Origin: an uncultured delta proteobacterium
Lineage (GTDB): Bacteria; Desulfobacterota; RBG-13-43-22
Direction of reading: 5' to 3'
Assembly: GCA_963790475.1 (NCBI GenBank)
Contig: CAWBOS010000010.1
Location: 736,001 to 800,000, forward strand
Length of the DNA stretch: 64,000 bases
A model generated the notes under the pieces. It saw only the letters and a program-made list of their open reading frames with translations. It was not told the DNA's origin and searched no databases. The translations under genes were made by a program, and so were the position numbers. Shown here piece by piece: positions 1-64,000 of the stretch (its first letter is position 1; each line of letters opens with the position of its first letter).

Positions 1-555
1 GATCATAGGGGAAAAAACCAGGCCTTCCACATTTTTAGGGTGGGTGGCCGTTGGGGTATCTTCGGTTATGAGTCCGATAATGGCTATGGTGAGACCCGAG
101 ATTTCTTTGAGCACATAGGGCTTGATCGTCGACATTCCTTGAATATTGGCAGCCAGGACAGGGAATCGGGCTTCCTGGATCCGTTTATTAAGGGCCTCCT
201 GCCCGAAATCAAATTCGTGATTTCCGAGGACCATGGCCGAGAAATCCAGGGCATTCATGACCTCGATAGCCGATTTGCCCTCAAAAAGATTGGCCCAGGG
301 ATTGCCTTGAATCATGTCACCGGCGGCCAACAACAGGGTAGGGCGTTCTTTTCGAAGCCGACGCACTTCTCCGGCCAGGTTGGCGATTCCTCCTATCTTT
401 TCAGGACTTCCCGCAGGTTGATAGGGCTCGGCAAAGCCGTGAAAATCGTTTAGATAGAGAATTCGAATTTGAACCGGTTCCCCGGCCCAGAGGCCGCTGG
501 CAGAAATAAATAAGAACAGGAGACATACTATTAATGGAGATCGATTACGGGCCAT
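1..555 (-). CDS. Bifunctional UDP-sugar hydrolase/5'-nucleotidase (metallophosphoesterase), N-terminal part, runs off the left edge of the window
   Basis: Not in the ORF track. Manual translation from ATG at 555 gives a signal peptide (MARNRSPLIVCLLFLFISASGLWAG), then ILYLNDFHG, AGDMIQG and GNHEFDFG calcineurin-like motifs typical of UshA/5'-nucleotidases. Confidence 0.85.
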   Translation of the reverse strand, partial: MARNRSPLIVCLLFLFISASGLWAGEPVQIRILYLNDFHGFAEPYQPAGSPEKIGGIANLAGEVRRLRKERPTLLLAAGDMIQGNPWANLFEGKSAIEVMNALDFSAMVLGNHEFDFGQEALNKRIQEARFPVLAANIQGMSTIKPYVLKEISGLTIAIIGLITEDTPTATHPKNVEGLVFSPMI

Positions 556-734
556 AGGCAATCTTCTTGGGCGGGGTCACCGGTAAATAATATATATTTT
601 TTTTTAAGCTCTTTAGGTTTCCGCGCCTCAGCAGGAAGCCAATTATTTCTAAAGACTAACCTGTTACAAAATTTAAAATACCTTTATAACCGATTCCATT
701 AAAGAAGGCCAGAATCGTTCCGCAGAAGGGTTGA

Positions 735-1289
735 TTATCTGTTCCCGGCGGGCCTCACCTTTGCTTGAAATTGTTTTACGGCTTCGGGAATCGTTCTCCG
801 GACAAAAGCCCGTTTTTCCATTTCATTCAATAGAGCAAAGTCAGGATAATTAGGATGATTCGGGGTCGGGTTGGGGGGATCGGTCAGGGCCGGTAAACTC
901 CCTTGTTTAAAATCCCTAATTAATCCGATAATGGGTTTGTGCCCCAAGGGGATCTCATTAACCCATCCTAAGCGGCGCATACATTCAAATCGAACCTGGT
1001 CGATAAGAATAAAATAGACATCCAAAAATGGGATAATTTTCTCTGAGGGCAAGGATTCGAAGTCATATCCACTTCCCCATCCCAGGGCTCCCATCAGAAG
1101 ATCATGGAAAATCTGCCGCCCGCCTTCATCATCTTCAGCTAAAAACAGAATCAAGTCATCCGGGAGATCACCCCAACAAGTATTTTCGTCCAGGATTGGC
1201 AGGGATTTAAAGAGGCGCTGCCATTCTCGGAAGCCCCGCTTAGCCGCTTTTTGGTTTTTGATGGATTCAAGGGAAACTACTTTAGCCAT
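735..1289 (-). CDS. Hypothetical protein (184 aa)
   Basis: Clean ORF with globular-looking composition; N-terminal KVVSL motif; no recognised family. Confidence 0.7.
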   Translation of the reverse strand: MAKVVSLESIKNQKAAKRGFREWQRLFKSLPILDENTCWGDLPDDLILFLAEDDEGGRQIFHDLLMGALGWGSGYDFESLPSEKIIPFLDVYFILIDQVRFECMRRLGWVNEIPLGHKPIIGLIRDFKQGSLPALTDPPNPTPNHPNYPDFALLNEMEKRAFVRRTIPEAVKQFQAKVRPAGNR

Positions 1290-1446
1290 TTATTTTGAAA
1301 GGACTTCGCCATCCTACGGTACAGGGCATCGAAAAAGATTTAAAGAAGACGTTTGGAAACTAAATCCCTGGTCCCTCAGACTCTTTAATCCCAATTAAAG
1401 AAATCACTATAACCGAATTGCCGAAAAATACAATTCAGAAAATAAT

Positions 1447-1475
1447 TTGACACTTGAAAAGAAATCTGTTATAAA
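1447..1475 (+). promoter_or_regulatory. Sigma70-type promoter for the corC-like gene
   Basis: TTGACA-N17-TATAAA ending 12 nt before the ATG at 1488. Confidence 0.6.
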
Positions 1476-1487
1476 ATTCTACACCTT

Positions 1488-2360
1488 ATGAGCACTAACC
1501 CCGAAGACCACCCTTCAAGATTGATTGATCATGTTCGCTCTCTTTTCAGAAAGAAGCCGGATGCCCTACCGGAGTCTGTTTTAGAAAGAGACTTTCAGGA
1601 ACTGATCGACCAAGGGGAAGAACAGGGACTTCTAACCCCTGAACAAGGGGACATGATTCAGAGCATCTTTGAATTTAAGGATACCGTGGTCAGGGAGGTG
1701 ATGGTTCCCCGAACCGAGATGCTGGCGGTCAGTTCGGATGTGACTATTCAGACCATTATCGATTTAACACTCGAACACGGCCATTCCCGTCTCCCAATTT
1801 TCCAGGAAAACTCGGACAATATTGTTGGAATGCTCCATGTCAAAGATCTGTTACCCTATTGGCATCTACCCCCGGATCAACCCATACCGCCAGGGATCAT
1901 CCGCCAAGCCACCTTCGTCCCGGAGACGAAAAAGATCGTCCATCTTTTCCGTGAATTGAAATTGGAAAAGATCCATATGGCCATCGTCCTCGATGAATAC
2001 GGTGGAACTTCGGGGATGGTGACCATGGAAGATATTATCGAAGAGATTATCGGCGATATTGAAGATGAATACGACCGCCAGGAACCACGGCTGAAACCCC
2101 TGGAAGATGGTCGAGTCGAAGTGGACGCCCGCCTGGAGATTGAAGAATTCGAGCGTTTTTTTGAACTGAAAATGGAGGAAAAAAATTTTGAAACAGTCGG
2201 CGGCTTGATTATTCATCTCTTGGAAAGGGTGCCCGATGTAGGTGAAAAGATTAATTTCCAGAACTTGGAAATGACCATTCTGGAAGCCGACAACCGCCGG
2301 ATCCGCCGTCTTGTGGTGGAAAGGAAAGAAAACAACCCTGGTGACAACGGTAAATTTTGA
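1488..2360 (+). CDS. corC: HlyC/CorC family CBS-domain protein (Mg/Co transport associated)
   Basis: VREVMVPR, HGHSRLP, HMAIVLDEYGGTSGMVTMEDIIEEIIGDI and C-terminal CorC_HlyC domain (ETVGG). Confidence 0.9.
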   Translation: MSTNPEDHPSRLIDHVRSLFRKKPDALPESVLERDFQELIDQGEEQGLLTPEQGDMIQSIFEFKDTVVREVMVPRTEMLAVSSDVTIQTIIDLTLEHGHSRLPIFQENSDNIVGMLHVKDLLPYWHLPPDQPIPPGIIRQATFVPETKKIVHLFRELKLEKIHMAIVLDEYGGTSGMVTMEDIIEEIIGDIEDEYDRQEPRLKPLEDGRVEVDARLEIEEFERFFELKMEEKNFETVGGLIIHLLERVPDVGEKINFQNLEMTILEADNRRIRRLVVERKENNPGDNGKF

Positions 2361-3306
2361 CTTTCAGACCCGGAGTATTTCTTTATCCTGGATTGACTGG
2401 GCCGATGCGACTTATCGCCTCACCTACAACCGGCCTCTTGGGAACTTGATTCAATCCATTGAGACCATTGGCCTGCAACAGTTGCCTGTTCTTCAGGAAA
2501 AAGAAAAAAATCATTTTTGCATTGTGGCTGGATATAGACGTCTTCGAGCCCTTCAGAAGATAACCCGGGACCCGGTTTCCTGTAAAATCGCTTCATCGGA
2601 AGCGGAAAGAAAGGATCTCCTCCTTTTTAATTTTTATGAAGATATCGACCGGGGCTTCAATGCGGTTGAAGAGTCTTTGGTTGTAAAAAAATTGTCGGCC
2701 TTCCTGGAAGAAAAAGACCTGATCCGGAACTATCTGCCTTTGCTGAATTTGCCTCCACGAAAAGAAACCATTGAGCGTTGCTTAAAGATTAATGAAATAA
2801 GCCCTGTTTATCTGCCGGCCCTGGTTCAGGGGCGATTATTTCCGGAAACGGTTGAAACAGTGATTAAGGATTTTTCCCCCGTTGCCCATCTTATTTTTGC
2901 CTTGTTTATTTTCCTTCATTGGGGCTTTCAGAAACAAAAAGAGTTTTTGTCGGATTTGAAAGAGATATGCATCCGGCGTATTGAAGAACCCGAAAATTTT
3001 CTTTCAGCTGCGCCGATAATGGATACGTTGCACCGTTTCCAGTGGACGCCTCAGCAAAAAGGAGAAGCCGTCCGGAAATATTTCCGGACCTGTCTCTTTC
3101 CTATTCTGACCGAAACAGAAAAACGTTTTGAAGATATGATTTCATCGTTAAATCTAAACCAAAGAACTCGGATTTATCCTCCTCCCTTTTTTGAAGGAGG
3201 ACGATATGGTCTGGATATCCGGTTTTCGAGCCCAAAAGATTTGAAGGCCTCTTTGGAAAAAATCCAACGGGTCCTGGACGACGGGAAGCTGGATGAACTG
3301 CCTTGA
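2311..3306 (+). CDS. ParB/Srx N-terminal domain-containing protein
   Basis: LIQSIETIGLQQLPVL...IVAGYRRLRAL ParB-like motif (GxRR); start may lie ~2350. Confidence 0.75.
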   Translation: MWWKGKKTTLVTTVNFDFQTRSISLSWIDWADATYRLTYNRPLGNLIQSIETIGLQQLPVLQEKEKNHFCIVAGYRRLRALQKITRDPVSCKIASSEAERKDLLLFNFYEDIDRGFNAVEESLVVKKLSAFLEEKDLIRNYLPLLNLPPRKETIERCLKINEISPVYLPALVQGRLFPETVETVIKDFSPVAHLIFALFIFLHWGFQKQKEFLSDLKEICIRRIEEPENFLSAAPIMDTLHRFQWTPQQKGEAVRKYFRTCLFPILTETEKRFEDMISSLNLNQRTRIYPPPFFEGGRYGLDIRFSSPKDLKASLEKIQRVLDDGKLDELP

Positions 3307-3446
3307 TTTTTGATACGAAACTAGTTTTCAGTATTCACCATCCAACGTTTGTCAGTTTGAATTTTCAGAATCCTGTCAGTTTCATGAAATGGGGCCACAA
3401 AATTTAGACGACCTGAGTAGTCTACCTGACATTTAAAAAACTAGAG

Positions 3447-4568
3447 TTGTATGTGATGCCTTTTAAAAAAATTCTGATTGAAAAAGGAGCCGAATCAGCC
3501 CCCTTAACTCAAAGAGTTTTAAGGGTCCTTCCTGACGTTCCGCGGGAATGGTTGGAAGAAGAGGCTGTTTTCCAACAAACAGAAACCATTCCCGAATCCA
3601 AGAAAACCCTCTTTTTGACCCGTTTTAAAGGGGAATTGATCAAGCCTTGTCCGGGGACCAAAGATTATATCTGTTGCGGGTATCGTATCTTGCATATCGG
3701 ATCTAACTGCCCGGTGGATTGCAGTTATTGCATCCTCCAGGCCTATTTTAACCAACCCTTTATCCGGCTTTTTGTCAATACGGAAGAAATCCTTCATGAA
3801 CTGAAATTATTTGTCGACAAACATCCAGAAGAAATTATCCGTTTGGGAACCGGCGAATTCACCGACAGCTTAGCCTTGGATCATTTGACTGGATTCAGCG
3901 ATATTCTGTTACAGGAATTATCTTCCTATCCCCAAGTGCTGGTTGAGTTAAAAACCAAGACTTCCGGGATCCACCATCTTCTTGAAGCCGCTCCATTGAA
4001 AAACATTATTGTTTCCTGGTCTCTTAATGCAATGGAGATTATAAGGAAGGAAGAACGGGGGTCCGCCTCTTTGGCCGAACGTTTGGAAGCCGCCGTAGTT
4101 TGTCAGGAAAAAGGATATAATCTTGGATTTCATTTCGACCCCATCTTCTTTTTCAACGGATGGGAGGAGGCTTATCAACAAACGGTCCGCGACCTTTTTT
4201 CCAAAATCCGTCCGGAGAAAATCGCCTGGATCAGTATGGGCTGTTTTCGATACCTGCCGGGATTAAAATCGATTATTCAACAACGCAATCCGAAAGCCGG
4301 ATATATCTATCAGGAATTTATTCCAGCCCTGGACAAAAAAATGCGCTATCCGCAATCTAAACGGGTAGAAATCTATAAAAAATTGTTGAGTTGGATTAAG
4401 GACTACGGGAAGGAAGTCCCGGTTTATCTTTGTATGGAAAATTCCTCGGTTTGGGAAAAAGTTTTCGGTTTTATTCCGGGGATTGAGGTCCCCACCCTCA
4501 AGGAAATGTTGGACCAGCGGGTGAAAGAAATATGGGGTAGGGGATCAATAGGACCAAGGAAATTATAA
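3447..4568 (+). CDS. Spore photoproduct lyase (SplB)-like radical SAM protein
   Basis: CxxxCxxC (CPVDCSYC) followed by ILQAYF, GTGEFTDSL, ELKTK and GFHFDP, as in the SPL family. Confidence 0.85.
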   Translation: MYVMPFKKILIEKGAESAPLTQRVLRVLPDVPREWLEEEAVFQQTETIPESKKTLFLTRFKGELIKPCPGTKDYICCGYRILHIGSNCPVDCSYCILQAYFNQPFIRLFVNTEEILHELKLFVDKHPEEIIRLGTGEFTDSLALDHLTGFSDILLQELSSYPQVLVELKTKTSGIHHLLEAAPLKNIIVSWSLNAMEIIRKEERGSASLAERLEAAVVCQEKGYNLGFHFDPIFFFNGWEEAYQQTVRDLFSKIRPEKIAWISMGCFRYLPGLKSIIQQRNPKAGYIYQEFIPALDKKMRYPQSKRVEIYKKLLSWIKDYGKEVPVYLCMENSSVWEKVFGFIPGIEVPTLKEMLDQRVKEIWGRGSIGPRKL

Positions 4569-4586
4569 ATGAGCCTCAGGTGGCGG

Positions 4587-4636
4587 GGTTCAGAGTTCGG
4601 AGAATTGGTTTATATCCATATTCCGAACTCCAAACC
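4587..4636. repeat. Heptamer-based intergenic palindrome (GAGTTCGGA...TCCGAACTC), likely hairpin between convergent genes
   Basis: GAGTTCGGA and its reverse complement TCCGAACTC flank a loop; the same unit occurs at 51952-52019. Confidence 0.55.
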
Positions 4637-4710
4637 CAACCGTATCGATTATCCACTTTTTGACCTTGAAAAAGTCAATCGGTCGGCGTCAGCTCTTCCG
4701 GAGCGGATCC

Positions 4711-5601
4711 TTATTTCTTAGGTTTTCCCGTCATTGTGGGATTAATTTCCACCCCGGCGTTTTTTAATGCTTTTTCAATAAATTCACCGACGGCGGCCTT
4801 TCTCATTTCCTGAAGGGCCTGATCTTTTACTTTGTCCTTGATTTTCTCATATGGCTCGAGAACGGCATCCTTCTTTTCCTCCATTTTGATAATATGATAG
4901 CCATATTCGGTCTCTACCAAACCGCTGGTCTCCCCCGGTTTCAAAGAAAATGCCACCTCTTCAAAGGCGGGAATCATGGTTCCCCTGGGGAAAAAATCCA
5001 GGTCTCCTCCTTTATCTTTGGTCCCCGAATCATCGGATACCTCCGCGGCCAATTTAGAAAAATCCTCCCCTCCTTTAACCCTCTTAAGCACCTCTTCGGC
5101 TTTTGCCTTGGCCTTATTCTTTTCCTCCTCGGGGGCTGAGGCCGACGTTTTAATAAGAATATGTTTAACCCGGATCATTTCCGGGGTTTTAAAGACATCG
5201 GGATGATCCTTGTAGTAGGAACGGGCCTTGTCGTCATTGATGGTTATTTTTTCAACCACCTCTTTCTGCAGATACATCGTGGCCAAAAAATTATTGATCA
5301 TCATTTCCTGCTGGTTCCTGATTTCAGCTTTTTTGTCAAAGCCTTTTTTCTTGGCCAGCTGGGAGATGACCGTACTCCGAACAATCTGCATGAGAATGTT
5401 TTCTTTGATCTGGGGATTTTTTTCAATCATTTTCTGCTGTTCCGGCTCATAATAACTGATGACTCTATTTAGGTCGGCCGTGGTAATCGTCTTGTTTCCG
5501 ATTTTAGCCAATATTCCCTTATCTTGAGCCTGGATACCCGGGGATATCGAAATAATTGCCAGAAGCATAACCGCCAAAATCTTCAAAAATCTTAACCTCA
5601 T
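4711..5601 (-). CDS. Exported parvulin-type peptidyl-prolyl isomerase (PrsA/PpiC-like foldase)
   Basis: Signal peptide; [27 protein letters not shown] and [11 protein letters not shown] parvulin motifs. Confidence 0.9.
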
Positions 5602-5642
5602 TTTTTTCTCCTTTTCTTAATTAGAGATGGTAATGAAATGAT

Positions 5643-5719
<77 letters not shown>

Positions 5720-6068
5720 GTTGTCTTTTCCCAAAAGGGTGACCATGAATTGTTGTTAAGGTTTATTAATACTAAAATAAGATGAAGTCAAAGAAAAATA
5801 TTATAGCCTGGTTTTCATTAAACGGAAAGCAGATATAAAACCCCGCAAAAATATTGATGTCCTAATTTCTTATTGACTTTTGAAAATCGGGCGATTATAA
5901 AAATCCAATCAAAGGTTCTTGGAGTCAACCACAGGGACCCTTTTTGTTTAAAGATTTTCGGATTTTTTGATTTCCACCAGCTGATGCTGCAGCATAATGC
6001 AGCATTGGATCTCGCATTTCATTTTCAAATATTTTCTGCTTCTTCCATAAAGAGAGAAACTGGAATGT

Positions 6069-6377
6069 ATGACAGGTCTCAAGGATCTCATCTTAATCTA
6101 TATAGACAATCAACCCGTTTTTTTTGCCCGTATTGAAAAGATAATCCCGGATAGCAAACCCGGTTGGGTGCGTATGAATTTTTTGATCCTTCAGGTCCCG
6201 GTTTCGTTGGGGGAATGGATCCTTCTGCCGGAATATGTTCAGGGTGAAGAATTTACGATGGGAGGGAAAAAAGTTCACATCGAAAAAGTTGAGGCTCCCA
6301 GGGAAGAGCCGGAACCCCTTCCCCCCAAATCAGATGGCAAAGTTGTTTCTATTTCAGATCGAAGGCGCAAAAGGTAA
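6069..6377 (+). CDS. Hypothetical protein (102 aa) with C-terminal KVVSISDRRRKR tail
   Basis: Compact beta-rich domain, Pro/Glu linker, basic tail; directly upstream of the DUF169 gene. Confidence 0.75.
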   Translation: MTGLKDLILIYIDNQPVFFARIEKIIPDSKPGWVRMNFLILQVPVSLGEWILLPEYVQGEEFTMGGKKVHIEKVEAPREEPEPLPPKSDGKVVSISDRRRKR

Positions 6378-6410
6378 AGAGTCAAAAGAACCTTTCAAGG
6401 AAAATATCTC

Positions 6411-7166
6411 ATGGAAAATGTGCAGGAACTGTCCCGGACCTTTCGTCGAATCCTTCAGCTTAAAAGCGGCCCGGTAGCCATCAGAATTATCAAGACCCAT
6501 GAAGAAATACCGGTTTTGTTGAAAAAACCGGAAATCCCGATCCCCAGCTTTTGTTTCGGGGTAATGGAGGCTTTTAAGGGAAAAAGTATTTTTTTGGGAC
6601 GTTCCGATGTCCAATGTCTCATGGGTTTAACCGCCCTGGGGTTTAGGAAAGAAACTTCTAAATCGGGAAAACATAAACAGGGGGTTCAAATCGGAGTGTT
6701 CGGAAATGAAGAAGCCTCCCATAATTATTTTTCCAAGGGAATCTTCCTGCCTGCCGGCCAAACACAAGGGGTGGCCATGAGCCCTTTGGAAAAGGCGGTC
6801 ATGGGAGTCGATATCGTTCTGTTCAAGGTCAACTCCGAACAGGCCATGTGGTTATTTGCCGCCAATCAATATCTGACCGGCGAACGAAATGATTTTTGCG
6901 TTGGGACTGGATTCCAGGGGGTTTGCGGGGATGTCATTGTTTATCCCCTACTCCATAAAAAAGTGAATATGACCGTAAACGGGGTGGGGGATCGAATATC
7001 GGCCTCTATGGGAAAAAACGAATTATTTGTGGGGATTCCGGCCCTTTTGGTCAAAAAAATTGCCTCCAATCTAATTGAAATTTGTCAAAAACCGATTTAT
7101 AAGGCCATTCATTCGCCAAAAGGCGCTCAAAAGACCTCTTCCCTGCGTCCCGGATTTCGGCATTAA
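6411..7166 (+). CDS. DUF169 family protein
   Basis: LQLKSGPVAI, FC, C..G..ALG, EQAMWL and VCGD...P pattern of DUF169. Confidence 0.75.
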   Translation: MENVQELSRTFRRILQLKSGPVAIRIIKTHEEIPVLLKKPEIPIPSFCFGVMEAFKGKSIFLGRSDVQCLMGLTALGFRKETSKSGKHKQGVQIGVFGNEEASHNYFSKGIFLPAGQTQGVAMSPLEKAVMGVDIVLFKVNSEQAMWLFAANQYLTGERNDFCVGTGFQGVCGDVIVYPLLHKKVNMTVNGVGDRISASMGKNELFVGIPALLVKKIASNLIEICQKPIYKAIHSPKGAQKTSSLRPGFRH

Positions 7167-8142
7167 CGAAGGTTTTTCAGGGTCCTGCACCCGTTGATTA
7201 CTTCGGGTAATCTCTTCGGCCAGTCCATTTCTTTGATTAAGCACCTGCACCACCTTGCCCCAATCGATTCTGCCGGACAAGCCGTTTTGATGGGCCAGCT
7301 GACTGAGGTGATTCCAATAAGAAAATGATTTTTGATAGGTGTTGGGATGAACTTCCAAAAATATTTTTTGTTCGGAAGTCAATGCCAATTTCAGGGGCTC
7401 ATAGACGATCGTTATCGCTGTTCCGGATTTTATTCGGCGGAAAAGATTTTCGATATCTTCTGTTGCCATCCGAATACAACCATGAGAAGTGGAATGGCCG
7501 ATGCTTTCCGGCCAAATCGTGGAATGAATCCCGTAACCCGGTACCGATAAAGGTATCCAATACTTTCCCAGAGGATTGTCCGGACCGGGTGGGACCTTTT
7601 CCATGACCACTTTCCCTTCCCTCTTCATTTCTTCCTGAATTGACTTAGGGACCGTCCAAGTGGGGTTTTTATATTTCCCCCTTATAACAAAAACTCCTAA
7701 CCGGAGTAGGCCAATCGGGTCTTCCAAGCCCCACCGGAAAACGTTTGATCACGACCCCCTGTTCAAAAAAGTACAACATATGTCCCGGGATATTCAACAA
7801 TAATCCATCGATTATCAGGGGCTGAGGAATGATATGCCGATTGTTGATCACCAGCTTTTGGCCAACGGATAATTTGTAAGGAGGGATGAGATTGTTTCTT
7901 TTGGCCAGATATTCCCAGGTGGACCCGTCGCGTCCGGATATTGAATATAATGAATCGTTGGTTTTGACCGCATATATCTTCTCCCCACCCTGAACCTCGG
8001 AAAAGATTGGCCAGGAGGGTTGATAGGCCGATCCCAAGGCGGGATTACCCATTGATAGCCCCCAAAGGATAAGTATGGTCCAAAAAAGAGGCAGGGGGGG
8101 TTTCTTGATGTTGGAGGTGAGGATTGAAAGGGGATTGAGCAT
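7071..8142 (-). CDS. LysM-containing L,D-transpeptidase (YkuD/ErfK family), split by a frameshift near 7700
   Basis: ORF 7669-8142 has a LysM domain and FPVGLGRPDWPTP; ORF 7071-7727 continues GVFVIRGK..NPTW..PPGPDNPLG..YGIHST..SHGCIR (catalytic HxxC region). Confidence 0.85.
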
Positions 8143-8339
8143 AAGAGTTTAAAATAATATTTTTTTTCGATAAATAATAGTCTTTGAGCCGGATGTCAAG
8201 GAATTGTTTTCAATAAATTCGACCAATTGAGAACAGGAGCGAAATGATTGTATTTGACCCTTTAGCAAATTTAAATTATTATTGAAACATATTGTTCGAG
8301 GGAGGAAATTTACTTCACCGAAAGCAACTTGGCAAAATA

Positions 8340-10526
8340 ATGAGGACCTTTGTGAACTCCAAGACCTTAATAACTTTGGAAGGCTCGATCGAACGGATCT
8401 CCTTTCATAATGAAGAAAATCATTTCACCATTGCCAGGATGAAGATCAAGGGGGAAAGGGATACCATTCCGGTCATCGGTCACTTATTTTCCGTCACACC
8501 TGGGGAGGTCCTGAAAATCAGCGGTTATTTTGAACAACATCCCAAGTATGGCCGTCAGGTCCGTATTGAAAGCTATGAATCCGTCATTCCCGCCACTGTA
8601 CCGGGTATAGAAAAATATCTAGGTTCCGGTTTGGTCAAGGGGATTGGACCGGAAATGGCTAAAAGGATCGTGAAAAAATTCGGTTTAACGACCCTGGATA
8701 TTATTGAGAAAGACATAGGGCAGCTCTCCAAAGTGGAGGGTGTGGGGCCGAAAAGGATCGCCCAGATCAAAGGGGCCTGGAAAGAACAAAAAGAGATTCG
8801 GCGTATCATGATTTTTTTACAGGGCTATGGGGTCAGTACCGGTTTGGCCACAAAAATATTCAAGACCTACGGCCAACAGGCGGTCTCCCGCATCCAAGAA
8901 AATCCTTACGGACTGGCCGCCGATATCTTTGGGGTCGGCTTTCTCACCGCCGATCGCATTGCTCAAAAAATGGGGATGGAGAAGGATGCCCCGGCCCGGC
9001 TTCAGGCCGGACTTACTTATATTCTCCAGCAAAAAAGTGAAGAGGGGCAGGTTTGCCTCCCTGAAGAAGATTTGATTCAAGCCGCCTCCCAACAGTTAGA
9101 AGTGGATGCCTTTCAACTCCACCCGACTCTCAAAGATTTGATCCAAAAAAAACAACTTCGTACCCAGATGGATGAAGCCGGGAAGATCTACATTTTTCTG
9201 CCTTATCTGGATCTTTCCGAGGAAGGGATTTCCCAAAGAATAGGGGTCCTGCTAAAAGAAAAACCTAAAACCGACGGACGTACAGAAACGATCATTTCTC
9301 AAGTGGAAAGGGCCTTTCGCCTGACCTTGTCCGGCCAACAAAAAGAGGCGGTTCAAAAGGCCCTGTCGCAAAAGCTGTTGATTATTACCGGGGGGCCGGG
9401 AACCGGCAAAACCACCATCATTCGCTCAATCTTGGAGATTTATAAACAATTGGGGCGACGATGTGTCTTGATGGCTCCCACCGGCAGGGCCGCCAAACGA
9501 CTTTCGGAGGTGACCCATTATCCGGCGTCCACTATCCACAGGGGCTTGGGGTACAATCCCAAGATGGGCGGATTTCAAAAAGATGAAGAACATCCCCTGG
9601 CGGCCGATCTGGTGGTCATTGATGAGGCCTCGATGGTCGACACCACTTTGATGTTTCATCTCCTTAAGGCCGTTCCCAATCAGGCGGTTTTGATTCTGGT
9701 CGGTGATGTTTTTCAACTGCCTTCGGTTGGACCGGGAAACGTCCTTTCCGATTTCATTCAATCGCAAAAGGTGCCTGTGGTTCAATTAAATCGGATTTTC
9801 AGACAAGGGGAAGGGAGCTTGATCGTTATCAACGCCCACCGGATCCATCAGGGAGATATGCCGATCCTGGTAAATGAAGAGGGAAATAAAAAACAGGATT
9901 TTTATTTCCTGGATCAGGAAGAGCCGGAGAAGGCTGTTCGCTGGATATTGGAACTGATTCAGGATAAGCTGCCCAAACGATACGGGATTGATCCTCTACA
10001 GGACATCCAGGTTTTGACCCCGATGTACAAAGGGGTGGTTGGGGCTGAAAATCTAAATCTCTTTCTGCAACAACACTTAAATCAAGACCAAAGATCTGTT
10101 CAGCGAGGCTCCCGCGTTTTCAAAGTGGGGGACAAGGTCATGCAAATACGAAACAATTATGACAAAGATGTTTTTAACGGCGACATCGGCCGTCTGGCCA
10201 AGATTGATCAGGAGAATCAGGAAGTCCTGGTAAATTTTGACGGCCGGTTTGTCGTCTATGATTTTAGTGAATTAGAGGATCTGGTTCTGGCCTATGCCAT
10301 CTCCGTCCATAAGTCCCAGGGCAATGAATATCCGGCTGTGATTATCCCGGTTATGATCCAGCACTTTATTCTGCTCCAAAGAAATCTGATTTACACCGCT
10401 GTGACCCGTGCCAAACGGGTAGTGGTTTTAGTGGGGACAAAAAAAGCCCTGGCTATCGGCATTAAAAACAATAAACCCCAATTACGCTACAGTTTTCTAA
10501 AAGAGAGACTGATCCATCTGCCTTAG
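8340..10526 (+). CDS. recD2: ATP-dependent RecD2-like DNA helicase
   Basis: N-terminal OB/HhH region (LGSGLVKGIG), Walker A TGGPGTGKTT, DEASM, LAYAISVHKSQG, YTAVTRAK; start may be GTG 8352. Confidence 0.92.
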   Translation: MRTFVNSKTLITLEGSIERISFHNEENHFTIARMKIKGERDTIPVIGHLFSVTPGEVLKISGYFEQHPKYGRQVRIESYESVIPATVPGIEKYLGSGLVKGIGPEMAKRIVKKFGLTTLDIIEKDIGQLSKVEGVGPKRIAQIKGAWKEQKEIRRIMIFLQGYGVSTGLATKIFKTYGQQAVSRIQENPYGLAADIFGVGFLTADRIAQKMGMEKDAPARLQAGLTYILQQKSEEGQVCLPEEDLIQAASQQLEVDAFQLHPTLKDLIQKKQLRTQMDEAGKIYIFLPYLDLSEEGISQRIGVLLKEKPKTDGRTETIISQVERAFRLTLSGQQKEAVQKALSQKLLIITGGPGTGKTTIIRSILEIYKQLGRRCVLMAPTGRAAKRLSEVTHYPASTIHRGLGYNPKMGGFQKDEEHPLAADLVVIDEASMVDTTLMFHLLKAVPNQAVLILVGDVFQLPSVGPGNVLSDFIQSQKVPVVQLNRIFRQGEGSLIVINAHRIHQGDMPILVNEEGNKKQDFYFLDQEEPEKAVRWILELIQDKLPKRYGIDPLQDIQVLTPMYKGVVGAENLNLFLQQHLNQDQRSVQRGSRVFKVGDKVMQIRNNYDKDVFNGDIGRLAKIDQENQEVLVNFDGRFVVYDFSELEDLVLAYAISVHKSQGNEYPAVIIPVMIQHFILLQRNLIYTAVTRAKRVVVLVGTKKALAIGIKNNKPQLRYSFLKERLIHLP

Positions 10527-10528
10527 AA

Positions 10529-10674
10529 TTTTCCTGAGAATCGCCACGATGCTGGATGGCGAATGATATTTTATTTCAATTCCCTTGATAAAGAAAAATA
10601 GGAATTAGTCCGGGAAGTCTTTCATGTTCATATTCCCCTGCGGGCCGGCAGGGTCGTGGCGATGTTAGGGAAAA
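10529..10674. repeat. Short inverted-repeat-bounded segment (possible MITE)
   Basis: TTTTCCTGAGAATCGCCACGA (10529-10549) vs reverse complement of 10654-10674 TTTTCCCTAACATCGCCACGA, 17/21 identical. Confidence 0.4.
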
Positions 10675-10768
10675 GAGAGCCGGTTATCCCTAACCCGGAC
10701 AAGCCGGAACCATATTTGAAATATTGTAACATTTGGTGGATTCGTAAAAAGTCACCGAAAGCCTATTT

Positions 10769-10850
10769 TCGTCATTCCCTTGAAAAAGGGAATCCAGTGT
10801 TTTTAATAAGTTGAGAATAGCCTGGATTCTCGCCTCCGCGGGAATGACGA
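10769..10850. repeat. REP/RPE-like palindromic element
   Basis: TCGTCATTCCCTTGAAAAAGGGAATCCAG ... CTGGATTCTCGCCTCCGCGGGAATGACGA, matching the widespread GTCATTCCCGCG..GGGAATCCA/CTGGATTCCCGC..GCGGGAATGAC repeat type. Confidence 0.75.
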
Positions 10851-10898
10851 CGAAATATTCTATCCAATTTGAGTAGAATTCTATTCCTAAGTTACTAA

Positions 10899-11552
10899 TT
10901 ACCTAGAAGAATTATCTAGACTATTAAATAAAAAACAGATCCGTTGCAGGGCTGTAAGGTGGGTGCCAAGGGTGAGCAAAAAAAGAATAGCGATAAAAAA
11001 GAAATGATCAGCAGCCCAGGTTTGGGTGGGAAAAATAACGATCAATAGGTCGGTTATGATTGATCCTATCCCCAAGGTGATCACCCGCTCGGCCCGGCCG
11101 AAATACCCCACTGAAACCGACAACCCAAGCCCTTCGCCTCGGGCACGGGAATAACTGACCAGAAAGGAACCGGTTAAAAAAAGAAAAAGCAGAGCGGTAA
11201 TTAAGATTTGTCCATTATTAGCGGGATTAAATGAAAAATAAAGCCAGATTCCAAAGACGGCGAAAAAATCACTGTATCGATCTAAAACAGAATCCAGGAA
11301 AGCCCCGGACGAGGTTTGTTGTTTGGCCTTCCTGGCCAGTCCGCCGTCCAGGCTATCTATGGCCCCGGAAACAAGGACCCCTATTCCACCCAGCCAAAGG
11401 GAATAACTATAGGCGGGAATGGTCAACAGGCTGAAAAACAGGCCGATCAAGGATATGTGATTGGGTTTTAAGTCTAGACGGTATAGGAAAGGGACAGGAA
11501 CTTTTTCAACCCAGTCCAGGTAACGGATTCCGAACTTGGTTTCACGAAGCAA
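10899..11552 (-). CDS. CDP-alcohol phosphatidyltransferase, phosphatidylinositol-phosphate synthase-like
   Basis: DSLDGGLARK...GAFLDSVLDRYSD signature; SYSRARGEGLG and RAER motifs as in PIP synthases; downstream of ino1. Confidence 0.85.
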   Translation of the reverse strand: MLRETKFGIRYLDWVEKVPVPFLYRLDLKPNHISLIGLFFSLLTIPAYSYSLWLGGIGVLVSGAIDSLDGGLARKAKQQTSSGAFLDSVLDRYSDFFAVFGIWLYFSFNPANNGQILITALLFLFLTGSFLVSYSRARGEGLGLSVSVGYFGRAERVITLGIGSIITDLLIVIFPTQTWAADHFFFIAILFLLTLGTHLTALQRICFLFNSLDNSSR

Positions 11553-11617
11553 GGGACCGACTCTTTAAGAAAGATTTGGTCATGTTCTGGCAGATATAAA
11601 TTCCTCAGCGGCCTTTT

Positions 11618-12712
11618 CTATTTTTTGCAGTAGTTCAGATAAACTTCGATTCGTCGCCTGGCCTCTCCTTCCTCCATTTGAACCGGAGGATGTTTCATGA
11701 GATAAGCTGAGACAGGGAGCATTACCCCGGCTTCACCACGATCGCGGGCCACTCGGCAATATCTTATGGCATCAATAGCCACTCCGGCGCTGTTGGGGGA
11801 ATCCTGGACTGATAAACGGGCCTCAAGTTCCAGGGGGACACCGCAAAAATTTACGGCTTCAAGGCGCAAAAAGCAAACCTTGTTATCCTTCTGCCAGGGG
11901 ACATAATCGGAAGGACCGATATGGATATTCTCTTCAGCCAAAGGTTCTTGCAACTGGGATTGAACAGCTTCGGTCTTGGAAATCTTTTTGTTTATTAACC
12001 GATTCCTTTCCAGCATGTTCAAAAAATCAGTGTTTCCCCCGGTATTGAGTTGATAAGTCCGTTTGATCTTGACCCCCCGTTCCTCAAAAAGATGGGCCAA
12101 TACCCGGTGGATGATGGTGGCGCCGACTTGGGATTTAATATCATCTCCAACCAGCGGAATCCCCCGCTGTTCAAATTTTTTGGCCCACTTGGGATCGGAA
12201 GCGATGAACTCGGGCATGCAATTAATCAAACTCACCCCGCTTTTAAGACAACAGGTGGCGTAATAACGAACGGCCTCGGATGAGCCAACCGGAAGGTAGT
12301 TAACCAGTATTTCGGCTTTGGATTTTTTTAAGACCCCTTCAACATCCACCGGTTTTTGTTTGGACGGCAAAAAAGTCCGTTCCGGCGGGAAATCCTTCAT
12401 ATGGGCAGCAAAGCCATCTAAAATCGGCCCCATCAGGACCTGAACGCCGTAATGGGGAAGAGAAGGCCAAATCGGATAGACGCAGTTGGGTGGAGAAAAA
12501 ACGGCTTCTTCAAAAGGACGTCCTACTTTTCGGCGGTCGATATCAAAGGCGGCCACGATTTGAATATCTTCGGGTAAATATCCGCCAAGAATTTTATGCA
12601 TCAAACCTTCTTGAACAAACGGGTTGTGCCGGTAATATTCAATCCCCTGTATCAAGGCGCTGGCGCAGTTTCCCACTCCGCAAATAGCCACCCGTATGTT
12701 CCCTTTGGACAT
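11618..12712 (-). CDS. ino1: Inositol-3-phosphate synthase (MIPS)
   Basis: GVGNCASALIQG, NYLPVGS, GDDIKSQVGAT, YQLNTGGNTDFLNM and DSPNSAG motifs. Confidence 0.95.
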   Translation of the reverse strand: MSKGNIRVAICGVGNCASALIQGIEYYRHNPFVQEGLMHKILGGYLPEDIQIVAAFDIDRRKVGRPFEEAVFSPPNCVYPIWPSLPHYGVQVLMGPILDGFAAHMKDFPPERTFLPSKQKPVDVEGVLKKSKAEILVNYLPVGSSEAVRYYATCCLKSGVSLINCMPEFIASDPKWAKKFEQRGIPLVGDDIKSQVGATIIHRVLAHLFEERGVKIKRTYQLNTGGNTDFLNMLERNRLINKKISKTEAVQSQLQEPLAEENIHIGPSDYVPWQKDNKVCFLRLEAVNFCGVPLELEARLSVQDSPNSAGVAIDAIRYCRVARDRGEAGVMLPVSAYLMKHPPVQMEEGEARRRIEVYLNYCKK

Positions 12713-13124
12713 GCCAAAATCTCCCTTCCATGGGTCTCGTAGAAAAAGCTGAAAAAATTTAAGGAATTATCCAATACTATAATTGTTATAATAAAATATT
12801 TCAAAAATCAACCAAAAATACTAAAAGAGTTAATAAATAAGTGGCTAATAGAAATAGAAAAAGTCATTTTTGCTTTTACTCTTTTCCTCGGTCTTGATTT
12901 GTGATAGACTCCAAAAGAGTTTTGTCGGGGAAATCTCTCTTATATCGGGGCGAAAACTATTATGAATATAATAGATCAATAGCATCCCCACGCCGGCCAT
13001 TGGGACCCGGCTAATCGACCACTGGAGTTTTTCATATAAGTTAGAAGAGACTTTAAGATAGGTGGTTGAAGCTGGTCTTTCTTGAATAGATCAGTCAATA
13101 ATCATGGAATAAAGGTGGAAATTA

Positions 13125-13775
13125 ATGGTGGAAAGAATATTGGCGATAGGCGATATCCATGGCTGTTATCTTAAACTGGTCAGACTCATGGAAAAAATTA
13201 AATTCAATTCTGAAAAAGATATCCTGGTCTTTTTGGGGGACTATATCGATCGGGGAGATCAATCCAAAGATGTGGTGGATTACCTGGTTCAACTCAAAAA
13301 GCAATGGCCTTCAACAATCTTTCTTTTAGGGAATCACGAGCAGATGTTGCAGGAGTTTCTCGGTGGGGAAAATATCAATTCCTTCCTGGTTAATGGAGGC
13401 AAGAAGACTTTGGACAGCTATCTGGGAGATAGCCGTCTCTATTCTTCCCAGGATCCGAGAACCGTTTTTCCTCCTGAACATTTGGAGTTTTTTCAATCTC
13501 TGGCTCCCCATTATGAACTGGAAGACTATATCTTTGTGCATGCCGGCCTCCGGGAAGGGATCCCTTTGGAGAGTCAGGATCTTTTTGATCTCCTTTGGAT
13601 TAGAGAAGATTTCTATTTTTCCAAAGCCAACTTCGGGAAGACCGTAGTTTTTGGTCACACCCCATTCCAAAAACCTTTTATTTATAAAAACAAAATCGGT
13701 ATTGATACCGGAGCGGCTTACGGTAATAAACTAACCTGCCTCGAATTGCCGGCCATGAAATTTATCAGCGTATGA
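13125..13775 (+). CDS. Ser/Thr protein phosphatase, PphA/PrpA-like metallophosphoesterase
   Basis: GDIHG, GDYIDRG, GNHE, HAG, GHT and IDTG motifs. Confidence 0.9.
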   Translation: MVERILAIGDIHGCYLKLVRLMEKIKFNSEKDILVFLGDYIDRGDQSKDVVDYLVQLKKQWPSTIFLLGNHEQMLQEFLGGENINSFLVNGGKKTLDSYLGDSRLYSSQDPRTVFPPEHLEFFQSLAPHYELEDYIFVHAGLREGIPLESQDLFDLLWIREDFYFSKANFGKTVVFGHTPFQKPFIYKNKIGIDTGAAYGNKLTCLELPAMKFISV

Positions 13776-13993
13776 CCCTGTGGGGCAGGTTTCAAATCGG
13801 CGAGAAAAGAATTTTTCAGAGGCCTGAGAGGAATTCATTTCTTTTTTCTATCGTTTATTCTTTTGAATCCCGACTGGCCGCCATTTTTATTATTGACCTG
13901 AGAAAATAATTTTGATAAATAATATCAGGAAATAATATATTAATGTCCATTCAATAAGAATGGCCCTAAGACCGACTTGAAAAGGAGGCGGAG

Positions 13994-14632
13994 ATGAAGA
14001 TCAAATACTGGATGACGAAGGAGCCGATTACGGTAACCCCGGATACTTTGGCGATCGATGCCCAGAAGATTATGAAAGAAAATAAGATTCGCCGCCTGCC
14101 GGTGGTAGAAAAGGGGAAACTGGTGGGAATTGTCACTTTCCGCAATCTTATTGAGGCCGCGCCTTCCTCCGCTACTTCTTTAAGTATCTTTGAGTTAAAT
14201 TACCTGATTATGAGGATGAAGGTAAAAGACCTGATGAAAAAGAATGTCATCACCATTTCTCCGGAAGACACGGTTGTCGATGCCATTTCTTTAGGAATGA
14301 AACACGACATCGGTGGATTTCCGGTAATGGATCATGGCGAATTAGTGGGAATTGTAACCGAAACCCAGATTTCCAGGGCCATGATGCGTCTGTTCGGAAC
14401 CAACGTCAAAGAAGAAATCGTTCATATAGAAAATGTGGATCTTCAGACCGGAACCTTTGGAAAAATCGTAGCGATAGTCGAAAAATTGGGAGTAACGGTC
14501 GTCAGTATGTTTTCTGTCCCCAAAAGGACGACGGACCTGATGCGGGTCTATCTCCGAATCAAACCGGACAACAAAGCCAAAGAGAAGGTAGTCGCCGAGC
14601 TTAAAAAGACTGGTTATGATATTGAAGAATAA
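13994..14632 (+). CDS. AcuB-like CBS-pair plus ACT-domain protein
   Basis: Two CBS domains (IRRLPVV..GKLVGIVT; SSATSLSIFEL) and a C-terminal ACT-like domain; strong RBS AGGAGG. Confidence 0.85.
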   Translation: MKIKYWMTKEPITVTPDTLAIDAQKIMKENKIRRLPVVEKGKLVGIVTFRNLIEAAPSSATSLSIFELNYLIMRMKVKDLMKKNVITISPEDTVVDAISLGMKHDIGGFPVMDHGELVGIVTETQISRAMMRLFGTNVKEEIVHIENVDLQTGTFGKIVAIVEKLGVTVVSMFSVPKRTTDLMRVYLRIKPDNKAKEKVVAELKKTGYDIEE

Positions 14633-14669
14633 TCTTGGGATGTTAATTGTTAATGAGGTAACTGATCTT

Positions 14670-14700
14670 GAATGCCCTGAGAACCAGGGCATTCTTTTTT
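14670..14700 (+). terminator. Rho-independent terminator
   Basis: GAATGCCCTG-AGAAC-CAGGGCATTC perfect 10-bp stem followed by T6. Confidence 0.75.
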
Positions 14701-14710
14701 AAAGGCAGGG

Positions 14711-15661
14711 ATGAAAAAGATAATTTTCCCTTTATTGATGCTGTTGTTTTTATTACTCGCCGGCCGGTTAGCCTATGCTGAGGAGACCAACCGGATTGTG
14801 GCCATAGTGAATGATGAAATTATTACTTTCCACGAATTGGAAAAAGCCAAAAAAAATTTTAGGCTCCCGGTGCTCGGAAAAGGGGGGCAAGAAGAACTTG
14901 AAAAACAGGTTTTATTTCAGTTAATCGATCAGAAATTGGTCGATATCCAAATAAAACGATCGGGTATCCATATTCCTCCTGAGGAGGTTGACAAGGCCGT
15001 TGCCAGGATCAGAGAGGAACGAGGTTGGACCAGTTCGGAAGATTTCTCCAAGGCCTTGCTCAAGGAAGGGCTGTCTGAACCCGAATTTAGAGATAAGATC
15101 AAAGAACAAATTTTGCGGTATAGACTGATAAGCCGTGAAATCGGGAGCAAAATTATCATCCCGGAGGACCAGGTACGGGGATTTTACCAAAAGAATAAAT
15201 CCAAATTTCAAAGGACGGAAGGGGTTCAATTGGCCCATATTTTTTTAGCGGTTTCGGAGAAAACCACGCCGGAAGAGCGCTTAAGTCAAAAAAAGAAGAT
15301 CGATGAAATTCACGACCGCCTCTTAAAAGGTGAGGATTTTGCTGAGTTGGCTCGAAAGTTTTCCCAGGATCCTTCAGCCTCTCAGGGAGGAAATCTGGGA
15401 ACGTTTGTTATTGAAGAGATAGATCCGTCTCTTCGAGAGGTGATATCCTCCATGAAGCCTGGTGAATTTAGTCCGGTCTTGCAGTCCCCGCAAGGATGGC
15501 AGATCGTCAAGTTGATTGATTTTCAGGGGGGTAAAGAAATCAGTTTTGATGAAGCCAAGGAACGGATACGAGAACAGCTCTTTCAAGAGGAAGTGGATAA
15601 ACGCTTCGGCGAATGGCTTCAAAAATTAAAGGATCGTTCTTATATCCAGATTCTTCTCTGA
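14711..15661 (+). CDS. SurA-like periplasmic chaperone / peptidyl-prolyl isomerase
   Basis: Signal peptide, NRIVAIVNDEIIT SurA N-terminus, parvulin domain DFAELARKFSQD..GGNLG. Confidence 0.88.
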   Translation: MKKIIFPLLMLLFLLLAGRLAYAEETNRIVAIVNDEIITFHELEKAKKNFRLPVLGKGGQEELEKQVLFQLIDQKLVDIQIKRSGIHIPPEEVDKAVARIREERGWTSSEDFSKALLKEGLSEPEFRDKIKEQILRYRLISREIGSKIIIPEDQVRGFYQKNKSKFQRTEGVQLAHIFLAVSEKTTPEERLSQKKKIDEIHDRLLKGEDFAELARKFSQDPSASQGGNLGTFVIEEIDPSLREVISSMKPGEFSPVLQSPQGWQIVKLIDFQGGKEISFDEAKERIREQLFQEEVDKRFGEWLQKLKDRSYIQILL

Positions 15662-15676
15662 TCCAGCTGAGATTTC

Positions 15677-16969
15677 ATGATCGTTTCTATTGCAGATTGC
15701 CGTTCATTTATTGGACAGGAAGTGACCATCCGGGGCTGGCTGGTCCATAAACGCTCCAGCGGCCAGGTCCGTTTTTTAATTCTCAGGGATGGAACGGGAA
15801 TCTTGCAGGCGATTCTATTAAAAAAAAAGGTTTCGGCCGAGGTTTTTCAGTCCTATGATCAATTAACTCAGGAATCTTCCCTATCCTTGACCGGAATTCC
15901 CCATGATGATCCCCGAGCACCGGGAGGGGTTGAATTAGAATTAAGTGGTCTCGATGTCTATCAGCTTACCAAAGAATACCCGATTTCCCCGAAAGAACAC
16001 GGCGTTGCCTTTTTAATGGAACATCGCCACCTCTGGCTCCGTTCGGCTCGGCAGCAGGCAATTCTTTGGGTCAGGCATGAATTAATCCGAGCGATTCGTG
16101 ACTTTCTGGATACCCACCATTTTATCCAACTGGATGCCCCGATATTGACTCCTGCGGCTTGTGAAGGGACGAGCACCCTTTTCAGCACCTCTTATTTCGA
16201 TCAAGGAAACGCTTATCTTTCTCAAAGCGGTCAGTTGTATATGGAGGCCGGGTCTATGGCTTTCGGCCGGGTCTATTGTTTCGGTCCATCCTTCAGGGCC
16301 GAAAAATCCAAAACCCGTCGGCATCTCACTGAATTCTGGATGGTCGAACCCGAGATAGCTTTCGCTGACTTGGAAGAGTTGATTTCCTGGGCTGAACAAC
16401 TAATCTTTTTTATGATCAGCCGGGTTGTGGAGAATCGACGCCCGGAACTTAAACTTTTGGAAAGGGACATAGCCTTTTTAGAAAATATTAAGCCCCCTTT
16501 CCCTCAACTATCATATTTACAAGCTATGGAAATTATAATAAAAGAAGGACATTCTTTTTCTTTTGGAGATGACTTGGGGGGCGACGAGGAGACTCTTGTC
16601 GGTTCGCAATTCGATCTGCCGGTGATCATCCATCGTTATCCAAGTGTTTGCAAAGCCTTTTATATGAAGAGGGATCCCGAAGACTTGCGTTTGGTTCTGA
16701 ATATGGATATTCTGGCTCCGGAAGGATATGGCGAAATTGTTGGAGGATCGGCAAGGGAGGAAGATCTGGAACAGCTTCGGGAGAGAATCAAAGAACAGAA
16801 TCTTTCCGAAGATGATCTTAAGTGGTACTTGGATCTTCGACGTTTCGGAACTGTTCCTCATGGAGGATTCGGGCTGGGATTGGAGAGGATGGTGGCCTGG
16901 GTCTGCGGATTAAAACATGTTCGCGAAGCGATCCCTTTCCCCAGAACCCTATATAGGCTTTACCCTTAA
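15677..16969 (+). CDS. asnS: Asparagine--tRNA ligase
   Basis: OB-fold anticodon domain, [48 protein letters not shown]. Confidence 0.95.
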
Positions 16970-16997
16970 GAATCTCGCCAATCGGATATCTATCCTT

Positions 16998-17759
16998 ATG
17001 CCCAGCAAAACGGCCGAGGCCATTATTCTTCAGGTCAAACCATATGGAGAGGCGGACCTGATTATAGATTTCTTTTCTTCCCAATGGGGGAGGATGAGAG
17101 GGATCGCCAAAGGGGCCAAAAAAAGTAAAAAACGGTTTGTCCATTGTCTCGAACCTTTGAATTGGGTTCACTTGAATTTCTTTGAAAAACAAAATAACTC
17201 TCTGGTACGCATCGATCAGGGAGAGTTGATTCACCCTTTTCCGGGGATTCGAAAAGATTACCTAAAATGGGGGCAGGCCGCCTATTTTTGTGAAATGATC
17301 AAAGAACTGTTTGCTGTCGGGGATCCCAATTTGTCGGTTTTTGAATTAATCAGGGAATCTTTGCAGGTCCTTGAACAGGGGAAAGGGTATCAGGAGATAT
17401 TCGGCATTTTTCAAATCCGGTTGCTTAAAATAGCCGGGTACGCCCTTTACTTAAGCTCTTGTCTGGGATGCGGGAAAAAATCTGAGGAAATTATTGACCC
17501 TATTTTTTCTTTGAACAGAGGAGGGATTTTCTGCCCTGGTTGCCTGGGAGGAGAAAATGGGATCCACCTGTCCCCTGGTGCCGTCCAGTGCCTTCGCCAA
17601 GCCATGACCATGGCCATACCTCAGGTTTTTCGGATTCGCTTCACCCGGAAGATGGGAGAAGAAATTGAACGCCTTTTACAATCTTTTTCCTGCCGGATTA
17701 TGGGTAAGGAATTAGGATCGGCCCGCTACCTGAAACAACTACAAGAAACTTATGGGTAA
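16998..17759 (+). CDS. recO: DNA repair protein RecO
   Basis: AIILQVKPYGEAD, AKGAKKSKKRF and CxxC...CxxC zinc finger; precedes glyQS as usual; likely ATG at 16998. Confidence 0.92.
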   Translation: MPSKTAEAIILQVKPYGEADLIIDFFSSQWGRMRGIAKGAKKSKKRFVHCLEPLNWVHLNFFEKQNNSLVRIDQGELIHPFPGIRKDYLKWGQAAYFCEMIKELFAVGDPNLSVFELIRESLQVLEQGKGYQEIFGIFQIRLLKIAGYALYLSSCLGCGKKSEEIIDPIFSLNRGGIFCPGCLGGENGIHLSPGAVQCLRQAMTMAIPQVFRIRFTRKMGEEIERLLQSFSCRIMGKELGSARYLKQLQETYG

Positions 17760-17868
17760 CCATTAGCTCGTAGCTCATAGCGGAAAGCCGGTAGGTTAAA
17801 ACGAGAAAGATTATCCTCTAAACTATCCGCCATAAGCTAAAAATATTTGTTATTTTTAGGGAGGTTAT

Positions 17869-18750
17869 GTGCTTACTTTTCAAGAATTAATTGAGGCCCT
17901 GAACGGCTATTGGTCCCGTCAGGGTTGTCTGCTTATTCAACCTTATGATCTGGAAATGGGGGCCGGGACCTTCCATCCGGCTACTTTTCTGAGGGTTTTG
18001 GGACCGGAGCCTTGGAAAGCTGCTTATGTGCAACCTTCCAGACGCCCTACCGACGGCCGGTATGGAGAAAACCCGAATCGTTTACAGTATTTTTACCAGT
18101 ATCAGGTCATCCTTAAACCCTCTCCCCTGGATGTTCAGGATCTGTATTTGAAAAGTCTGGACGAGTTTCGGCATCCAACCCCTGGAACACGACTTGCGAT
18201 TTGTGGAAGACGATTGGGAGTCCCCGACCCTGGGGGCCTGGGGTCTGGGCTGGGAGGTCTGGCTGGATGGGATGGAAATCTCGCAATTCACTTACTTTCA
18301 ACAATGCGGGGGTATCGACCTTTCCCCTGTATCGGTGGAGCTTGACCTACGGTCTGGAACGGATTGCTATGTATCTTCAGGAAAAGGACAATGTCTACGA
18401 TCTGAAATGGAACAGTCGGATTGCATACGGTGAAATCCATCACCAGGATGAGGTCGAGTTTTCTATCTATAATTTCGATCAGGCGGATGTGGAACAGTTA
18501 CGAACCCTTTTTCGATCTTATGAACAGGAAAGCAAGAGATTGAATGACGTTGAAATTGCTCCGACCGGCCTATGATTTTTGCCTCAAGTGCTCCCATGTA
18601 TTTAATCTCCTGGATGCCAGAGGCGCTATCAGTGTTACGGAAAGAACCGGATATATCGGCCGAGTTCGGGATCTGGCCCGGGCAGTAGCCCAGGAATATC
18701 TAGCCCAAAGGGAGACCATGGGTTTTCCATTATTAAAAAACCAGATATGA
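17869..18750 (+). CDS. glyQ: Glycine--tRNA ligase alpha subunit, interrupted by three frameshifts (~18165, ~18343, ~18552; probably assembly errors)
   Basis: [55 protein letters not shown] and [21 protein letters not shown] occur collinearly in four successive frames. Confidence 0.93.
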
Positions 18751-18835
18751 TGGCTTCTTAAAAAGATGCTCCCTCAGCCCTTAAGACATCTGATAAGCCT
18801 TATTACCTTAATATCACGAGGTGAAGCGAGAAAAT

Positions 18836-20917
18836 ATGGAACAGGATTTATTACTTGAGATCGGGACCGAAGAAATACCTGCCCGTTTTATCCCTGGGGC
18901 ATTAAATGCTTTGAAAGGATTGGCCCAGGAGCGATTTCAGCAAGCCCGTCTTCAATACCGGGACATAAAGACCGTGGGGACACCTCGAAGGTTGGCCCTT
19001 TTGATGTTCGGAATTCCCCCTTTTCAATCCGACAAGGTAGAAAATATCATGGGCCCCCCGAAAAATACGGCTTTTTCCGAGGATGGCTCTCCGACCAAAG
19101 TTGCCCTTGGCTTCGCCAAGGCCAAAGGGGTGGAGGTTGGAGCATTGGAATTCATTGAGACCCCTAAAGGGATTTATCTCGGTTTCAAGAAAAGAATCGA
19201 TGGCCTTCCGTCTGTCGTTGTTTTGTCCAAACTCCTGCCTCAACTGATTTTAGACTTGCCATTCCCAAAGTCAATGCGCTGGGGGAGTTCCTCTTTTCGT
19301 TTTGCCCGCCCTATACATTGGATCGTTGCTCTTTTAGGAGATCAGGTAGTCCCTTTTACCTTGGAAGGGATCAAGTCAGGAAACCGGACCCTTGGCCACC
19401 GGTTTATGGCCCCTGAGTCCATACCCCTCAAAGATGCCGGAGAATATTTTTCAAAACTTCGACAAGCTCAGGTCATTGTAGACCCTGAAGAACGGAAAGA
19501 TAAGTTACATGAGGCCATTCAAGCCCTCGCCGACAAGGTCAAAGGACAAGTTTTAACCGATCCCGAACTACTGCAGGAGGTGAATTTTCTGGTCGAATTT
19601 CCCGACCCGGTTTCCGGTGCTTTTAATCCAGAATTTTTGAAATTGCCCCCGGAAGTTTTGATCACTTCCATGAAAGAACATCAGCGCTATTTCCCGATGG
19701 TTGACGGGCAAGGTGATCTTCTCCCCCGTTTCATTGCCGTAAACAATACTCGGGTGAAGGATACCCTACGGGTGGTCAAGGGCCATGAAAAGGTCCTTCG
19801 CGCCCGTCTTTCCGACGCCCAATTTTTTTTCAGGGAAGATTTAAAGAAACCCTTGAAAGAAAAAGTTGAGGCCCTGAAAACCGTGGTATTTCATTCCCGT
19901 TTGGGGACTTCCTTTGAAAAGGTGGAGCGCATAATGGGATTGGCTTCTTATCTATCCCGGAAACTGGCCCCGGAAAAAGAAGAGATGGTCATACGATGCG
20001 CCTTTTTGTGTAAGGCCGACCTGACTTCCCTGATGGTGGGGGAATTTCCGACCCTTCAAGGGATTATGGGCCGGGAGTATGCATTACGATCAGGAGAGCA
20101 CGAAGAAACGGCCCAGGGGATCTTTGAACATTATCTCCCGGCTTCGACGGGCAACCAGTTGCCCGGGACCATCACCGGGACTTTAGTCGGTCTGGCCGAT
20201 CGTCTGGATACCCTGACCGGGTTTTTCGGCCTGGGTCAAATTCCCACCGGCTCGGCTGATCCCTATGCCTTACGCCGTCAGGCCCAGGCCGTTATCCTGC
20301 TCACCTGGGCCAAAGGGTTTTCATGGTCGGTTAACGAAATAATCGAACAGGCTTTAATTCCCTATACCGGACTTTTTAAGGAAAACCCCGATACGATCAA
20401 AATAAACCTTTTGGCCTTTTTGGCCTTGCGCCTGCAACATTTATTGGAAGGGGAGGGGATCGGACGGGAAACGATTGAAGCCGTTATAGCCGCGGGATGG
20501 GACGAATTCTGCGAGGTGAAACTCAGGGCTCAGGCGCTGCAAGTCTTTCAAAATCATCCGGATTTTCCATCGCTGGTCGTTGGTTGTAAACGGGCCTTGA
20601 ATATCTTGAAAGGGGTCTCTCTCACCGAGGTCGGCCAGGTCAATACTGAATTATTGACTGAAAGTGAGGAAAAGGACCTTTTTCAAAAGGTTCAGGAAAG
20701 ACAATCCGAACTTGAGCGTCTTTTCAGGCAAAAAGGGTATTCCGATTACCTCCTCCATTTGGCTCAACTGCGTCCGACCATTGATGCCTTTTTTGATAAG
20801 GTCCTGGTCATGTCCCCGGAAGAAAAAATCAGGAATAATCGCCTGGCCTTATTGGTTCAGTTGACTTCCTTCTTTAACCGTTTCGCCCTTTTTTCAAAAT
20901 TTGGAGCCTTATCCTAG
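18836..20917 (+). CDS. glyS: Glycine--tRNA ligase beta subunit
   Basis: LLLEIGTEEIP, TPRRL, PKSMRW, GEFPTLQGIMG, GSADPYALRR and C-terminal DALR region (RNNRLALL). Confidence 0.95.
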   Translation: MEQDLLLEIGTEEIPARFIPGALNALKGLAQERFQQARLQYRDIKTVGTPRRLALLMFGIPPFQSDKVENIMGPPKNTAFSEDGSPTKVALGFAKAKGVEVGALEFIETPKGIYLGFKKRIDGLPSVVVLSKLLPQLILDLPFPKSMRWGSSSFRFARPIHWIVALLGDQVVPFTLEGIKSGNRTLGHRFMAPESIPLKDAGEYFSKLRQAQVIVDPEERKDKLHEAIQALADKVKGQVLTDPELLQEVNFLVEFPDPVSGAFNPEFLKLPPEVLITSMKEHQRYFPMVDGQGDLLPRFIAVNNTRVKDTLRVVKGHEKVLRARLSDAQFFFREDLKKPLKEKVEALKTVVFHSRLGTSFEKVERIMGLASYLSRKLAPEKEEMVIRCAFLCKADLTSLMVGEFPTLQGIMGREYALRSGEHEETAQGIFEHYLPASTGNQLPGTITGTLVGLADRLDTLTGFFGLGQIPTGSADPYALRRQAQAVILLTWAKGFSWSVNEIIEQALIPYTGLFKENPDTIKINLLAFLALRLQHLLEGEGIGRETIEAVIAAGWDEFCEVKLRAQALQVFQNHPDFPSLVVGCKRALNILKGVSLTEVGQVNTELLTESEEKDLFQKVQERQSELERLFRQKGYSDYLLHLAQLRPTIDAFFDKVLVMSPEEKIRNNRLALLVQLTSFFNRFALFSKFGALS

Positions 20918-21045
20918 TATTATTAACTTATTGATAATTATATTAAAAATTTTTTTACCTTGATCTTCCCTTTCCCTCCTTTTTCCCCGTTATCCTTTTT
21001 TCCGTTTTTACCCTCTATATCCAAACTAGGCGTTATCTCTCTGAT

Positions 21046-21073
21046 TAAAGTTTTCTGACCATAATACCGAGAA
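21046..21073 (+). promoter_or_regulatory. Putative sigma-28 (FliA) promoter
   Basis: TAAAGTTT start and TAAA-N16-ACCGAGAA vs consensus TAAA-N15/16-GCCGATAA, upstream of the SBP-chemoreceptor operon. Confidence 0.55.
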
Positions 21074-21152
21074 CCTTTATAAGAAGTTAAAAAAGACTGC
21101 CGGAAGGTCAAAAAATCGTCGGCAATCCGCTTCGATTATTAGGAGGTATTAT

Positions 21153-22536
21153 ATGATTAAAGGCAAGAAAAGGTTATCACTTGTTTAATCATCCTGGGGA
21201 TGGTCATCCTATTTATTTTTTAGGTTTTCATCCGGCCAGCGCTGCTGAAAGTCCGCCGGCTCAACCGGTAACCAATCAGCTGCCCCCTCCGGCTGTAAAT
21301 CCACCGGCGGCGACTAAGAAGGGCAACAGGTTTTGGAGGGTAAGGATATGGTCGTTATCGGCCTTATTTCACCCGAACTGGGCCCTTACGGCAAGGAGGG
21401 GCTGGACCAGCGGAGGGCAGCGGAAATGGCTGTAGAAGAGATTAATGCTGAAGGTGGGATTTTAGGGAAAAAGATTAAATTAATTCAGAGGGACACCAAG
21501 AGTAATCCAAGGATTGCCAAAGAAAATGCCATTGAGCTTTTTGAAAAAGAAGACGCTCAAATGATCTTCGGGGGAGTATCCAGCGCGGTTGCCCAGGTCA
21601 TTGGGAAAAGTGGCCAAGATGAAAGAAAAAATATTTTTTGGAACCTCCTCCTATTCCACCGACCTCACGGCCGAGGAAGGTCATAAATATATATTCCGGG
21701 AATGTTCTGATTCAAGGATGACCGCCAAGGTATTATCCGGCTTATTTGAAAAAGAATTTATCCCGGGAAGATACTTATTTTTATGTCACTGTTGATTATA
21801 ATTGGGGTGGACCACCGAGGAATTATTTCGGAAATTCACCGATACCACGGATAAATATCAGACATAGGAGTTTTCTCACCAAATCTGGGGGCCGATGATT
21901 TCAAGAGTGTCCTCAGTTTGGCCCAGGAGCTTGAGCACAGAAGTTTTGGTTCTTGATATTTATTCGGACGGGATATGGAGATCGCCGTAAAACAAGCCTA
22001 TGACCTGGGACTGAAAAATAAAATGCAGATCGTTGTCCCAAATATCACGATTGATATGGCCGATGGGGCCGGTCCGGAAGCGATGGAAGGGATCCTCAGC
22101 ACCAAGCCCTGGTACTGGAAACTGCCCTTCGAGGAAAATTAGACCAAAGGGATAACCTTCGTAAAAAAATATGAAGAAAAATTTCACCGTTATCCTTCAT
22201 CTCCGGCCGCCTCGGCCTATGTCTATCCTTTACCAATATAAGGAAGCCGTGGAACGGGCCAAGACCTTCGACACCCTGCCGGTGATCAAGGCCTTGGAAG
22301 ATCATAAATATATAGGATTAAAAGATGAACAACAATGGAGGGGGTTTGACCATCAATCCATTCAGACTGTTTTTGCCGTCAAGTGTAAAAAGGCGGAGGA
22401 AGTCAAGAAGGATAAATACCAGTCGGACTATTTTGAGGTCATAAACAAGATGAAGGGTGAGGAAGCCGCCATCACCAAAGAAGAGTGGGATGAGGTCAGA
22501 GCGGCGGTCAGTGCCGCCCCAGCCTTAGAAGAATAA
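21153..22536 (+). CDS. LivJ-type periplasmic substrate-binding protein, broken by multiple frameshifts
   Basis: RBS AGGAGG and ATG 21153; fragments IGLISPELGPY..AVEEINAEGGILGK..GGVSSAVA, YIFRE, SILYQYKEAVERA..QWRGFDHQ in successive frames. Confidence 0.75.
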
Positions 22537-22558
22537 TGACCAGAAGGAGTCTTAAAAA

Positions 22559-24919
22559 ATGACGATAAAAAAGAAACTTTCATTAAATGCTGTTGTGGTT
22601 TTAACGGCCATATCCATCATCATCGTTTCCGCCTTAATCAGTGCCAGGAGCGTTGATTTAAATGTCGGTATCCTGACCCAAAAAACCACTCCTTATCAAT
22701 TAAAAGCCTTGAATCAACAGAGAGAACTCCAGGCCCATTCGGCAAATCTGGTGAATCTTTCTTCTTCCATGACGATGGGCGACTATAAAAAATCAGCCCC
22801 ACTTATTTCAACTTCCCTGTCCGCCGTCTCCAAAGCCGCGGAAGAAATGGCCCGGTTAAAGGGTGAAAGTTCTTCGACGGACAAGACTATTCCGGAAATA
22901 ACCCGGGGGATTCAGGACATCACCGAGCGCAAGATCAAGGCCCAGGAGGAGGTGTTCATCGCTTCCAAATCCATTCAGGAAAGGTTGTCGGAGGTTACTA
23001 AAAAAATGGATGCCTTTGTTCGAAGTCTCCAGCAAAAGAACTCCGGCACCATGATTTCGGGTGTGGATAATCTCATGGGTGCCAATCAACACCTGAATAA
23101 TCTAAGTTTAGTCAGAAACGGCCTGAACGACATAAATTTTTCGCTATCCAAAATCCCGCTGAGCAATGATCGACGTACAGTAATCACTTTGAGAGATAAT
23201 ATCTTAAGTACGATTAAAACCATCAACCAGATTCTTAAGAATATAAAAGGCCTGGATAATATGGTCCAGGATCTGACTAAAAAACTGGCTATCCTGAGTG
23301 AAAAATTGACGGCAACCAACGGGATCGTTTTTTTACAGCTCAGATATATTATCGATGAGGATGGAAGTATGGGGGACAAAATCGAGACCATGGTCAAAGA
23401 GGCCGGATATAACCTTTCCTATCTTATTCCGACTATTGAAAAAACCCTGCTGGCCGCCAACAATACGGTCAAGAACAATACGGTCGATATGGCCAAGAAT
23501 ATGGAATCATTCAGCAATACAAATAATATTTTATCCTTGGCCTCAGGATTGTCACTGCTGAGTGCTTCCCTGGTGACGGGAATCAATAATTGCATTTATT
23601 CAAAAACCATGGCTGAGTTTAATCAATATATGGTCCTCGTTGATAGTCTTTTTAAAGAAGCGGGAGGCAAGGGGCAGAAATTGCAGGGCATCGTGGCCAA
23701 CTTGAAAAACAAAGAAGAGCTAAAAATGGTTAACTCCTATATGAGTGCCCTATCGACTGTAAAAAATGCCTTTTCCGCCGCAGGCGGCGTGTCGGAAAAG
23801 GTTAAGGCCTCTATCAAGAATGCTGAGGAACTGGAGGCCTTGAATAGTAAAATGCGAAATATTACCGTTGCTCACTTGAAAGAAAGTCAGAAGGAGGTAT
23901 CACAAGCCGGAGCCAATCAGGAAAACGTCGTTGCCTCCCTAAACCGGTCTTCAAAACTGACGATGCAGATCATCACTCTCGTTGGAGGAATGATCGTCCT
24001 GGTTACTTTGATTATGACGGTTATGATAACCCGATCGATCACCAAACCCATTAATCAGGTCGTGGAAGGGCTCCAGGACAGCGCCGGCCAAGTGGCCGCC
24101 GCTTCAGGGCAGGTTTCTTCCGCCAGTCAGTCTTTAGCCCAGGGAACTTCGGATCAGGCTGCCGGGATAGAGGAAACATCGGCTTCGATTGAAGAGATGG
24201 CCTCCATGACCAAACATAATGCCGAGAATGCCAATCAGGCCAATACCATGATGATCGATACCTCCCAGGTAGTAAATGAAGCTAATCGATCTATGGGCGA
24301 ATTAACTGAATCGATGAAAGAGATTTCGAGTGCCAGTGAGGAGACGGCAAAAATTATCAGGACTATTGATGAAATTGCTTTTCAGACTAATCTGTTAGCC
24401 TTAAATGCCGCCGTGGAAGCCGCCCGGGCCGGAGAGGCTGGAGCCGGATTTGCTACCGTGGCCGACGAGGTGAGAAATTTGGCCTTGAGAGCCGCGGATG
24501 CCGCCAGAAATACGACCGATTTGATCGAGGGGACGGTCAAAAAAATAAAAATCGGATCGGAAATTGTCGGGAGGACCAACGAGGCCTTTTCCAAGGTATC
24601 GACGGGTGCCAAAAAGGTGGGGGAGATTATAGGTGAGATTAAGGCGGCATCCTATGAACAGTCTCAAGGGATTGAACAGATCAACAAAGCGATTACCGAG
24701 ATGGAAAAAGTGGTCCAGAAAAACGCTGCTAATGCCGAAGAATCCGCATCGGCATCAGAGGAAATGAATGCCCAGGCGGAGACCTTGAAAGGATTTGTAA
24801 GGCAGTTGACATCATTGGTGGGCGATAGAACAAATAATAAGGGCCTGGATAACGGGCCCATTGGAAGGGATGATCTGCAATTCATTGAAATGAAAGGGGA
24901 GCCGGTCTCCGATCGATAA
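22559..24919 (+). CDS. Methyl-accepting chemotaxis protein with a large periplasmic sensor domain
   Basis: Two TM segments; [29 protein letters not shown] signalling hairpin. Confidence 0.95.
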
Positions 24920-24970
24920 TCATCTTCGCTTTGTTATTAACCGTAATACTTTTTCTGATCGCAATGATAA

Positions 24971-26158
24971 ATGTACCTGACCTCATTTGTTCATCGTGAA
25001 CAACCTTTCGAGATAGCCGAACGCTGGATCTGCGGTCGTCCAGCGGAAGACGACATCCAACGATTCACTGAAATATTGATCTGCGATGGTTTTGTGTTAG
25101 GGGAAATCCTGGAGGACTTTAACGAGTTTTTGCTGGGAACCATTTTTGAAACCCCCTACAAGAAGAAGCGAATTCACTTCAAAGGGGAGTTGAGGGACGC
25201 CTTAAGCCGAAATCCTAATGGCACGACTCCGCGCCTGAGAGAACTTTTTGGACTTTATGAAAAAAATCCCGATTATTTTTACCGCGAAGCCCCCATTAAC
25301 GGTGTCGTCTGCCTGGACGACACTGATCACTTATTAGGGCTATATCGGATCAAACGTTCTAAAAGGATCGCTGAAAAAGCCAACCGCAGGATCGCAAACT
25401 GGATTTTTCAAAAGGTTCAAACAGTGGCCCAGGAGCTGGCCGGCGAACGGGCCAAACAGTCTCATATTCCCCTGGAATGGTTTGTGACTCCCCAAGAGGA
25501 AATGACCCGGGAGTTCATCCGAGCCGAAGAAGAGATCGCCCGAAGTTTTAAAGAATGTCGGATCAAGTTCGACCGATCCGCTCTGACCCTAGATGATGTC
25601 GGTGCGATCAAAGTTATTGCCGATTCCGAAAGATTAAATTTTCTGGAAAAGACTCTGAATGAACACTCGCAGATTCGAGTGATTGAAAAGGAAGATTTTA
25701 AGGGGAATTATCGAGCCACCAACTTGATCCTGGAGATCGGTTGGGATGCCGAGATTGTCTGTCGTACCTATAGAAATGGGCGGAGCTGGGAAAAATATCT
25801 CGACCGGGGAATAGCGGAAGACCAATTAAAAAAAGGTTTGGAGCCATTCCTGGACGGCGCTCAACCGACCCTGATCATTGAGCTGATCCTTTCCACCTTT
25901 TCTGATATGGTGGAATCGGAACTGGGAATAAGTATTCATGAGGAAAGAATCATAACCCAAAGGGGTAATAACAGTTATCGAGGCTATATCCCTATCAATG
26001 TTGAATTCCTGATTGAATACCTTTTTGCAGCAGGTTTCAGCCCGAAGATAAAGATTGACCGGATACCCATAAAACTTTGGGGAAGGTACTTGCCAGAGAC
26101 TCTCAGTTCCTATGTGCGGAGTTTATACAATTTACCGGAGCACGATCTTTATTATTAG
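24971..26158 (+). CDS. Hypothetical protein with degenerate RelA/SpoT-synthetase-like (nucleotidyltransferase) motifs
   Basis: 395-aa ORF; ordered motifs RIKRSKRIAEK, DDVGAIKVI, GNYRATNL, IELILST, ESELGISIH; the CDS is confident, the function tentative. Confidence 0.6.
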   Translation: MYLTSFVHREQPFEIAERWICGRPAEDDIQRFTEILICDGFVLGEILEDFNEFLLGTIFETPYKKKRIHFKGELRDALSRNPNGTTPRLRELFGLYEKNPDYFYREAPINGVVCLDDTDHLLGLYRIKRSKRIAEKANRRIANWIFQKVQTVAQELAGERAKQSHIPLEWFVTPQEEMTREFIRAEEEIARSFKECRIKFDRSALTLDDVGAIKVIADSERLNFLEKTLNEHSQIRVIEKEDFKGNYRATNLILEIGWDAEIVCRTYRNGRSWEKYLDRGIAEDQLKKGLEPFLDGAQPTLIIELILSTFSDMVESELGISIHEERIITQRGNNSYRGYIPINVEFLIEYLFAAGFSPKIKIDRIPIKLWGRYLPETLSSYVRSLYNLPEHDLYY

Positions 26159-26350
26159 CTTTTTATTTTAGCCTTTTGCCAAAGACTTTTCAGCCTCTTT
26201 CCCACTAAATCAACCATCCTTCACTTCAGGCTGAAACTGGTTCCCGGCCTTCGCTGGCAGGCGTCTGGTTCTCCGCTCTCCCATCAGACCCAGGGCAGGG
26301 TTTTCAAGGTGACAACCTTTCTGGAGTTTGGCAGCAGGTTCAATCGGCAC

Positions 26351-26390
26351 AAAAAAAGGCCAAGGAGACATCTTGATTGTTTCCTTGGCC
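26351..26390 (-). terminator. Rho-independent terminator of the minus-strand MCP gene
   Basis: GGCCAAGGAGACA/TGTTTCCTTGGCC stem with adjacent A7 (U-tract on the minus strand). Confidence 0.7.
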
Positions 26391-26445
26391 CGGTCTTTCT
26401 TTGTTGATGCCTGTCTAACCTAGACTCGGATACAAAAAGTTTGTT

Positions 26446-28104
26446 TTAGAATTCTCTAAAATCTTCTTCCATTGGAATGATCTGTTCGGGGGTGATTTCC
26501 TTATGTTTTGGACTGGGAGAGGAGGCAGCTTTTTTCTCCTTGGAGGCCGAGGCGATCCTGAGTTTGGAATCCCTATTCCCGAAAGATGTTTGGGAAATGG
26601 ACTTGGGGGTGAGACTCCTCCTGACTTGAAGAAGGTGTTTCGGGGGAACAATCTTATACCCATTACCGTTGCCATTCCCTTTCAACACCGCCGCCAACTC
26701 CTTGATGAAACCTTTCAAACGCTCTGCCTGGGCCTTCATTTCCTCAGCCGCGGCAGCTGATTCTTGGGCATTAGTTGTGTTCTTTTGGGTCACCTTGTCC
26801 ATTTCGGCCACTGCCTTACTGACCTGAGATATGCCCTGGGCTTGTTCTTGACTGGCCGCTGCGATTTCATCAATCAGCATGCTGATTTTTCTGGAGATCT
26901 CCACATTTTTATTGAAGGCTTCCTGGGTTGCCAGGGTCAACTCATTCCCGCTTTTGACCGACTTGATCGTATTTTCAATTAAACTGCTGGTGTTTTTAGC
27001 GGCATCGGCCGCCCGCATCGCCAAGTTTCTCACTTCATCGGCTACCACGGCAAACCCGGCCCCGGCCTCTCCGGCACGGGCTGCTTCTACTGCCGCATTC
27101 AAGGCCAAAAGATTTGTCTGGAAGGCAATCTCGTCGATGGTTTTAATAATCTTGCTCGTTTCCTCGCTGGACTTGGTGATTTCTCCGATGGATTCGGCCA
27201 TCTGGGTCATATGATGACTCACGTTTCCCACGATTTGACTGGCCTCCCCCATCATGGCCCTGGCTTGTTGGGCGTTATCAGCATTCTGTTTGGTCATGGC
27301 CGACATCTCTTCCAGAGAGGAAGAGGTTTCTTCGAGTCCGGCGGCTTGTTGAGAAGACCCCTCGGCCAGCGACTGGCTGGCCGAAGAAACCTGAACCGAA
27401 GCACCGGACACATGGTCTGAACCTTCCTTAATACCGGCGACCACCCGTTGGATAGGCCTGGTAATTGAAATGGTTAGAAAAATCCCAAGAGATATCGCTA
27501 ATAAAGTCCCCAGTCCTCCTATGATCCAGGAGAACCAGGAGGCTGCAGTAGCTGTCTTTAAATTCCATTCCATCTTTTTCTGAATGGACCCCGCCTGTAA
27601 ATCAGAAAACTTCTCCAATAAACCAGAGATTTTGTTCGTTTTTGAATAAACCTCATCTTTCAATAAATTCCGAGATTCCTCAAGTTTTCCCTCTATAGCC
27701 AGATTGATCAATTTATCACGCAAAGGAAGGTATTGGATTATTTCTGACTTAAGACCGTCCACGGCCTTCCGTTCCTCTTCTGTTTTAAGGATCTTGGCGA
27801 TCTTATCGGAATTCTCGATCATTATTTGATCCAATTCTTTTATCTTGACAATATTCGTCGAGATCTCTTTGGTGTAAAGAAATTTATCCAAAAGAATATC
27901 CCTGATCAATCCGACGGATTTCTGAAACCCGACGGCCATCTCGGAAATATAAATTTGTGACTTGATATTCTTCTCCTGGATTTCTTTCCCGGCTTTAACC
28001 AGAGCACTTATCTTAGAAATTCCGTTAAATCCGACGATCATAGTAAGGCAGGCAACAATTACAAAACTTCCAATCAATTTGATGCTTAATTTCAGATTTT
28101 TCAT
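26446..28104 (-). CDS. Methyl-accepting chemotaxis protein (4HB_MCP-type sensor)
   Basis: [15 protein letters not shown]-terminus, two TMs, [37 protein letters not shown]; C-terminal EEDFREF tail resembling a CheR/CheB tethering pentapeptide. Confidence 0.95.
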
Positions 28105-28414
28105 CCTGTGGACCTCCTAGACATCGCTTTGGTCTTTCTTCTCAACCAGAGACCGTATGTTTTATTATTTTGCCACGTGAAAACTGATAGTTTTTCCTGC
28201 TTACTTAAATATTCAAAGTTATTAAAACCATCTATTCGCTTTACTGGTTTATTGTCCAGAGTTCACATAATAGGCCATCCCAGAAAATAACTGGAGGCCC
28301 AAAGGGAATTATTTAGAAAGATCCTGATCATGACTATCAGGATACTGGCTTTTCATGGGAATGGCCTATCAGGGGTCTTTTTTCGATACGGTCATTTAAG
28401 ATCTGTAATCAGAT

Positions 28415-28630
28415 CTAATAGGCCTCTCTTTTAGCCAGAATTGACCTTCTAATACCGAGATCCTGTTTGTCTTTCGCTCCCCGGATGGTCAGCAGGATTT
28501 CCTCCATATCGAAACGCCAGGAATCCCCCAATCTAAAACCCGGGATCTCTCCGTTACCGGCCAACTTATAGATGGTTGATTCAGAAAGCTTCAAGTATTG
28601 CCCCAATTCTTTAGCTGTAACGATTTTCAC
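28415..28630 (-). CDS. Small excisionase-like helix-turn-helix DNA-binding protein (HTH_17)
   Basis: VTAKELGQYLKLSESTIYKLAGNGEIPGFRLGDSWRF motif; RBS AGGAGG upstream. Confidence 0.85.
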   Translation of the reverse strand: MKIVTAKELGQYLKLSESTIYKLAGNGEIPGFRLGDSWRFDMEEILLTIRGAKDKQDLGIRRSILAKREAY

Positions 28631-28661
28631 TGGGAACGCCCTCCTTTGCCTGTTATGAAAT

Positions 28662-28689
28662 CTATCGGCATTTAGGGGTAAGAACTTTA
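28662..28689 (-). promoter_or_regulatory. Sigma-28 (FliA) promoter for the HTH gene and probably the MCP
   Basis: Minus strand reads TAAAGTTCTTACCCCTAAATGCCGATAG, i.e. TAAA-N16-GCCGATAG. Confidence 0.7.
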
Positions 28690-28710
28690 ATCGGGAAATT
28701 TGCTACTATA

Positions 28711-28826
28711 TGTAAATTACTTTTGCCAAAGGGATGTGCCGGGATGAGGCGAGATGAGGGGGGATAAGTCATTAAAATAATGAAATTTCCAGAATTACAT
28801 GGAAGAAAAGTTTGAATCTGCCAAAA
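28711..28826 (+). repeat. Left end: terminal IR plus degenerate subterminal transposase-binding-like sites
   Basis: TGTAAATTACTTTTGCCAAA; further partial copies TGAAATTTCCAGAA (~28774-28794) and ..TCTGCCAAAA (~28806-28826) resemble the right-end repeats. Confidence 0.7.
28731..28768 (+). repeat. 10-bp-period tandem repeat GGGATG-like x4 just inside the left end
   Basis: GGGATGTGCC GGGATGAGGC GAGATGAGGG GGGATAAG. Confidence 0.75.
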
Positions 28827-28958
28827 ATCAAGATATCTACCCTTCCTTAAAAAATCTAAGAACTCACCATTTTAATCATAAGTATTTAATAAGAAAAGAA
28901 AAACAATCTTTCTCTGAAAAAATAATGGAAATCTTAAATTACATTTTAAAAAAAGTCC

Positions 28959-29004
28959 TTGACAACGAATACTATTATTTAATAAAATACAGCTAAATGT
29001 TTAG
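28959..29004 (+). promoter_or_regulatory. Sigma70 promoter and operator copy 1 upstream of the MerR-like gene
   Basis: TTGACA-N18-TAAAAT overlapping AATACAGCTAAATGTTTAG (28986-29004). Confidence 0.6.
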
Positions 29005-29016
29005 AAGGCTAAATAT

Positions 29017-29623
29017 ATGGATGACCGACTATTTTTAAATAATGAAGTGAGTAAAATAACAGGATTAACCAAAAGACAAGTATTGAGCTGGACGGAAAAA
29101 GGTTTGATTCTCCCAAAGGAGCCAGCAAGAAAAGCTGGCAAGATGCGAGGATACAGTTACGAAAATCTGCTTGAGTTTGGACTAGCAAAGCATTTGATCG
29201 ATATCATAGGCCTGCAATTTTATTCGGTTAATAAAATCCTTGAAGAGATAAGAGAAGATGGCGATTTTAAGGCCTGGGCAAAAGATTATTTTAAATATTC
29301 CTTGAGCTACTCCTATAAAATAAAGAATCAAAAAAAAGAAGAGTTGGTAGGATTCTAATACACAAACAAGAGTAAATGTTTCTCAAAAAAATAAGGGGAC
29401 ACTTTATTATATCTATTCGAACTATCTGAGTGAAAAAGGAGAGTCTTATTTAGAAACCATTAGGCTGATCTCTCCTTGGGGGGTTTTGGATACAGTGAAA
29501 GCCTTTCAACAGGCAGGCCTAAATTCTGAAGAAATAGAAACGACCTTTAAGGATGGTATTATTGTTAATTTGGGTGAGATAAAGGAAGAAATAGACAAAG
29601 GAATCAAAAACATTAAAAAATAG
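29017..29623 (+). CDS. MerR-family HTH transcriptional regulator (probable element repressor); one +1 frameshift at ~29350
   Basis: EVSKITGLTKRQVLSWTEKGLILP..RGYSYENLLEF MerR HTH. The open +1 frame from 29351 (DSNTQTRV...GIIVNLGEIKEEID..) to TAG 29623 would give ~200 aa. Confidence 0.75.
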
Positions 29624-29637
29624 TTTTTTTTGGTCGT

Positions 29638-29659
29638 TATAATACATCTAGATGTTTAG
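29638..29659 (+). promoter_or_regulatory. -10 box and operator copy 2 upstream of the transposition operon
   Basis: TATAAT overlapping AATACATCTAGATGTTTAG with perfect palindrome ACATCTAGATGT; 17/19 identical to 28986-29004. Confidence 0.65.
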
Positions 29660-29685
29660 CTGCCTAATTATATGGAGGTTTTAAA

Positions 29686-29892
29686 ATGAGACTTTGGCTA
29701 AAAGTTAAAATACTGGACAATTATAAAACCCAGCGTGCTTTTGCCGTGTCCTGTTCCAGAACCGAAGACTGGATCTCACGAATAGTCCGGGGAATTAAAG
29801 ATCCGCCTAAAGAAGAAAAAGAACTGATCGCCCAAAAACTTGGTGCCAGCGACCCTGAACAAATCGACCATTTATTCTTCAACAAAGAGTGA
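29686..29892 (+). CDS. Small XRE/Cro-like HTH protein (Ner/Cro-position gene)
   Basis: TQRAFAVSCSRTEDWISRIVRGIKDP XRE HTH; RBS GGAGG; overlaps the transposase start. Confidence 0.8.
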   Translation: MRLWLKVKILDNYKTQRAFAVSCSRTEDWISRIVRGIKDPPKEEKELIAQKLGASDPEQIDHLFFNKE

Positions 29893-31601
29893 AAATGGAT
29901 ATTCCTAAGACCTGGCAAGAGGAAAAGGCAGAGAGGCGGGAAGAGATAGTACGGGAATATCTTGCAGCCGCCGAAACCGTAGCCAGGAAAAACAAAACAT
30001 CGTTTAAAAAGCAATTCGCGAAATTAAAGGGAATCACTTATCGAACTCTCGATAGCTGGGTCCATCTTTTTAAAGATGTTGGACCACGTGGCTTGCTCCC
30101 TGCCGAGAGATCAAGACGAGGATTTTTTGGAAAGAATCCCGACATAGCCCTATCTTTCGAACAAAAGGTTATGCGAAGAAATGGCCTCCTGATCAAGGTA
30201 GCAATAGAGGAAACAATCAAAGAATATCCGGACAGAAATCTTCCTTCTCCTAAAACCTATTATAATTATATGGAATCAAGGTTTGGAAAACCTCTGTTAG
30301 ACATGGTCCAGTCTCCGGAAAAATACGCCAGAGAACATTCCATCCATATAAACAGAGATTGGAATATCGGGATTAATCGGCTTTGGGTAGGTGATACGAA
30401 ACAGTGTGATCTTTATGCTCTACTAGGGAAAAAACCTGTCCTGGTATCATTGGTCGCCTTCATGGATTGTCATAGCCGATTATTCACGGGGTATGTTCTG
30501 ACCGCCTCCCCTAATTCTTTAGAGATAGGCCAAGCATTCTATAATGGAATCATGAAACACGGCGTCCCAAAAGCCGTCCATATTGACAGGGGCAAAGATT
30601 ATAAAAGTAAGTACTTCAGTGGGGAAAAAGGAGAAAAAAATAAGAATCATGAGTTTTTCGATGATCTTGAAAAAACGAGGATTCCAGGAATACTTCGGCA
30701 GCTTAATGTCGAAATTATTCAAGCGGCCCCTTATAACGCCAAAGAAAAATTAATAGAAAGTAATTTCGGATTTTTAACTGAAAGCTTACGTGATGTACCT
30801 GGATACCGGGGGCATAATTTAAAAACTCGGCCAAAAAAGCTTTCCCACGAAATTAAATCTAAAAAACTCCTTTCTTTTGAAGAAGCCTGTCAAGAGATAG
30901 AGAACCGAATTGAAAGACGTAATAATGAAATTAAGCACACGACAACCAAGGAAATACCTATTTCCTTTTATAAGGATTTCGTTCCTCAAATTCCTTCTCA
31001 GGCTTTTCTAAATTATCTCCTCATGGAAGTGCATTTCGTGAAAGCTAGAAACTCCGGCGTTAATATCGATGGTCATTTTTACCGTGGCGAGGATCTCTTC
31101 CCGATCGCCGGTGAGCTGGTCGAGGTTAGAAGAAATCCAAAGGATATAGGCCGCGTGGCTGTCATTCACAAAAACGAATATTTTGGAATGGCCTTTGAAG
31201 AACTGCTAGGCGATCACTGGAGCCAAATAACTCTTCAAAACCGAAATACAGCAAAAAAAATCAGGCGAAAAATCCACAAGATGCAAAAAGAGATTTGGGG
31301 TTGGGAAAATATTACTGATGATCCTCGCCGAATGGAAATTAAAGTTGCTGAAGAAGAGGCCCTCCCAAATAAAGAGGATATTAGTCCGGCTCCAAAATCC
31401 AACGTCATCTCTATTATTGACCCAATAAGGGAAAGAATTTCTCGAAAAATCGATAAGGATTTCAATCAGACTAAAAATGAGTCAGAAGAGGCTCGGGTTG
31501 CTGCCAATGGAGAAAGTAGAAATGTCCTTCCCTCACGACTCTTAAATGCCTTGGGTGGACTTTCATTCGGCAGAAAAAAACCAGACGATGAAGATTTTTA
31601 A
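29889..31601 (+). CDS. Mu A/TnsB-like DDE transposase
   Basis: HTH (GITYRTLDSWV..GPRGLLP), RNase-H core WVGDT, FMDCHSR, VPKAVHIDRGKDY, NAKEKLIESNF; C-terminal Mu-transposase-C-like beta domain (GVNIDGHFY..VEVRRNPKDIGRV). Confidence 0.92.
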   Translation: MKMDIPKTWQEEKAERREEIVREYLAAAETVARKNKTSFKKQFAKLKGITYRTLDSWVHLFKDVGPRGLLPAERSRRGFFGKNPDIALSFEQKVMRRNGLLIKVAIEETIKEYPDRNLPSPKTYYNYMESRFGKPLLDMVQSPEKYAREHSIHINRDWNIGINRLWVGDTKQCDLYALLGKKPVLVSLVAFMDCHSRLFTGYVLTASPNSLEIGQAFYNGIMKHGVPKAVHIDRGKDYKSKYFSGEKGEKNKNHEFFDDLEKTRIPGILRQLNVEIIQAAPYNAKEKLIESNFGFLTESLRDVPGYRGHNLKTRPKKLSHEIKSKKLLSFEEACQEIENRIERRNNEIKHTTTKEIPISFYKDFVPQIPSQAFLNYLLMEVHFVKARNSGVNIDGHFYRGEDLFPIAGELVEVRRNPKDIGRVAVIHKNEYFGMAFEELLGDHWSQITLQNRNTAKKIRRKIHKMQKEIWGWENITDDPRRMEIKVAEEEALPNKEDISPAPKSNVISIIDPIRERISRKIDKDFNQTKNESEEARVAANGESRNVLPSRLLNALGGLSFGRKKPDDEDF

Positions 31602-31613
31602 AGGAGATTTACA

Positions 31614-32591
31614 ATGTCCCCTAAACAGGCGTTAAAGCTGGATTCAATAGATAATCTGAATTCCGAAAATGTGGACAATGTGCGCGCGAGACTTAATTTA
31701 GAAATAAATAAGGGTGGGTCTTCTCAAAATCGTCTTGCCAACAAATCCGGTCTTAGCAGCTCCACCGTTAGCCTGTTTATGCGTAACAAATACCCAGGGA
31801 ATAATCTTGAAATTGCAAAAAAAATAGAACCCTTTTTGGAACCGTTTCTGGAACAAAAAAAGGATGGTCTCGGGTTATCCGCCAAGAATTTCAGAATTCT
31901 CTTAACCAGCATAGCTTTAAAAATGTGGTTTGCCATTCAAATAGCAGACCAAGAGGGCGACATGGTGGCCATTCTTGGTTCAAGTGGAATCGGTAAAACG
32001 ATAGTCTTAGAGGAATATCGACGCCAAGAAGTGAGCCCTATTTTAATAACGGTCAACATAACAACGAGGGCGACAGGACCGGTACTTGACGCGATAGGGC
32101 GTGAATTAGAGATAGGTGTCCGTATAGGCACCCAAAGCCATTTTTTGGCAAAAATTATAAAGTTTCTCAGAATCTCGCCTCGTCTCTTGTTGTTTGATGA
32201 AGTTCATCTTTTATCATGGGAGAGCCTTGAGCTTATCCGGACAATTCATGATGCTGCCCATGTCGGGATCGTCTTTTGTGGTCAGGAGCGGTTTTATGAG
32301 CAGATGCGCGGATCGCGTCGATCCTATCTGTATGATCAATTCTCTTCAAGGATCGGTTGCCTTTGCCGCCTAACTTCAATTGAAAAAAAAGATGTTAGGA
32401 TGCTCTGCGAGGCGATTTATTCAAATCTTGACAATAGATGTTTGGAATTTTTGTTTTCCAAAGCCTCTGGACCGGGAAAATTTAGAGTAATGACTAAAAT
32501 TTTAAAGAGAGCGGTCTTTATCGCTGAAAAAGAAAAAGTTCCCGTGACCTTGGACCTTCTTAAAGAGGCTAATTCACTTCTTCTTCTATAG
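31614..32591 (+). CDS. Mu B-like AAA+ transposition ATPase with N-terminal HTH
   Basis: SQNRLANKSGLSSSTVSLFMRNKYPG HTH, Walker A GSSGIGKT, Walker B LLLFDEVHLL, LELIRTIHD, QFSSRIG. Confidence 0.92.
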   Translation: MSPKQALKLDSIDNLNSENVDNVRARLNLEINKGGSSQNRLANKSGLSSSTVSLFMRNKYPGNNLEIAKKIEPFLEPFLEQKKDGLGLSAKNFRILLTSIALKMWFAIQIADQEGDMVAILGSSGIGKTIVLEEYRRQEVSPILITVNITTRATGPVLDAIGRELEIGVRIGTQSHFLAKIIKFLRISPRLLLFDEVHLLSWESLELIRTIHDAAHVGIVFCGQERFYEQMRGSRRSYLYDQFSSRIGCLCRLTSIEKKDVRMLCEAIYSNLDNRCLEFLFSKASGPGKFRVMTKILKRAVFIAEKEKVPVTLDLLKEANSLLLL

Positions 32592-32600
32592 GAGATTGTT

Positions 32601-32957
32601 ATGGAAATGTCTGTTGAAGCCCGGCAGGTTTTTGATTCCCTTGATGAAAAAACGAAAAGGGTCATTCAGGGAAACTATTCTTTTAAAAAACTCCGGAATG
32701 AAGCTATAGTTGACCTGGGGAAAAAAGGTGTTAATGGACGCCTTTTGGCTGAGATTACCGGCCTTAGTACTTCCAGTGTGAGCCGCATTTTGGAGACGGG
32801 GGGGCAAACGAGATATAAACCCGACAGGAGAGAGGTAGAATTGTGGAAACTCAAGGAAATGATTGATGGACTCTATAAGCGATACAGGCGCTTTATCTTG
32901 GCCAGAGACGAAAGGAAAGGAAAAGGGTTAGGGATGGGTAGGGGGAAGAAGAGTTAA
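32601..32957 (+). CDS. HTH protein, Mor/C-like transcription activator candidate
   Basis: RNEAIVDLGKKGVNGRLLAEITGLSTSSVSRIL resembles the Mor-family RN..I....G.....LA...GLS...V.RI HTH. Confidence 0.6.
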   Translation: MEMSVEARQVFDSLDEKTKRVIQGNYSFKKLRNEAIVDLGKKGVNGRLLAEITGLSTSSVSRILETGGQTRYKPDRREVELWKLKEMIDGLYKRYRRFILARDERKGKGLGMGRGKKS

Positions 32958-32990
32958 ACGTTTTTAAACGGGTTTTAAACGGTTTTAAAT
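32953..32990 (+). repeat. Phased TTTAAAC tandem repeats (~10-bp period)
   Basis: GTTAAACG TTTTTAAACG GGTTTTAAAC GGTTTTAAAT directly before the RBS of ORF 33002. Confidence 0.7.
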
Positions 32991-33001
32991 AGGAGGAAGA
33001 C

Positions 33002-33283
33002 ATGAAGAGTAAAGTAAAGTCTGAAAAAATTATTCAATTTCCCTTAAATCAAAAGATTATAAAACAACAGAAGGAAATGAAAAACTTGATGTTTGTAGAT
33101 AAAGAAAAGGCATATAAATACATTCGATCTGTGTTTGGTTGGGGTGCCTTATTGATAGCAATGGGCAATCACTGGAAATCTCCCGAGATAACTGACTGGG
33201 GAAACAAAATTCAGCTCTTGGGCAAAGAATTGGCAGCATTATTCGATTTTTCAATAGAAGATGTCGGAAAATATTTTATATAG
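33002..33283 (+). CDS. Hypothetical protein (93 aa)
   Basis: RBS AGGAGG; N-terminal KIIQFP motif; no recognised family. Confidence 0.7.
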   Translation: MKSKVKSEKIIQFPLNQKIIKQQKEMKNLMFVDKEKAYKYIRSVFGWGALLIAMGNHWKSPEITDWGNKIQLLGKELAALFDFSIEDVGKYFI

Positions 33284-33293
33284 GTAATCCGAC

Positions 33294-33352
33294 TTGCCCT
33301 GGATAGGCTGATCACCGAAAAGGCGGAAACTCTCACCGCCCTGCCAGGGCAA
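33294..33352 (+). ncRNA. C4/CI-like structured antisense RNA candidate
   Basis: Closing stem TTGCCCTGG/CCAGGGCAA encloses two hairpins, GG-CTGATCA-CC and GGCGG-AAACTCTCA-CCGCC. Loop CTCTCA is complementary to TGAGAG at 33359-33364. Architecture resembles P1 C4 and P4 CI RNAs. Confidence 0.6.
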
Positions 33353-33375
33353 AACAAATGAGAGGCAACTTAGAG

Positions 33376-33412
33376 AGGGTTGCGATAGCCGGATGCTATC
33401 CAACCCTTTTTT
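33376..33412 (+). terminator. Intrinsic terminator/attenuator immediately before the tape-measure gene
   Basis: AGGGTTG-C-GATAGC-CGGAT-GCTATC-CAACCCT followed by a T-run, a few nt before RBS AGGAG. Confidence 0.75.
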
Positions 33413-33426
33413 ATTAGGAGAAGACA

Positions 33427-35766
33427 ATGGCCGAAGTAAAAATTGAAATCACCGCCCAAGATAACACGTCCGGGGTTTTTAAAAACATCCAGGCTTCGAG
33501 CAGCTCCGCCCTTAATACAATGGCCGCCGAAACCAGGAATTATACCGAGGGCAGTAAAAGCCTGGTCACGTCCCTGAAGGAACACTGGATCGCTGCTTCA
33601 GTCGCCGTTTACGGGGCCTGGAGGATGGTGAATGAGGCTATGGACCTGGCCAAGCTCGGGGCCAAGGCCCAGCAATCCGAAGAGTCGTTCCGCACTGTAA
33701 CCAGGGCCTATGGGGAAGATGCCAGCAGTCTTTTAGAAAAGATGAAACAGGTTTCCTCCGGGATGATCGATGACTCGGCCTTAATGCAGAGGGCAGTAAA
33801 AGGACTGCAACAGGGACTAGCCGGAGAGCAGATTACTTCCATCCTGGAAATAGCGCGGACCTCGGCTCGAACGGCTGGGAAGGACGTTGTCGAAGCCTTC
33901 GATCAGATCACCGATGCAACGGCCAATCAGATGACCCGCGGGCTGAAGGCGATGGGTATTGTGGTCGACCAGAATAAGGCTTTTGAAGACCAGGCTAAAG
34001 CATTGGGAACGGTAACAGCCGGTCTTACTGAACAGCAACAATCTCAAGCCCTGGCCAACGCCGTCATCGCTGAAGGCACCCGGCAAATGAAGGCGATGGG
34101 GGATGTTACTGAAAACGCCAGTGAGAAATTTCAAAAAATGAATGCTACGATCACAGGATTTAAAGAGAATGTGGGAAAGGAGTTATTGATCGGGATAGAG
34201 AAAGTCAAAAATATCCCGAGTCTGTTAGGGAAGGGAGCGCTTTTGGCTCTTGAGGGCCTGGGAAATCCAACCGTCGCAATGTGGGCAAATATAGAAAAAG
34301 CATCCGGCGATGCCGCAAAAAAAATAAGTGACGCAGAAAAGGCCTATATAAAGATGATGTTATCTATTCAGCAAAAGGTTGACACCTTTAATTTGCTTAA
34401 GGAGAAGATTAAGGAGGTCACTCTATCTGTTCAGGAATTCGATTATAAAATGCAGGACTTGGATCCCAATGCGAATGAAACGACCAAGAGGATAGCCGAG
34501 ATTACCTCTCAAGTCCAAAAAATGAAGGAGGAGATAAGGAAATCCGTAGGTGAAAATGTCTTGAGCCAACTGGCCCCAAAGATCGACATGGGAGCTATGG
34601 AGGGAATTCGGAATGTCTATAAACAGCAGCTTAAAGACTTCGACGACCTAATACTCTCCATGTCCAATGCCCGCAAGGAAGGGATTATTAAGGACCTAGC
34701 CGAAATCGACAAAACCGAAGCGGATGCATTTAAGAAATTCAGCAATAACCAAACGATGATTACGGCCATTGCCAAGGCCGAGGATCTGGCCCGGATCGAC
34801 AGCCTGAAAAAATGGAAAGATTCCCTGATCTCGATGCACAATGAGGCCATCGCCAAGGCGCGGGAATATTATAAGACGGTGGATGACCTTAATATGGCCC
34901 TGAGCAAGAGTGCCATCTTTATGGATCAGTGGAAGAAGGGATTTCCGACCGACCAGACATCGGTTTTCAAGAATGAACAGCAAAGTCTGCAACTGATCAT
35001 CGATCAGGCCAACAATAACCCTATCGCCGCCAACCTGCAGTCGGCCATGACGGCCATCGAGAGTTTCATGCAGAAGAATAATCAATTGCGGAATGAACTG
35101 GTTGACACTCCCGGGAAAGGGCTGCAATCGATTTTTTCAGATACCGACGCGGCCAATCTATACAATCAATATGCCGGTTTTCAGACTGCCCTGGCCGGGG
35201 TAAGGGACGCGGCCAAATCCGCGGGCGACGCCGAAATGTCCGTGGCCATGCAACTGGCTGATATGATCAAGCCGGTCGACACGGCGATGGATTTATTGAA
35301 ATCAAAATTCACCGATTATGTCGATATGATCTCGGTTCAAAGGCAGGTGACCCTGGACACTTCACCGGCCATCGATTCCATCCAGGCCATAATCACAAAA
35401 ACCACGGAGGCCCTGGGCTATATCCAGCAGCTTGGCCGCTATAATACCTCCTCTACTTCCGCCATGTCCCGTCTGGCGCCCTCGGCTCCGGCTGCCGACG
35501 TGGCGCCTCCTGATTTCCCGGTTACGGCAGTTGGTACTCCCTATGTGCGCCGCTCGGGACTGGCCTGGATCGACCAGGGCGAGCGGGTGATGACTGCCGA
35601 CCAGAATAAATCCTACAGCGGCGGATCGGGAGGAAAGACCTTGAGCTTTTCATTCGGAGATATCCATGTCCATGGAACAAACGACCCCGGCGAAATAGCT
35701 CGCAAGATCATGAAGCCATTGATTTCGGAACTTCGCGAATATAACCATTTAATCGGAGGAAATTAA
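33427..35766 (+). CDS. Phage tail tape-measure-like protein (779 aa)
   Basis: TMP-type N-terminus VKIEITAQDNTSGVF; Ala/Gln-rich helical body with LKAMGIVVD; C-terminal AVGTPYVRRSGLAWIDQGERVMTADQN motif typical of TMP C-termini. Confidence 0.85.
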   Translation: MAEVKIEITAQDNTSGVFKNIQASSSSALNTMAAETRNYTEGSKSLVTSLKEHWIAASVAVYGAWRMVNEAMDLAKLGAKAQQSEESFRTVTRAYGEDASSLLEKMKQVSSGMIDDSALMQRAVKGLQQGLAGEQITSILEIARTSARTAGKDVVEAFDQITDATANQMTRGLKAMGIVVDQNKAFEDQAKALGTVTAGLTEQQQSQALANAVIAEGTRQMKAMGDVTENASEKFQKMNATITGFKENVGKELLIGIEKVKNIPSLLGKGALLALEGLGNPTVAMWANIEKASGDAAKKISDAEKAYIKMMLSIQQKVDTFNLLKEKIKEVTLSVQEFDYKMQDLDPNANETTKRIAEITSQVQKMKEEIRKSVGENVLSQLAPKIDMGAMEGIRNVYKQQLKDFDDLILSMSNARKEGIIKDLAEIDKTEADAFKKFSNNQTMITAIAKAEDLARIDSLKKWKDSLISMHNEAIAKAREYYKTVDDLNMALSKSAIFMDQWKKGFPTDQTSVFKNEQQSLQLIIDQANNNPIAANLQSAMTAIESFMQKNNQLRNELVDTPGKGLQSIFSDTDAANLYNQYAGFQTALAGVRDAAKSAGDAEMSVAMQLADMIKPVDTAMDLLKSKFTDYVDMISVQRQVTLDTSPAIDSIQAIITKTTEALGYIQQLGRYNTSSTSAMSRLAPSAPAADVAPPDFPVTAVGTPYVRRSGLAWIDQGERVMTADQNKSYSGGSGGKTLSFSFGDIHVHGTNDPGEIARKIMKPLISELREYNHLIGGN

Positions 35767-35802
35767 GACTCCGGAATTTTTGAACAGAAGAGGAGGAAAA
35801 TC

Positions 35803-37014
35803 ATGGATCGTATCACCAATAAAAGCCTTTTAAGTGACATCGAGAGGACCTTATTTTATCATGCTCATGGGCAAGGCATGGCCGGAAGAAACGAGGTTGA
35901 TAAGGCGCAGGATGCCCTTATTAAGACCTTTATTCCGGAATACGATGCTGGCGGTCTCGGCGGGTTTAGTGGAATCAGGGAGGCCTATATTCACTTAACC
36001 GGGGATGACGAGTTTAGAGGTAGGGCGGGCTTTAATCTCTCAAGGGTCTCAAGTGGCTTGAGGGCTTGTGCTGATTTTGATTCAGGCACTTTCTCCTTTG
36101 CCCTGCAAAATGCCCTTAATATGTACCTGTCCAAGGCTTATAAGTCCTTTCCTTATCACGAGGAAATATTCATCTCTGAAAAAAAGACGGCCACCGACTT
36201 CAGGACAATCCAGTCCCTTCAGTTGGGGTATCTCGGGGATCTTCCAGATATCGATCCGGAGACAGGCGATTATCAGTCTCTTGGTAATTATGGAGACACC
36301 GAGTCGCAATATAAAATTGGGCAGAAAGGTGGAATCACTTGGGTGACGAGAAAACACGTCATAAATGACTTGGTTGGATTGATAAAAGCATTGCTTGACA
36401 GGAAAGCGCGAGCGGCCAGGAGAACACATGCTAAATATGTCTGGAGCTTTTTTATCAACAACGCTATCTGTCCCGATGGAACGGCATGGTTTACCGCGCC
36501 GCACGGGAACTTAGGGTCAAGTGCCTTGGATTTTGATCCCCTGGCTGCTGCGATCACCGCCCTGGCCGATATGGTGGAACCGGGGTCAGGAGAAAAACTT
36601 GGAATGGACCTTCCCACTTTCAATTGGAATTTAGTTATCCCAGTCGCTTTGTGGAAGTTGGCTGTGTCAAAAAATCAGGCGGAGTATTATTATACCGCAG
36701 CAGATGACTTAACCACCAAAACGGAGAATCCAAATTGCCGGTTGTTTGGGGATCGCAATGAAAGAATTATTATTTGTCCCTTTTTCACAGATCTCAATGA
36801 TTGGGGGGTTATTAGAGATAAGGAGGATGTTCCGATAGTTGAAATGTCTTATCTTAACGGGCACGAGGAACCTGAACTTGTCCTTGCCCATCCTGACGAT
36901 TTACCGGGAACCGAAAGAGGTCTTCATGGTGATGATTATGGCTATAAGATTCGGCATGAATATGGTGGAACCCTGGCTGATCACCAAGGCGGATTTCGGT
37001 CCGTTGTGTCCTGA
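35803..37014 (+). CDS. Mu gpT-like major capsid protein (no fused protease)
   Basis: GIREAYIHLTGD, FSFALQNAL, DFRT..LGYLGDLP, KGGITWVTRKHVINDLVG, ARAARRTHAKYVW, WFTAPHGNL and YKIRHEYGG match the Mu-like gpT capsid domain; RBS GAGGAGG. Confidence 0.85.
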   Translation: MDRITNKSLLSDIERTLFYHAHGQGMAGRNEVDKAQDALIKTFIPEYDAGGLGGFSGIREAYIHLTGDDEFRGRAGFNLSRVSSGLRACADFDSGTFSFALQNALNMYLSKAYKSFPYHEEIFISEKKTATDFRTIQSLQLGYLGDLPDIDPETGDYQSLGNYGDTESQYKIGQKGGITWVTRKHVINDLVGLIKALLDRKARAARRTHAKYVWSFFINNAICPDGTAWFTAPHGNLGSSALDFDPLAAAITALADMVEPGSGEKLGMDLPTFNWNLVIPVALWKLAVSKNQAEYYYTAADDLTTKTENPNCRLFGDRNERIIICPFFTDLNDWGVIRDKEDVPIVEMSYLNGHEEPELVLAHPDDLPGTERGLHGDDYGYKIRHEYGGTLADHQGGFRSVVS

Positions 37015-37037
37015 AAATAATAGTTTCCCAAGGCCCC

Positions 37038-37117
37038 GCCCATAGTTTCCCTCCCGTTCTATGGGCTCCAGGAGGGAGCGGTTTCTGACCCAAAGCAGAA
37101 ATCGCTCTCTACCTGGA
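37038..37117 (+). other. Two adjacent hairpins downstream of the capsid gene
   Basis: GCCCATAG/CTATGGGC (37038-37066) and TCCAGG-AGGGAGCGGTTTCTG/CAGAAATCGCTCTCT-A-CCTGGA (37067-37117); no U-tract. Confidence 0.55.
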
Positions 37118-37131
37118 ATTAAAGGAATCGA

Positions 37132-37554
37132 ATGAAAAAAAGTGAATTTTTAACCAATATTGCCCAAGGATATAATTCTAAAATTGAAACGGTGTTTTTT
37201 TGTAACGAGAAGCGTTTGCCAGATGGTGCCTGGGGTGTGGCAAACGCCCAACCCAACTTGGAATGGTATCGAATCTTGCTTAATGATAAACTTCTTTCCT
37301 GCCCAATCCGCGCCCTTGGGGTCTTGTTCCATGAGCTAGGCCATATTGTTCTGAATCATTTTTATTCGGTGGATACTGAAAGTGAGGAGAGAGCCGCAAT
37401 CGAATGGGCATTTAGGGAAATGGGAACAATCGACCAAGAGGGAAAGATAAAGAAGGAAAACTCCTTTTGCTATGTTTGTATATCTCTCTATTCAAAATTA
37501 TGCCTTAAGAAATTTCATGACCAAATACGACCCCAGAAAAGCAGAACAATATAG
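37132..37554 (+). CDS. ImmA/IrrE-family (HExxH) metallopeptidase-like protein
   Basis: ILLND..LGVLFHELGHIVLNH...EERAAIEWA zincin motif with downstream Glu. Confidence 0.75.
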   Translation: MKKSEFLTNIAQGYNSKIETVFFCNEKRLPDGAWGVANAQPNLEWYRILLNDKLLSCPIRALGVLFHELGHIVLNHFYSVDTESEERAAIEWAFREMGTIDQEGKIKKENSFCYVCISLYSKLCLKKFHDQIRPQKSRTI

Positions 37555-37726
37555 GGGACGGCCACATTCTCATTATCGGAACCAGGGCAAGCATAAATGC
37601 AGGTTATGTGGGAAGAAAACAGACAATCATTGGAACTGCCCGGCTTGCCTGGATAGGATGGCCAAGGGAGAGATTGAATCGCCGGTAACCGATGTCTTGG
37701 GCTATGATCTCGACGTGCCGCTATAG
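37517..37726 (+). CDS. Small zinc-finger protein (CxxC-x9-CxxC)
   Basis: From ATG 37517: ...HKCRLCGKKTDNHWNCPACLDR; last gene before the right end. Confidence 0.6.
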   Translation: MTKYDPRKAEQYRGRPHSHYRNQGKHKCRLCGKKTDNHWNCPACLDRMAKGEIESPVTDVLGYDLDVPL

Positions 37727-37782
37727 ATAAAGGGCCTTTTAAACCCCATTTAATGGCCCTTTTTCCCCCTCCGAATCCCAGT

Positions 37783-37824
37783 TTTTGGAAATTTCAAGTT
37801 ACATTTTGGCAAAATGAAGTTACA
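37783..37824 (-). repeat. Right end: two tandem 21-bp transposase-binding-like repeats ending in ACA
   Basis: TTTTGGAAATTTCAAGTTACA (37783-37803) directly followed by TTTTGGCAAAATGAAGTTACA (37804-37824). Confidence 0.8.
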
Positions 37825-38042
37825 CGTTATAAGAGGGGAATCCGGAAGATCGGCGTATTTTTGGAGATAATCTACCATATATTGTATACATTTTTTAAAT
37901 AGCTCCTTTCTATTGTATTTTTTTCTTTACAAAATGATTTTTTTCATTAAAATTAAAATGAGAATCGAATCGGATGACTGATTGGCAATAAACCGTAATA
38001 AGATAGGTGGACTCCTTTTATATTGGAAGGGAATATTCTAAA

Positions 38043-41000
38043 GTGAAACTTAAAAGATTAGAACTTAATGGATTTAAATCATTTTCAGAAAAGACAGTCG
38101 TTTCTTTCCCCAAAGGGATAAGTGGCGTTGTTGGGCCCAATGGATGCGGGAAAAGCAATATTGTGGATGCCATAAAATGGGTCATGGGAGAACAAAGCCC
38201 CAAGCAGTTACGAGGCAAAGGCATGGATGATGTGATCTTCGCCGGATCCAACGGCAAATCCTCAGTGGGCATGGCCGAAGTCTCCCTGGTTTTGGACAAT
38301 GACAACGGCTCCATCCCCCAAGAATACGCCGATTTCAGTGAGGTGGTTATAACCCGCCGATTGTTCCGGGACGGAGAAAGCGAGTACGCCATTAACAACA
38401 AGGCTTGCCGGCTTAAAGATGTTACTCATTTATTTATGGATACCGGGGTAGGGAGCAAGGCCTATTCGGTTATCGAACAAGGCCGGATCGGGGCCATTAT
38501 CGATTCGAAACCTGAAGACCGCCGACACTGGATCGAAGAAGCTGCCGGTATTTCCAGGTATAAGAGCAAAAAGAACGAAACCTTGCGTAAGTTGGAGCTG
38601 ACTCAACAGAATCTATTACGGGTTGGGGATGTTATCGCTGAAATCAAGAGACAGATGAACTCCTTGTACCGTCAGGCCAAGAAGGCTGAACGTTTTAAAG
38701 AGATCCGGAAACAATCCAAAGAAGTGGAATTAGTTCTATTAGCCAAGGAATATCAAGCGTTACTGGAAGGGAAAGGACTGAAAGAAGAAGAACTTGGCCG
38801 TCAGCAGGAACAAACCGTGGAGCTTAGAGAAGAATGTTATACGCACGAGTCCTCGTTGGAACAGCTTCAAGCGGAGCTAATGGCACTCGAAAGGCAGTTG
38901 AAAGAAAAGCAAGAGCAATTCTACCGGCAAAAGGGTGAGTTGCAGAGCCAGGAGGCCTTGATTCAACAATACCAGAAGGAATTGAAAAATCTTGGAGATG
39001 ATGCCGTTGAAATAGAAAGGGAAGTTAACGAAATCGAACAATGGTTGAATGAAAATGAAGCCAGGGAAAAGGTCCTGGCAGAAGAGGTGACTTCATTTAC
39101 CCAAACGGTGGCCCTGGAGGAAGACCAGGTTCGGGAGAAAGAACTATCACTTTCGGAATCCAAAAAAGAATTGGCCCAAAGTCAGGAACAAGGCGAACAA
39201 ACCAAAGATTTCTTAGTCACCAAGTTGACTGAGCTGACCCAGGTGAGGAATATGCGGGCCGGCTTGGTCAAACTGCGGGAAGATCGGGAGCGTCGGATTA
39301 TTCGTCAGGGTGAAGAGAAAGCGCAGTTAACAGCCCGCTTGGATTTTTTAAATACATCCCTTCTGGATATAGAGACCCGGTTGGCGGTGCAAAGGGAAGC
39401 CCTAAGAGAATTTAAAGAGAAAATAATTCAAGCTCAACAGCAGAAGATCGATATTGAAAAAATCCACAAAACCTTGGAGGGTGAATTAAGCGATTTGGAA
39501 CAGGGCTGGAAACAAGATCAGGCCCAAATCAGGAACCTGCAGGAGATCCGCGACAATTTCCAAAGTTATCAAAATGGTGTCCGAGCTTTGCTTAAGGCCG
39601 AATGGCCTGAAGAGATTAAGGAGTCCCCGACTTTCCGGCAGGTGTTGGTTGAAGGTCTGGAAACCGAACCGGGATGCGAGACGGCCGTAGAAGCAGCTTT
39701 GGGGGAAGCCCTGCAAGCCCTGATGATCCAAGACTCATCGTTCGCTGTTCAAGGAATCGACTATTTGAAAGATCAGGGTCAAGGCCGGGCCACCTTCCTT
39801 CCTATGAAACCTCCTGTATCCTCGATTAAAACAACTCCCGCGCCTTGGGAAGAAAATGGATTGGTTTCCTTATTGTCCAAAGTCTCTGCCCAACGGGAAT
39901 TTGAAGACTGGCTGAAGGTCTTATTAAGTCCTTTTGTTCTGGTTTCGGATTTAAGGGAAGGATTGGAGGTCTGGGGAAAAAACCCCGGGCAGGTCTGCGT
40001 GGTTAGCCTACAAGGAGACCTGATCGACTCCAAGGGGATTATTTCCGGCGGCAGTTCCAGAAACCCGGAGAGCGGCATCCTCTTCCAAAAGAACCTCATT
40101 CATAAACTGGAACTGAAAGTAAGGGATTGGCAGGAAAAGATCGATCAGAAAAAGGAGAGTATCCTGACCACAGAAAAAGACCTCAGTGATCGAATCCATC
40201 AATTCAAGGCCCTGGAGGACGGAAAACAAGAGAAAGAAGAGCTCATCCTGGAATTGGAGAAACGCCTGATCGGCTATCAGGAAGAAACCAAACCCATGCA
40301 GCGCCGGCTTCAATTACTCATTCTGGAAGAGGATGAATATCGGACACAGGAAGAGGATCAGGCCTTGGAAGAACAAGACCTATCCTTACAGGAAGAAACC
40401 CTGAATAAAGAAATTGAGGGGATCAGAGAAGACATTCATGACCATGAAGGAAAAAATAAAATTCTGGAAAACGACCTGGACCAAGAAAGGGAGTCTTTGA
40501 CTCTGGCCTATACCCGGGTGTCGGCCCTAAAGGAAAAGGGAGGACATATTGGACGGGAATGGGAACAATTGAAAGAATCCCTGAACGAAAAACGAAACCG
40601 ACAAAAAAGGCTTTGGGAAAAAATCCAGATCGGAAATCAGGCTCAGGCGGAATTGAGGGAAAAATCATCCTCTGGAGAGGCCTTGATTACGGGTTTACTT
40701 GCCTTGGTCAATGACTTTGAGGCTCAGATCCAGGCCGCTAATCAAAATTGGGAAAAGATGATCAAACAAAAAGAAGACTGGGAAACGGTTTTAAAAGAAA
40801 CCCGGGGTCTTCTGAATGAGGCCGAGCAGCAGGAAAACGAGCATAGAATGGAATTAGCCCAAATGGTGATGAAGATCGATCATGTAAAAGAACAGATTCT
40901 GGAACAGTCCGGACTGCCTGCGGAGGAAGTGGTTTCGACTTATTTAAAAGGCGGTGAAGATCTGGGGGCCTTAAGGGAGAGACGCAGAGAATTTAAAGAA

Positions 41001-41615
41001 AAGCTGGAACAATTAGGAGAAGTGAATTTGACCGCCCTGGAAGAATACAATGCTTTTAAGGAGCGGTATGATTTTTACCACACTCAGGAGGAGGATCTGC
41101 TTAAATCCATGGATTCCCTGAAACGGGCCATCCAAAAAATAAATTTCACTTCCAAGGAACTTTTTTTGTCCACCTTTAAAATGATTCAGGAAAAGATGAA
41201 CGAGGTTTTCCCCGTGTTGTTCGGAGGCGGCAGTGCCAAATTATCCCTGATCGATGAAGATGATCCTCTGGAATCCGGAGTAGACATTATGGTCCATCCT
41301 CCGGGAAAAAGAGTGACTAATATGACCCTTCTTTCCGGTGGGGAAAAGGCCCTTACTGCCCTGGCCCTTTTATTCTCAACCTATTTAGTTAAACCCAGCC
41401 CCTTCTGTCTATTGGACGAAATAGACGCTTTTCTGGATGAGGCCAACGTCGAACGATTCAAAAGTCTAGTCCAGAGTATCGTCCGGGATTCCCAGATTAT
41501 CCTGATTACCCACAACCGACGGATCATGGAAATGGCTGACACCCTCTATGGGGTGACTATGGAACAACCGGGGATATCCAAGCTGGTATCGGTCCGGTTG
41601 GATACCATACAATAG
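38043..41615 (+). CDS. smc: Chromosome segregation protein SMC
   Basis: KLKRLELNGFKSF, GPNGCGKSNIVDA, long coiled coils, hinge GRATFLP, LSGGEKALTALA, LDEIDA; likely GTG start 38043. Confidence 0.97.
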   Translation: MKLKRLELNGFKSFSEKTVVSFPKGISGVVGPNGCGKSNIVDAIKWVMGEQSPKQLRGKGMDDVIFAGSNGKSSVGMAEVSLVLDNDNGSIPQEYADFSEVVITRRLFRDGESEYAINNKACRLKDVTHLFMDTGVGSKAYSVIEQGRIGAIIDSKPEDRRHWIEEAAGISRYKSKKNETLRKLELTQQNLLRVGDVIAEIKRQMNSLYRQAKKAERFKEIRKQSKEVELVLLAKEYQALLEGKGLKEEELGRQQEQTVELREECYTHESSLEQLQAELMALERQLKEKQEQFYRQKGELQSQEALIQQYQKELKNLGDDAVEIEREVNEIEQWLNENEAREKVLAEEVTSFTQTVALEEDQVREKELSLSESKKELAQSQEQGEQTKDFLVTKLTELTQVRNMRAGLVKLREDRERRIIRQGEEKAQLTARLDFLNTSLLDIETRLAVQREALREFKEKIIQAQQQKIDIEKIHKTLEGELSDLEQGWKQDQAQIRNLQEIRDNFQSYQNGVRALLKAEWPEEIKESPTFRQVLVEGLETEPGCETAVEAALGEALQALMIQDSSFAVQGIDYLKDQGQGRATFLPMKPPVSSIKTTPAPWEENGLVSLLSKVSAQREFEDWLKVLLSPFVLVSDLREGLEVWGKNPGQVCVVSLQGDLIDSKGIISGGSSRNPESGILFQKNLIHKLELKVRDWQEKIDQKKESILTTEKDLSDRIHQFKALEDGKQEKEELILELEKRLIGYQEETKPMQRRLQLLILEEDEYRTQEEDQALEEQDLSLQEETLNKEIEGIREDIHDHEGKNKILENDLDQERESLTLAYTRVSALKEKGGHIGREWEQLKESLNEKRNRQKRLWEKIQIGNQAQAELREKSSSGEALITGLLALVNDFEAQIQAANQNWEKMIKQKEDWETVLKETRGLLNEAEQQENEHRMELAQMVMKIDHVKEQILEQSGLPAEEVVSTYLKGGEDLGALRERRREFKEKLEQLGEVNLTALEEYNAFKERYDFYHTQEEDLLKSMDSLKRAIQKINFTSKELFLSTFKMIQEKMNEVFPVLFGGGSAKLSLIDEDDPLESGVDIMVHPPGKRVTNMTLLSGGEKALTALALLFSTYLVKPSPFCLLDEIDAFLDEANVERFKSLVQSIVRDSQIILITHNRRIMEMADTLYGVTMEQPGISKLVSVRLDTIQ

Positions 41616-42021
41616 AGTTGGCCGCCTTTCCCATCAATAATCTGCGGCAAAGATAATATTTACACCTCTATTAAACCTATGCTAAGCTCTCTCCCATGCT
41701 ATTTAAAATTTTAATCTCCTTTTTGATAAGAGTTATCAGAAGGTCTTGTTATTGGAGTCAATCACCTATAAGGCATGAGCTTCTTTTGGCGAAGGACGAA
41801 ATTTGAACTAGGTTATAATAACCGGCCATTAACCTCTCCTGTGCCAGGTTGGGGTGAATGCTCTGCGGTCCATGAACTTAGCCCCCGGGCCGGGCTTGGG
41901 CGTTGGATTGTCTTTCGAACATTCCCAATAACAAGACCCCCAGGTATCCATCGCCTGCGGGTGAGAAATCCTAAAATTACAAAGGCCTAAGAATCTAGAA
42001 GAGTCTATTGATCTAACATCT

Positions 42022-42793
42022 ATGTTGCCACCTATGAACAGGCTAGAAGAAAAAAAAAGGATTCATCCTTGGGCAGGGGTACTTTTCCTGGCAGTCCTGC
42101 TTATCGGTCAGCAGGTCTGGGCCAAGGTCTACAGCGTTCAGATAGGAGTATTTCAAAAAGTTCAGAATGCCCAGCAGCAATTTAAGCGGCTGGAGAAATC
42201 GTTACCTACAAATTTGTTGGATCACCTCCGGATTGAAAAAACCGGAAAGGGTTATATTGTCAAGGTCGGGAAATTTAGTGACCTGGAACAGGCGCAGACC
42301 TTACTTTCAGCCATAACGCCTCTTTCTCCCGATGCCTTTATCTGGAAAGGAGATTTTATAAAGGAACAAATTTTAAAGACAGAAAAGAATCCAAACCCTC
42401 GCTGCGGATCGCTCTTCAACTGAGGGTAAGGTTTCTTCTTCCATTGAAAGGAAAAAAGATGAATCTCCCGGGAAATCCGAAATCCCCTATCCGATCAACC
42501 AAGCCCTCCTTAGAGGAACCATTCGTGAAATCAATTCCTTGGCCTCCGAAAAAATTGGATTGCCTCCCGGAAAGAAAATTTATCGACTGAAAATTCAGGT
42601 AGAAGAGAGTAAAGAAATAAAAGGGTTCCCGGATTTTTTAAAAGAAAAGGAGGGGGAGTTATTAACCGTGTTCTCGGAAACCAGTCCGCCTTTTTTCCAA
42701 CCCGGAAACAAAATTACGGCTGTCGCCGAATATCGAGGGGATCGTTTCAGCCGATTCACCTGGATCATTAAACCCCAGGCCGTCAAACCATGA
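42022..42793 (+). CDS. SPOR-domain exported protein, apparently split by a frameshift near 42400
   Basis: Signal peptide, then YSVQIGVFQKVQNA...YIVKVGKFSDLEQA SPOR domain (42022-42423); a downstream frame continues into ORF 42539-42793. Confidence 0.6.
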
Positions 42794-42852
42794 ATCTCCG
42801 AATTCCAACTTCAGATTTTCACAAAAAATAAAAGAAACCAAGGCAGGCCAAT

Positions 42853-43869
42853 ATGTTGAAATGGTTTACTCCAAAAGAACAAAAAAATAACATTGAAAAA
42901 ACTGAACCCCCCGGAGAAGACAGGGAAGGGTTTCCTGAATCCGGTGAGACCCCTGAAAATAAGAAGGGTTTTTTTGGCCGGCTGAAAGAAAGGTTGACCA
43001 AGACCCGGGAAACCTTTGTCACCCGAGTGGATCGTCTGGTTCTGGGGAAAAAAGAGATCGACGAAGACTTGTTGGAGGAATTGGAAGAAATACTGATCAC
43101 TTCGGATTTGGGGGTCATGACTACTCAAGTCCTGATTGATTCCGTTCAACAAAAGGTCAAACGAAAAGAGCTGGATGATCCCAATCGGCTGAAGGAATAT
43201 TTACAGCAAGAAATTCTTCGTTTTTTGGATGTGACCAAAAGGACGCTGGATTTTTCTAAAAAACCTTTCGTCATTCTAGTCGTCGGGGTAAACGGGGTGG
43301 GAAAAACCACCACTATCGGTAAATTGGCTCAGCGTTTTCAAGCCCAGGGGAAAAAGGTCCTATTGGTGGCCGGAGATACCTTCCGAGCAGCGGCCGGTGA
43401 ACAATTAGAGATTTGGGCCGGGCGGTCCGGAGCCGAAATCATCCGCCAGAAAGAAGGCTCCGATCCTTCGGCCGTAGTTTTTGACGCCGTTAAGGCCGCC
43501 CGGGCTCGGGAGATAGATATTGTTCTGATCGATACGGCAGGAAGACTTCATACCCGGGTAAACCTGATGGAGGAGCTGAAAAAGATTCACCGGGTAGTCC
43601 AGAAAGAGATCCCCGACGGTCCTCATCAAACCTGGTTGGTCCTGGATGCCACCATGGGGCAGAATGCCATCTCCCAAGCCCGAATTTTCAACGAGGCCAT
43701 GGAAATCAACGGGATTATCCTGACCAAATTAGACGGCACAGCCAAAGGGGGGATCATCGTCGGCATCTGCAATGAACTGAAGATTCCGATTGAATATATC
43801 GGTATCGGCGAAAAGGCGGAGGATTTACAACCCTTCAATCCTGAGGAATTCGTCCGGGCCTTATTCTGA
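42853..43869 (+). CDS. ftsY: Signal recognition particle receptor FtsY
   Basis: GVNGVGKTTTIGKLA, DTFRAAA, DTAGR, TKLDGTAKGG. Confidence 0.97.
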   Translation: MLKWFTPKEQKNNIEKTEPPGEDREGFPESGETPENKKGFFGRLKERLTKTRETFVTRVDRLVLGKKEIDEDLLEELEEILITSDLGVMTTQVLIDSVQQKVKRKELDDPNRLKEYLQQEILRFLDVTKRTLDFSKKPFVILVVGVNGVGKTTTIGKLAQRFQAQGKKVLLVAGDTFRAAAGEQLEIWAGRSGAEIIRQKEGSDPSAVVFDAVKAARAREIDIVLIDTAGRLHTRVNLMEELKKIHRVVQKEIPDGPHQTWLVLDATMGQNAISQARIFNEAMEINGIILTKLDGTAKGGIIVGICNELKIPIEYIGIGEKAEDLQPFNPEEFVRALF

Positions 43870-43921
43870 TAGGTTCGTCTAAAATAGCCTACCTGGGGTT
43901 GTTACCCTTCAGGCAGATCTT

Positions 43922-45271
43922 CTACCACTTTTCTTTTAATTGGATCTCTTTTTGATCCCCTACCACGACCAGTAGAAAATTGTCGGGTTTGAGATAGGTC
44001 CGGGCCACGCGAAGTACCTCTTCAGCCGTCACCTGATTGATAAGTTTGGTGTATTTTTCCGGGAAATCCAAACCCAGGCCATACAATTCCATGGCTGATA
44101 GGAGCCGCACCATCTTTCCATTGGTATCCATTCGCAGCGGGAAGCTTCCGGTTAAATAGGCCTTAGCCTCGGAAAGTTCTGTCGGGGAAACCCCTTGTTC
44201 AATCATTTTCTTTATTTCTTTTAATATCTCGAAAAGGCCCTGGTTGGTATTTTTATTTTCCGTTTCCACGACAATTTGAAAAGAGCCGGGGTATTCCCGG
44301 GCATCAAAAAGACTGTATATCCCATAAGTCAAGCCCAGGTTATCCCTGATATTATCCACCAGACGGGAAACGAAACCTCCTCCCCCCAGAATATAATTCA
44401 TAACCTGGAGGGCATAATAGTCCGGGTTGGATCGGGATATACCCAGGTGCCCCCAAATGATATTGGCCTGGGTGATAGGCCGATCGATTTTTTCTATCAC
44501 CGGATTGGTTAATTTCGGGGGCGGAGACAGGATGGAGCGGGAGCCGGGGGCCGGCTTCCATTCTTTGAAAAGGGGCTCAAGCAGGAGAACCCCTTCTTCC
44601 AGGGATATTTGGCCGACCATAATGACGCTGAGATTGTCTGGCCGGTAGTAGGTCTTGAAAAAATGGACTATATCTTCTCTGGCGATCGAAGAGAGGGTTA
44701 CCGGAGATCCTTCTGACAGATTGGCATAGGGATGAGTCCCGAATAGTATTTTTGAAAATGCCATGCGGGCCACCTGCCTGGGCTCTTCGTCCATACGCTT
44801 CAAACGAGCTTTCAATTCCGAAACCTTACGTTCTATCTCCGGAGGGGCAAAAAGGGGACTCAAAAGGATATCCGAAAGGATAGATAGGCCGAGGGGCAGG
44901 TCTTTTTTTAGAATGGACAGGTTTAAGGCGGCATAGTCCGATTCGCAGGAGGCGGAAAGGGAACCCCCGACCGATTCGATCTCCCGGCTTATTTGAGTGG
45001 CCTTTCTTTGAGCCGTACCCCGGGTCAGCAATTCAGCCGTCAAATTGGCCAAACCGAGCAGGTGAGGGGGATCTTGCGATGATCCGGCCCGGATCATAAC
45101 CTGAAGATGGATGGTCGGGAGTTGGCTCCTTTCGGAAACAATTAAGACTATTCCATTGGAAAGGATGGTTTTTCGAGTCAGAGGCATGGCCCCGGTCAAT
45201 GAAGAAGAAGCAACGGCTCCGGTAGAAGTTATGAAAATAGGCATTATGGTTAAGACCTTTCGGATCATCAT
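43922..45271 (-). CDS. M16B peptidase, non-catalytic subunit
   Basis: GLANLTAELL in place of HxxEH; ILGGGGFVSRL..IRDNLGLTYG (R/Y pair). Confidence 0.88.
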   Translation of the reverse strand: MMIRKVLTIMPIFITSTGAVASSSLTGAMPLTRKTILSNGIVLIVSERSQLPTIHLQVMIRAGSSQDPPHLLGLANLTAELLTRGTAQRKATQISREIESVGGSLSASCESDYAALNLSILKKDLPLGLSILSDILLSPLFAPPEIERKVSELKARLKRMDEEPRQVARMAFSKILFGTHPYANLSEGSPVTLSSIAREDIVHFFKTYYRPDNLSVIMVGQISLEEGVLLLEPLFKEWKPAPGSRSILSPPPKLTNPVIEKIDRPITQANIIWGHLGISRSNPDYYALQVMNYILGGGGFVSRLVDNIRDNLGLTYGIYSLFDAREYPGSFQIVVETENKNTNQGLFEILKEIKKMIEQGVSPTELSEAKAYLTGSFPLRMDTNGKMVRLLSAMELYGLGLDFPEKYTKLINQVTAEEVLRVARTYLKPDNFLLVVVGDQKEIQLKEKW

Positions 45272-45345
45272 TCGGTTTTTTAAAAAATCAGGCCATCGGC
45301 GATAGGCTAATCGGTAAGCAGGAATACTTTAAGACTCATAGTCTA

Positions 45346-46692
45346 TTACCCGTTGTTTTTTGGCTGATTGATGGGAATTAAAATACCCACGGTTTTATTC
45401 CGGTCCTTGAAATAGGTTTGATAGACCCGCAAAAGATCGGACTGTTGCACGGTCCGAATGCCGGGGAGAAAGGCATTCAAGTCCTTCCAGTTTCCGAGGG
45501 TTTGATATTTCCCGAGCAGGTTGGCCTGATAAAAGATGGAATCCTGGGCAAATATAAAGGCCGCTTCGATCTGGTTTTTAGCCCTTTTAATTTCCTCTTG
45601 GGTTGGGGGGACTTTTTCCCAGTCCTCCAGTTCCTGAAAAAGCCTTTTTTCAATTTGGTCCGGGGTATGACCGGGCATAGCCTGGGCATAAAAGAAGAAG
45701 AGAAAAGGATCTCTTGAAGAAAAGGCATAGTCTGCTCCCGCATCCAGGGCTTTTTGTTCCTGGTAGACTATTTTTTCATGCATCCTGGAACTTTTCCCTC
45801 CGGCCAGGATTTGGGACATGACTTCCAGCGCGAAGGAATCAGGATGGGGGAAGGATGGGACGTGATAGGCGAGGACCACAAATGGTAACTGGGCTTCCCG
45901 GCGAAGAACAACTCGTTTATCCGTCTCCTGAGACGGTTCTTTAATAGTAACGGGTCTAAGGTCTTCCCCCTTTGGAATCCGGCCGAAGGTCTTTTCAACC
46001 AAAGGTAAAAGGCTGTCTTTATCAATGTCACCGGCCACAATCAGGGTGGCATTGGCCGGTTGATAATACTTCCGGTAAAAAGAAAGAAAATCCGAGGGGA
46101 GGAGACCTTCCAGGTCTTCCATCCAACCGGTTATGGGTCTCTGGTAAGGATGAGAGTTGAAAGCCGTTCCAATGACTTCTTCAAACAGGGAAGCGGAGGG
46201 ATCGTCTTTGATCCTTAACCGGCGTTCCTCCTGCACCACCTTTCTTTCAGTATAGAAATTGACGTCATCGACCATGAGGCCGGTCATCCGATCGGATTCC
46301 AGATTCAGAGCAATTTCCAGACGGTTGGAAGCCATGTTTTCAAAATAGGCTGTATAATCCCGACCGGTGAAGGCATTGTCCTGCCCTCCATTCTTTTGAA
46401 CCAGGCGAGAAAACTGTTTGGGGCCGTATTTTTCTGTCCCCCTGAACATTAAATGCTCGGTTAGATGGGCCAATCCGGATTGCCCAGGGGATTCACTTCC
46501 TGACCCAACCTTGTACCAGACCTGAACGCTGACCACCGGTGCTTTGCGGTTGGGCAGCAAGAGGACCCGTAATCCATTGGGTAGTCGGGTTTCAGTTACC
46601 TGTTCCAGTTTTTCGGCCTGAATTCTGGAAATGGAGCCCCAGAGCAGGAAGCCTAGGGAAACAAGAGAGGCGATAAAAATAATTTTATTCAT
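45346..46692 (-). CDS. M16B zinc peptidase, catalytic subunit
   Basis: GLAHLTEHLMF (HxxEH), NAFT..DYTAY, VQEERR; signal peptide from Met at 46692. Confidence 0.92.
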   Translation of the reverse strand: MNKIIFIASLVSLGFLLWGSISRIQAEKLEQVTETRLPNGLRVLLLPNRKAPVVSVQVWYKVGSGSESPGQSGLAHLTEHLMFRGTEKYGPKQFSRLVQKNGGQDNAFTGRDYTAYFENMASNRLEIALNLESDRMTGLMVDDVNFYTERKVVQEERRLRIKDDPSASLFEEVIGTAFNSHPYQRPITGWMEDLEGLLPSDFLSFYRKYYQPANATLIVAGDIDKDSLLPLVEKTFGRIPKGEDLRPVTIKEPSQETDKRVVLRREAQLPFVVLAYHVPSFPHPDSFALEVMSQILAGGKSSRMHEKIVYQEQKALDAGADYAFSSRDPFLFFFYAQAMPGHTPDQIEKRLFQELEDWEKVPPTQEEIKRAKNQIEAAFIFAQDSIFYQANLLGKYQTLGNWKDLNAFLPGIRTVQQSDLLRVYQTYFKDRNKTVGILIPINQPKNNG

Positions 46693-46876
46693 TTCATACC
46701 CTTGCTTGACAACTTTTTTTATTTGAATTATATCATAACATAGATAATCCCTAATTTGACAAGGCATTTTTGCGAGTCTATGAGTTAATAAAGTCAGGAC
46801 ACTGGTCCTATCTTAATTTTTTGACCAGTTAACATCAATATTGTTTGTCAGACGGGATCGACGGGAGAACCAGACG

Positions 46877-47362
46877 ATGCCTTTAGAAAAAAGAGTTTGG
46901 GATGTAATGGATCCGAATTTCCAAACGGTGACTCCGGAAACCCCTTTAAGAGAAGCTTCTGCCATTCTCGGCAGTCAGAACAGGGAAAAACAGGGAAGCC
47001 TTGGTTTGGTCATTATGAGGACTTCAGGGGAATTTCTGGGCCTTTTAACAACCAAAGAAGTATTAAAATATGTGATCTACCTCCATAATAAATCAAAACG
47101 AGAGGGCAATGAACAAGACTGGGCCACACCCCTCAGCGATCAGGGTAAGGACGGATCTTTAGTTACGGTCAATGATGTCCTGGTCTTCCATGAAGTTTTC
47201 GCTCGTCCCAATCAAAGCTTGTTCGAAGTGATCCAGATCATGGATGAAAATGATTTGGAAATAATACCGGTCATTGACGCCGGAAGGGTTATCGGGGTGA
47301 TTCATAGCGCAGATATACTGGGTGAGATAGCACGAAATATCCAAGTTAAACATCGCAACTAA
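46877..47362 (+). CDS. CBS-domain protein
   Basis: RVWDVMDP..VTPETPLREA and IIPVIDAGRVIGVIHSADIL CBS pair. Confidence 0.8.
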   Translation: MPLEKRVWDVMDPNFQTVTPETPLREASAILGSQNREKQGSLGLVIMRTSGEFLGLLTTKEVLKYVIYLHNKSKREGNEQDWATPLSDQGKDGSLVTVNDVLVFHEVFARPNQSLFEVIQIMDENDLEIIPVIDAGRVIGVIHSADILGEIARNIQVKHRN

Positions 47363-47390
47363 TTTTCAGAAAGGGTCCCGGCAACGGATT

Positions 47391-48149
47391 ATGGAACGTT
47401 CGCACATCAACACCAAATACGATGAAGAACTCAATCTGTTGAAACAAAAAATCCTGCGTATGGGGGAGATGGTAGAGAATAATGTAGTCTCGGCCATTAC
47501 CTCGGTCATGTATCGGGATCCTAATATGGCCCAAAGGATAATTGAATCCGATCACCAGATCAATGAGCTGGAAGTGGACACGGAAGAAATGTGCCTGCGG
47601 CTCATTGCCCTGCGTCAGCCGGCCGGAAGGGACTTGAGGTTCATTTCCACGGCCATGAAAATCATCACCTCTTTGGAACGCATGGGAGATTTGGCAACCA
47701 ATATTTCCAGTCGGGCTTTGGAGATGGTGGAAGAACCTCGCAGCGGCGTCTGTTTTCATCTTCCGATAATGGCTGAAGCCACTGAGGATCTGGTCCATCG
47801 CTCTCTGGAGGCCTTTGTCAACGAAGATATTGAAATGGCCTTGGGAGTCTGCCGTGATGATTCCTATGTCAATGACACCTATAAGAAGGTGATCGAAGAG
47901 CTTCTTAAGATGATGGGAGAGAAATCCATCCTCATCCCTCGGGCCATGAAGATCATGCTGGTTGCCAAATACCTGGAACGGATTGCCGATCATGCGGTGC
48001 ACATGTCTGAAATGGTGGTTTTTATGGTGGCCGGAAAAATCATCCGCCATCAGGAAAAGACCCTGGATTATTTGGATGAAGAGTTTCATAAAGACCCTCA
48101 TGCCGCTTCCTCTGCTGCCACAATTAAGGGGAATCGGAAGATAAGTTAA
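47391..48149 (+). CDS. phoU: Phosphate signalling protein PhoU
   Basis: LIALRQPAGRDLR, LERMGDLA, YLERIADHA. Confidence 0.93.
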   Translation: MERSHINTKYDEELNLLKQKILRMGEMVENNVVSAITSVMYRDPNMAQRIIESDHQINELEVDTEEMCLRLIALRQPAGRDLRFISTAMKIITSLERMGDLATNISSRALEMVEEPRSGVCFHLPIMAEATEDLVHRSLEAFVNEDIEMALGVCRDDSYVNDTYKKVIEELLKMMGEKSILIPRAMKIMLVAKYLERIADHAVHMSEMVVFMVAGKIIRHQEKTLDYLDEEFHKDPHAASSAATIKGNRKIS

Positions 48150-48251
48150 ATGTTCAAAAAAGTTCGAATGGTTGTTTCCATTCACTGATCCCGCCAGTAA
48201 CGGAGAATGCCCTTGCCGGGCATTTCCAAACAAAATCAAAGGAACTGGAAT

Positions 48252-49433
48252 ATGCCGGAAGAAGTGTATATCGTCAGCGGTGTGAGAACCCCGGTCGGGG
48301 CTTTTAATGGCAGTCTCAGTACTGTGGCGGCCACCGAGTTAGGGGCGTTGGTCATTTCCGAGGCTATTTCCCGGGCCGGGTTGGACAAAGGGCAGGTGGA
48401 TGAGGTTATTATGGGCAATGTCCTTCCTGCCGGACTGGGACAGAACCCGGCCCGCCAAGCCATGCTCAAAGCCGGTCTCCCTTATGATGTCGGAGCGATC
48501 ACGGTAAACAAGGTCTGCGGTTCCGGACTAAAGGCGGTGATGTTGGCCGCCCAGGCCATAGCCCTTAAAGATGCCGAGGTGATTGTGGCCGGGGGGCTGG
48601 AAAATATGAGTCGCGCCCCTTTTTATTTGGATCAAGTCCGAACGGGGTATCGTATGGGCAACGGGGTCCTGGTAGATTCCCTTGATCATGATGGGTTGCG
48701 GGATATCAATAACGATTTTCTGATGGGAGTCAGTGCCGAGTATTGTGCTGAAAAGCATGGGGTAAGCCGGGAAGAACAGGATTTGTTCGCCTTTAATTCT
48801 TATCAAAAGGCCTTAAAGGCCAAAGGGGATGGTAAGTTTAGGGCAGAGATATTACCCGTTTCCATCCCCCGGAAGGGGAAGGGGCCCGTGGTTTTCGATC
48901 AGGACGAAATAGTCAGGGAAACCCATCTTTCAGCCCTAACTGAATTAAAACCGGCTTTTCAAAAAAACGGGACGGTAACGGCGGGGAATTCTTCCAAAAT
49001 AAGCGATGGTGCAGCGGCCCTGGTCCTGATGTCCGGGACCAAAGTCCGGGAACTTAATTTGTCCCCTCTGGCCCGGGTAGGCGCTCAAGGTTCCTCCGGT
49101 TTGGACCCCAAATACGTTTTAGTAGCCCCCTTGCTTTCCATCCCCAAGGTCCTCAAAAAAGCCGGGTTATCGATTGACGAAATTGACCTTCAAGAGGTGA
49201 ATGAGGCTTTTTCAGCGTCAACCGTCGCGGTCATCAAAGAACTGAGATTAGATCCCGAAAAAGTCAACGTCCATGGGGGCGCGGTCGCCCTGGGACATCC
49301 GATCGGGGCCAGCGGGGCCAGGGTCCTGGTTACCTTACTTTTTGCCATGAAGGACCGGGGGGCCAAAAGAGGGATGGCTTCCTTGTGTCTGGGGGGGGGA
49401 GAAGCGGTTAGTTTGATAGTGGAAAAAGCATAA
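48252..49433 (+). CDS. Acetyl-CoA C-acetyltransferase (thiolase)
   Basis: [22 protein letters not shown] and CLGGG motifs. Confidence 0.95.
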   Translation: MPEEVYIVSGVRTPVGAFNGSLSTVAATELGALVISEAISRAGLDKGQVDEVIMGNVLPAGLGQNPARQAMLKAGLPYDVGAITVNKVCGSGLKAVMLAAQAIALKDAEVIVAGGLENMSRAPFYLDQVRTGYRMGNGVLVDSLDHDGLRDINNDFLMGVSAEYCAEKHGVSREEQDLFAFNSYQKALKAKGDGKFRAEILPVSIPRKGKGPVVFDQDEIVRETHLSALTELKPAFQKNGTVTAGNSSKISDGAAALVLMSGTKVRELNLSPLARVGAQGSSGLDPKYVLVAPLLSIPKVLKKAGLSIDEIDLQEVNEAFSASTVAVIKELRLDPEKVNVHGGAVALGHPIGASGARVLVTLLFAMKDRGAKRGMASLCLGGGEAVSLIVEKA

Positions 49434-49606
49434 AAAAAATCCAGAATCCCGGAGTCTGAATTCAGAAGTGGAGAATTGTTTTGAAAAAATAATAGGGCGG
49501 GCATTATCGTCTGTTCATATTAGATAAGCCTGAGGCCGTGGTTTGATTATGATGACCACTCCTGACTTCTGGCTCCTGAATTTTTTTTTTAGAGGAGGTA
49601 TTAAAT

Positions 49607-50785
49607 ATGAAAGAAGTGGTAATCGTTGGTGCGGCCCGGACTCCGGTAGGACGGTTCGGAGGGGGTCTTAAAGATATTTCTGCGGTTCAATTAGGGGTGA
49701 TTGCCGTTAAAGAAGCCTTAAAACGGGCCTCGGTCCCTCCGGAAAGGGTTGAAGAGGTTATTTTAGGTAATGTCCTCCAGGCCGGCCAGGGGCAGAATCC
49801 TGCCCGGCAGGTGGTGATTCATTCCGGTATCCCCAAGGAAGTTCCGGCCACCACCATCAATATGGTCTGTGCTTCGGGGTTGAAATCAGTCATGATGGCG
49901 GCTCAAACCATCTTGTCAGGAGATGCCGATATCGTTGTGGCCGGTGGCATGGAAAGCATGAGTCAGGCCCCGTATGCCTTCAGGCAGGCCCGTTGGGGGT
50001 CGCGAATGGGAAACAGTGAATTAGTGGACCTGATGATCTACGATGGGCTCCAGGATGTATTCGGACAGGTCCATATGGGTATTACCGCTGAAAACGTGGC
50101 CGAACAATTTGGAATCTCGCGGGAGGATCAAGACCGGCTGGCCTTGCGCAGTCAGGAAAATGCCTTGAAGGCCCAGGCCGAAGGCAGGTTCAGGGATGAA
50201 ATCGTTCCGGTCCCGATTCCTCAAAAGAAAGGGGATCCCATTTTATTCGATACTGATGAGCACCCGCGAGCCACAACTTTGGCAGATCTGGCAAAACTAA
50301 AACCGGCTTTCAAAAATAATGGAACGGTGACTGCCGGTAATGCCTCGGGAATCAATGACGGGGGAGCGGCCTTGGTGGTGATGTCTTTAGAAAAGGCCAG
50401 GGAGATGGGTCTTCGGCCCTTGGCCCATATTCGTTCTTATGCCACCGCCGGAGTGGACCCGTCGATTATGGGTACCGGCCCCATCCCGGCCTCCAAAAAG
50501 GCTTTGAAAAAGGCGGGACTATTGGTGAAGGATTTGGACCTGATCGAGGCCAATGAAGCCTTTGCCGCCCAGGCGGCGGCGGTCAATCGGGAGATGGGCT
50601 GGAATATGGAGAAGGTCAATATCAGCGGCGGGGCCGTTGCCCTGGGACATCCGATCGGGGCCAGCGGGGCCAGGATATTGATTACCTTGCTTTATGGAAT
50701 GATTAGAAATAAGGCCGCCCTGGGCTTGGCCACCCTCTGTGTCGGAGGGGGCATGGGGGCGGCGATGATACTGGAAAGAAAATAA
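49607..50785 (+). CDS. Acetyl-CoA C-acetyltransferase (thiolase), second paralog
   Basis: [32 protein letters not shown]. Confidence 0.95.
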
Positions 50786-50796
50786 GGAGAAAATAT

Positions 50797-51945
50797 ATGG
50801 ACTTTAATCTAACCGAAGAACAGCAGATGGTTCGAGAGATGGCCCGGAAGTTTGCTGAGGCCGAGATCAAACCGGTAGCCGCCCGCCTGGATGCCACTCA
50901 TGAACATCCGGCCGAAATCTGTAAAAAGCTGGCCGAGCTTAAATTCCTGGGCATTGCCGTTCCTGAAGAATATGGGGGCGGCGGCATGGACTATGTCAGC
51001 TACGTATTGGCCTTGATCGAGATTTCCAAGGCCTGTGCTTCTACCGGGGCGATTATGTCAGTGAACAATTCCTTGTATTGCTTTCCCGTTATGGCCTTTG
51101 GAACTCATGAACAAAAGATGAAATACCTTTATCCGGTAGCCGCCGGAGAACAATTGGGTTGTTTCGGTCTGACCGAAGCCGGGGCCGGATCGGATCCGAG
51201 CCGCTTGAGGACAACAGCAGTTCTTGATGGCGATGAATGGGTCATCAACGGCGAGAAGAAATTCATCACCAGCGGGAACGTGGCCGGTTTTTGTGTCTTG
51301 GCCTCGGTCACCGACAAAGAGAAAGGTTCGAAAGGGATCAGCAGCTTTGTCGTCGATCTGAAAAACACCCCCGGTTATTCTCTGGGACGGGTGGAAGAAA
51401 AAATGGGGATCAACGCCTCCGGGACAGCGGAAATGATTTTTGATAATGCCCGGTTGCCCAAAGATGCCCTGCTGGGAAAGCTTGGTGAAGGTTTTAAACA
51501 GATGCTGACTACTTTGGACGGAGGACGGATCGGCATTGCCTCCCAGGCCATTGGAATCGGCCGGGCGGTCCTGGAAGAGGGCCTTGAATATGCCAAGACC
51601 CGTGAGCAATTCGGTCACCCGATTTCCGGTTTCCAGGCCATTCAATGGAAACTGGCTGATATGGCCACTCGGTTAGATGCCGCTGAGCTTTTGACTTTGC
51701 GGGCCGCCTGGATGGAAGACAATCACCAGCAATATGAGAAGGCGGCCGCTATGGCCAAGATGTATGCCTCGGACACAGCCATGCAAGCGGCTATCGAGGG
51801 TGTCCAAATCCTGGGAGGTTATGGTTATTGCAAGGAGTACCCTATGGAGCGCCATATGCGGGATGCCAAGATTACCCAGATCTACGAAGGCACCAACGAG
51901 ATCATGCGGGTGGTCATTGCCAATAATATTTTAAAGGGAAGATAG
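50797..51945 (+). CDS. Acyl-CoA dehydrogenase (butyryl-CoA dehydrogenase-like)
   Basis: FGLTEAGAGSD, LDGGRIGIA, REQFG, GGYGY, IYEGTNEI. Confidence 0.93.
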   Translation: MDFNLTEEQQMVREMARKFAEAEIKPVAARLDATHEHPAEICKKLAELKFLGIAVPEEYGGGGMDYVSYVLALIEISKACASTGAIMSVNNSLYCFPVMAFGTHEQKMKYLYPVAAGEQLGCFGLTEAGAGSDPSRLRTTAVLDGDEWVINGEKKFITSGNVAGFCVLASVTDKEKGSKGISSFVVDLKNTPGYSLGRVEEKMGINASGTAEMIFDNARLPKDALLGKLGEGFKQMLTTLDGGRIGIASQAIGIGRAVLEEGLEYAKTREQFGHPISGFQAIQWKLADMATRLDAAELLTLRAAWMEDNHQQYEKAAAMAKMYASDTAMQAAIEGVQILGGYGYCKEYPMERHMRDAKITQIYEGTNEIMRVVIANNILKGR

Positions 51946-51951
51946 GCTGAA

Positions 51952-52019
51952 AGTTCGGAGTTTAGAGTTCGGAGTTCAGATCCCCATTTTAACAGGCTCC
52001 GAACTCTGAACTCCGAACT
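51952..52019. repeat. Heptamer-based intergenic palindrome
   Basis: AGTTCGG AGTTTAG AGTTCGG AGTTCAG ... CTCCGAA CTCTGAA CTCCGAA CT. Confidence 0.7.
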
Positions 52020-52077
52020 AATACCCATCGGCCCGGGGACCTTTCTTAGTAAATAGGAAGTGTTGGAATAAATCATT

Positions 52078-53232
52078 ATGAATTTCGCCTTCACCGAAGA
52101 ACAAAAGATGATCCAGGGGATGTGCCGGGATTTTTCACGGACCGAACTGGCCCCACAAGCCACCCGGCTGGATGAGACCAAGGACCGGAATATCTTAAAG
52201 GCCAATTTGAAAAAAATGGCCGATCTGGGTCTGATGGGTGTGAATATTCCCGAGACTTATGGGGGGGCACGAATCGGGGTAGTGGCCTACAGTCTGGCCC
52301 TGACTGAGATCGGGGCCGGGTGTGCGGCCACGGCGGTAACCATGTCGGTGACCAATATGGTGGCCGAAGTACTGCTGGAATTCGGGACGGATGAAATTAA
52401 AAAGAAATATATCCCGCGTCTATGTTCCGGAGAATACCCGGCCGGGGCCTTCGGCCTGACCGAATCCGGTGCCGGATCGGACCCGGCGGGCATGAAGACC
52501 ACGGCGGTATTGGATGGGAATGAATGGGTCCTGGACGGCCAGAAGATTTTTATTTCCAGCGCTGAGTATGCGGGGGTGGTGGTGGTCTGGGCCGTGACCA
52601 ACAAGAAGGCACCGAAAGGCCGGGGGATCAGTGCCTTCGTCGTTGAAAAGGGCACGCCCGGGTATGTCGTTGGAACCGATGAAAAAAAGATGGGCCAGAA
52701 AGGGTCCAGCACCAATCAACTCATCTTCGACCGCTGCCGCATTCCCAAAGAGAACCTTCTGGGTTCGGTGGATGACGGCTTTCGGATTTCCCTGATGGAA
52801 CTGGCCGGAGGCCGAATCGGGATCGGGTCCATGTCCATCGGCATCGGCCGGGCGGCGATGGATTTTGCTGTGGAGTATGCCAAAAGCAGGGAACAATTCG
52901 GCCAGCCTATTGCTCAGTTTCAAGCTATTCAATGGATGATAGCCGATTCTTATACCGAACTTTCGGCGGCTCAGATGCTTGTTTTGCGGGCCGCCTTTCT
53001 TAAAGAATCAGGCCGATCCTTTACCCGGGAGGCTTCCATGGGAAAACTGCTGGCCTCCGAAGCCTGCAATAAGGCCTGCTATAACGCGGTTCAAATTCTG
53101 GGGGGCTATGGTTACACCACCGATTTTCCGGTGGAGCGGATGGCCCGGGATGCGCGGGTAACGACCCTTTATGAAGGGACCTCGGAGATTCAACGTTTGG
53201 TGATCGCCCGTTCCCTGTTGGAAGGAAGATAA
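52078..53232 (+). CDS. Acyl-CoA dehydrogenase, second paralog
   Basis: FGLTESGAGSD, LAGGRIGIG, GGYGY, LYEGTSEI. Confidence 0.93.
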   Translation: MNFAFTEEQKMIQGMCRDFSRTELAPQATRLDETKDRNILKANLKKMADLGLMGVNIPETYGGARIGVVAYSLALTEIGAGCAATAVTMSVTNMVAEVLLEFGTDEIKKKYIPRLCSGEYPAGAFGLTESGAGSDPAGMKTTAVLDGNEWVLDGQKIFISSAEYAGVVVVWAVTNKKAPKGRGISAFVVEKGTPGYVVGTDEKKMGQKGSSTNQLIFDRCRIPKENLLGSVDDGFRISLMELAGGRIGIGSMSIGIGRAAMDFAVEYAKSREQFGQPIAQFQAIQWMIADSYTELSAAQMLVLRAAFLKESGRSFTREASMGKLLASEACNKACYNAVQILGGYGYTTDFPVERMARDARVTTLYEGTSEIQRLVIARSLLEGR

Positions 53233-53234
53233 AT

Positions 53235-53771
53235 TTGGCGGAAGATCGACACCAGGGCATGATTCAGGTTTATACCGGAGATGGCAAGGGAAAGACTACG
53301 GCCGCCCTGGGATTGGCTTTCAGAGCGGTAGGACACGGCCGTAAGGTAGTTATGCTGCAATTCATGAAAGGTCCGGAACAAACCGGGGAAATGAAGGCCG
53401 CCCAAAAGCTGGCCCCTTTGTTGACCATCAAACCGATGGGGCGCGCCGGATTTATCGATAAAGACCATCCGGATCTCGAGGATAAGACTTTGGCCCTTAA
53501 AGCCCTGGATTATGCCAGGGAAATCATGTTGAACCAGCCGATTGATATTTTAATCCTGGATGAAATCAATGTGGCCCTGGCCTTTGGGCTTTTGCCGATT
53601 GAGGCCGTTTTGGATCTAATCAAAATAAAACCCGATTCCCTGGAACTGGTTTTAACCGGCCGATATGCCGATCCGAGGATATCGGAGATGGCCGATCTGG
53701 TTACGGAAATGAAAAACCAAAAACACTATTTTGCCCAAGGGGTGCCGGATCGGGTGGGTATTGAGAGGTAA
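53235..53771 (+). CDS. cobO: Cob(I)alamin adenosyltransferase (CobO/BtuR)
   Basis: [38 protein letters not shown]. Confidence 0.93.
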
Positions 53772-53773
53772 AG

Positions 53774-55450
53774 ATGTTTAAAAAAGACCAGATGGATAAG
53801 GTCAGGAAAGGTAAAAAGGTCTGGCAAGGGGAATTAACCTCCCAGCTTTCCCAAATGCCGGAACGGAAAAATCGCTTTTCGACGGTTTCCGATTTGGAGA
53901 TAAAAGATTTATATACTCCGGAAGACCTGTCAGATATGGATTTTGAGAAAGATATTTCCTTTCCCTGTTCCTATCCTTTTACCCGTGGGGTGCAGCCTTC
54001 CATGTACCGGGGCCGCCTGTGGACGATGCGCATGTTTGCCGGACTGGGCTCGGCTGAGGATACCAATAAACGTTTCCACTACTTGGTGCAACAGGGTCAA
54101 ACCGGACTCTCCACGGCCTTTGATATGCCCACCCTGATGGGTTACGACACCGATTCTCCAATGGCCAGAGGGGAAGGCGGGAAATGCGGTGTGGCCATTG
54201 ATACCCTGAAAGATATGGAGATCCTTTTTGACGGTTTGCCCATTGACCGGATCACCACCTCGATGACCATCAATCCGCCCGCCTCGGTGATCTGGGCCAT
54301 GTATATCGCCATGGCCGAAAAAAGGGGCATCCCCAGAAATAAGCTGGGCGGAACCATTCAGAATGATATGTTAAAAGAATTTGCGGCCCAAAAGACTTTT
54401 ATGTGTCCCCCCCGGCCGTCGGTACGACTGGTGATCGACACCGTCGAATTCGGGACCCGAGAAGTCCCCCGCTGGAATACCATCAGCATCAGCGGCTATC
54501 ACATCCGGGAGGCCGGCTCCACCGCTGTTCAGGAACTGGCTTTTACCCTGGCCGACGGTTTGGCCTATGTACAGGCGGCGGTCGAGCGGGGTTTGAAAGT
54601 GGATGATTTCGCGCCCCGCCTTTCTTTTTTCTTCAATGCCCACAGTGATTTTTTTGAAGAAATCGCCAAATACCGGGCCGCCCGCAGGATGTGGGCCCGG
54701 TTTATGAAGGAACGGTTTAAGGCCGAAAACCCCAGGTCCTGGTGGCTGCGTTTTCATACTCAGACCGCCGGTTGTTCACTGACCGCCCAGCAACCGTATA
54801 ATAATGTGATCCGGACGGCCCTTCAGGCCCTGTCAGCCGTATTGGGCGGAACCCAATCGTTGCATACCAATTCTTTGGACGAGGTCCTGGCCATACCCAC
54901 CGAAGAAGCGGCCACCATCGCCTTGCGAACCCAACAAATCATCGCCGAGGAATCCGGTGTGGCCAATACCATCGATCCTTTAGGGGGATCTTATTTTGTT
55001 GAGTCATTGACCAATGAGATGGAAGCCCAGGCCATGGAATACATCCGGAAGATCGACGAGATGGGGGGCATGATCGAGGCGCTGGAACGGCATTATCCTC
55101 AAATGGAGATCGCCGATGCCGCCTATAAGTTTCAACAGCAGATTGACCGGCGGGAAAAGGTCATGGTCGGGGTCAATAAATATGAAACGGAAGAGGCCCC
55201 GCCGGTGGAAATCTTAAAGATCGATCCGGAATTGGAAAAACGGCAGATTACCCGTATCCAGGAGGTTAAGAATAATCGGAACAACCAAAAAGTCCGGGGA
55301 TGTCTGGATCGTTTGGGCAATGCCTGTGCCGGCCAGCAGAATGTCATGCCCTTTCTGATCGAGGCCGTAAAAGAACAGGCCACCTTGCAGGAATGTTGTG
55401 ATGTATACCGCAAGGTGTTCGGGGTCTATCGCGATCCGGGAATATACTGA
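53774..55450 (+). CDS. icmA: B12-dependent acyl-CoA mutase large subunit, isobutyryl-CoA mutase type
   Basis: MCM-family motifs ([24 protein letters not shown]). Phe in WTMRMFAG and Gln in KEFAAQK replace the Tyr and Arg of methylmalonyl-CoA mutase. Confidence 0.8.
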
Positions 55451-55531
55451 TTGCCGATTGCGGAATTAAAGACCTGGCAAAAGAATCCTGGCGATCCGGT
55501 AAATCCTGTCTAAGAAAAGGATAAAAATTAT

Positions 55532-55936
55532 ATGAAACAGGAACGAAAGATCCGTATATTGGTCGGAAAACCCGGACTGGATGGGCACGATCGAGGGGCG
55601 CGTATTATTGCCCGGGCCTTCAGGGATGCGGGGTTTGAAGTGGTCTATACCGGATTACATCAGACGCCGGAACAGATCGTTCAGGCCGCCATCCAGGAGG
55701 ATGTGGACCTGATCGGCTTGTCCAGTCTGGCCGGGGCCCATAACTATCTATTCCCTCAGGTCCTGGATCTACTGAAGGAAAAAGGGGCCGAAGATATCGC
55801 CTTGATCGGCGGCGGGATCTTCCCCGAAGAAGACATTCAATCCTTAAAACAAATGGGGGTCAAAGAAATCTTTACCCCCGGGGCCTCTCTTGACCGTATT
55901 GCCGATTGGGTTAGAGAAAATATCAAGCCGAGATAA
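55532..55936 (+). CDS. icmB: Acyl-CoA mutase cobalamin-binding small subunit
   Basis: [11 protein letters not shown] (DxHxxG), [15 protein letters not shown]. Confidence 0.85.
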
Positions 55937-55952
55937 TTTTTAAAGGTCTCTT

Positions 55953-58646
55953 TTATTTTTTCCCATCCTTCATTTGAATCAGAATTTGTTCCAAGTCCTT
56001 CAAGGCCTGTCCGTAGGCCGTCCAGTTTTCCTGCTTTAAAGCGTTTCGAGCCTTCTGATAGTATTCCCAGGCCTGATTACCCAGAGACGGAGAGGGTTGG
56101 GCTTTCCCCTGGGCTAAGGGCTGGGAGGGCTGCTCCTCCCGTGGCTTCTTGATTTCCTGTCCGAAGATGCGGCCCAGGGATTTTTCCAAAGTTTCTTCCA
56201 TGGCAATCTGGTTTTCATACGCCACAACAACTCGTTTGAGTTCCGGGATTTGTCCGCTCTCCGCTTTGATATACAAAGGTTGTACATAAATCAGGGACCC
56301 TTCGATAGGAATCACCAAAAGAGTCCCCAAGGTCACCTTGGAGCCTCGCTGGTCCCACAAGGAGAGTTGCCGGGAAATGTCCGGATCTTGGTTGATGCGC
56401 GATTCGATCTGTTTCGGACCGTAAACCAGTCGTTGCTTGGGAAATCGATAGACCACAAATTTTCCGAAATGAGGAAAATCACAATTAACGGACATCCAGG
56501 CGGCCAGGTTGTCTTTTTTCTGGGGGGTAAAAGGGATCATCAAAATAAATTCTTCCTTTTTTTCATTGGGAAGACGCATGATGGTGTAATAGGATTCCAT
56601 GTTTTTCGTCGTCGATTGTAGATTGGCCGGAATTTCCCAAACGTCTTCCCGGTTATAAAAGGTTTGAGGGTTCGTCATATGGTAGATGGCATAGATCCTT
56701 GATTGGATATCAAACAAGAAATGAGGATAGCGTAAATGACTTTTCAGGTCCGGATCCATGGCCTCCAACGGTTTGAAAAGATCCGGGAAAATTCGGGCAT
56801 AGGCTTTGGTCAAAGGATCCTTTCCATCTTTGATGTACAGTTGGACCGAACCTTCATAGGCATCAACCACGGCCACCACCGAATTACGGATATAATTTCC
56901 GATTTTTTTGACCGGCCGGGAATAGGGGAAATTGGAGGACATCGCATAGGCATCCAGGATCCAAAAGAGCCTTCCCCCCGAAACGACCAAGTAAGGATCC
57001 TGATCAACCTGAAGAAAAGGGACCAGCTTTTGAACCCGGGTTTGAATGGAGCGGTCAAACAGGATTCGGCTTTGGGGGGTAATATCCGAAGAAAGTAAGA
57101 TCTTAAAGGCGCCGAACCGTAGGGACCAGAGGGCTTTCTTGAGAAATCCTCCAATAGGAATTCCACCTCTACCCTGGTAACTGGCAAAAACATTTTGGTC
57201 CCCGGATGGATAGTTGAACTCTTTTTGCCGGCTGTTGACGATGATATAATCATTTTCAATCTCGCCGAAATAGATTTCCGGCTGAGTCACCTTCAGATCG
57301 GTTTTGGAAACCGGCGGGATATCCTGGATAAGCAGGTCCGGAAGCCCTTCCGGGGTGACCTGATTGACCACCCCGAGGGTCAACCCGTAGCCATGGGTAT
57401 AAATCAGGTGTTCATTGATCCAATTTTTGCTGGGCAGATCGGCATAGGATAGTTCCCGAGGGGAAAGCATGACCTGACGGTATTCCTTATTGATATAGTA
57501 GCGGTCATTATCCACGAATTGAAATTTATAGTAGGTTCTGATCTCCTGGAGCTGACTGAAGGTTTCCAATAACGGGCGGTGATCCCAGAGACGGATGTTA
57601 TTAACCGTCGGGCGGTTGGCCTCGATCAAGGCGGGTGTCAAAGTCGTTTCTGCGGCTAATTGACGTTCTTCCACCTGACTGAGACCAAACCCTTGAAGGG
57701 TCCCCTGGATGTACCGGGAAAGGTAGGATGATTCCTTTTGGATTTCATTGGGGGTGACAATAAAACGCTGAACAAATCCAGGTAGAAGATAGACCCCGAT
57801 AATATAGCATCCGATAAAAAGAGCCAGAACCCCGTAAATCCAGCGCCCTCCCGGCCTGAAGGCTCGAACCAAAAAGAGGAGCCCGGTCAAAAGGGAGACG
57901 AAGATCATAACGCCCAGAACAGGCAGGAGATAATTTTGATCAACAAAGCCGGGGCCAAAAACCACCCCTCGGCCGGTAAAGAGGAGATCAAATCGGGAAA
58001 GATAAAAATAATAGGTCAGATAAAGAAAAAGGACCCCAAAGATGGCGAAAAGGTAGCTTTTAACCCAGGGCTTGAGGACCACCCCTCTGGGGCCGACCTG
58101 GAATTGGAACCGGACAACAATGATCAACAAGGCCGAAAAGAGGGACAGGAACCACAGGCCGGTAAACCAGCCGCTTATGTATTGTAAAAAAGGAAGCCGG
58201 AACATATAAAAAGAAATATCTTGATTGAAAACAGGATCGGATTGCCCGATAGGCAAGGCATTGAGGAAGAGTTGGGAAGATTCCCATTGGCCGGCTGCCC
58301 CCAGACCCATGAAAATTCCTACCAGAATAGCCGCCGGTAATAAGAAGGAGAGGAGACGTCTTTCCAGCCAGATCGGGAGGTTAATGGGGAGGGCTTCGGG
58401 ATTTAGAGGGTAGGGGGTATGGGCTTGCCGAAACACCAGGCGGCCGTGTAAATAGAACAGGAGGGCCGAAAGGAAGCCGAAGATGCCCCCCAAGAGCAAT
58501 TTATAATTGATAAGACGCAGGAAGACCGAGGTGTATCCCAAGGATTTAAACCAGAGCCATTCGGTGTAGAATCCCAGGAGACTGGAACCGACAACGAAAA
58601 GAACCAAGAGGAGCAACACCAAGGACAGGATTGGTCGTTTTATCAT
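55953..58646 (-). CDS. UPF0182 family membrane protein
   Basis: YTEWLWFKSLGY, DPVFNQDISFY, NIRLWD, HLIYTHGYG, NYIRNSV, YVQPLY; likely ATG at 58646. Confidence 0.93.
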   Translation of the reverse strand: MIKRPILSLVLLLLVLFVVGSSLLGFYTEWLWFKSLGYTSVFLRLINYKLLLGGIFGFLSALLFYLHGRLVFRQAHTPYPLNPEALPINLPIWLERRLLSFLLPAAILVGIFMGLGAAGQWESSQLFLNALPIGQSDPVFNQDISFYMFRLPFLQYISGWFTGLWFLSLFSALLIIVVRFQFQVGPRGVVLKPWVKSYLFAIFGVLFLYLTYYFYLSRFDLLFTGRGVVFGPGFVDQNYLLPVLGVMIFVSLLTGLLFLVRAFRPGGRWIYGVLALFIGCYIIGVYLLPGFVQRFIVTPNEIQKESSYLSRYIQGTLQGFGLSQVEERQLAAETTLTPALIEANRPTVNNIRLWDHRPLLETFSQLQEIRTYYKFQFVDNDRYYINKEYRQVMLSPRELSYADLPSKNWINEHLIYTHGYGLTLGVVNQVTPEGLPDLLIQDIPPVSKTDLKVTQPEIYFGEIENDYIIVNSRQKEFNYPSGDQNVFASYQGRGGIPIGGFLKKALWSLRFGAFKILLSSDITPQSRILFDRSIQTRVQKLVPFLQVDQDPYLVVSGGRLFWILDAYAMSSNFPYSRPVKKIGNYIRNSVVAVVDAYEGSVQLYIKDGKDPLTKAYARIFPDLFKPLEAMDPDLKSHLRYPHFLFDIQSRIYAIYHMTNPQTFYNREDVWEIPANLQSTTKNMESYYTIMRLPNEKKEEFILMIPFTPQKKDNLAAWMSVNCDFPHFGKFVVYRFPKQRLVYGPKQIESRINQDPDISRQLSLWDQRGSKVTLGTLLVIPIEGSLIYVQPLYIKAESGQIPELKRVVVAYENQIAMEETLEKSLGRIFGQEIKKPREEQPSQPLAQGKAQPSPSLGNQAWEYYQKARNALKQENWTAYGQALKDLEQILIQMKDGKK

Positions 58647-58820
58647 AGCTATTTCCCCCTTCGTACTCATTGGCCGTCGTCCTATGCGTTTTTCGCGGCG
58701 GCCGAATCGGTAACGAGCCGCAAACAGAAAGAACGAATGTTTAAAGTATTGTATTCTTTTTGATTTTATATTAATAAAGAATACAACTATTGTCAACACA
58801 ATAGCAGGAGGTGTTTTACC

Positions 58821-59297
58821 ATGTATCTATTTAAACAAGTTAAAGTAGAAAAAGACATGATTCTGATTGGAAAACCCAAGCCGGAAGATTTAAAGAATCT
58901 CATGCAGCAGGGTTATCGGAAGGTGTTGGATATTATGCCCCTGGCCCTCAAAGATAGGGGACTGGCCCGCCGGGTTCGTTCAACCGGAATGAGCTATCAT
59001 CACATCCCGGTGGAGTCCTGTGATCTGGAGAGTTGTCACCTTGACGATGACTGGGTGGTCCGTTTTTTCCGTTACCTGGTCCGACATGGTCAAGAACCCA
59101 TGATCATCAATACCGATGATGAGACCCTGGGGATCAGCCTGGTCATGTTGTCCGCTTTGTTTTTGGAAGGGCAACCCTATCAAGAAGTAATTCGATCCGT
59201 CGAAGCCCTGGGAGTTTCCTTAAAGGGCAGGAAGGACATTAAACGATTCATTCGGGATTTCAATAAGCATTACCAGGGAAAAATGATAGCGCGATGA
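58821..59297 (+). CDS. Protein-tyrosine-phosphatase-fold (DUF442-like) protein lacking the catalytic Cys
   Basis: GKPKPEDLKNL..GYRKVLD..GMSYHHIPV matches the PTP/DSP-like N-terminus; the P-loop position reads PMIINTDDE. Confidence 0.55.
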   Translation: MYLFKQVKVEKDMILIGKPKPEDLKNLMQQGYRKVLDIMPLALKDRGLARRVRSTGMSYHHIPVESCDLESCHLDDDWVVRFFRYLVRHGQEPMIINTDDETLGISLVMLSALFLEGQPYQEVIRSVEALGVSLKGRKDIKRFIRDFNKHYQGKMIAR

Positions 59298-60250
59298 TTG
59301 CCGGGCAAAAAGACTTTCTATGTATTCCCCCCTTTCAGGATGCCCATATTCACCTTATGATCGATGGGCATCCGGCAACCCTGGATGATTGCCCTTCTCT
59401 GTTCGCCGAATATTTTTCCAAAGGGATTGTGTCCCTGTCGGATATGGGGCATAAAAGCGGTCTTGGGTTGGAGGTTAAAAAAATCCCAGATCGTTTCGGT
59501 TTATTCCCACTGGAGTTTCACTCGGCAGGTTGGGCCCTTCATAAAAGAGGGGGGTATGGCGGATTTCTGGGAGAAGGGGTTTCAGGGAAAGAGGAAATCA
59601 GGTCAGCCATTCAGACCTTGTCCAAGACCGGCGCGGATTTTATCAAAATCATCAATTCAGGCATCGTTTCTCTGCAGGAAGAAAAACCTGTTACCAAGGG
59701 TGGCTTTTCCGGAGACGAATGGAAGCTGATTCAGGAAGAGGCCGGGGTTCATGGTCTTCCGGTCTGCTGTCATGCCAATTCGGACCGGGCCATCCGGCAG
59801 GCCGTTGATTTTGGGGTGTCCTCCATTGAACATGGTTTTTATATCAGCAGGGAGACCCTGCAGGTAATGTCTGAATTGGGTGTGGCCTGGACCCCAACGG
59901 CCTTTGCCCTCCTGAGTCTTAAGGCCTCTTTGTCCGGCGAAGAACAAAACCGGATTGATCGGATTGTAGATCTTCACCTGGAGGCCATTAATTATGCCGC
60001 CTCCATTGGAGCAAAATTGAAGGTCGGTACCGACAGCGGATCCAAAGGGATCAGACCGGGGGAATCCTTTTTTAGGGAATTGCAGCTTTTTCAGAAGGCC
60101 GGGTTATCCCTGGAGCAAATCCTGTCCGCCGCCTGTTTGGATCAGGCCGAGATTGACCAGGGAAATTATCTTCTGATTGAAAATAATTTCATCAAAATGA
60201 AAAAGGTGGAATCTGTTTTCATTAAGGGCGCTCCGATTTTCACAGAATAA
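59294..60250 (+). CDS. Amidohydrolase family protein
   Basis: PPFQDAHIH (HxH), GADFIK, CHA, SIEHG and GTDSG metal-binding motifs. Confidence 0.85.
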   Translation: MIAGQKDFLCIPPFQDAHIHLMIDGHPATLDDCPSLFAEYFSKGIVSLSDMGHKSGLGLEVKKIPDRFGLFPLEFHSAGWALHKRGGYGGFLGEGVSGKEEIRSAIQTLSKTGADFIKIINSGIVSLQEEKPVTKGGFSGDEWKLIQEEAGVHGLPVCCHANSDRAIRQAVDFGVSSIEHGFYISRETLQVMSELGVAWTPTAFALLSLKASLSGEEQNRIDRIVDLHLEAINYAASIGAKLKVGTDSGSKGIRPGESFFRELQLFQKAGLSLEQILSAACLDQAEIDQGNYLLIENNFIKMKKVESVFIKGAPIFTE

Positions 60251-60363
60251 GAATAATCCAGGGACCTTTAAACTTTTAAGCTTTTAACGGGAAATCATCT
60301 TAAATTCTAAAAAGTTTAGAAGTTTAACAAAGAATGCCCCGTGAGATGACATTCCTGACTAGA

Positions 60364-60489
60364 TTATCTTTGTCTGAGTTCCATTGTACGACCGGGGTCA
60401 TCTTCCCATCTGATTGTCTTGAAATGCCCAACACAAGAATCTTTTTCCATTCCAGTGATCATAGGTTGCGTCACCACCATGTTGATCAT
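60364..60489 (-). CDS. Putative small protein (41 aa)
   Basis: GGAGAGGT RBS upstream of ATG 60489; MINMVVTQPMITGMEKDSCVGHFKTIRWEDDPGRTMELRQR; below the ORF-track cut-off. Confidence 0.35.
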   Translation of the reverse strand: MINMVVTQPMITGMEKDSCVGHFKTIRWEDDPGRTMELRQR

Positions 60490-60614
60490 TTTTTACCTCT
60501 CCAATCCTTGATAAAATTTTTTTTTAATGGGTAGAGCGTAAAAGGAGAGAACAAAAAATTCAGACCCACGGTGTATTTTCTCCAGCAAAGCGATAACCTT
60601 AGGGGACACACGGA

Positions 60615-61169
60615 CTATTTTTTTATATTCTCCTTTTTGGGTTCATTGGCGAGTCTGATGACTTTCTCAGTGATCTCTTCGACAGGTTTATCGAAATAAA
60701 CCACCCCGCTCTTGGATTCCAGAATCATGGTATACCCTTCCTCTTTAGCCAGCTTTTTGGTTATATCAAATAACTCATTCAAAAGAGGCTGCATAGCGTT
60801 ATATTCATCCTTTTGCATCTCTTCTTCTTTTTTCCGACCCAATTCCCTTAGCTCCTCGTCCTTCCGGATCAATTCCTTCTCTCGTTCTCTCTTGGCATCG
60901 GCACTCAGGACATTGCTTTTTTCATTAAATTCATCATTCAGTTTTTTTAATTCTTCCCTCTTGGCCACCAAATCCTTTTTAATCCGGTCCGATTTTTCCT
61001 GTAGATCTTTAGAGGCTTTTTTACCGGACTCGGATTGATGGATGCACTTTTGCAGATCAATGACCCCGATTTTAAGGACCTCGCCGGCCCAAGAAGGGGC
61101 GGCAGTCCAAAGAAAAGCAAGTCCCCAAAAAATAACAGCCTTCGGTGAAAAAAGTTTATTCATATTCAA
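60615..61169 (-). CDS. skp: OmpH/Skp periplasmic chaperone
   Basis: Signal peptide, KIGVIDLQK, coiled coil, AKEEGYTMIL..EITEKVI. Confidence 0.9.
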   Translation of the reverse strand: MNMNKLFSPKAVIFWGLAFLWTAAPSWAGEVLKIGVIDLQKCIHQSESGKKASKDLQEKSDRIKKDLVAKREELKKLNDEFNEKSNVLSADAKREREKELIRKDEELRELGRKKEEEMQKDEYNAMQPLLNELFDITKKLAKEEGYTMILESKSGVVYFDKPVEEITEKVIRLANEPKKENIKK

Positions 61170-61766
61170 TCTCCTAACTGATCGTAATATTAACTTCTAA
61201 TCCCCCCAAATGCGGGATTGGAATCATCGACCTCTATTATCTGTTAAAAAGGCGCCCCGATGGAGAATGCCCAGGCACCTGTATATTGTCCAAAGACCAT
61301 GGGCTAACATTTCGCGTAGGAGGACCAATTTCTGGAGTGGGGCCTTGTGGGGTGGGATTGTTTGGATCAGGCACAGTATCCAGCTGGGTCCCTTTATCAA
61401 CATCGAATTGTGAAGGTGCAACTGCATCTTCCATAGGGGGGCATCAATCGGCAAAGGTCGTACCAGAAGCAAGCAACAGTAATGTAACTACTAAACAGAA
61501 AAACAGAACCCCTATGATTTCAATAGTGATGTCTTTTCTTTCTAACCATATTATTTTTACCATAACAAATGCTCTAATAAATGTAGTACTTGGGGATATA
61601 CGCCAATCATTTCATTGTGCTGATTCATCTTTGGTTATAGTCAGTATTAGGCCTTAACCAAAGAATGCTCCGTGGGAATCACTATCCACTTCCTGCACTA
61701 AGACTTCAAAACTCTTTGAACTTCCAGGCATTTCAAAAGTGGTGCTATACAATCTTTCTTGTCTTA

Positions 61767-62234
61767 TTATCTTTGGTCTCTACCACCATGACCCCCATGT
61801 TCCCATCCACGGTCATCTCTCCAATGGCCGCCTCTCCAGTGTCGATCCAGGTCACCGTGAGGAATTGGATGATAATTCCACGGTTGACCCCGCCACATAT
61901 GGTTTCTATAGTTATCTCTCCAGTCATGAGGTATCCCTCTATACCAGACAGGAGAACCATGAAAATAAACCCATCCACGATCATGATATCTTGAACGATA
62001 CCAACGATTGTCCCAATGTCTCCACCACCAACCTCGTTGGAAGAATATTTCTGCTTCTACATCAGGAACTGCGTATACATCAGTTCCGGGCAGTACCACC
62101 ACGGGAGGTGGGGCAATAAATGGAATTGGCGGAGGTAAAGGAACGTTTATACGAACATTAACCCCTGCCATTGATATAACCGGGAGCATCGTTATCCCCC
62201 ATAAAATAATTGCACCCAATAATAACTTTTTCAT
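61767..62234 (-). CDS. Secreted Pro/Trp/His/Arg-rich protein
   Basis: Signal peptide, VNVRINVPLPPP, PPPVVVLPGTDVYAVP, Trp/His-rich C-terminus; RBS AGGAGG. Confidence 0.75.
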   Translation of the reverse strand: MKKLLLGAIILWGITMLPVISMAGVNVRINVPLPPPIPFIAPPPVVVLPGTDVYAVPDVEAEIFFQRGWWWRHWDNRWYRSRYHDRGWVYFHGSPVWYRGIPHDWRDNYRNHMWRGQPWNYHPIPHGDLDRHWRGGHWRDDRGWEHGGHGGRDQR

Positions 62235-62593
62235 TTTTTTTATCCTCCTTTCAAAGGGATCTTATCTAATGTAAACTTACAAAACCCTTTCCATCTTTTT
62301 ATCTTTTGTCATTTGGACGTGTTAAAATAGAAAGAGTTAAATTTTTTTTGAAATTGAGAAATGGGGTCTGATATTCTTCCATGGAAATCCTTGGAAGATT
62401 TCTTTTCCGGCTTCTTCCTGTTCAAAATGAGTCAATAGACAAAAACGACAATACAGGAAGCTTCACTAATATTGCGAGGTTTGTCCGTTCATGGCCTCAT
62501 GCCCCGTTTGATTGGACCCAGTTGACTGGGGAGCAGGCGATAGGCGGTTTCCACCCATTCGCAGAGCAGGGGCCGGGTATCACGGGGAAGGCG

Positions 62594-63799
62594 TCAAGCC
62601 CCAAGGCCGAATTTTCGCATAAACCGCTTGAACCAACTGGCTTTGGATACGGCCCTTGGAGAAATGATATCCACTTTGCCGGCCCATTCATTGTCGACCT
62701 TGAAGATCAGTTCTCCGAGTTTTTGTCCTTGTTTGATCTCTCCTTTCAACTTTCCCGGTAACCGTATTTCCTTAGTGACGACCCCTTTATTAATGATGGG
62801 GATCGAATAAGAAACATTCGCTCCGGCTACCCCCTTGATCTTCCCCGGTTCACCCTCTGGTAAAACGATTTCCTGGTCGATCAGGTCTCCCTTTTTAATC
62901 AGGTCCACTGTTTTATATTGGGAAAAGGCCGTTTTAAATTTTTCCAGCACAAAATTGTCCCGCGTCCGGGCCCGGGAACTTCCCAGGACCACGACAATGA
63001 GTCGTAAATCTTTTTTTACGGCCGTGGCCACGATGTTAAACCCGGTTTCCCGGTAATAGCCGGTTTTCAGGCCATCCATTTCGGGCATTCGATACAGGAG
63101 TTTATTATGATTGTTCATGATGAACTGGTTATTTCTGAATCCTTCGGACTTGATCGAGGTCCATTCCAGGATTTTCGGAAATTTTAAAAGTTCCCGGGAC
63201 AGGATCGCCAAGTCGTTGCAAGAGCTGAGATCCTCCTGTTGACCTTGGGAGGGCGGGAGACCGTGGACGGAATGAAATTCCGTATCGGCCAGATTCAAGG
63301 CCTTGGCCTTCTGGTTCATCAGTTGAATAAAAGCATCCTTGGACCCGGCGATGTGTTCGGCCACGGCATAGGCCGCATCGTTGGCCGAGGCCACCATGAC
63401 CGCCTTCATCAATTGTTCCAGGGTGAAGGTTTCCCCCTCTTTGAGATAGACCTGGCTTCCCCCGATCTTGGAACTTTCTTTGGATACGGTTATCGTATCG
63501 GTTAATTTCACCTCCCCCCTGGAGAGTTTGTCCAAAACCACATAAGCCACCATGAGCTTGACCACACTGGCCGGAGCGCGTTTCAGTCGTATGTTTTCGC
63601 CCTCCAGGACCTTCCCGGTACGGGCATCCATAACCAGATAAGCCTTGTAGGGCTCTTCTTTGACTACAGAGGTTTTTTGGGTTTTGGCTGGGGAAGCCAC
63701 TTTTTTTGAGGCCCGGACATTCTTATGGGAGACCGGGCGGCCATCTACCAGGCCCGCACAGAAGAGGATGATGAACACTACTACCAAACATTTTTTCAT
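62594..63799 (-). CDS. D-alanyl-D-alanine carboxypeptidase (PBP5/6, peptidase S11)
   Basis: PASVVK (SxxK), SAND (SxN), LKTG (KTG) and C-terminal PBP5_C domain. Confidence 0.93.
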   Translation of the reverse strand: MKKCLVVVFIILFCAGLVDGRPVSHKNVRASKKVASPAKTQKTSVVKEEPYKAYLVMDARTGKVLEGENIRLKRAPASVVKLMVAYVVLDKLSRGEVKLTDTITVSKESSKIGGSQVYLKEGETFTLEQLMKAVMVASANDAAYAVAEHIAGSKDAFIQLMNQKAKALNLADTEFHSVHGLPPSQGQQEDLSSCNDLAILSRELLKFPKILEWTSIKSEGFRNNQFIMNNHNKLLYRMPEMDGLKTGYYRETGFNIVATAVKKDLRLIVVVLGSSRARTRDNFVLEKFKTAFSQYKTVDLIKKGDLIDQEIVLPEGEPGKIKGVAGANVSYSIPIINKGVVTKEIRLPGKLKGEIKQGQKLGELIFKVDNEWAGKVDIISPRAVSKASWFKRFMRKFGLGA

Positions 63800-64000
63800 A
63801 ATTTTGATACTCCATAAAGTTTCTAAAAGGTTGACCGATTAGGCCCTGAAAAGTGTTTTGAATATAAAATGTAATAGTCCAATGGTCAAGGGCAAACTTC
63901 GATATGGTAATTTATGGTCGGTGATGAAGTGGACTCTTACCAGGCTGTGGAATTTTCCTTAGGAGCGGGAAGTGGGTAATCGGGGTGTTGCTCCCGGATT

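Follow-up and report, generated by a model that had tools for sequence, protein, structure and literature searches.

A compact Mu-derived element with its own capsid gene in an uncultured delta proteobacterium, a candidate satellite of Mu-like phages

Mu-like transposable phages (Mu, the D3112/B3-type phages, BcepMu and the uncultured ~40-kb phages L061-L065) have genomes of about 37-43 kb with a MuA DDE transposase and a MuB ATPase, a left-end repressor with Ner-type regulators, and repeated transposase sites at their ends, in tandem at the right. Laboratory mini-Mu constructs combine the Mu ends with the A and B genes in a short DNA and are packaged only with a helper Mu. P4-like satellites, classical PICIs/SaPIs, PLEs and PICMIs are about 7-20 kb long, bring their own replication and regulation genes and depend on the structural genes of a helper; they carry site-specific integrases, replicate as episomes and have helper capsids remodelled by accessory proteins (Sid, CpmAB, TcaP). 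To our knowledge, tape measures and Mu-type transposases do not occur in satellites of these types, and our literature search found no satellite with either. The cf-PICIs encode all of their head and packaging proteins (portal, head-tail connectors and small terminase) together with a tyrosine integrase. According to bioRxiv 10.1101/2022.09.08.507074, cf-PICIs are small chromosomal elements with their own HK97-type capsid gene and without tail genes, for which satellite-sized heads are proposed or shown.

The window analysed here is a 64,000-nt stretch from an uncultured delta proteobacterium (assembly GCA_963790475.1, 6.34 Mb; contig CAWBOS010000010.1, positions 736,001 to 800,000 of the forward strand); coordinates below are window positions, and features lie on the plus strand unless stated. 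Positions 28711-37824 form a 9,114-bp insertion upstream of smc. The site is empty in three genomes of the same genus (G013, G015 and G008), in which flank comparison places both flanks on one contig, 102-340 bp apart. Left-flank homology to these empty sites ends near 28701, and the 45 bp to the right of 37824 are similar to host intergenic DNA. The TGT...ACA inverted repeat described in the earlier note (17/20; 28711-28730 and 37805-37824) is real. Taken alone it is no better than chance, as the region yielded 107 inverted-repeat pairs; the element ends are supported by the comparison with the empty-site genomes and by the same type of site at the ends of two relatives, L115 and L059.

The left terminal transposase-site repeat (28711-28730), TGTAAATTACTTTTGCCAAA, begins with TG, and the ends of L115, L059 and a third relative, L123, carry the same site type, TG[C/T]AAA...TTTGCCAAA. 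Adjoining it are four ~10-bp GGGATG/GAGATG-type repeats (28731-28768), which are kept in a second copy of the element in the same genome (copy 2; L006, ~5598-5636) and in L115 (~155-192), where MuA identity is only 26-45%; a function of this array as pac site or operator is only a guess. The right end (37784-37824, minus strand) consists of a tandem pair of transposase-site repeats spaced 21 bp apart, with CA at 37824. Compared with the left site, the outer repeat has three mismatches and the inner one, 21 bp inside the right end, has six (14/20). Copy 2, L115 and L059 likewise have tandem double sites at their right ends, and G148 has four sites. The window element thus has TG...CA ends with several transposase sites, as in Mu-like phages. 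No clean 5-bp target duplication of the kind associated with Mu-like phages was seen, either at the window copy (CTATA versus CGTTA) or at copy 2, L115 or L059; when the right end is shifted by 2 nt, only imperfect AT-rich duplications match at the window copy, copy 2 and L115, and none at L059.

Profile searches bore out the gene content and order that had been read earlier: regulators, MuA, MuB, HTH protein, RNA, terminator, tape measure, capsid, peptidase and Zn protein. The best sigma-70-like promoter (28959-28988; 11/12, a consensus match only) lies just 5' of a gene for a 113-aa MerR-type HTH regulator (29017-29358; Pfam MerR_1, 1.2e-9), which has counterparts in copy 2 (30% identity) and L115 (38%). 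A 68-aa XRE-type HTH protein (29686-29892; Pfam HTH_31, 3.2e-6) sits in the Ner position and is 50% and 57% identical to its counterparts in copy 2 and L115. A left-end repressor with a Ner-type regulator is common to the element and Mu-like phages; GemA is present in many members of the family. The 570-aa MuA-type DDE transposase (29889-31601) matches Pfam Mu-transpos_C (33.5 bits; cut-off 21.7) and phrog_310 (5.4e-56), and its triad D169/D233/E290 is intact and invariant across 12 family transposases. It is followed by a 325-aa MuB-type AAA+ transposition ATPase (31614-32591) that matches AAA_22 (2.3e-15), Phage-MuB_C (2e-8, 34.5 bits; cut-off 25) and phrog_296 (4.8e-49).

A MuA/TnsB/TniA-group DDE transposase with an AAA+ partner is also the combination found in Tn7-like and Tn5053/Tn402-like transposons (TnsB/TnsC, TniA/TniB), and we indeed observed weak PADLOC matches to TnsB and TnsC and a Pfam match to TniB. 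However, the best matches of the element are to phage Mu families (phrog_310, phrog_296 and Phage-MuB_C), and its relatives have GemA, Ner-type domains and Mu DNA-binding domains. Family searches of its 11 ORFs revealed no TnsA, TniQ or resolvase. Likewise, none of these ORFs matched an integrase family in Pfam, PHROGs or NCBIfam; the recombinase is MuA, and the tyrosine or serine integrase with att sites that marks P4, PICIs, cf-PICIs and PLEs is lacking.

Downstream of MuB, in the Mor position, lies a gene for a 118-aa family-specific HTH protein, p118 (32601-32957), which gave weak HTH matches only; the label 'Mor-like' that it had been given therefore has no support from homology. The protein is 87% identical to that of copy 2 and has 13 members in compact elements, and its profile matched none of five full-length phage records. 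A 93-aa orphan ORF (33002-33283) recovered itself alone in a jackhmmer search over all fetched loci; copy 2 has a short member of the '187' family at this position. The late operon is led by an int-alpA RNA (Rfam RF02996; 33296-33365), a full-length covariance-model match of 47.8 bits against a gathering threshold of 35.8. The same RNA occurs above threshold in copy 2 and six further family members, and in 8 of 12 clade-A elements tested versus 0 of 4 full-length loci; genome-wide it exceeds the cut-off at two places only, the window element and copy 2. An intrinsic-terminator-like hairpin with a T-run (33372-33411; fold -23.4 kcal/mol; z = -3.0 for the 161-nt region) abuts the ribosome-binding site of the tape-measure gene. 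The RNA, hairpin and U-run are kept in all eight aligned elements, with compensatory changes in the hairpin. Since there is no room for a promoter 3' of the terminator, expression of the late operon should require read-through or activation.

The first late gene (33427-35766) encodes a 779-aa probable tape-measure-family protein. It matches the PHROG tape-measure family phrog_3779 (7.1e-6) and no Pfam or NCBIfam family, and a BLAST chain leads from it through L121_711 (29%, 2.5e-33) and L120/L123 to the tape measures of ~40-kb phages; relatives in this chain have TMP_3 or Tape_meas_lam_C domains (L091_888, TMP_3 7.5e-27). The counterpart in copy 2 is 60% identical. The gene was present in 4 of 12 elements with the whole late region visible, either before or after the capsid gene. 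Of the MuA, MuB, tape measure and gpT set that the earlier note proposed to search for, MuA, MuB and the capsid recur, whereas the tape measure is optional cargo and not a family-defining gene. The capsid gene (35803-37014) encodes a stand-alone HK97-type major capsid protein of 403 aa that belongs to the same Pfam family as the capsids of Mu-like phages (Phage_capsid_4, 2.6e-25; Mu-like gpT in relatives). Its matches to protease-capsid fusion families are confined to their C-terminal halves; in the alignment with one such fusion of 811 aa, residues 48-403 pair with 464-811 at 45% identity. Unlike its phage relatives, it is without the N-terminal ~460-aa protease-scaffold half.

Two small genes complete the operon. 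A predicted HExxH metallopeptidase of 140 aa (37132-37554; phrog_87, 1.3e-7) has 15 members; H67, E68, H71 and four Cys do not vary among them, and H76 and E86 hardly do. Its profile matched none of five full-length phage records, and it has no match in the PDB or in Pfam, ImmA/IrrE M78 (PF06114) included. Its atlas neighbours, IrrE-like/M78 viral clusters (0.92-0.93), are a lead only, because few features are shared. A Zn-ribbon protein (37472-37726; 84 aa as called, although the true start may be further in) is 86% identical to that of copy 2, and its CxxC...CPxC motif aligns with the invariant Cys columns of a 198-aa family encoded at the right end of other elements, of which it is a short form.

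Capsid and tape measure, both homologous to those of Mu-like phages, are the only virion homologues in this 9.1-kb element. In contrast to the phages, with their full head, tail, packaging and lysis modules and sizes of 35-43 kb, it is without terminase, portal, Mu-F, protease, head-completion, tail tube and sheath, baseplate, fibre and lysis genes; the absence of terminase and portal had been noted before. Conversely, p118, the HExxH and Zn-ribbon genes and the int-alpA RNA are extras of the element. The conserved core of the family also comprises the HTH protein, the int-alpA RNA with its terminator, the HExxH peptidase and the Zn-ribbon protein, and the earlier description of an element supplying just two size-setting proteins was too narrow. 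Searches of the 6.34-Mb assembly by tblastn with the head modules of related phages and by a portal profile revealed no terminase, portal or Mu-F homologue, and neither a terminase small subunit nor a recognisable pac site was found. A check of the element's own genome, as had been suggested, returned a diverged second copy and no helper-type portal or head module. In none of six carrier genomes (G000, G148, G039, G120, G413 and G414) was a helper-type portal found, whereas all four control genomes were positive.

We further found that the element recurs, with syntenic relatives that differ in insertion site and in host, which was a test proposed beforehand. Copy 2 lies on another contig upstream of a response-regulator gene and has the same 10-gene order, with 26-50% identity to the window element in early genes and 60-87% in late genes. 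Other syntenic elements, which extend to further families of the phylum, were found in G148 and G039 (another family), in G120, in a Syntrophaceae MAG, in IMG/VR contigs and in metagenomes, with insertion sites at mraZ (G148/G039), a ribonucleotide reductase gene (L059) and tRNA genes (L049/L124). Our capsid census covered 100 distinct capsid ORFs (L018 was assessed separately and included). MuA/MuB genes lie within 9 kb of all 16 stand-alone capsids that have at least 4.5 kb of upstream sequence, and portal or Mu-F near none of them. Among the 46 fused capsids for which 3 kb or more of upstream sequence is available, 42 have a portal and none has MuA/MuB within 9 kb; a MuA gene is present in five of five ~40-kb records with a fused capsid. 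The nine clade-A stand-alone capsids group together (SH-aLRT 100), and their sister group is that of ~40-kb Mu-like phages with a protease-scaffold-fused capsid. A search of 5.8 billion proteins gave 153 clusters at E <= 1e-30, and among the 120 of these that were listed the capsids are 270-429 aa long and 48-100% identical; the closest fused forms reach 48% identity at most. Five members with mapped or approximate ends measure 8.9-9.6 kb and differ in gene content, and the family as a whole ranges over about 9-13 kb. The late genes are under purifying selection, with dN/dS values between the two copies of 0.12 (capsid), 0.16 (tape measure), 0.19 (p118), 0.33 (HExxH protein) and 0.31 (Zn protein); the capsids of G148 and G039 gave 0.146 at an unsaturated dS of 0.26.

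These data bear directly on whether the element is a decaying remnant of a full-length Mu-like prophage, in which virion genes were lost by deletion and the remaining ORFs stayed intact by chance. All of its recognisable genes do have Mu-like phage relatives, and its capsid is related to phage capsids. However, the same reduced architecture is seen at every stand-alone capsid locus with enough flank (16/16), clade A is monophyletic and old and shares no more than 48% identity with any fused form, dN/dS is 0.12-0.33, and neither the transposase triad nor either end is damaged. Recurrence at different sites and in different hosts, an own capsid clade, purifying selection, and family-specific genes and an RNA that were not found in the sampled full-length relatives make random decay, against which the earlier note had also argued, very unlikely and bring the remnant reading close to refuted. 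It is also quite improbable that the element is a self-contained transposon whose capsid has another function, such as an encapsulin-like or gene-transfer-agent-like portal-less shell benefiting element or host. Portal-less shells of HK97-fold proteins do exist, as encapsulins show, and no portal or terminase gene was found in the element or the genome; the nearest relatives of the capsid, however, are genuine phage capsids encoded within terminase-portal-MuF head modules, many members retain the small '108' protein that is encoded just upstream of the capsid gene in such modules, and there is no recognisable cargo-type gene.

Less easily dismissed, though still unlikely, is a role in defence, in which an unpackaged transposon travelling on other vehicles would use the truncated capsid and the tape measure as decoys, protecting the host by poisoning the assembly of heads and tails in invading Mu-like phages. 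A capsid without its relatives' protease-scaffold half could be a dominant-negative subunit, a helper prophage was seen in none of the six carrier genomes, the late genes are under purifying selection, and prophage-encoded blocks of virion assembly are known (PMC10884400). Against this, PADLOC gave only weak matches to TnsB/TnsC and a peptidase motif and no known defence family, and the presence across host families of elements with mosaic early and late modules requires a vehicle that moves them efficiently between cells. Since interference with the helper is also known from established satellites, the defence reading overlaps with that of a satellite and does not exclude it.

The element is an intact member of a compact Mu-derived family, and we consider it, with moderate confidence, most likely to be a phage satellite of full-size Mu-like phages. 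It has the general traits of a satellite, being mobile, lacking most virion genes and retaining its own replication and regulation. Like P4-like satellites, PICIs/SaPIs, PLEs and PICMIs, it is small, has such genes of its own and suggests a theme of capsid-size redirection; dependence on the structural genes of a helper, established for them, is here only proposed, and it brings its own capsid subunit where they use accessory proteins on helper capsids. It resembles cf-PICIs as a small element with its own HK97-type capsid gene, but has the capsid only, no integrase, and presumably moves by MuA/MuB; no cf-PICI-type portal, head-tail connector or small terminase was detected beside its capsid gene. 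Mini-Mu constructs are man-made deletion derivatives without a capsid gene of their own, whereas the present lineage is natural, has diversified and carries late genes of its own. Several observations speak against a satellite: the tape measure has no obvious use to one and is missing from most members, no helper was identified (0/6 carrier genomes), none of the four copies examined has a clean 5-bp target duplication, neither terminase small subunit nor pac site was recognised, and, as some members are about 11-13 kb long, a single capsid size is not evident.

As a satellite, the element would insert and replicate by MuA/MuB transposition, and its late operon (tape measure, capsid, HExxH and Zn-ribbon genes), lying behind the int-alpA leader and terminator, would plausibly be switched on by an infecting Mu-like helper, on which we infer it to depend. 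The truncated capsid could then co-assemble with the portal, terminase, head-completion and tail proteins of the helper to form small heads suited to a ~9-kb genome, and the element's tape measure may replace that of the helper in tails. Our literature search found no description of a family of compact, capsid-bearing Mu-type elements, which is apparently undescribed. Taken together, these elements form an old and widespread family that descends from Mu-like transposable phages and occurs in several families of hosts.

The element at 28711–37824 is an intact member of a widespread and apparently undescribed family of compact Mu-derived elements with a stand-alone capsid gene. It forms a block of co-oriented ORFs between a chemoreceptor gene (26446–28104, minus strand) and a small HTH_17 gene (28415–28630, minus strand) on the left and smc (38007–41615) on the right. 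The block begins with genes for two regulators, one of MerR type and one an XRE-type HTH protein, followed by those for a MuA-type transposase of 570 aa (Pfam Mu-transpos_C above cut-off; phrog_310, 5.4e-56) and a MuB-type ATPase of 325 aa (Phage-MuB_C above cut-off; phrog_296, 4.8e-49). Next come p118, an HTH protein of 118 aa, and an orphan ORF of 93 aa. The remaining genes encode a helical protein of 779 aa, whose sole direct family match was to a tape-measure family in PHROGs (7.1e-6), a capsid protein of 403 aa (Phage_capsid_4, 2.6e-25), an HExxH protein of 140 aa (phrog_87 'metallo-protease', 1.3e-7) and a Zn-ribbon protein of 84 aa. Residues D169, D233 and E290 were invariant across the 12 aligned family transposases, with a spacing that we take to fit the DDE triad of MuA. 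The HExxH profile found nothing meaningful among PDB sequences. The gene order and the structured RNA with terminator described in the earlier note stood, but not its 'Mor-like' HTH protein: p118 was rejected as a Mor homologue, as it had only weak HTH matches and no Mor hit in Pfam or NCBIfam. The G+C content was 43.5% overall, with 38.9% in the early half (28711–33283) and 48.3% in the late half (33427–37726), the large contigs lying at ~48.5–49%; the AT-rich early half, compared with the late half and the host, is consistent with the two modules having separate histories. A 395-aa ORF (24971–26158), upstream of the chemoreceptor gene, had no Pfam or PADLOC match.

The ends carry an inverted repeat matching at 17 of 20 positions (TGTAAATTAC.../...GTTACA, at 28711–28730 and 37805–37824); the region has 107 comparable pairs, this one included, so that the repeat proves nothing by itself. 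Comparison with same-genus genomes revealed an insertion of 9,114 bp with these ends. The right flank was present in all 13 genomes and the left flank in seven, and in three of them (G013, G015 and G008) both flanks lay on a single contig, 102–340 bp apart; left-flank homology ended near 28701, and the 45 bp right of 37824 were similar to intergenic DNA of the relatives. The matched TGT...ACA ends of a 9.1-kb element proposed in the earlier note are thus supported by empty sites. The HTH_17 gene, considered as a leftward repressor of the element, was rejected in this role since it occurs at empty sites and is therefore host DNA.

At the right end, a weaker second terminal site is located 21 bp inwards. 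The termini of three further fetched loci (L115, L059 and L123) are of the same kind, TG[C/T]AAA..GGTTTTGCCAAA, and right-end sites occur as two tandem copies in L115, L059 and copy 2 (a second, diverged element in the same genome) and as four in G148. No clean 5-bp target duplication was found at the window element or three other members (n=4 elements), and moving the right end by 2 nt gave merely imperfect AT-rich matches, explicable by chance. A ~38-bp GGGATG/GAGATG-type repeat array adjoins the left terminal site in the window (28731–28768), in copy 2 (L006, ~5598–5636) and in L115 (~155–192). It was kept in these three elements despite transposases just 26–45% identical, and could be a binding site for a common factor, either for packaging or a repressor. 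A strict array pattern had no match in viral or genome collections, and a looser 16-base pattern gave 10 viral matches, none with extended likeness. The contigs of L059, L115, L121, L124 and L125, from metagenomes or viral collections, start less than ~550 bp left of the element and some extend 1.4–3.9 kb rightward; shared end repeats could have produced this pattern during assembly, and it is not evidence of packaging.

As the earlier note had suggested checking, the genome holds an extra copy. In the 6.34-Mb assembly, the transposase and the capsid were each matched exactly once more, in both cases on contig C12, where copy 2 has a ten-gene order identical to that of the window element. The early proteins of the two are 30% (MerR), 50% (XRE), 26% (MuA) and 37% (MuB) identical, and the products of the late genes 87% (p118), 60% (tape measure), 73% (capsid), 73% (HExxH) and 86% (Zn-ribbon). 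The assembly has a contamination estimate of 9.68%; the window's contig (C10) and C12 have equal G+C and a tetranucleotide correlation of 0.988, and so fit one organism.

Beyond this genome, the capsid was absent from the other genomes of the order (1 of 21 positive, the window's own) and matched in 9 of 401 genomes of the phylum sample (E ≤ 1e-8); as a single-protein query against genome contigs it gave no match. The earlier note had held that a lack of syntenic relatives would count against a family; they were found in G148, G039 and G120 and in viral and metagenome loci. The elements of G148 and G039, from another family, encode a leftward repressor, a Ner-like protein, MuA, MuB, p118, GemA, three small ORFs, a capsid 63% identical to that of the window, an HExxH protein and a 198-aa protein, and are followed by mraZ-mraW-ftsL. 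In the closed genome G120, a repressor, MuA, MuB, GemA and small ORFs are followed by a capsid of 440 aa and a protein of 740 aa (Pfam Tape_meas_lam_C above cut-off), beyond which host genes begin. By mapped or approximate ends, the elements measure 9.1 (window), 9.6 (copy 2), 9.1 (L115), 8.9 (L059) and ~9.3 kb (G148), with no further large cargo; larger members are L123 (~10.9 kb) and G120 and L049 (roughly 12–13 kb).

G148 and G039 belong to one genus and carry their elements (L016 and L017) in one and the same position, upstream of mraZ, and the junctions are homologous. Their capsids are 93% and HExxH proteins 92% identical (capsid dN/dS 0.146 at dS 0.26), but their MuA proteins just 49%, and their subterminal sites are unlike. 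Early and late modules thus differ in history, and from these comparisons the early module seems to have been swapped in place.

Where the window capsid matches 'prohead protease/major capsid protein fusion' families, the match is confined to their C-terminal halves (NCBIfam scaf_prot_MCP2, positions 345–630 of 634; phrog_29592, positions 526–890 of 893). Residues 48–403 of this capsid align to 464–811 of an 811-aa fused protein, and residues 1–47 are new. Scans with the capsid alignment yielded 9 loci in species genomes (Deltaproteobacteria, Syntrophaceae, Geobacteraceae), 57 in IMG/VR and 65 in metagenomes. ORFs of 137 loci were labelled by jackhmmer profiles, and 100 distinct capsid ORFs were counted: 24 stand-alone (370–519 aa, away from a contig edge), 68 fused (at least 600 aa) and 8 truncated or unclassifiable. 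Among the 16 stand-alone capsids with at least 4.5 kb upstream, MuA or MuB lay within 9 kb in 15 by profiles and in the sixteenth, G120, by PHROGs, and none of these loci had a portal or Mu-F gene. The 46 fused capsids with at least 3 kb upstream showed the reverse pattern (portal in 42, Mu-F in 41, MuA/MuB within 9 kb in 0). All five ~38–43-kb viral records with a fused capsid had a MuA gene near one end, indicating that the full-length relatives are Mu-like transposable phages. In a collection of 5.8 billion proteins, 153 clusters (90% identity) matched the capsid at E ≤ 1e-30; among the matches listed (120 of the 153), proteins were 270–429 aa long, 48–100% identical and without an informative name, so that the family has probably escaped prophage and satellite finders or been scored wrongly by them. 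The best identity of fused forms to the window capsid was just 48%.

Protease-scaffold and capsid parts are separate ORFs in two head modules of otherwise full-length type (L157, 8858–11000, with portal and Mu-F upstream; L169), implying that the fusion boundary is labile in phages too. A 5.4-kb viral contig (L088, 2149–4822) has a 437-aa stand-alone capsid with a Mu-F-like gene after, not before, it, and is a third, distinct reduced arrangement.

In a quick IQ-TREE capsid tree of 64 rows (two of which, L093 and L106, represent ORFs truncated at contig ends and are to be disregarded), the window, copy 2, G148, G039, L060, L048, L058, L059 and L049 formed one clade (clade A; SH-aLRT 100), whose sister was five fused-capsid phages (L061–L065). 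G120-type capsids formed a second small clade (support 95) nested among fused forms, and L088 stood apart; the protease-scaffold half was therefore lost more than once. Between the window and copy 2, Nei-Gojobori dN/dS was 0.12 for the capsid, 0.16 for the tape measure, 0.19 for p118, 0.33 for HExxH and 0.31 for the Zn-ribbon gene, with dS saturated in the longer genes. Relaxed selection was not seen: the late-gene values, 0.12–0.33, indicate purifying selection.

Twelve clade-A elements have a whole late region (window, L006, L016, L017, L049, L059, L060, L115, L117, L123, L124 and L125). All 12 carry the capsid and a Zn-ribbon/198-type protein, and all except L049 the HExxH gene; the tape-measure gene is present in just four, with fragments L120 and L121 adding two. 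Thus, of the pair that the earlier note took to characterize the element, the capsid holds throughout and the tape measure fails as a defining gene. The latter lies upstream of the capsid in the window (33427–35766) and copy 2 and downstream in L049 and L123. The 84-aa Zn protein of the window aligns to the 198-aa family at its invariant Cys columns, and a 111-aa ORF of copy 2 is a member of the '187' family (6.2e-17); the 93-aa ORF of the window had no match by jackhmmer over the fetched loci. The view that the '187' family is the scaffold domain split off from the fused capsid was rejected, there being no signal (hhalign probabilities 0.3 and 0.1).

A BLAST chain would tie the 779-aa protein to tape measures. 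It is 29% identical over ~400 aa to L121_711 (2.5e-33), which is related to the L120/L123 proteins (3.8e-113), themselves 35–44% identical to 939–1,299-aa proteins 7–8 kb downstream of the capsid in ~40-kb phages; a related 888-aa protein matches Pfam TMP_3 (7.5e-27). Element tape measures are 711–814 aa long except in L049 (1,255 aa), and those of related phages 843–1,299 aa. HExxH and p118 profiles matched none of five full-length phage records, which argues that the elements are not simple deletion products of the sampled phages.

The structured RNA (33296–33365) is a full-length match to Rfam int-alpA (RF02996; 47.8 bits, gathering score 35.8). Copy 2 and six other clade-A elements also have the motif (7 of 10 loci scanned); it was absent at gathering score from L121, L122, L123, L124, two G120-type loci and four full-length phage loci. 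In the window's own genome it exceeded the cut-off in the two elements only. A third, sub-threshold match (32.2 bits; C10, 292097–292163, outside the window) sits among small co-oriented ORFs unlike the element proteins and may belong to another mobile element. In all eight aligned elements a hairpin with a U-run comes after the motif, with compensatory changes in 7 of 27 predicted pairs; in the window, where hairpin and U-run occupy 33372–33411, the U-run borders on the ribosome-binding site for the tape measure. We infer from this layout that the late operon would be transcribed by terminator read-through only, which would offer a natural checkpoint for a helper signal. The int-alpA motif reportedly comes from a 2017 survey by Weinberg, and we know of no tested function for it.

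A complete Mu-like helper prophage, which the earlier note proposed to look for, was not detected in the window's genome by tblastn with queries taken from related head modules (terminase, portal and Mu-F). A 13-sequence portal profile matched none of six carriers (the window's genome, G148, G039, G120, G413 and G414), while four control genomes were positive. Pfam portal and terminase models gave nothing above cut-off in the window's genome, the blank for PF06074 being uninformative as control genomes were also blank. The lack of a helper in carriers is not an argument against a satellite awaiting an infecting helper. PADLOC found no known defence system in the element. A pure defence role, in which decoy subunits poison phage assembly, is a less likely reading, and it overlaps with what satellites do. 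It is very unlikely that the element is a decaying prophage remnant, given the recurrence of the elements, the monophyly of their capsids, purifying selection and family-specific parts.

Taken together, a satellite mechanism is the best-supported reading, and we lean towards it. The elements would copy by Mu-type transposition, without an integrase and episome, and would build small heads from their own capsid subunit, shed of the protease-scaffold half. The late operon would stay silent behind the gate of int-alpA RNA and terminator, which only a Mu-like helper would open, and some lineages would substitute their own shorter tape measure and so alter the stolen tail. To our knowledge, all well-studied phage satellites integrate via site-specific recombinases and mostly remodel the helper capsid with accessory proteins, whereas the proposed element would use transposition and its own capsid subunit. 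Full-text literature searches and passages of PMC8705779 yielded no description of a satellite, or of a natural compact element, that combines a Mu-type transposase with a capsid gene. It is quite possible, if somewhat short of probable, that this is the first recognised transposable phage satellite family, with Mu-type copying, its own small heads, a helper-opened gate and, in some lineages, its own shorter tape measure.

Members of the family are frequent in anaerobic Thermodesulfobacteriota and Syntrophales-type metagenomes. If the satellite reading is true, replication by transposition would represent a new mode of phage parasitism, and helper-dependent, Mu-style transduction of host DNA beside many insertion sites would be predicted. 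The family would also provide a natural experiment in how HK97-type capsids set head size with and without a fused protease-scaffold domain, and the orphan int-alpA RNA would gain a testable role as a late-operon gate.

Follow-up and report, generated by a model that had tools for sequence, protein, structure and literature searches.

A Mu-type transposable mini-element with a stand-alone capsid gene and a tape-measure homologue, a candidate transposition-based phage satellite

Phage satellites that encode a capsid or tape-measure protein of their own have been documented. The EPIP satellites of Mycolicibacterium, 11 kb in size, encode major capsid and tape-measure proteins, with smaller heads and an altered tail length (bioRxiv 2025, PMC12822802). 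In the PLE satellites of Vibrio cholerae, the satellite's own tape measure is reported to replace that of the helper, and chimeric shorter tails result (Nature 2026, PMC12987554); the same paper lists putative tmp genes in cf-PICIs. The SaPIbov5 protein Ccm is described as a helper-capsid homologue that redirects head size. The cf-PICIs, as a bioRxiv 2022 preprint presents them, carry a full head and packaging module with all proteins needed for small capsids.

Here we describe an element of 9,114 bp, bounded by TG...CA inverted repeats and inserted next to smc in the genome of an uncultured delta proteobacterium. Coordinates refer to the window, the whole 64,000-nt stretch of DNA that was analysed (GCA_963790475.1 CAWBOS010000010.1:736001-800000). 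With EPIPs the window element shares small size and its own capsid and tape-measure genes; compared by description, EPIPs have a serine integrase, small terminase, scaffold and head-tail adaptors, whereas the window element has MuA and MuB and none of those. The satellite-encoded tape measure is shared with PLEs. These add a tail chaperone of their own and, in certain variants, a baseplate hub as well, integrate by a recombinase and remodel the helper's capsid protein, bringing none themselves (PMC12987554). SaPIbov5 Ccm and the capsid-forming PICIs are reported to share with the element a satellite-encoded homologue of the helper capsid for satellite-sized heads; cf-PICIs differ in having int-alpA-pri backbones and the full module, whereas the capsid is the only constant head gene in the family of the window element. 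The cf-PICI set of int-alpA-pri, portal, protease, connectors and small terminase was not found in the window element, and the Rfam int-alpA RNA motif is shared with cf-PICIs by name only.

With Mu, its siphophage relatives and laboratory mini-Mu the element shares MuA, MuB, TG...CA inverted ends, left-end repressor and Ner-like genes and a capsid of the Mu gpT/Phage_capsid_4 type. In contrast to the related full phages of 41.6-43.4 kb, the 9.1-kb element lacks genes for portal, terminase, protease, tail tube and lysis, and with them the full virion and lysis complement of a Mu-like phage (~37-43 kb); of the phage fusion gene it has the C-terminal half, the capsid, as a gene by itself. Unlike laboratory mini-Mu, it represents a natural conserved lineage, not an engineered deletion. 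As a small mobile element with a partial virion gene set and phage-derived morphogenesis and regulatory genes, it fits the generic description of a satellite.

The left terminal inverted repeat, TGTAAATTAC..., lies at 28711..28730 and the right one, ...GAAGTTACA, at 37805..37824; the two form a 20-nt pair (I4) that is 85% complementary with TG...CA termini. In three genomes of the same genus (L190, L191 and L193) an HTH gene directly adjoins smc, and none of the 30 relatives examined carries the element capsid. Judged from this empty site, the left junction falls at ~28703-28710; weak homology to the congeners' empty sites restarts directly after 37824. Examined for the 5-bp target-site duplication of Mu-like phages, the flanks read ctata and cgtta in the window and ttata and atttt in a second copy, and the congeners' intergenic empty sites are too diverged to fix the junction. 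This second copy, mosaic but syntenic and with its own terminal inverted repeats, lies on contig C12 of the same genome. Words of the element were also seen at small shares (0.25 and 0.09) in two DNA sequencing runs; no RNA run was among those listed, which carries no information on expression.

The leftmost gene, in the place that repressors occupy in related elements, encodes a MerR-type HTH regulator and is a candidate repressor (29017..29358, +; Pfam MerR_1, E 1.2e-9). A 68-aa HTH protein in the Mu Ner position (29686..29892, +; HTH_31, E 3.2e-6) is conserved just 5' of MuA, with 50% identity in the C12 copy and further members (cluster 'orf68') in L107, L111, L118 and L146. It is followed by the MuA-like DDE transposase (29889..31601, +; Mu-transpos_C, E 4.2e-8, and rve; phrog_310 transposase, E 5.4e-56) and the MuB-like AAA+ target-capture ATPase (31614..32591, +; AAA_22, E 2.3e-15; Phage-MuB_C, E 2e-8; phrog_296, E 4.8e-49). 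Two small genes come next, neither with a significant family match in Pfam and PHROG searches: orf118 (32601..32957, +), a conserved family protein, possibly HTH, with 87% identity in the C12 copy, and orf93 (33002..33283, +), placed in the slot of family gene c7 by synteny only. The structural operon is headed by an int-alpA RNA motif (Rfam RF02996; 33296..33365, +) that matches full-length with 47.8 bits against a gathering score of 35.8, and an intrinsic-terminator-like hairpin with a T run (33372..33412, +) lies between this motif and the tape-measure RBS. Folding of 33290-33426 gave an MFE of -47.9 kcal/mol (z -3.95), equalled by 0 of 200 shuffles. The motif occupies the same position in 7 of 11 related mini-element loci versus 0 of 7 full-phage loci, and the hairpin and T run are retained with differing stem sequences in L006, L011, L012, L107 and L146.

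Two virion genes follow, the 779-aa ORF P0001 (33427..35766, +; ATG start, TAA stop at 35764-35766) and the 403-aa ORF P0002 (35803..37014, +; ATG start), both intact. The sequence-only reading of this DNA had pointed to a 36-nt gap between them and a strong ribosome-binding site, and both are confirmed by the ORF list and the sequence: AGAGGAGGAAAATC stands upstream of the P0002 ATG (35803), with a strong Shine-Dalgarno sequence, AGGAGG. These are genuine genes and not chance frames: homologues are numerous for both proteins, and comparison with the C12 paralogue gave dN/dS values of 0.16 (P0001) and 0.12 (P0002), with dS near saturation. All ORFs of the element are intact, and their dN/dS against the second copy is 0.12-0.33. 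Apart from P0001 and P0002 the element has no virion genes: portal, terminase, tail tube and lysis genes are missing, nothing in it was recognisable as a small terminase, pac site or tail chaperone, and Pfam and PHROG searches of its proteins gave no integrase or primase either.

P0002 matched a single Pfam family, Phage_capsid_4 (E 2.6e-25, residues 94-399), as well as phrog_29592 (E 3e-47, C-terminal part) and the NCBIfam prohead protease/MCP fusion NF045541 (E 8.5e-35, positions 345-630 of 634). The NCBIfam and PHROG fusion families are thus matched by their C-terminal capsid halves only, in agreement with the earlier claim of a capsid without a protease domain. Since a profile of the capsid alignment gave only a chance-level match to PDB sequences (E 0.023), we turned to a fold search. 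The AF2 model, of moderate confidence (pLDDT 66, pTM 0.61), had 194 PDB matches at E<=1e-3, those listed being HK97-type capsids, encapsulins and nanocages derived from them; P0002 is accordingly assigned the HK97 fold. Encapsulins share with it this fold, a stand-alone shell gene and no portal nearby. We rejected an encapsulin identity, given the sole Pfam match and the sequence kin of P0002, which are phage capsid fusions; its gene also differs in lying in a Mu-type transposon beside a tape-measure homologue. By sequence, P0002 stands nearest to the capsid domains of real phages (37-47% identity), in which protease and scaffold are fused to the capsid in one polypeptide. In Mu-like siphophages the capsid is thus one half of a larger gene, a protease-scaffold-capsid fusion, and the P0002 gene is that half by itself. 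Comparison of the capsid phylogeny with Mu-like phages, a check that the sequence-only reading had proposed, placed 36 stand-alone capsids in one clade (SH-aLRT 99), sister (95) to 35 fused capsids of Mu-like phages. In this tree the stand-alone capsids of the element family appear as one old clade, sister to the capsids of ~42-kb phages. No portal, terminase or maturation protease/scaffold to accompany P0002 was found in the element or in its genome.

For P0001, Pfam and NCBIfam gave no direct significant match, and in PHROGs it matched the tape-measure family phrog_3779, 'tail length tape measure', with E 7.1e-6. Over residues 1-254 it shares 51-61% identity with the N-terminal parts of proteins of 739-1200 aa, among them P0008, P0020, which carries Pfam Tape_meas_lam_C (E 3.8e-8), and a 965-aa tape measure of phage contig L089 (51% identity with residues 1-261). 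The latter is encoded in the canonical position, downstream of tail-tube (phrog_290) and chaperone (phrog_313) genes, whereas the P0001 gene lies outside such a context, between orf93 and the capsid gene. A C-terminal motif of P0001 is common to P0008 and the L133 tape measure, and the middle 470 residues have almost no detectable homology except one 27% stretch. The two ends of P0001 thus match phage tape measures by sequence and the middle is divergent; the 779-aa protein is on this basis a homologue of the tail tape-measure proteins of Mu-like siphophages. A Kyte-Doolittle scan of tape-measure hydrophobic segments revealed no consistent difference between elements and phages. Lack of an HK97 fold in the 403-aa protein, or of tape-measure homology in the 779-aa protein, had been named beforehand as grounds for giving up the assignments; fold and homology were both looked for and both found, and the two gene identities stand.

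Related elements of 8-12 kb number in the dozens in metagenomes. They were found by alignment-based searches; neither P0002 against genome contigs nor P0008 against viral contigs, each used as a single query protein, retrieved any. Several contigs are whole elements, with conserved gene order over 8.1-9.6 kb, and one ends precisely at its inverted repeats, which suggests active copies at multiple sites. The capsid is always present. Its constant neighbours are a small phage-derived gene, c1, which lies 5' of the capsid in most relatives and is absent from the window element, and, downstream, a HExxH metallopeptidase (orf140) and a zinc-ribbon protein, c3; neither c1, c3 nor c7 has a match in PHROGs or NCBIfam. 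Small genes of the family distinguish it from the phages: orf140 occurs in 35 of 62 short-capsid loci versus 0 of 96 fused-capsid loci, c3 in 28/62 versus 1/96 and orf118 in 20/62 versus 0/96. GemA is also present in relatives. The tape measure, by contrast with the constant capsid, is carried by 6 of the 16 elements that could be seen in full; it may precede or follow the capsid gene and is drawn from differing PHROG families. It is an accessory gene and not a conserved partner of the capsid. Two elements, L011 and L007, carry a portal gene, and in the minimal elements the capsid is the only recognisable structural gene. The pair had been proposed to form a two-gene morphogenesis module in tail-before-head order. 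That order is real in the window element but confined to a sub-lineage (this element, L006, L011 and L132), and the module itself dissolves in the family at large; of the earlier interpretation, the gene identities and a plausible satellite context survive.

The satellite context is plausible: this is a MuA/MuB mini-element that lacks portal, terminase and tail tube, and capsid- or tape-measure-encoding satellites are on record. The related full phages are exemplified by L089, with terminase, portal, MuF, fused protease-capsid gene, tube, chaperone and tape measure; in four of five fused-capsid phage records MuA lies 16-19 kb upstream, the exception being a 26-kb partial contig. No co-resident helper candidate was seen in 11 mini-element genomes, which are mostly incomplete MAGs. 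In the genome of the window element, searches with Phage_portal, Portal_Mu and Terminase_6C came back empty, as did tblastn with the portal, terminase, MuF, tube and chaperone proteins of L089, and a second, fused capsid gene of the same family is absent from it and from all 10 other mini-element genomes. The 0/11 count of co-resident fused-capsid phages would also fit an element that excludes such phages.

We favour, with a probability of roughly 55%, the reading that this Mu-type transposable mini-element is a transposition-based phage satellite, a natural 'mini-Mu'. Upon infection of the cell by a Mu-like siphophage relative, the element would replicate by its own transposition, and the structural operon behind the int-alpA motif and terminator would be switched on. 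P0002 could then form, or co-assemble into, heads of reduced size with room for ~9-12 kb but not for the helper genome; P0001 may enter the helper's tail machinery via its conserved ends and yield chimeric tails of another length (~117 nm for its 779 aa, near 0.15 nm per residue). The helper would supply portal, terminase, tail tube and lysis functions, and interference with it (anti-phage protection) would arise as a side effect. We infer particle formation and packaging as well as the capsid size. A bolder joint reading, which we hold tentatively and at somewhat less than even odds, is that the family constitutes an undescribed class of satellite that multiplies by replicative transposition of the Mu type where others excise and replicate. 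Its members would always bring a truncated capsid of their own, with tape measure or portal optional, and be packaged by headful from chromosomal sites, with flanking host DNA, into small heads; by our own estimate, the capacity of a T=3 shell is ~12 kb, given T=7 for the 42-kb helper.

To our knowledge, the known satellites (P4, PICIs, cf-PICIs, PLEs, PICMIs and EPIPs) integrate by recombinases and replicate as excised circles, and in the full-text literature searched, with subscription journals outside its coverage, no report of a MuA/MuB-based satellite was found. Such a family would bring a new replication and packaging logic to satellite biology and would be the natural counterpart of laboratory mini-Mu elements. 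Some members, the window element included, would then carry just the proteins that set head size and tail length, and generalised transduction over short ranges would often be the work of these elements in anaerobic sediment bacteria. The graded series of capsid, capsid with tape measure, and capsid with tape measure and portal could reveal which parts are brought and which stolen, and the family could show what happens to head size when a capsid is freed from its fused protease and scaffold.

A considerably less probable account is anti-phage interference without transfer. Here the truncated capsid, and sometimes the tape measure, would be a dominant-negative subunit on which the head and tail assembly of incoming Mu-like phages founders, and the transposon would persist by protecting its host. 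P0002 is indeed without the protease and scaffold domains of its phage relatives, P0001 retains only the interaction-prone ends, full phages with this capsid family are missing from all 11 genomes, and tail assembly is a documented defence target (PMC12987554). However, a pure decoy would need no whole HK97 core held at dN/dS 0.12 across an old clade, portal genes occur in relatives, the whole-element contigs suggest active copies, and PADLOC (2023 library) returned no match for P0001 or P0002. Satellites usually interfere as well, so that this account overlaps the satellite reading.

Far more doubtful is a self-sufficient capsid-forming transposon, whose shell would make encapsulin- or GTA-like particles helper-free, the helical P0001 perhaps being housed inside as an internal or cargo protein. 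The encapsulins among the top fold matches of P0002, the capsid as sole recognisable structural gene of minimal elements and the helper-free genomes (0/11) are compatible with it. The nearest relatives of P0002 are nevertheless phage capsid domains and not encapsulin families, P0001 has the ends of a tail tape measure by homology, and we know of no way of loading dsDNA into an HK97 shell without portal and terminase. A decaying Mu-like prophage whose two structural genes are chance leftovers of deletion is the least probable account and is rejected as largely refuted: every recognisable gene derives from Mu-like phages and most virion genes are missing, but ORFs and inverted repeats alike are undamaged, the ORFs are under selection, dozens of loci show this reduced gene set again, the capsids form a monophyletic clade that has the family-specific genes orf140 and c3, and the int-alpA motif is kept in the family and not found in phage loci.

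Two further genes lie downstream of the capsid. A zinc-ribbon protein, orf84 (37472..37726, +), overlaps the end of orf140 and takes the position of c3 in other elements; it is 86% identical in the C12 copy and has a CxxC...CxxC motif with weak zinc-ribbon Pfam matches. The mini-element-specific orf140 (37132..37554, +) is predicted from its motif and AF2 model (pLDDT 88.9) to be HExxH zinc-metallopeptidase-like, and H67-E68-x-x-H71 together with C57, C113, C116 and C124 is invariant across 24 sequences of the family. Foldseek gave it no match at E<=1e-3, and a profile search against PDB sequences reached E 0.24 at best; its best fold matches are weak (E 0.009-0.08) and comprise ZMPSTE24, CapP, abylysin and a protease of DNA-protein-crosslink repair (6mdw). 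In the ESM Atlas, orf140 falls with IrrE/M78-like viral clusters at 0.91-0.94, which we note as a lead only.

The tape-measure and capsid genes lie within a mobile element of the MuA/MuB type whose ends are intact. It spans 28711–37824 of the window (9,114 bp) and is bounded by a pair of 20-nt inverted repeats (28711–28730 and 37805–37824) with TG...CA termini. Its left part opens with a MerR-type regulator and a 68-aa HTH protein, followed by a transposase of the MuA type (Mu-transpos_C, rve; phrog_310, E = 5.4e-56), an ATPase of the MuB type (Phage-MuB_C; phrog_296, E = 4.8e-49) and two small ORFs; the right part carries the tape measure, the capsid, a 140-aa HExxH protein and an overlapping 84-aa zinc-ribbon protein. 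The neighbours are host genes, with a chemotaxis receptor and a small HTH gene before the left end, and smc and ftsY beyond the right one. In three genomes of the same genus (L190, L191 and L193) the HTH gene directly adjoins smc; this empty site agrees with the inverted repeats being the element ends. A 5-bp target duplication could not be confirmed by comparing the flanks with the empty sites. The capsid gene was found in none of 30 relatives searched (13 from the same genus). G+C content is 0.37–0.41 over the regulator–MuA–MuB half (28001–32000) and 0.44–0.49 over the structural half and flanks (32001–38000), a contrast in line with a mosaic history. Just outside the element, upstream of smc, lies a 14-nt string, ACCATATATTGTAT (37873–37890), which is partly kept in the same-genus empty sites and also occurs near the right end (last 70 bases) of the unrelated contig L137. 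This recurrence may be a coincidence, or may mark a preferred target or regulatory sequence.

Both structural genes are intact ORFs on the plus strand. The tape measure P0001 (779 aa) occupies 33427–35766 and ends in a TAA stop at 35766, and the capsid P0002 (403 aa) runs from an ATG at 35803 to 37014. These positions, the 36-nt intergenic gap and the strong ribosome-binding site upstream of the capsid ATG, all proposed by the sequence-only reading, were confirmed by the ORF list and by the sequence, in which AGAGGAGGAAAATC stands before that ATG. Homologues are numerous for both proteins, and PADLOC gave no match for either. A second syntenic element is present on another contig of the same genome, C12 (L006, 3575–13144), where it is bounded by TG...CA repeats of its own at a distance of 9,570 bp. 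Compared with this copy, dN/dS is 0.16 for P0001 and 0.12 for P0002 at a dS near saturation (1.4–1.8), and the substitution pattern marks both as real genes under purifying selection. The regulator, MuA and MuB of the two elements are only ~30–38% identical, whereas orf118 (a small gene of the element), the tape measure, the capsid, orf140 (the HExxH protein) and orf84 (the zinc-ribbon protein) are 63–86% identical. The two copies are therefore mosaic, with modules exchanged.

Every capsid family matched by P0002 aligns via its capsid part, in agreement with the earlier claim that the protein lacks a protease domain. Pfam Phage_capsid_4 covers residues 94–399 (E = 2.6e-25); phrog_29592 is matched over profile positions 526–890 of 893 (E = 3e-47) and the NCBIfam 'prohead protease/major capsid protein fusion protein' over positions 345–630 of 634 (E = 8.5e-35), and the PHROG 'major head and protease' fusion families match by their C-terminal parts only. 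An AlphaFold2 model built from an alignment with 35 homologues (pLDDT 66, pTM 0.61) had 194 PDB matches at E ≤ 1e-3; those listed are HK97-type capsids, encapsulins and their nanocage derivatives. Since the model matches HK97-type structures, the HK97 fold predicted for the 403-aa protein is upheld.

The direct family match of P0001 is weak (phrog_3779, tail length tape measure, E = 7.1e-6), and Pfam and NCBIfam contained no significant match. Its residues 1–254 are 51–61% identical to the N-termini of proteins of 739–1200 aa, one of which bears the Pfam lambda tape-measure C domain. In the viral contig L089, a 965-aa homologue (51% identity over residues 1–261 and 27% over 315–472) is encoded at the canonical tape-measure position, in a gene order that comprises large terminase, portal, MuF-like head morphogenesis protein, a 769-aa protease-scaffold-capsid fusion belonging to the same PHROG as P0002, tail tube (phrog_290), tail chaperone (phrog_313) and then large distal tail genes. 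A short C-terminal motif is also common to P0001 and phage tape measures. Homology to real tape measures is clear from these alignments, and the phrog_3779 match and N-terminal identity bear out the earlier assignment of the 779-aa protein. The ends of P0001 are thus conserved and its middle is divergent. Full-length homologues (n = 8) are 737–852 aa long (median 789), and proteins sharing only the N-terminal domain (n = 22) are 739–1200 aa long (median 1004.5).

The window element holds no virion genes besides the tape measure and capsid; a small terminase, a pac site and a tail chaperone were not recognised in it. Neither Phage_portal nor Terminase_6C matched anywhere in the genome itself (20 contigs, estimated 100% complete and 9.7% contaminated), and tblastn with the L089 terminase fragment, portal, MuF, tube, chaperone and distal tail proteins found none of them there. 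The Portal_Mu profile was likewise without a match in this genome, but it matched none of the control genomes either.

Alignment-based scans retrieved 80 loci each from species genomes and metagenomes, and 64 + 20 from viral contigs. An HMM survey of loci L006–L186 separated 96 with a long capsid ORF (470 aa or more) from 62 with a short one, some of the latter being long genes truncated where their contig stops. The long ORFs encode fusions of protease, scaffold and capsid and belong to full phages, which in IMG/VR are contigs of 41.6–43.4 kb. MuA lies 16–19 kb upstream of the fused capsid on the same contig and strand in four of five records checked, the exception being the 26-kb partial contig L089. 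Short-capsid elements follow the order repressor, Ner-like gene, MuA, MuB, orf118 (GemA in some), c7, c1, capsid, orf140 and c3, where c7, c1 and c3 are small gene families; five contigs of 8.1–9.6 kb (L128, L132, L137, L140 and L146) are whole or near-whole elements, and that of L146 starts and stops on its own inverted repeats. orf140 occurs at 35 of 62 short-capsid loci and none of 96 fused-capsid loci, and c3 at 28/62 and 1/96, respectively; both are therefore specific to the small elements. c1 (32/62 and 33/96) is phage-derived and located immediately upstream of the fusion gene in phages.

A maximum-likelihood tree built from the last 340 residues comprises 36 stand-alone capsids with mini-element surroundings, 90 fused ones and 3 whose length is intermediate; duplicates, ORFs below 340 aa and short ORFs that lie ≤100 nt from a contig start or lack context were left out. 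A branch with SH-aLRT 99 separates all 36 stand-alone capsids from the other sequences, and their sister group (support 95) consists of 35 fused capsids plus a single one of intermediate length. The nine rows of this sister group that bear a taxon label are Thermodesulfobacteriota (7) and 'Deltaproteobacteria' MAGs (2), and three of these capsids (L016, L018 and L019) were among the records checked for upstream MuA. By this tree, the family of the element is old and monophyletic, with the capsids of ~42-kb Mu-like siphophages as sisters of its own. Truncation thus happened once and the lineage has diversified since, which rules out that the element is a random remnant. One 530-aa capsid of intermediate length, in L014 (9425–11017), groups inside the fused-capsid clade; its locus has MuA at 4901–7111, MuB also close upstream of the capsid and a c3-like gene at 15266–16057, and may be on the way to a mini-element, either independently or as an intermediate. 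A related element on the 9,543-bp metagenome contig L126 is circularly permuted, running from MuB through capsid and c3 to repressor and MuA; at the junction (~5421–6046) the ends overlap imperfectly, with repeated TTCTGTCAAACCTCG-type motifs on both sides. The permutation could stem from insertion in tandem or from a circular form, or be an artefact of assembly.

The stretch from MuB to c3 or orf84 can be followed in 16 distinct elements: that of the window, L006, L009, L011, L012, L013, L107, L114, L118, L126, L128, L133, L135, L137 (identical to L138), L140 and L146. Only six carry a tape measure, so the fixed two-gene module of the sequence-only reading does not hold; the pair is an accessory combination in a capsid-centred family. 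The tail-before-head order is real in the window, L006 and L011, where the tape measure replaces c1 directly upstream of the capsid, and in the partial locus L132, but in L012, L013 and L133 it lies downstream, after orf140 or another small ORF; it is also downstream of the capsid in the partial loci L158 and L007. The tape measures belong to different families, including those of L013 (Pfam TMP_3, E = 1.8e-17; phrog_973, E = 6e-38), L007 (phrog_27166, E = 7e-17) and L133 (phrog_339, E = 1e-4; ~19–30% local identity to P0001). A portal homologue (phrog_10963) is encoded downstream of the capsid in L011 (11245–12759, E = 1e-41) and L007 (5043–6098, E = 5e-16). The family therefore always brings a capsid and variably a tape measure or portal, the cargo ranging from capsid only to capsid, tape measure and portal.

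The structural genes are headed by an int-alpA RNA motif (Rfam RF02996; 33296–33365, plus strand; 47.8 bits, above the gathering score of 35.8), followed by a stable, terminator-like hairpin with a T run (33372–33412, plus strand) just upstream of the tape-measure RBS; the fold energy z-score is −3.95, and none of 200 shuffles folds as well. The motif takes the same place in 7 of 11 related mini-element loci scanned (L006, L011, L012, L107, L128, L137 and L146; not found in L013, L132, L133 and L140) and in none of seven full-phage loci, each covering ~10 kb either side of the anchor gene (the capsid, or the tape measure for three loci). Terminator stems differ in sequence across related loci, yet pairing is kept. 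Motif and hairpin could together form a small RNA that stops at its own terminator, or else a leader gating read-through.

We favour, at a probability of roughly 0.55, the reading that the element is a satellite of ~42-kb Mu-like siphophages; the earlier interpretation thus retains its gene identities and satellite logic, without the fixed module. The element would replicate by its own transposition, and the operon behind the int-alpA motif would be expressed during helper growth. P0002, without protease and scaffold, would make or co-assemble into smaller heads, and P0001 would enter helper tail assembly via its conserved N- and C-terminal ends, giving chimeric tails. At ~0.10–0.16 nm per residue, a figure from the PLE paper (PMC12987554), 779 aa would correspond to ~117 nm and a 1000-aa phage protein to ~150 nm. 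If the 42-kb relatives are T=7, volume scaling (our own arithmetic) would give a T=3 head room for ~12 kb and a T=4 head room for ~18 kb, and a T=3 headful would fit the 9-kb element with Mu-style host flanks. P0001 and P0002 may build particles or act as the decoys that the sequence-only reading also proposed, and the results fit both roles. Against the satellite reading, no helper phage was found and, as noted above, the element shows no recognisable small terminase, pac site or tail chaperone. A fused-capsid phage of this family was present in none of 11 genomes, this one and 10 others with a mini-element (mostly incomplete MAGs). This absence fits helpers arriving by infection, and it fits equally well with the element acting mainly to exclude Mu-like phages.

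The satellite reading has parallels among known elements. SaPIbov5 Ccm is reportedly a capsid homologue that redirects head shape, and cf-PICIs are said to encode a whole small capsid of their own. A 2026 report showed that PLE virions take up the tape measure encoded by the PLE and exclude the helper's, tails being 10 nm shorter where 10–15 nm was expected for a 95-aa difference, and it noted putative tmp genes in cf-PICIs (PMC12987554). EPIPs, satellites of 11 kb, carry genes for a capsid protein and for a tape measure, and have smaller heads and different tails (PMC12822802). All four use integrases, unlike the MuA/MuB element of the window; our literature search, with most subscription journals outside its scope, found no transposition-based satellite.

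Immediately downstream of the stand-alone capsid gene, orf140 (37132–37554, plus strand) has relatives of 120–170 aa, whose alignment contains an invariant HExxH and four invariant cysteines. Its model is confident (pLDDT 88.9) and weakly matches the folds of ZMPSTE24, CapP, abylysin and a DNA-protein-crosslink repair protease (PDB 6mdw; E = 0.009–0.08). orf140 could be a repressor-cleaving or capsid-processing protease.
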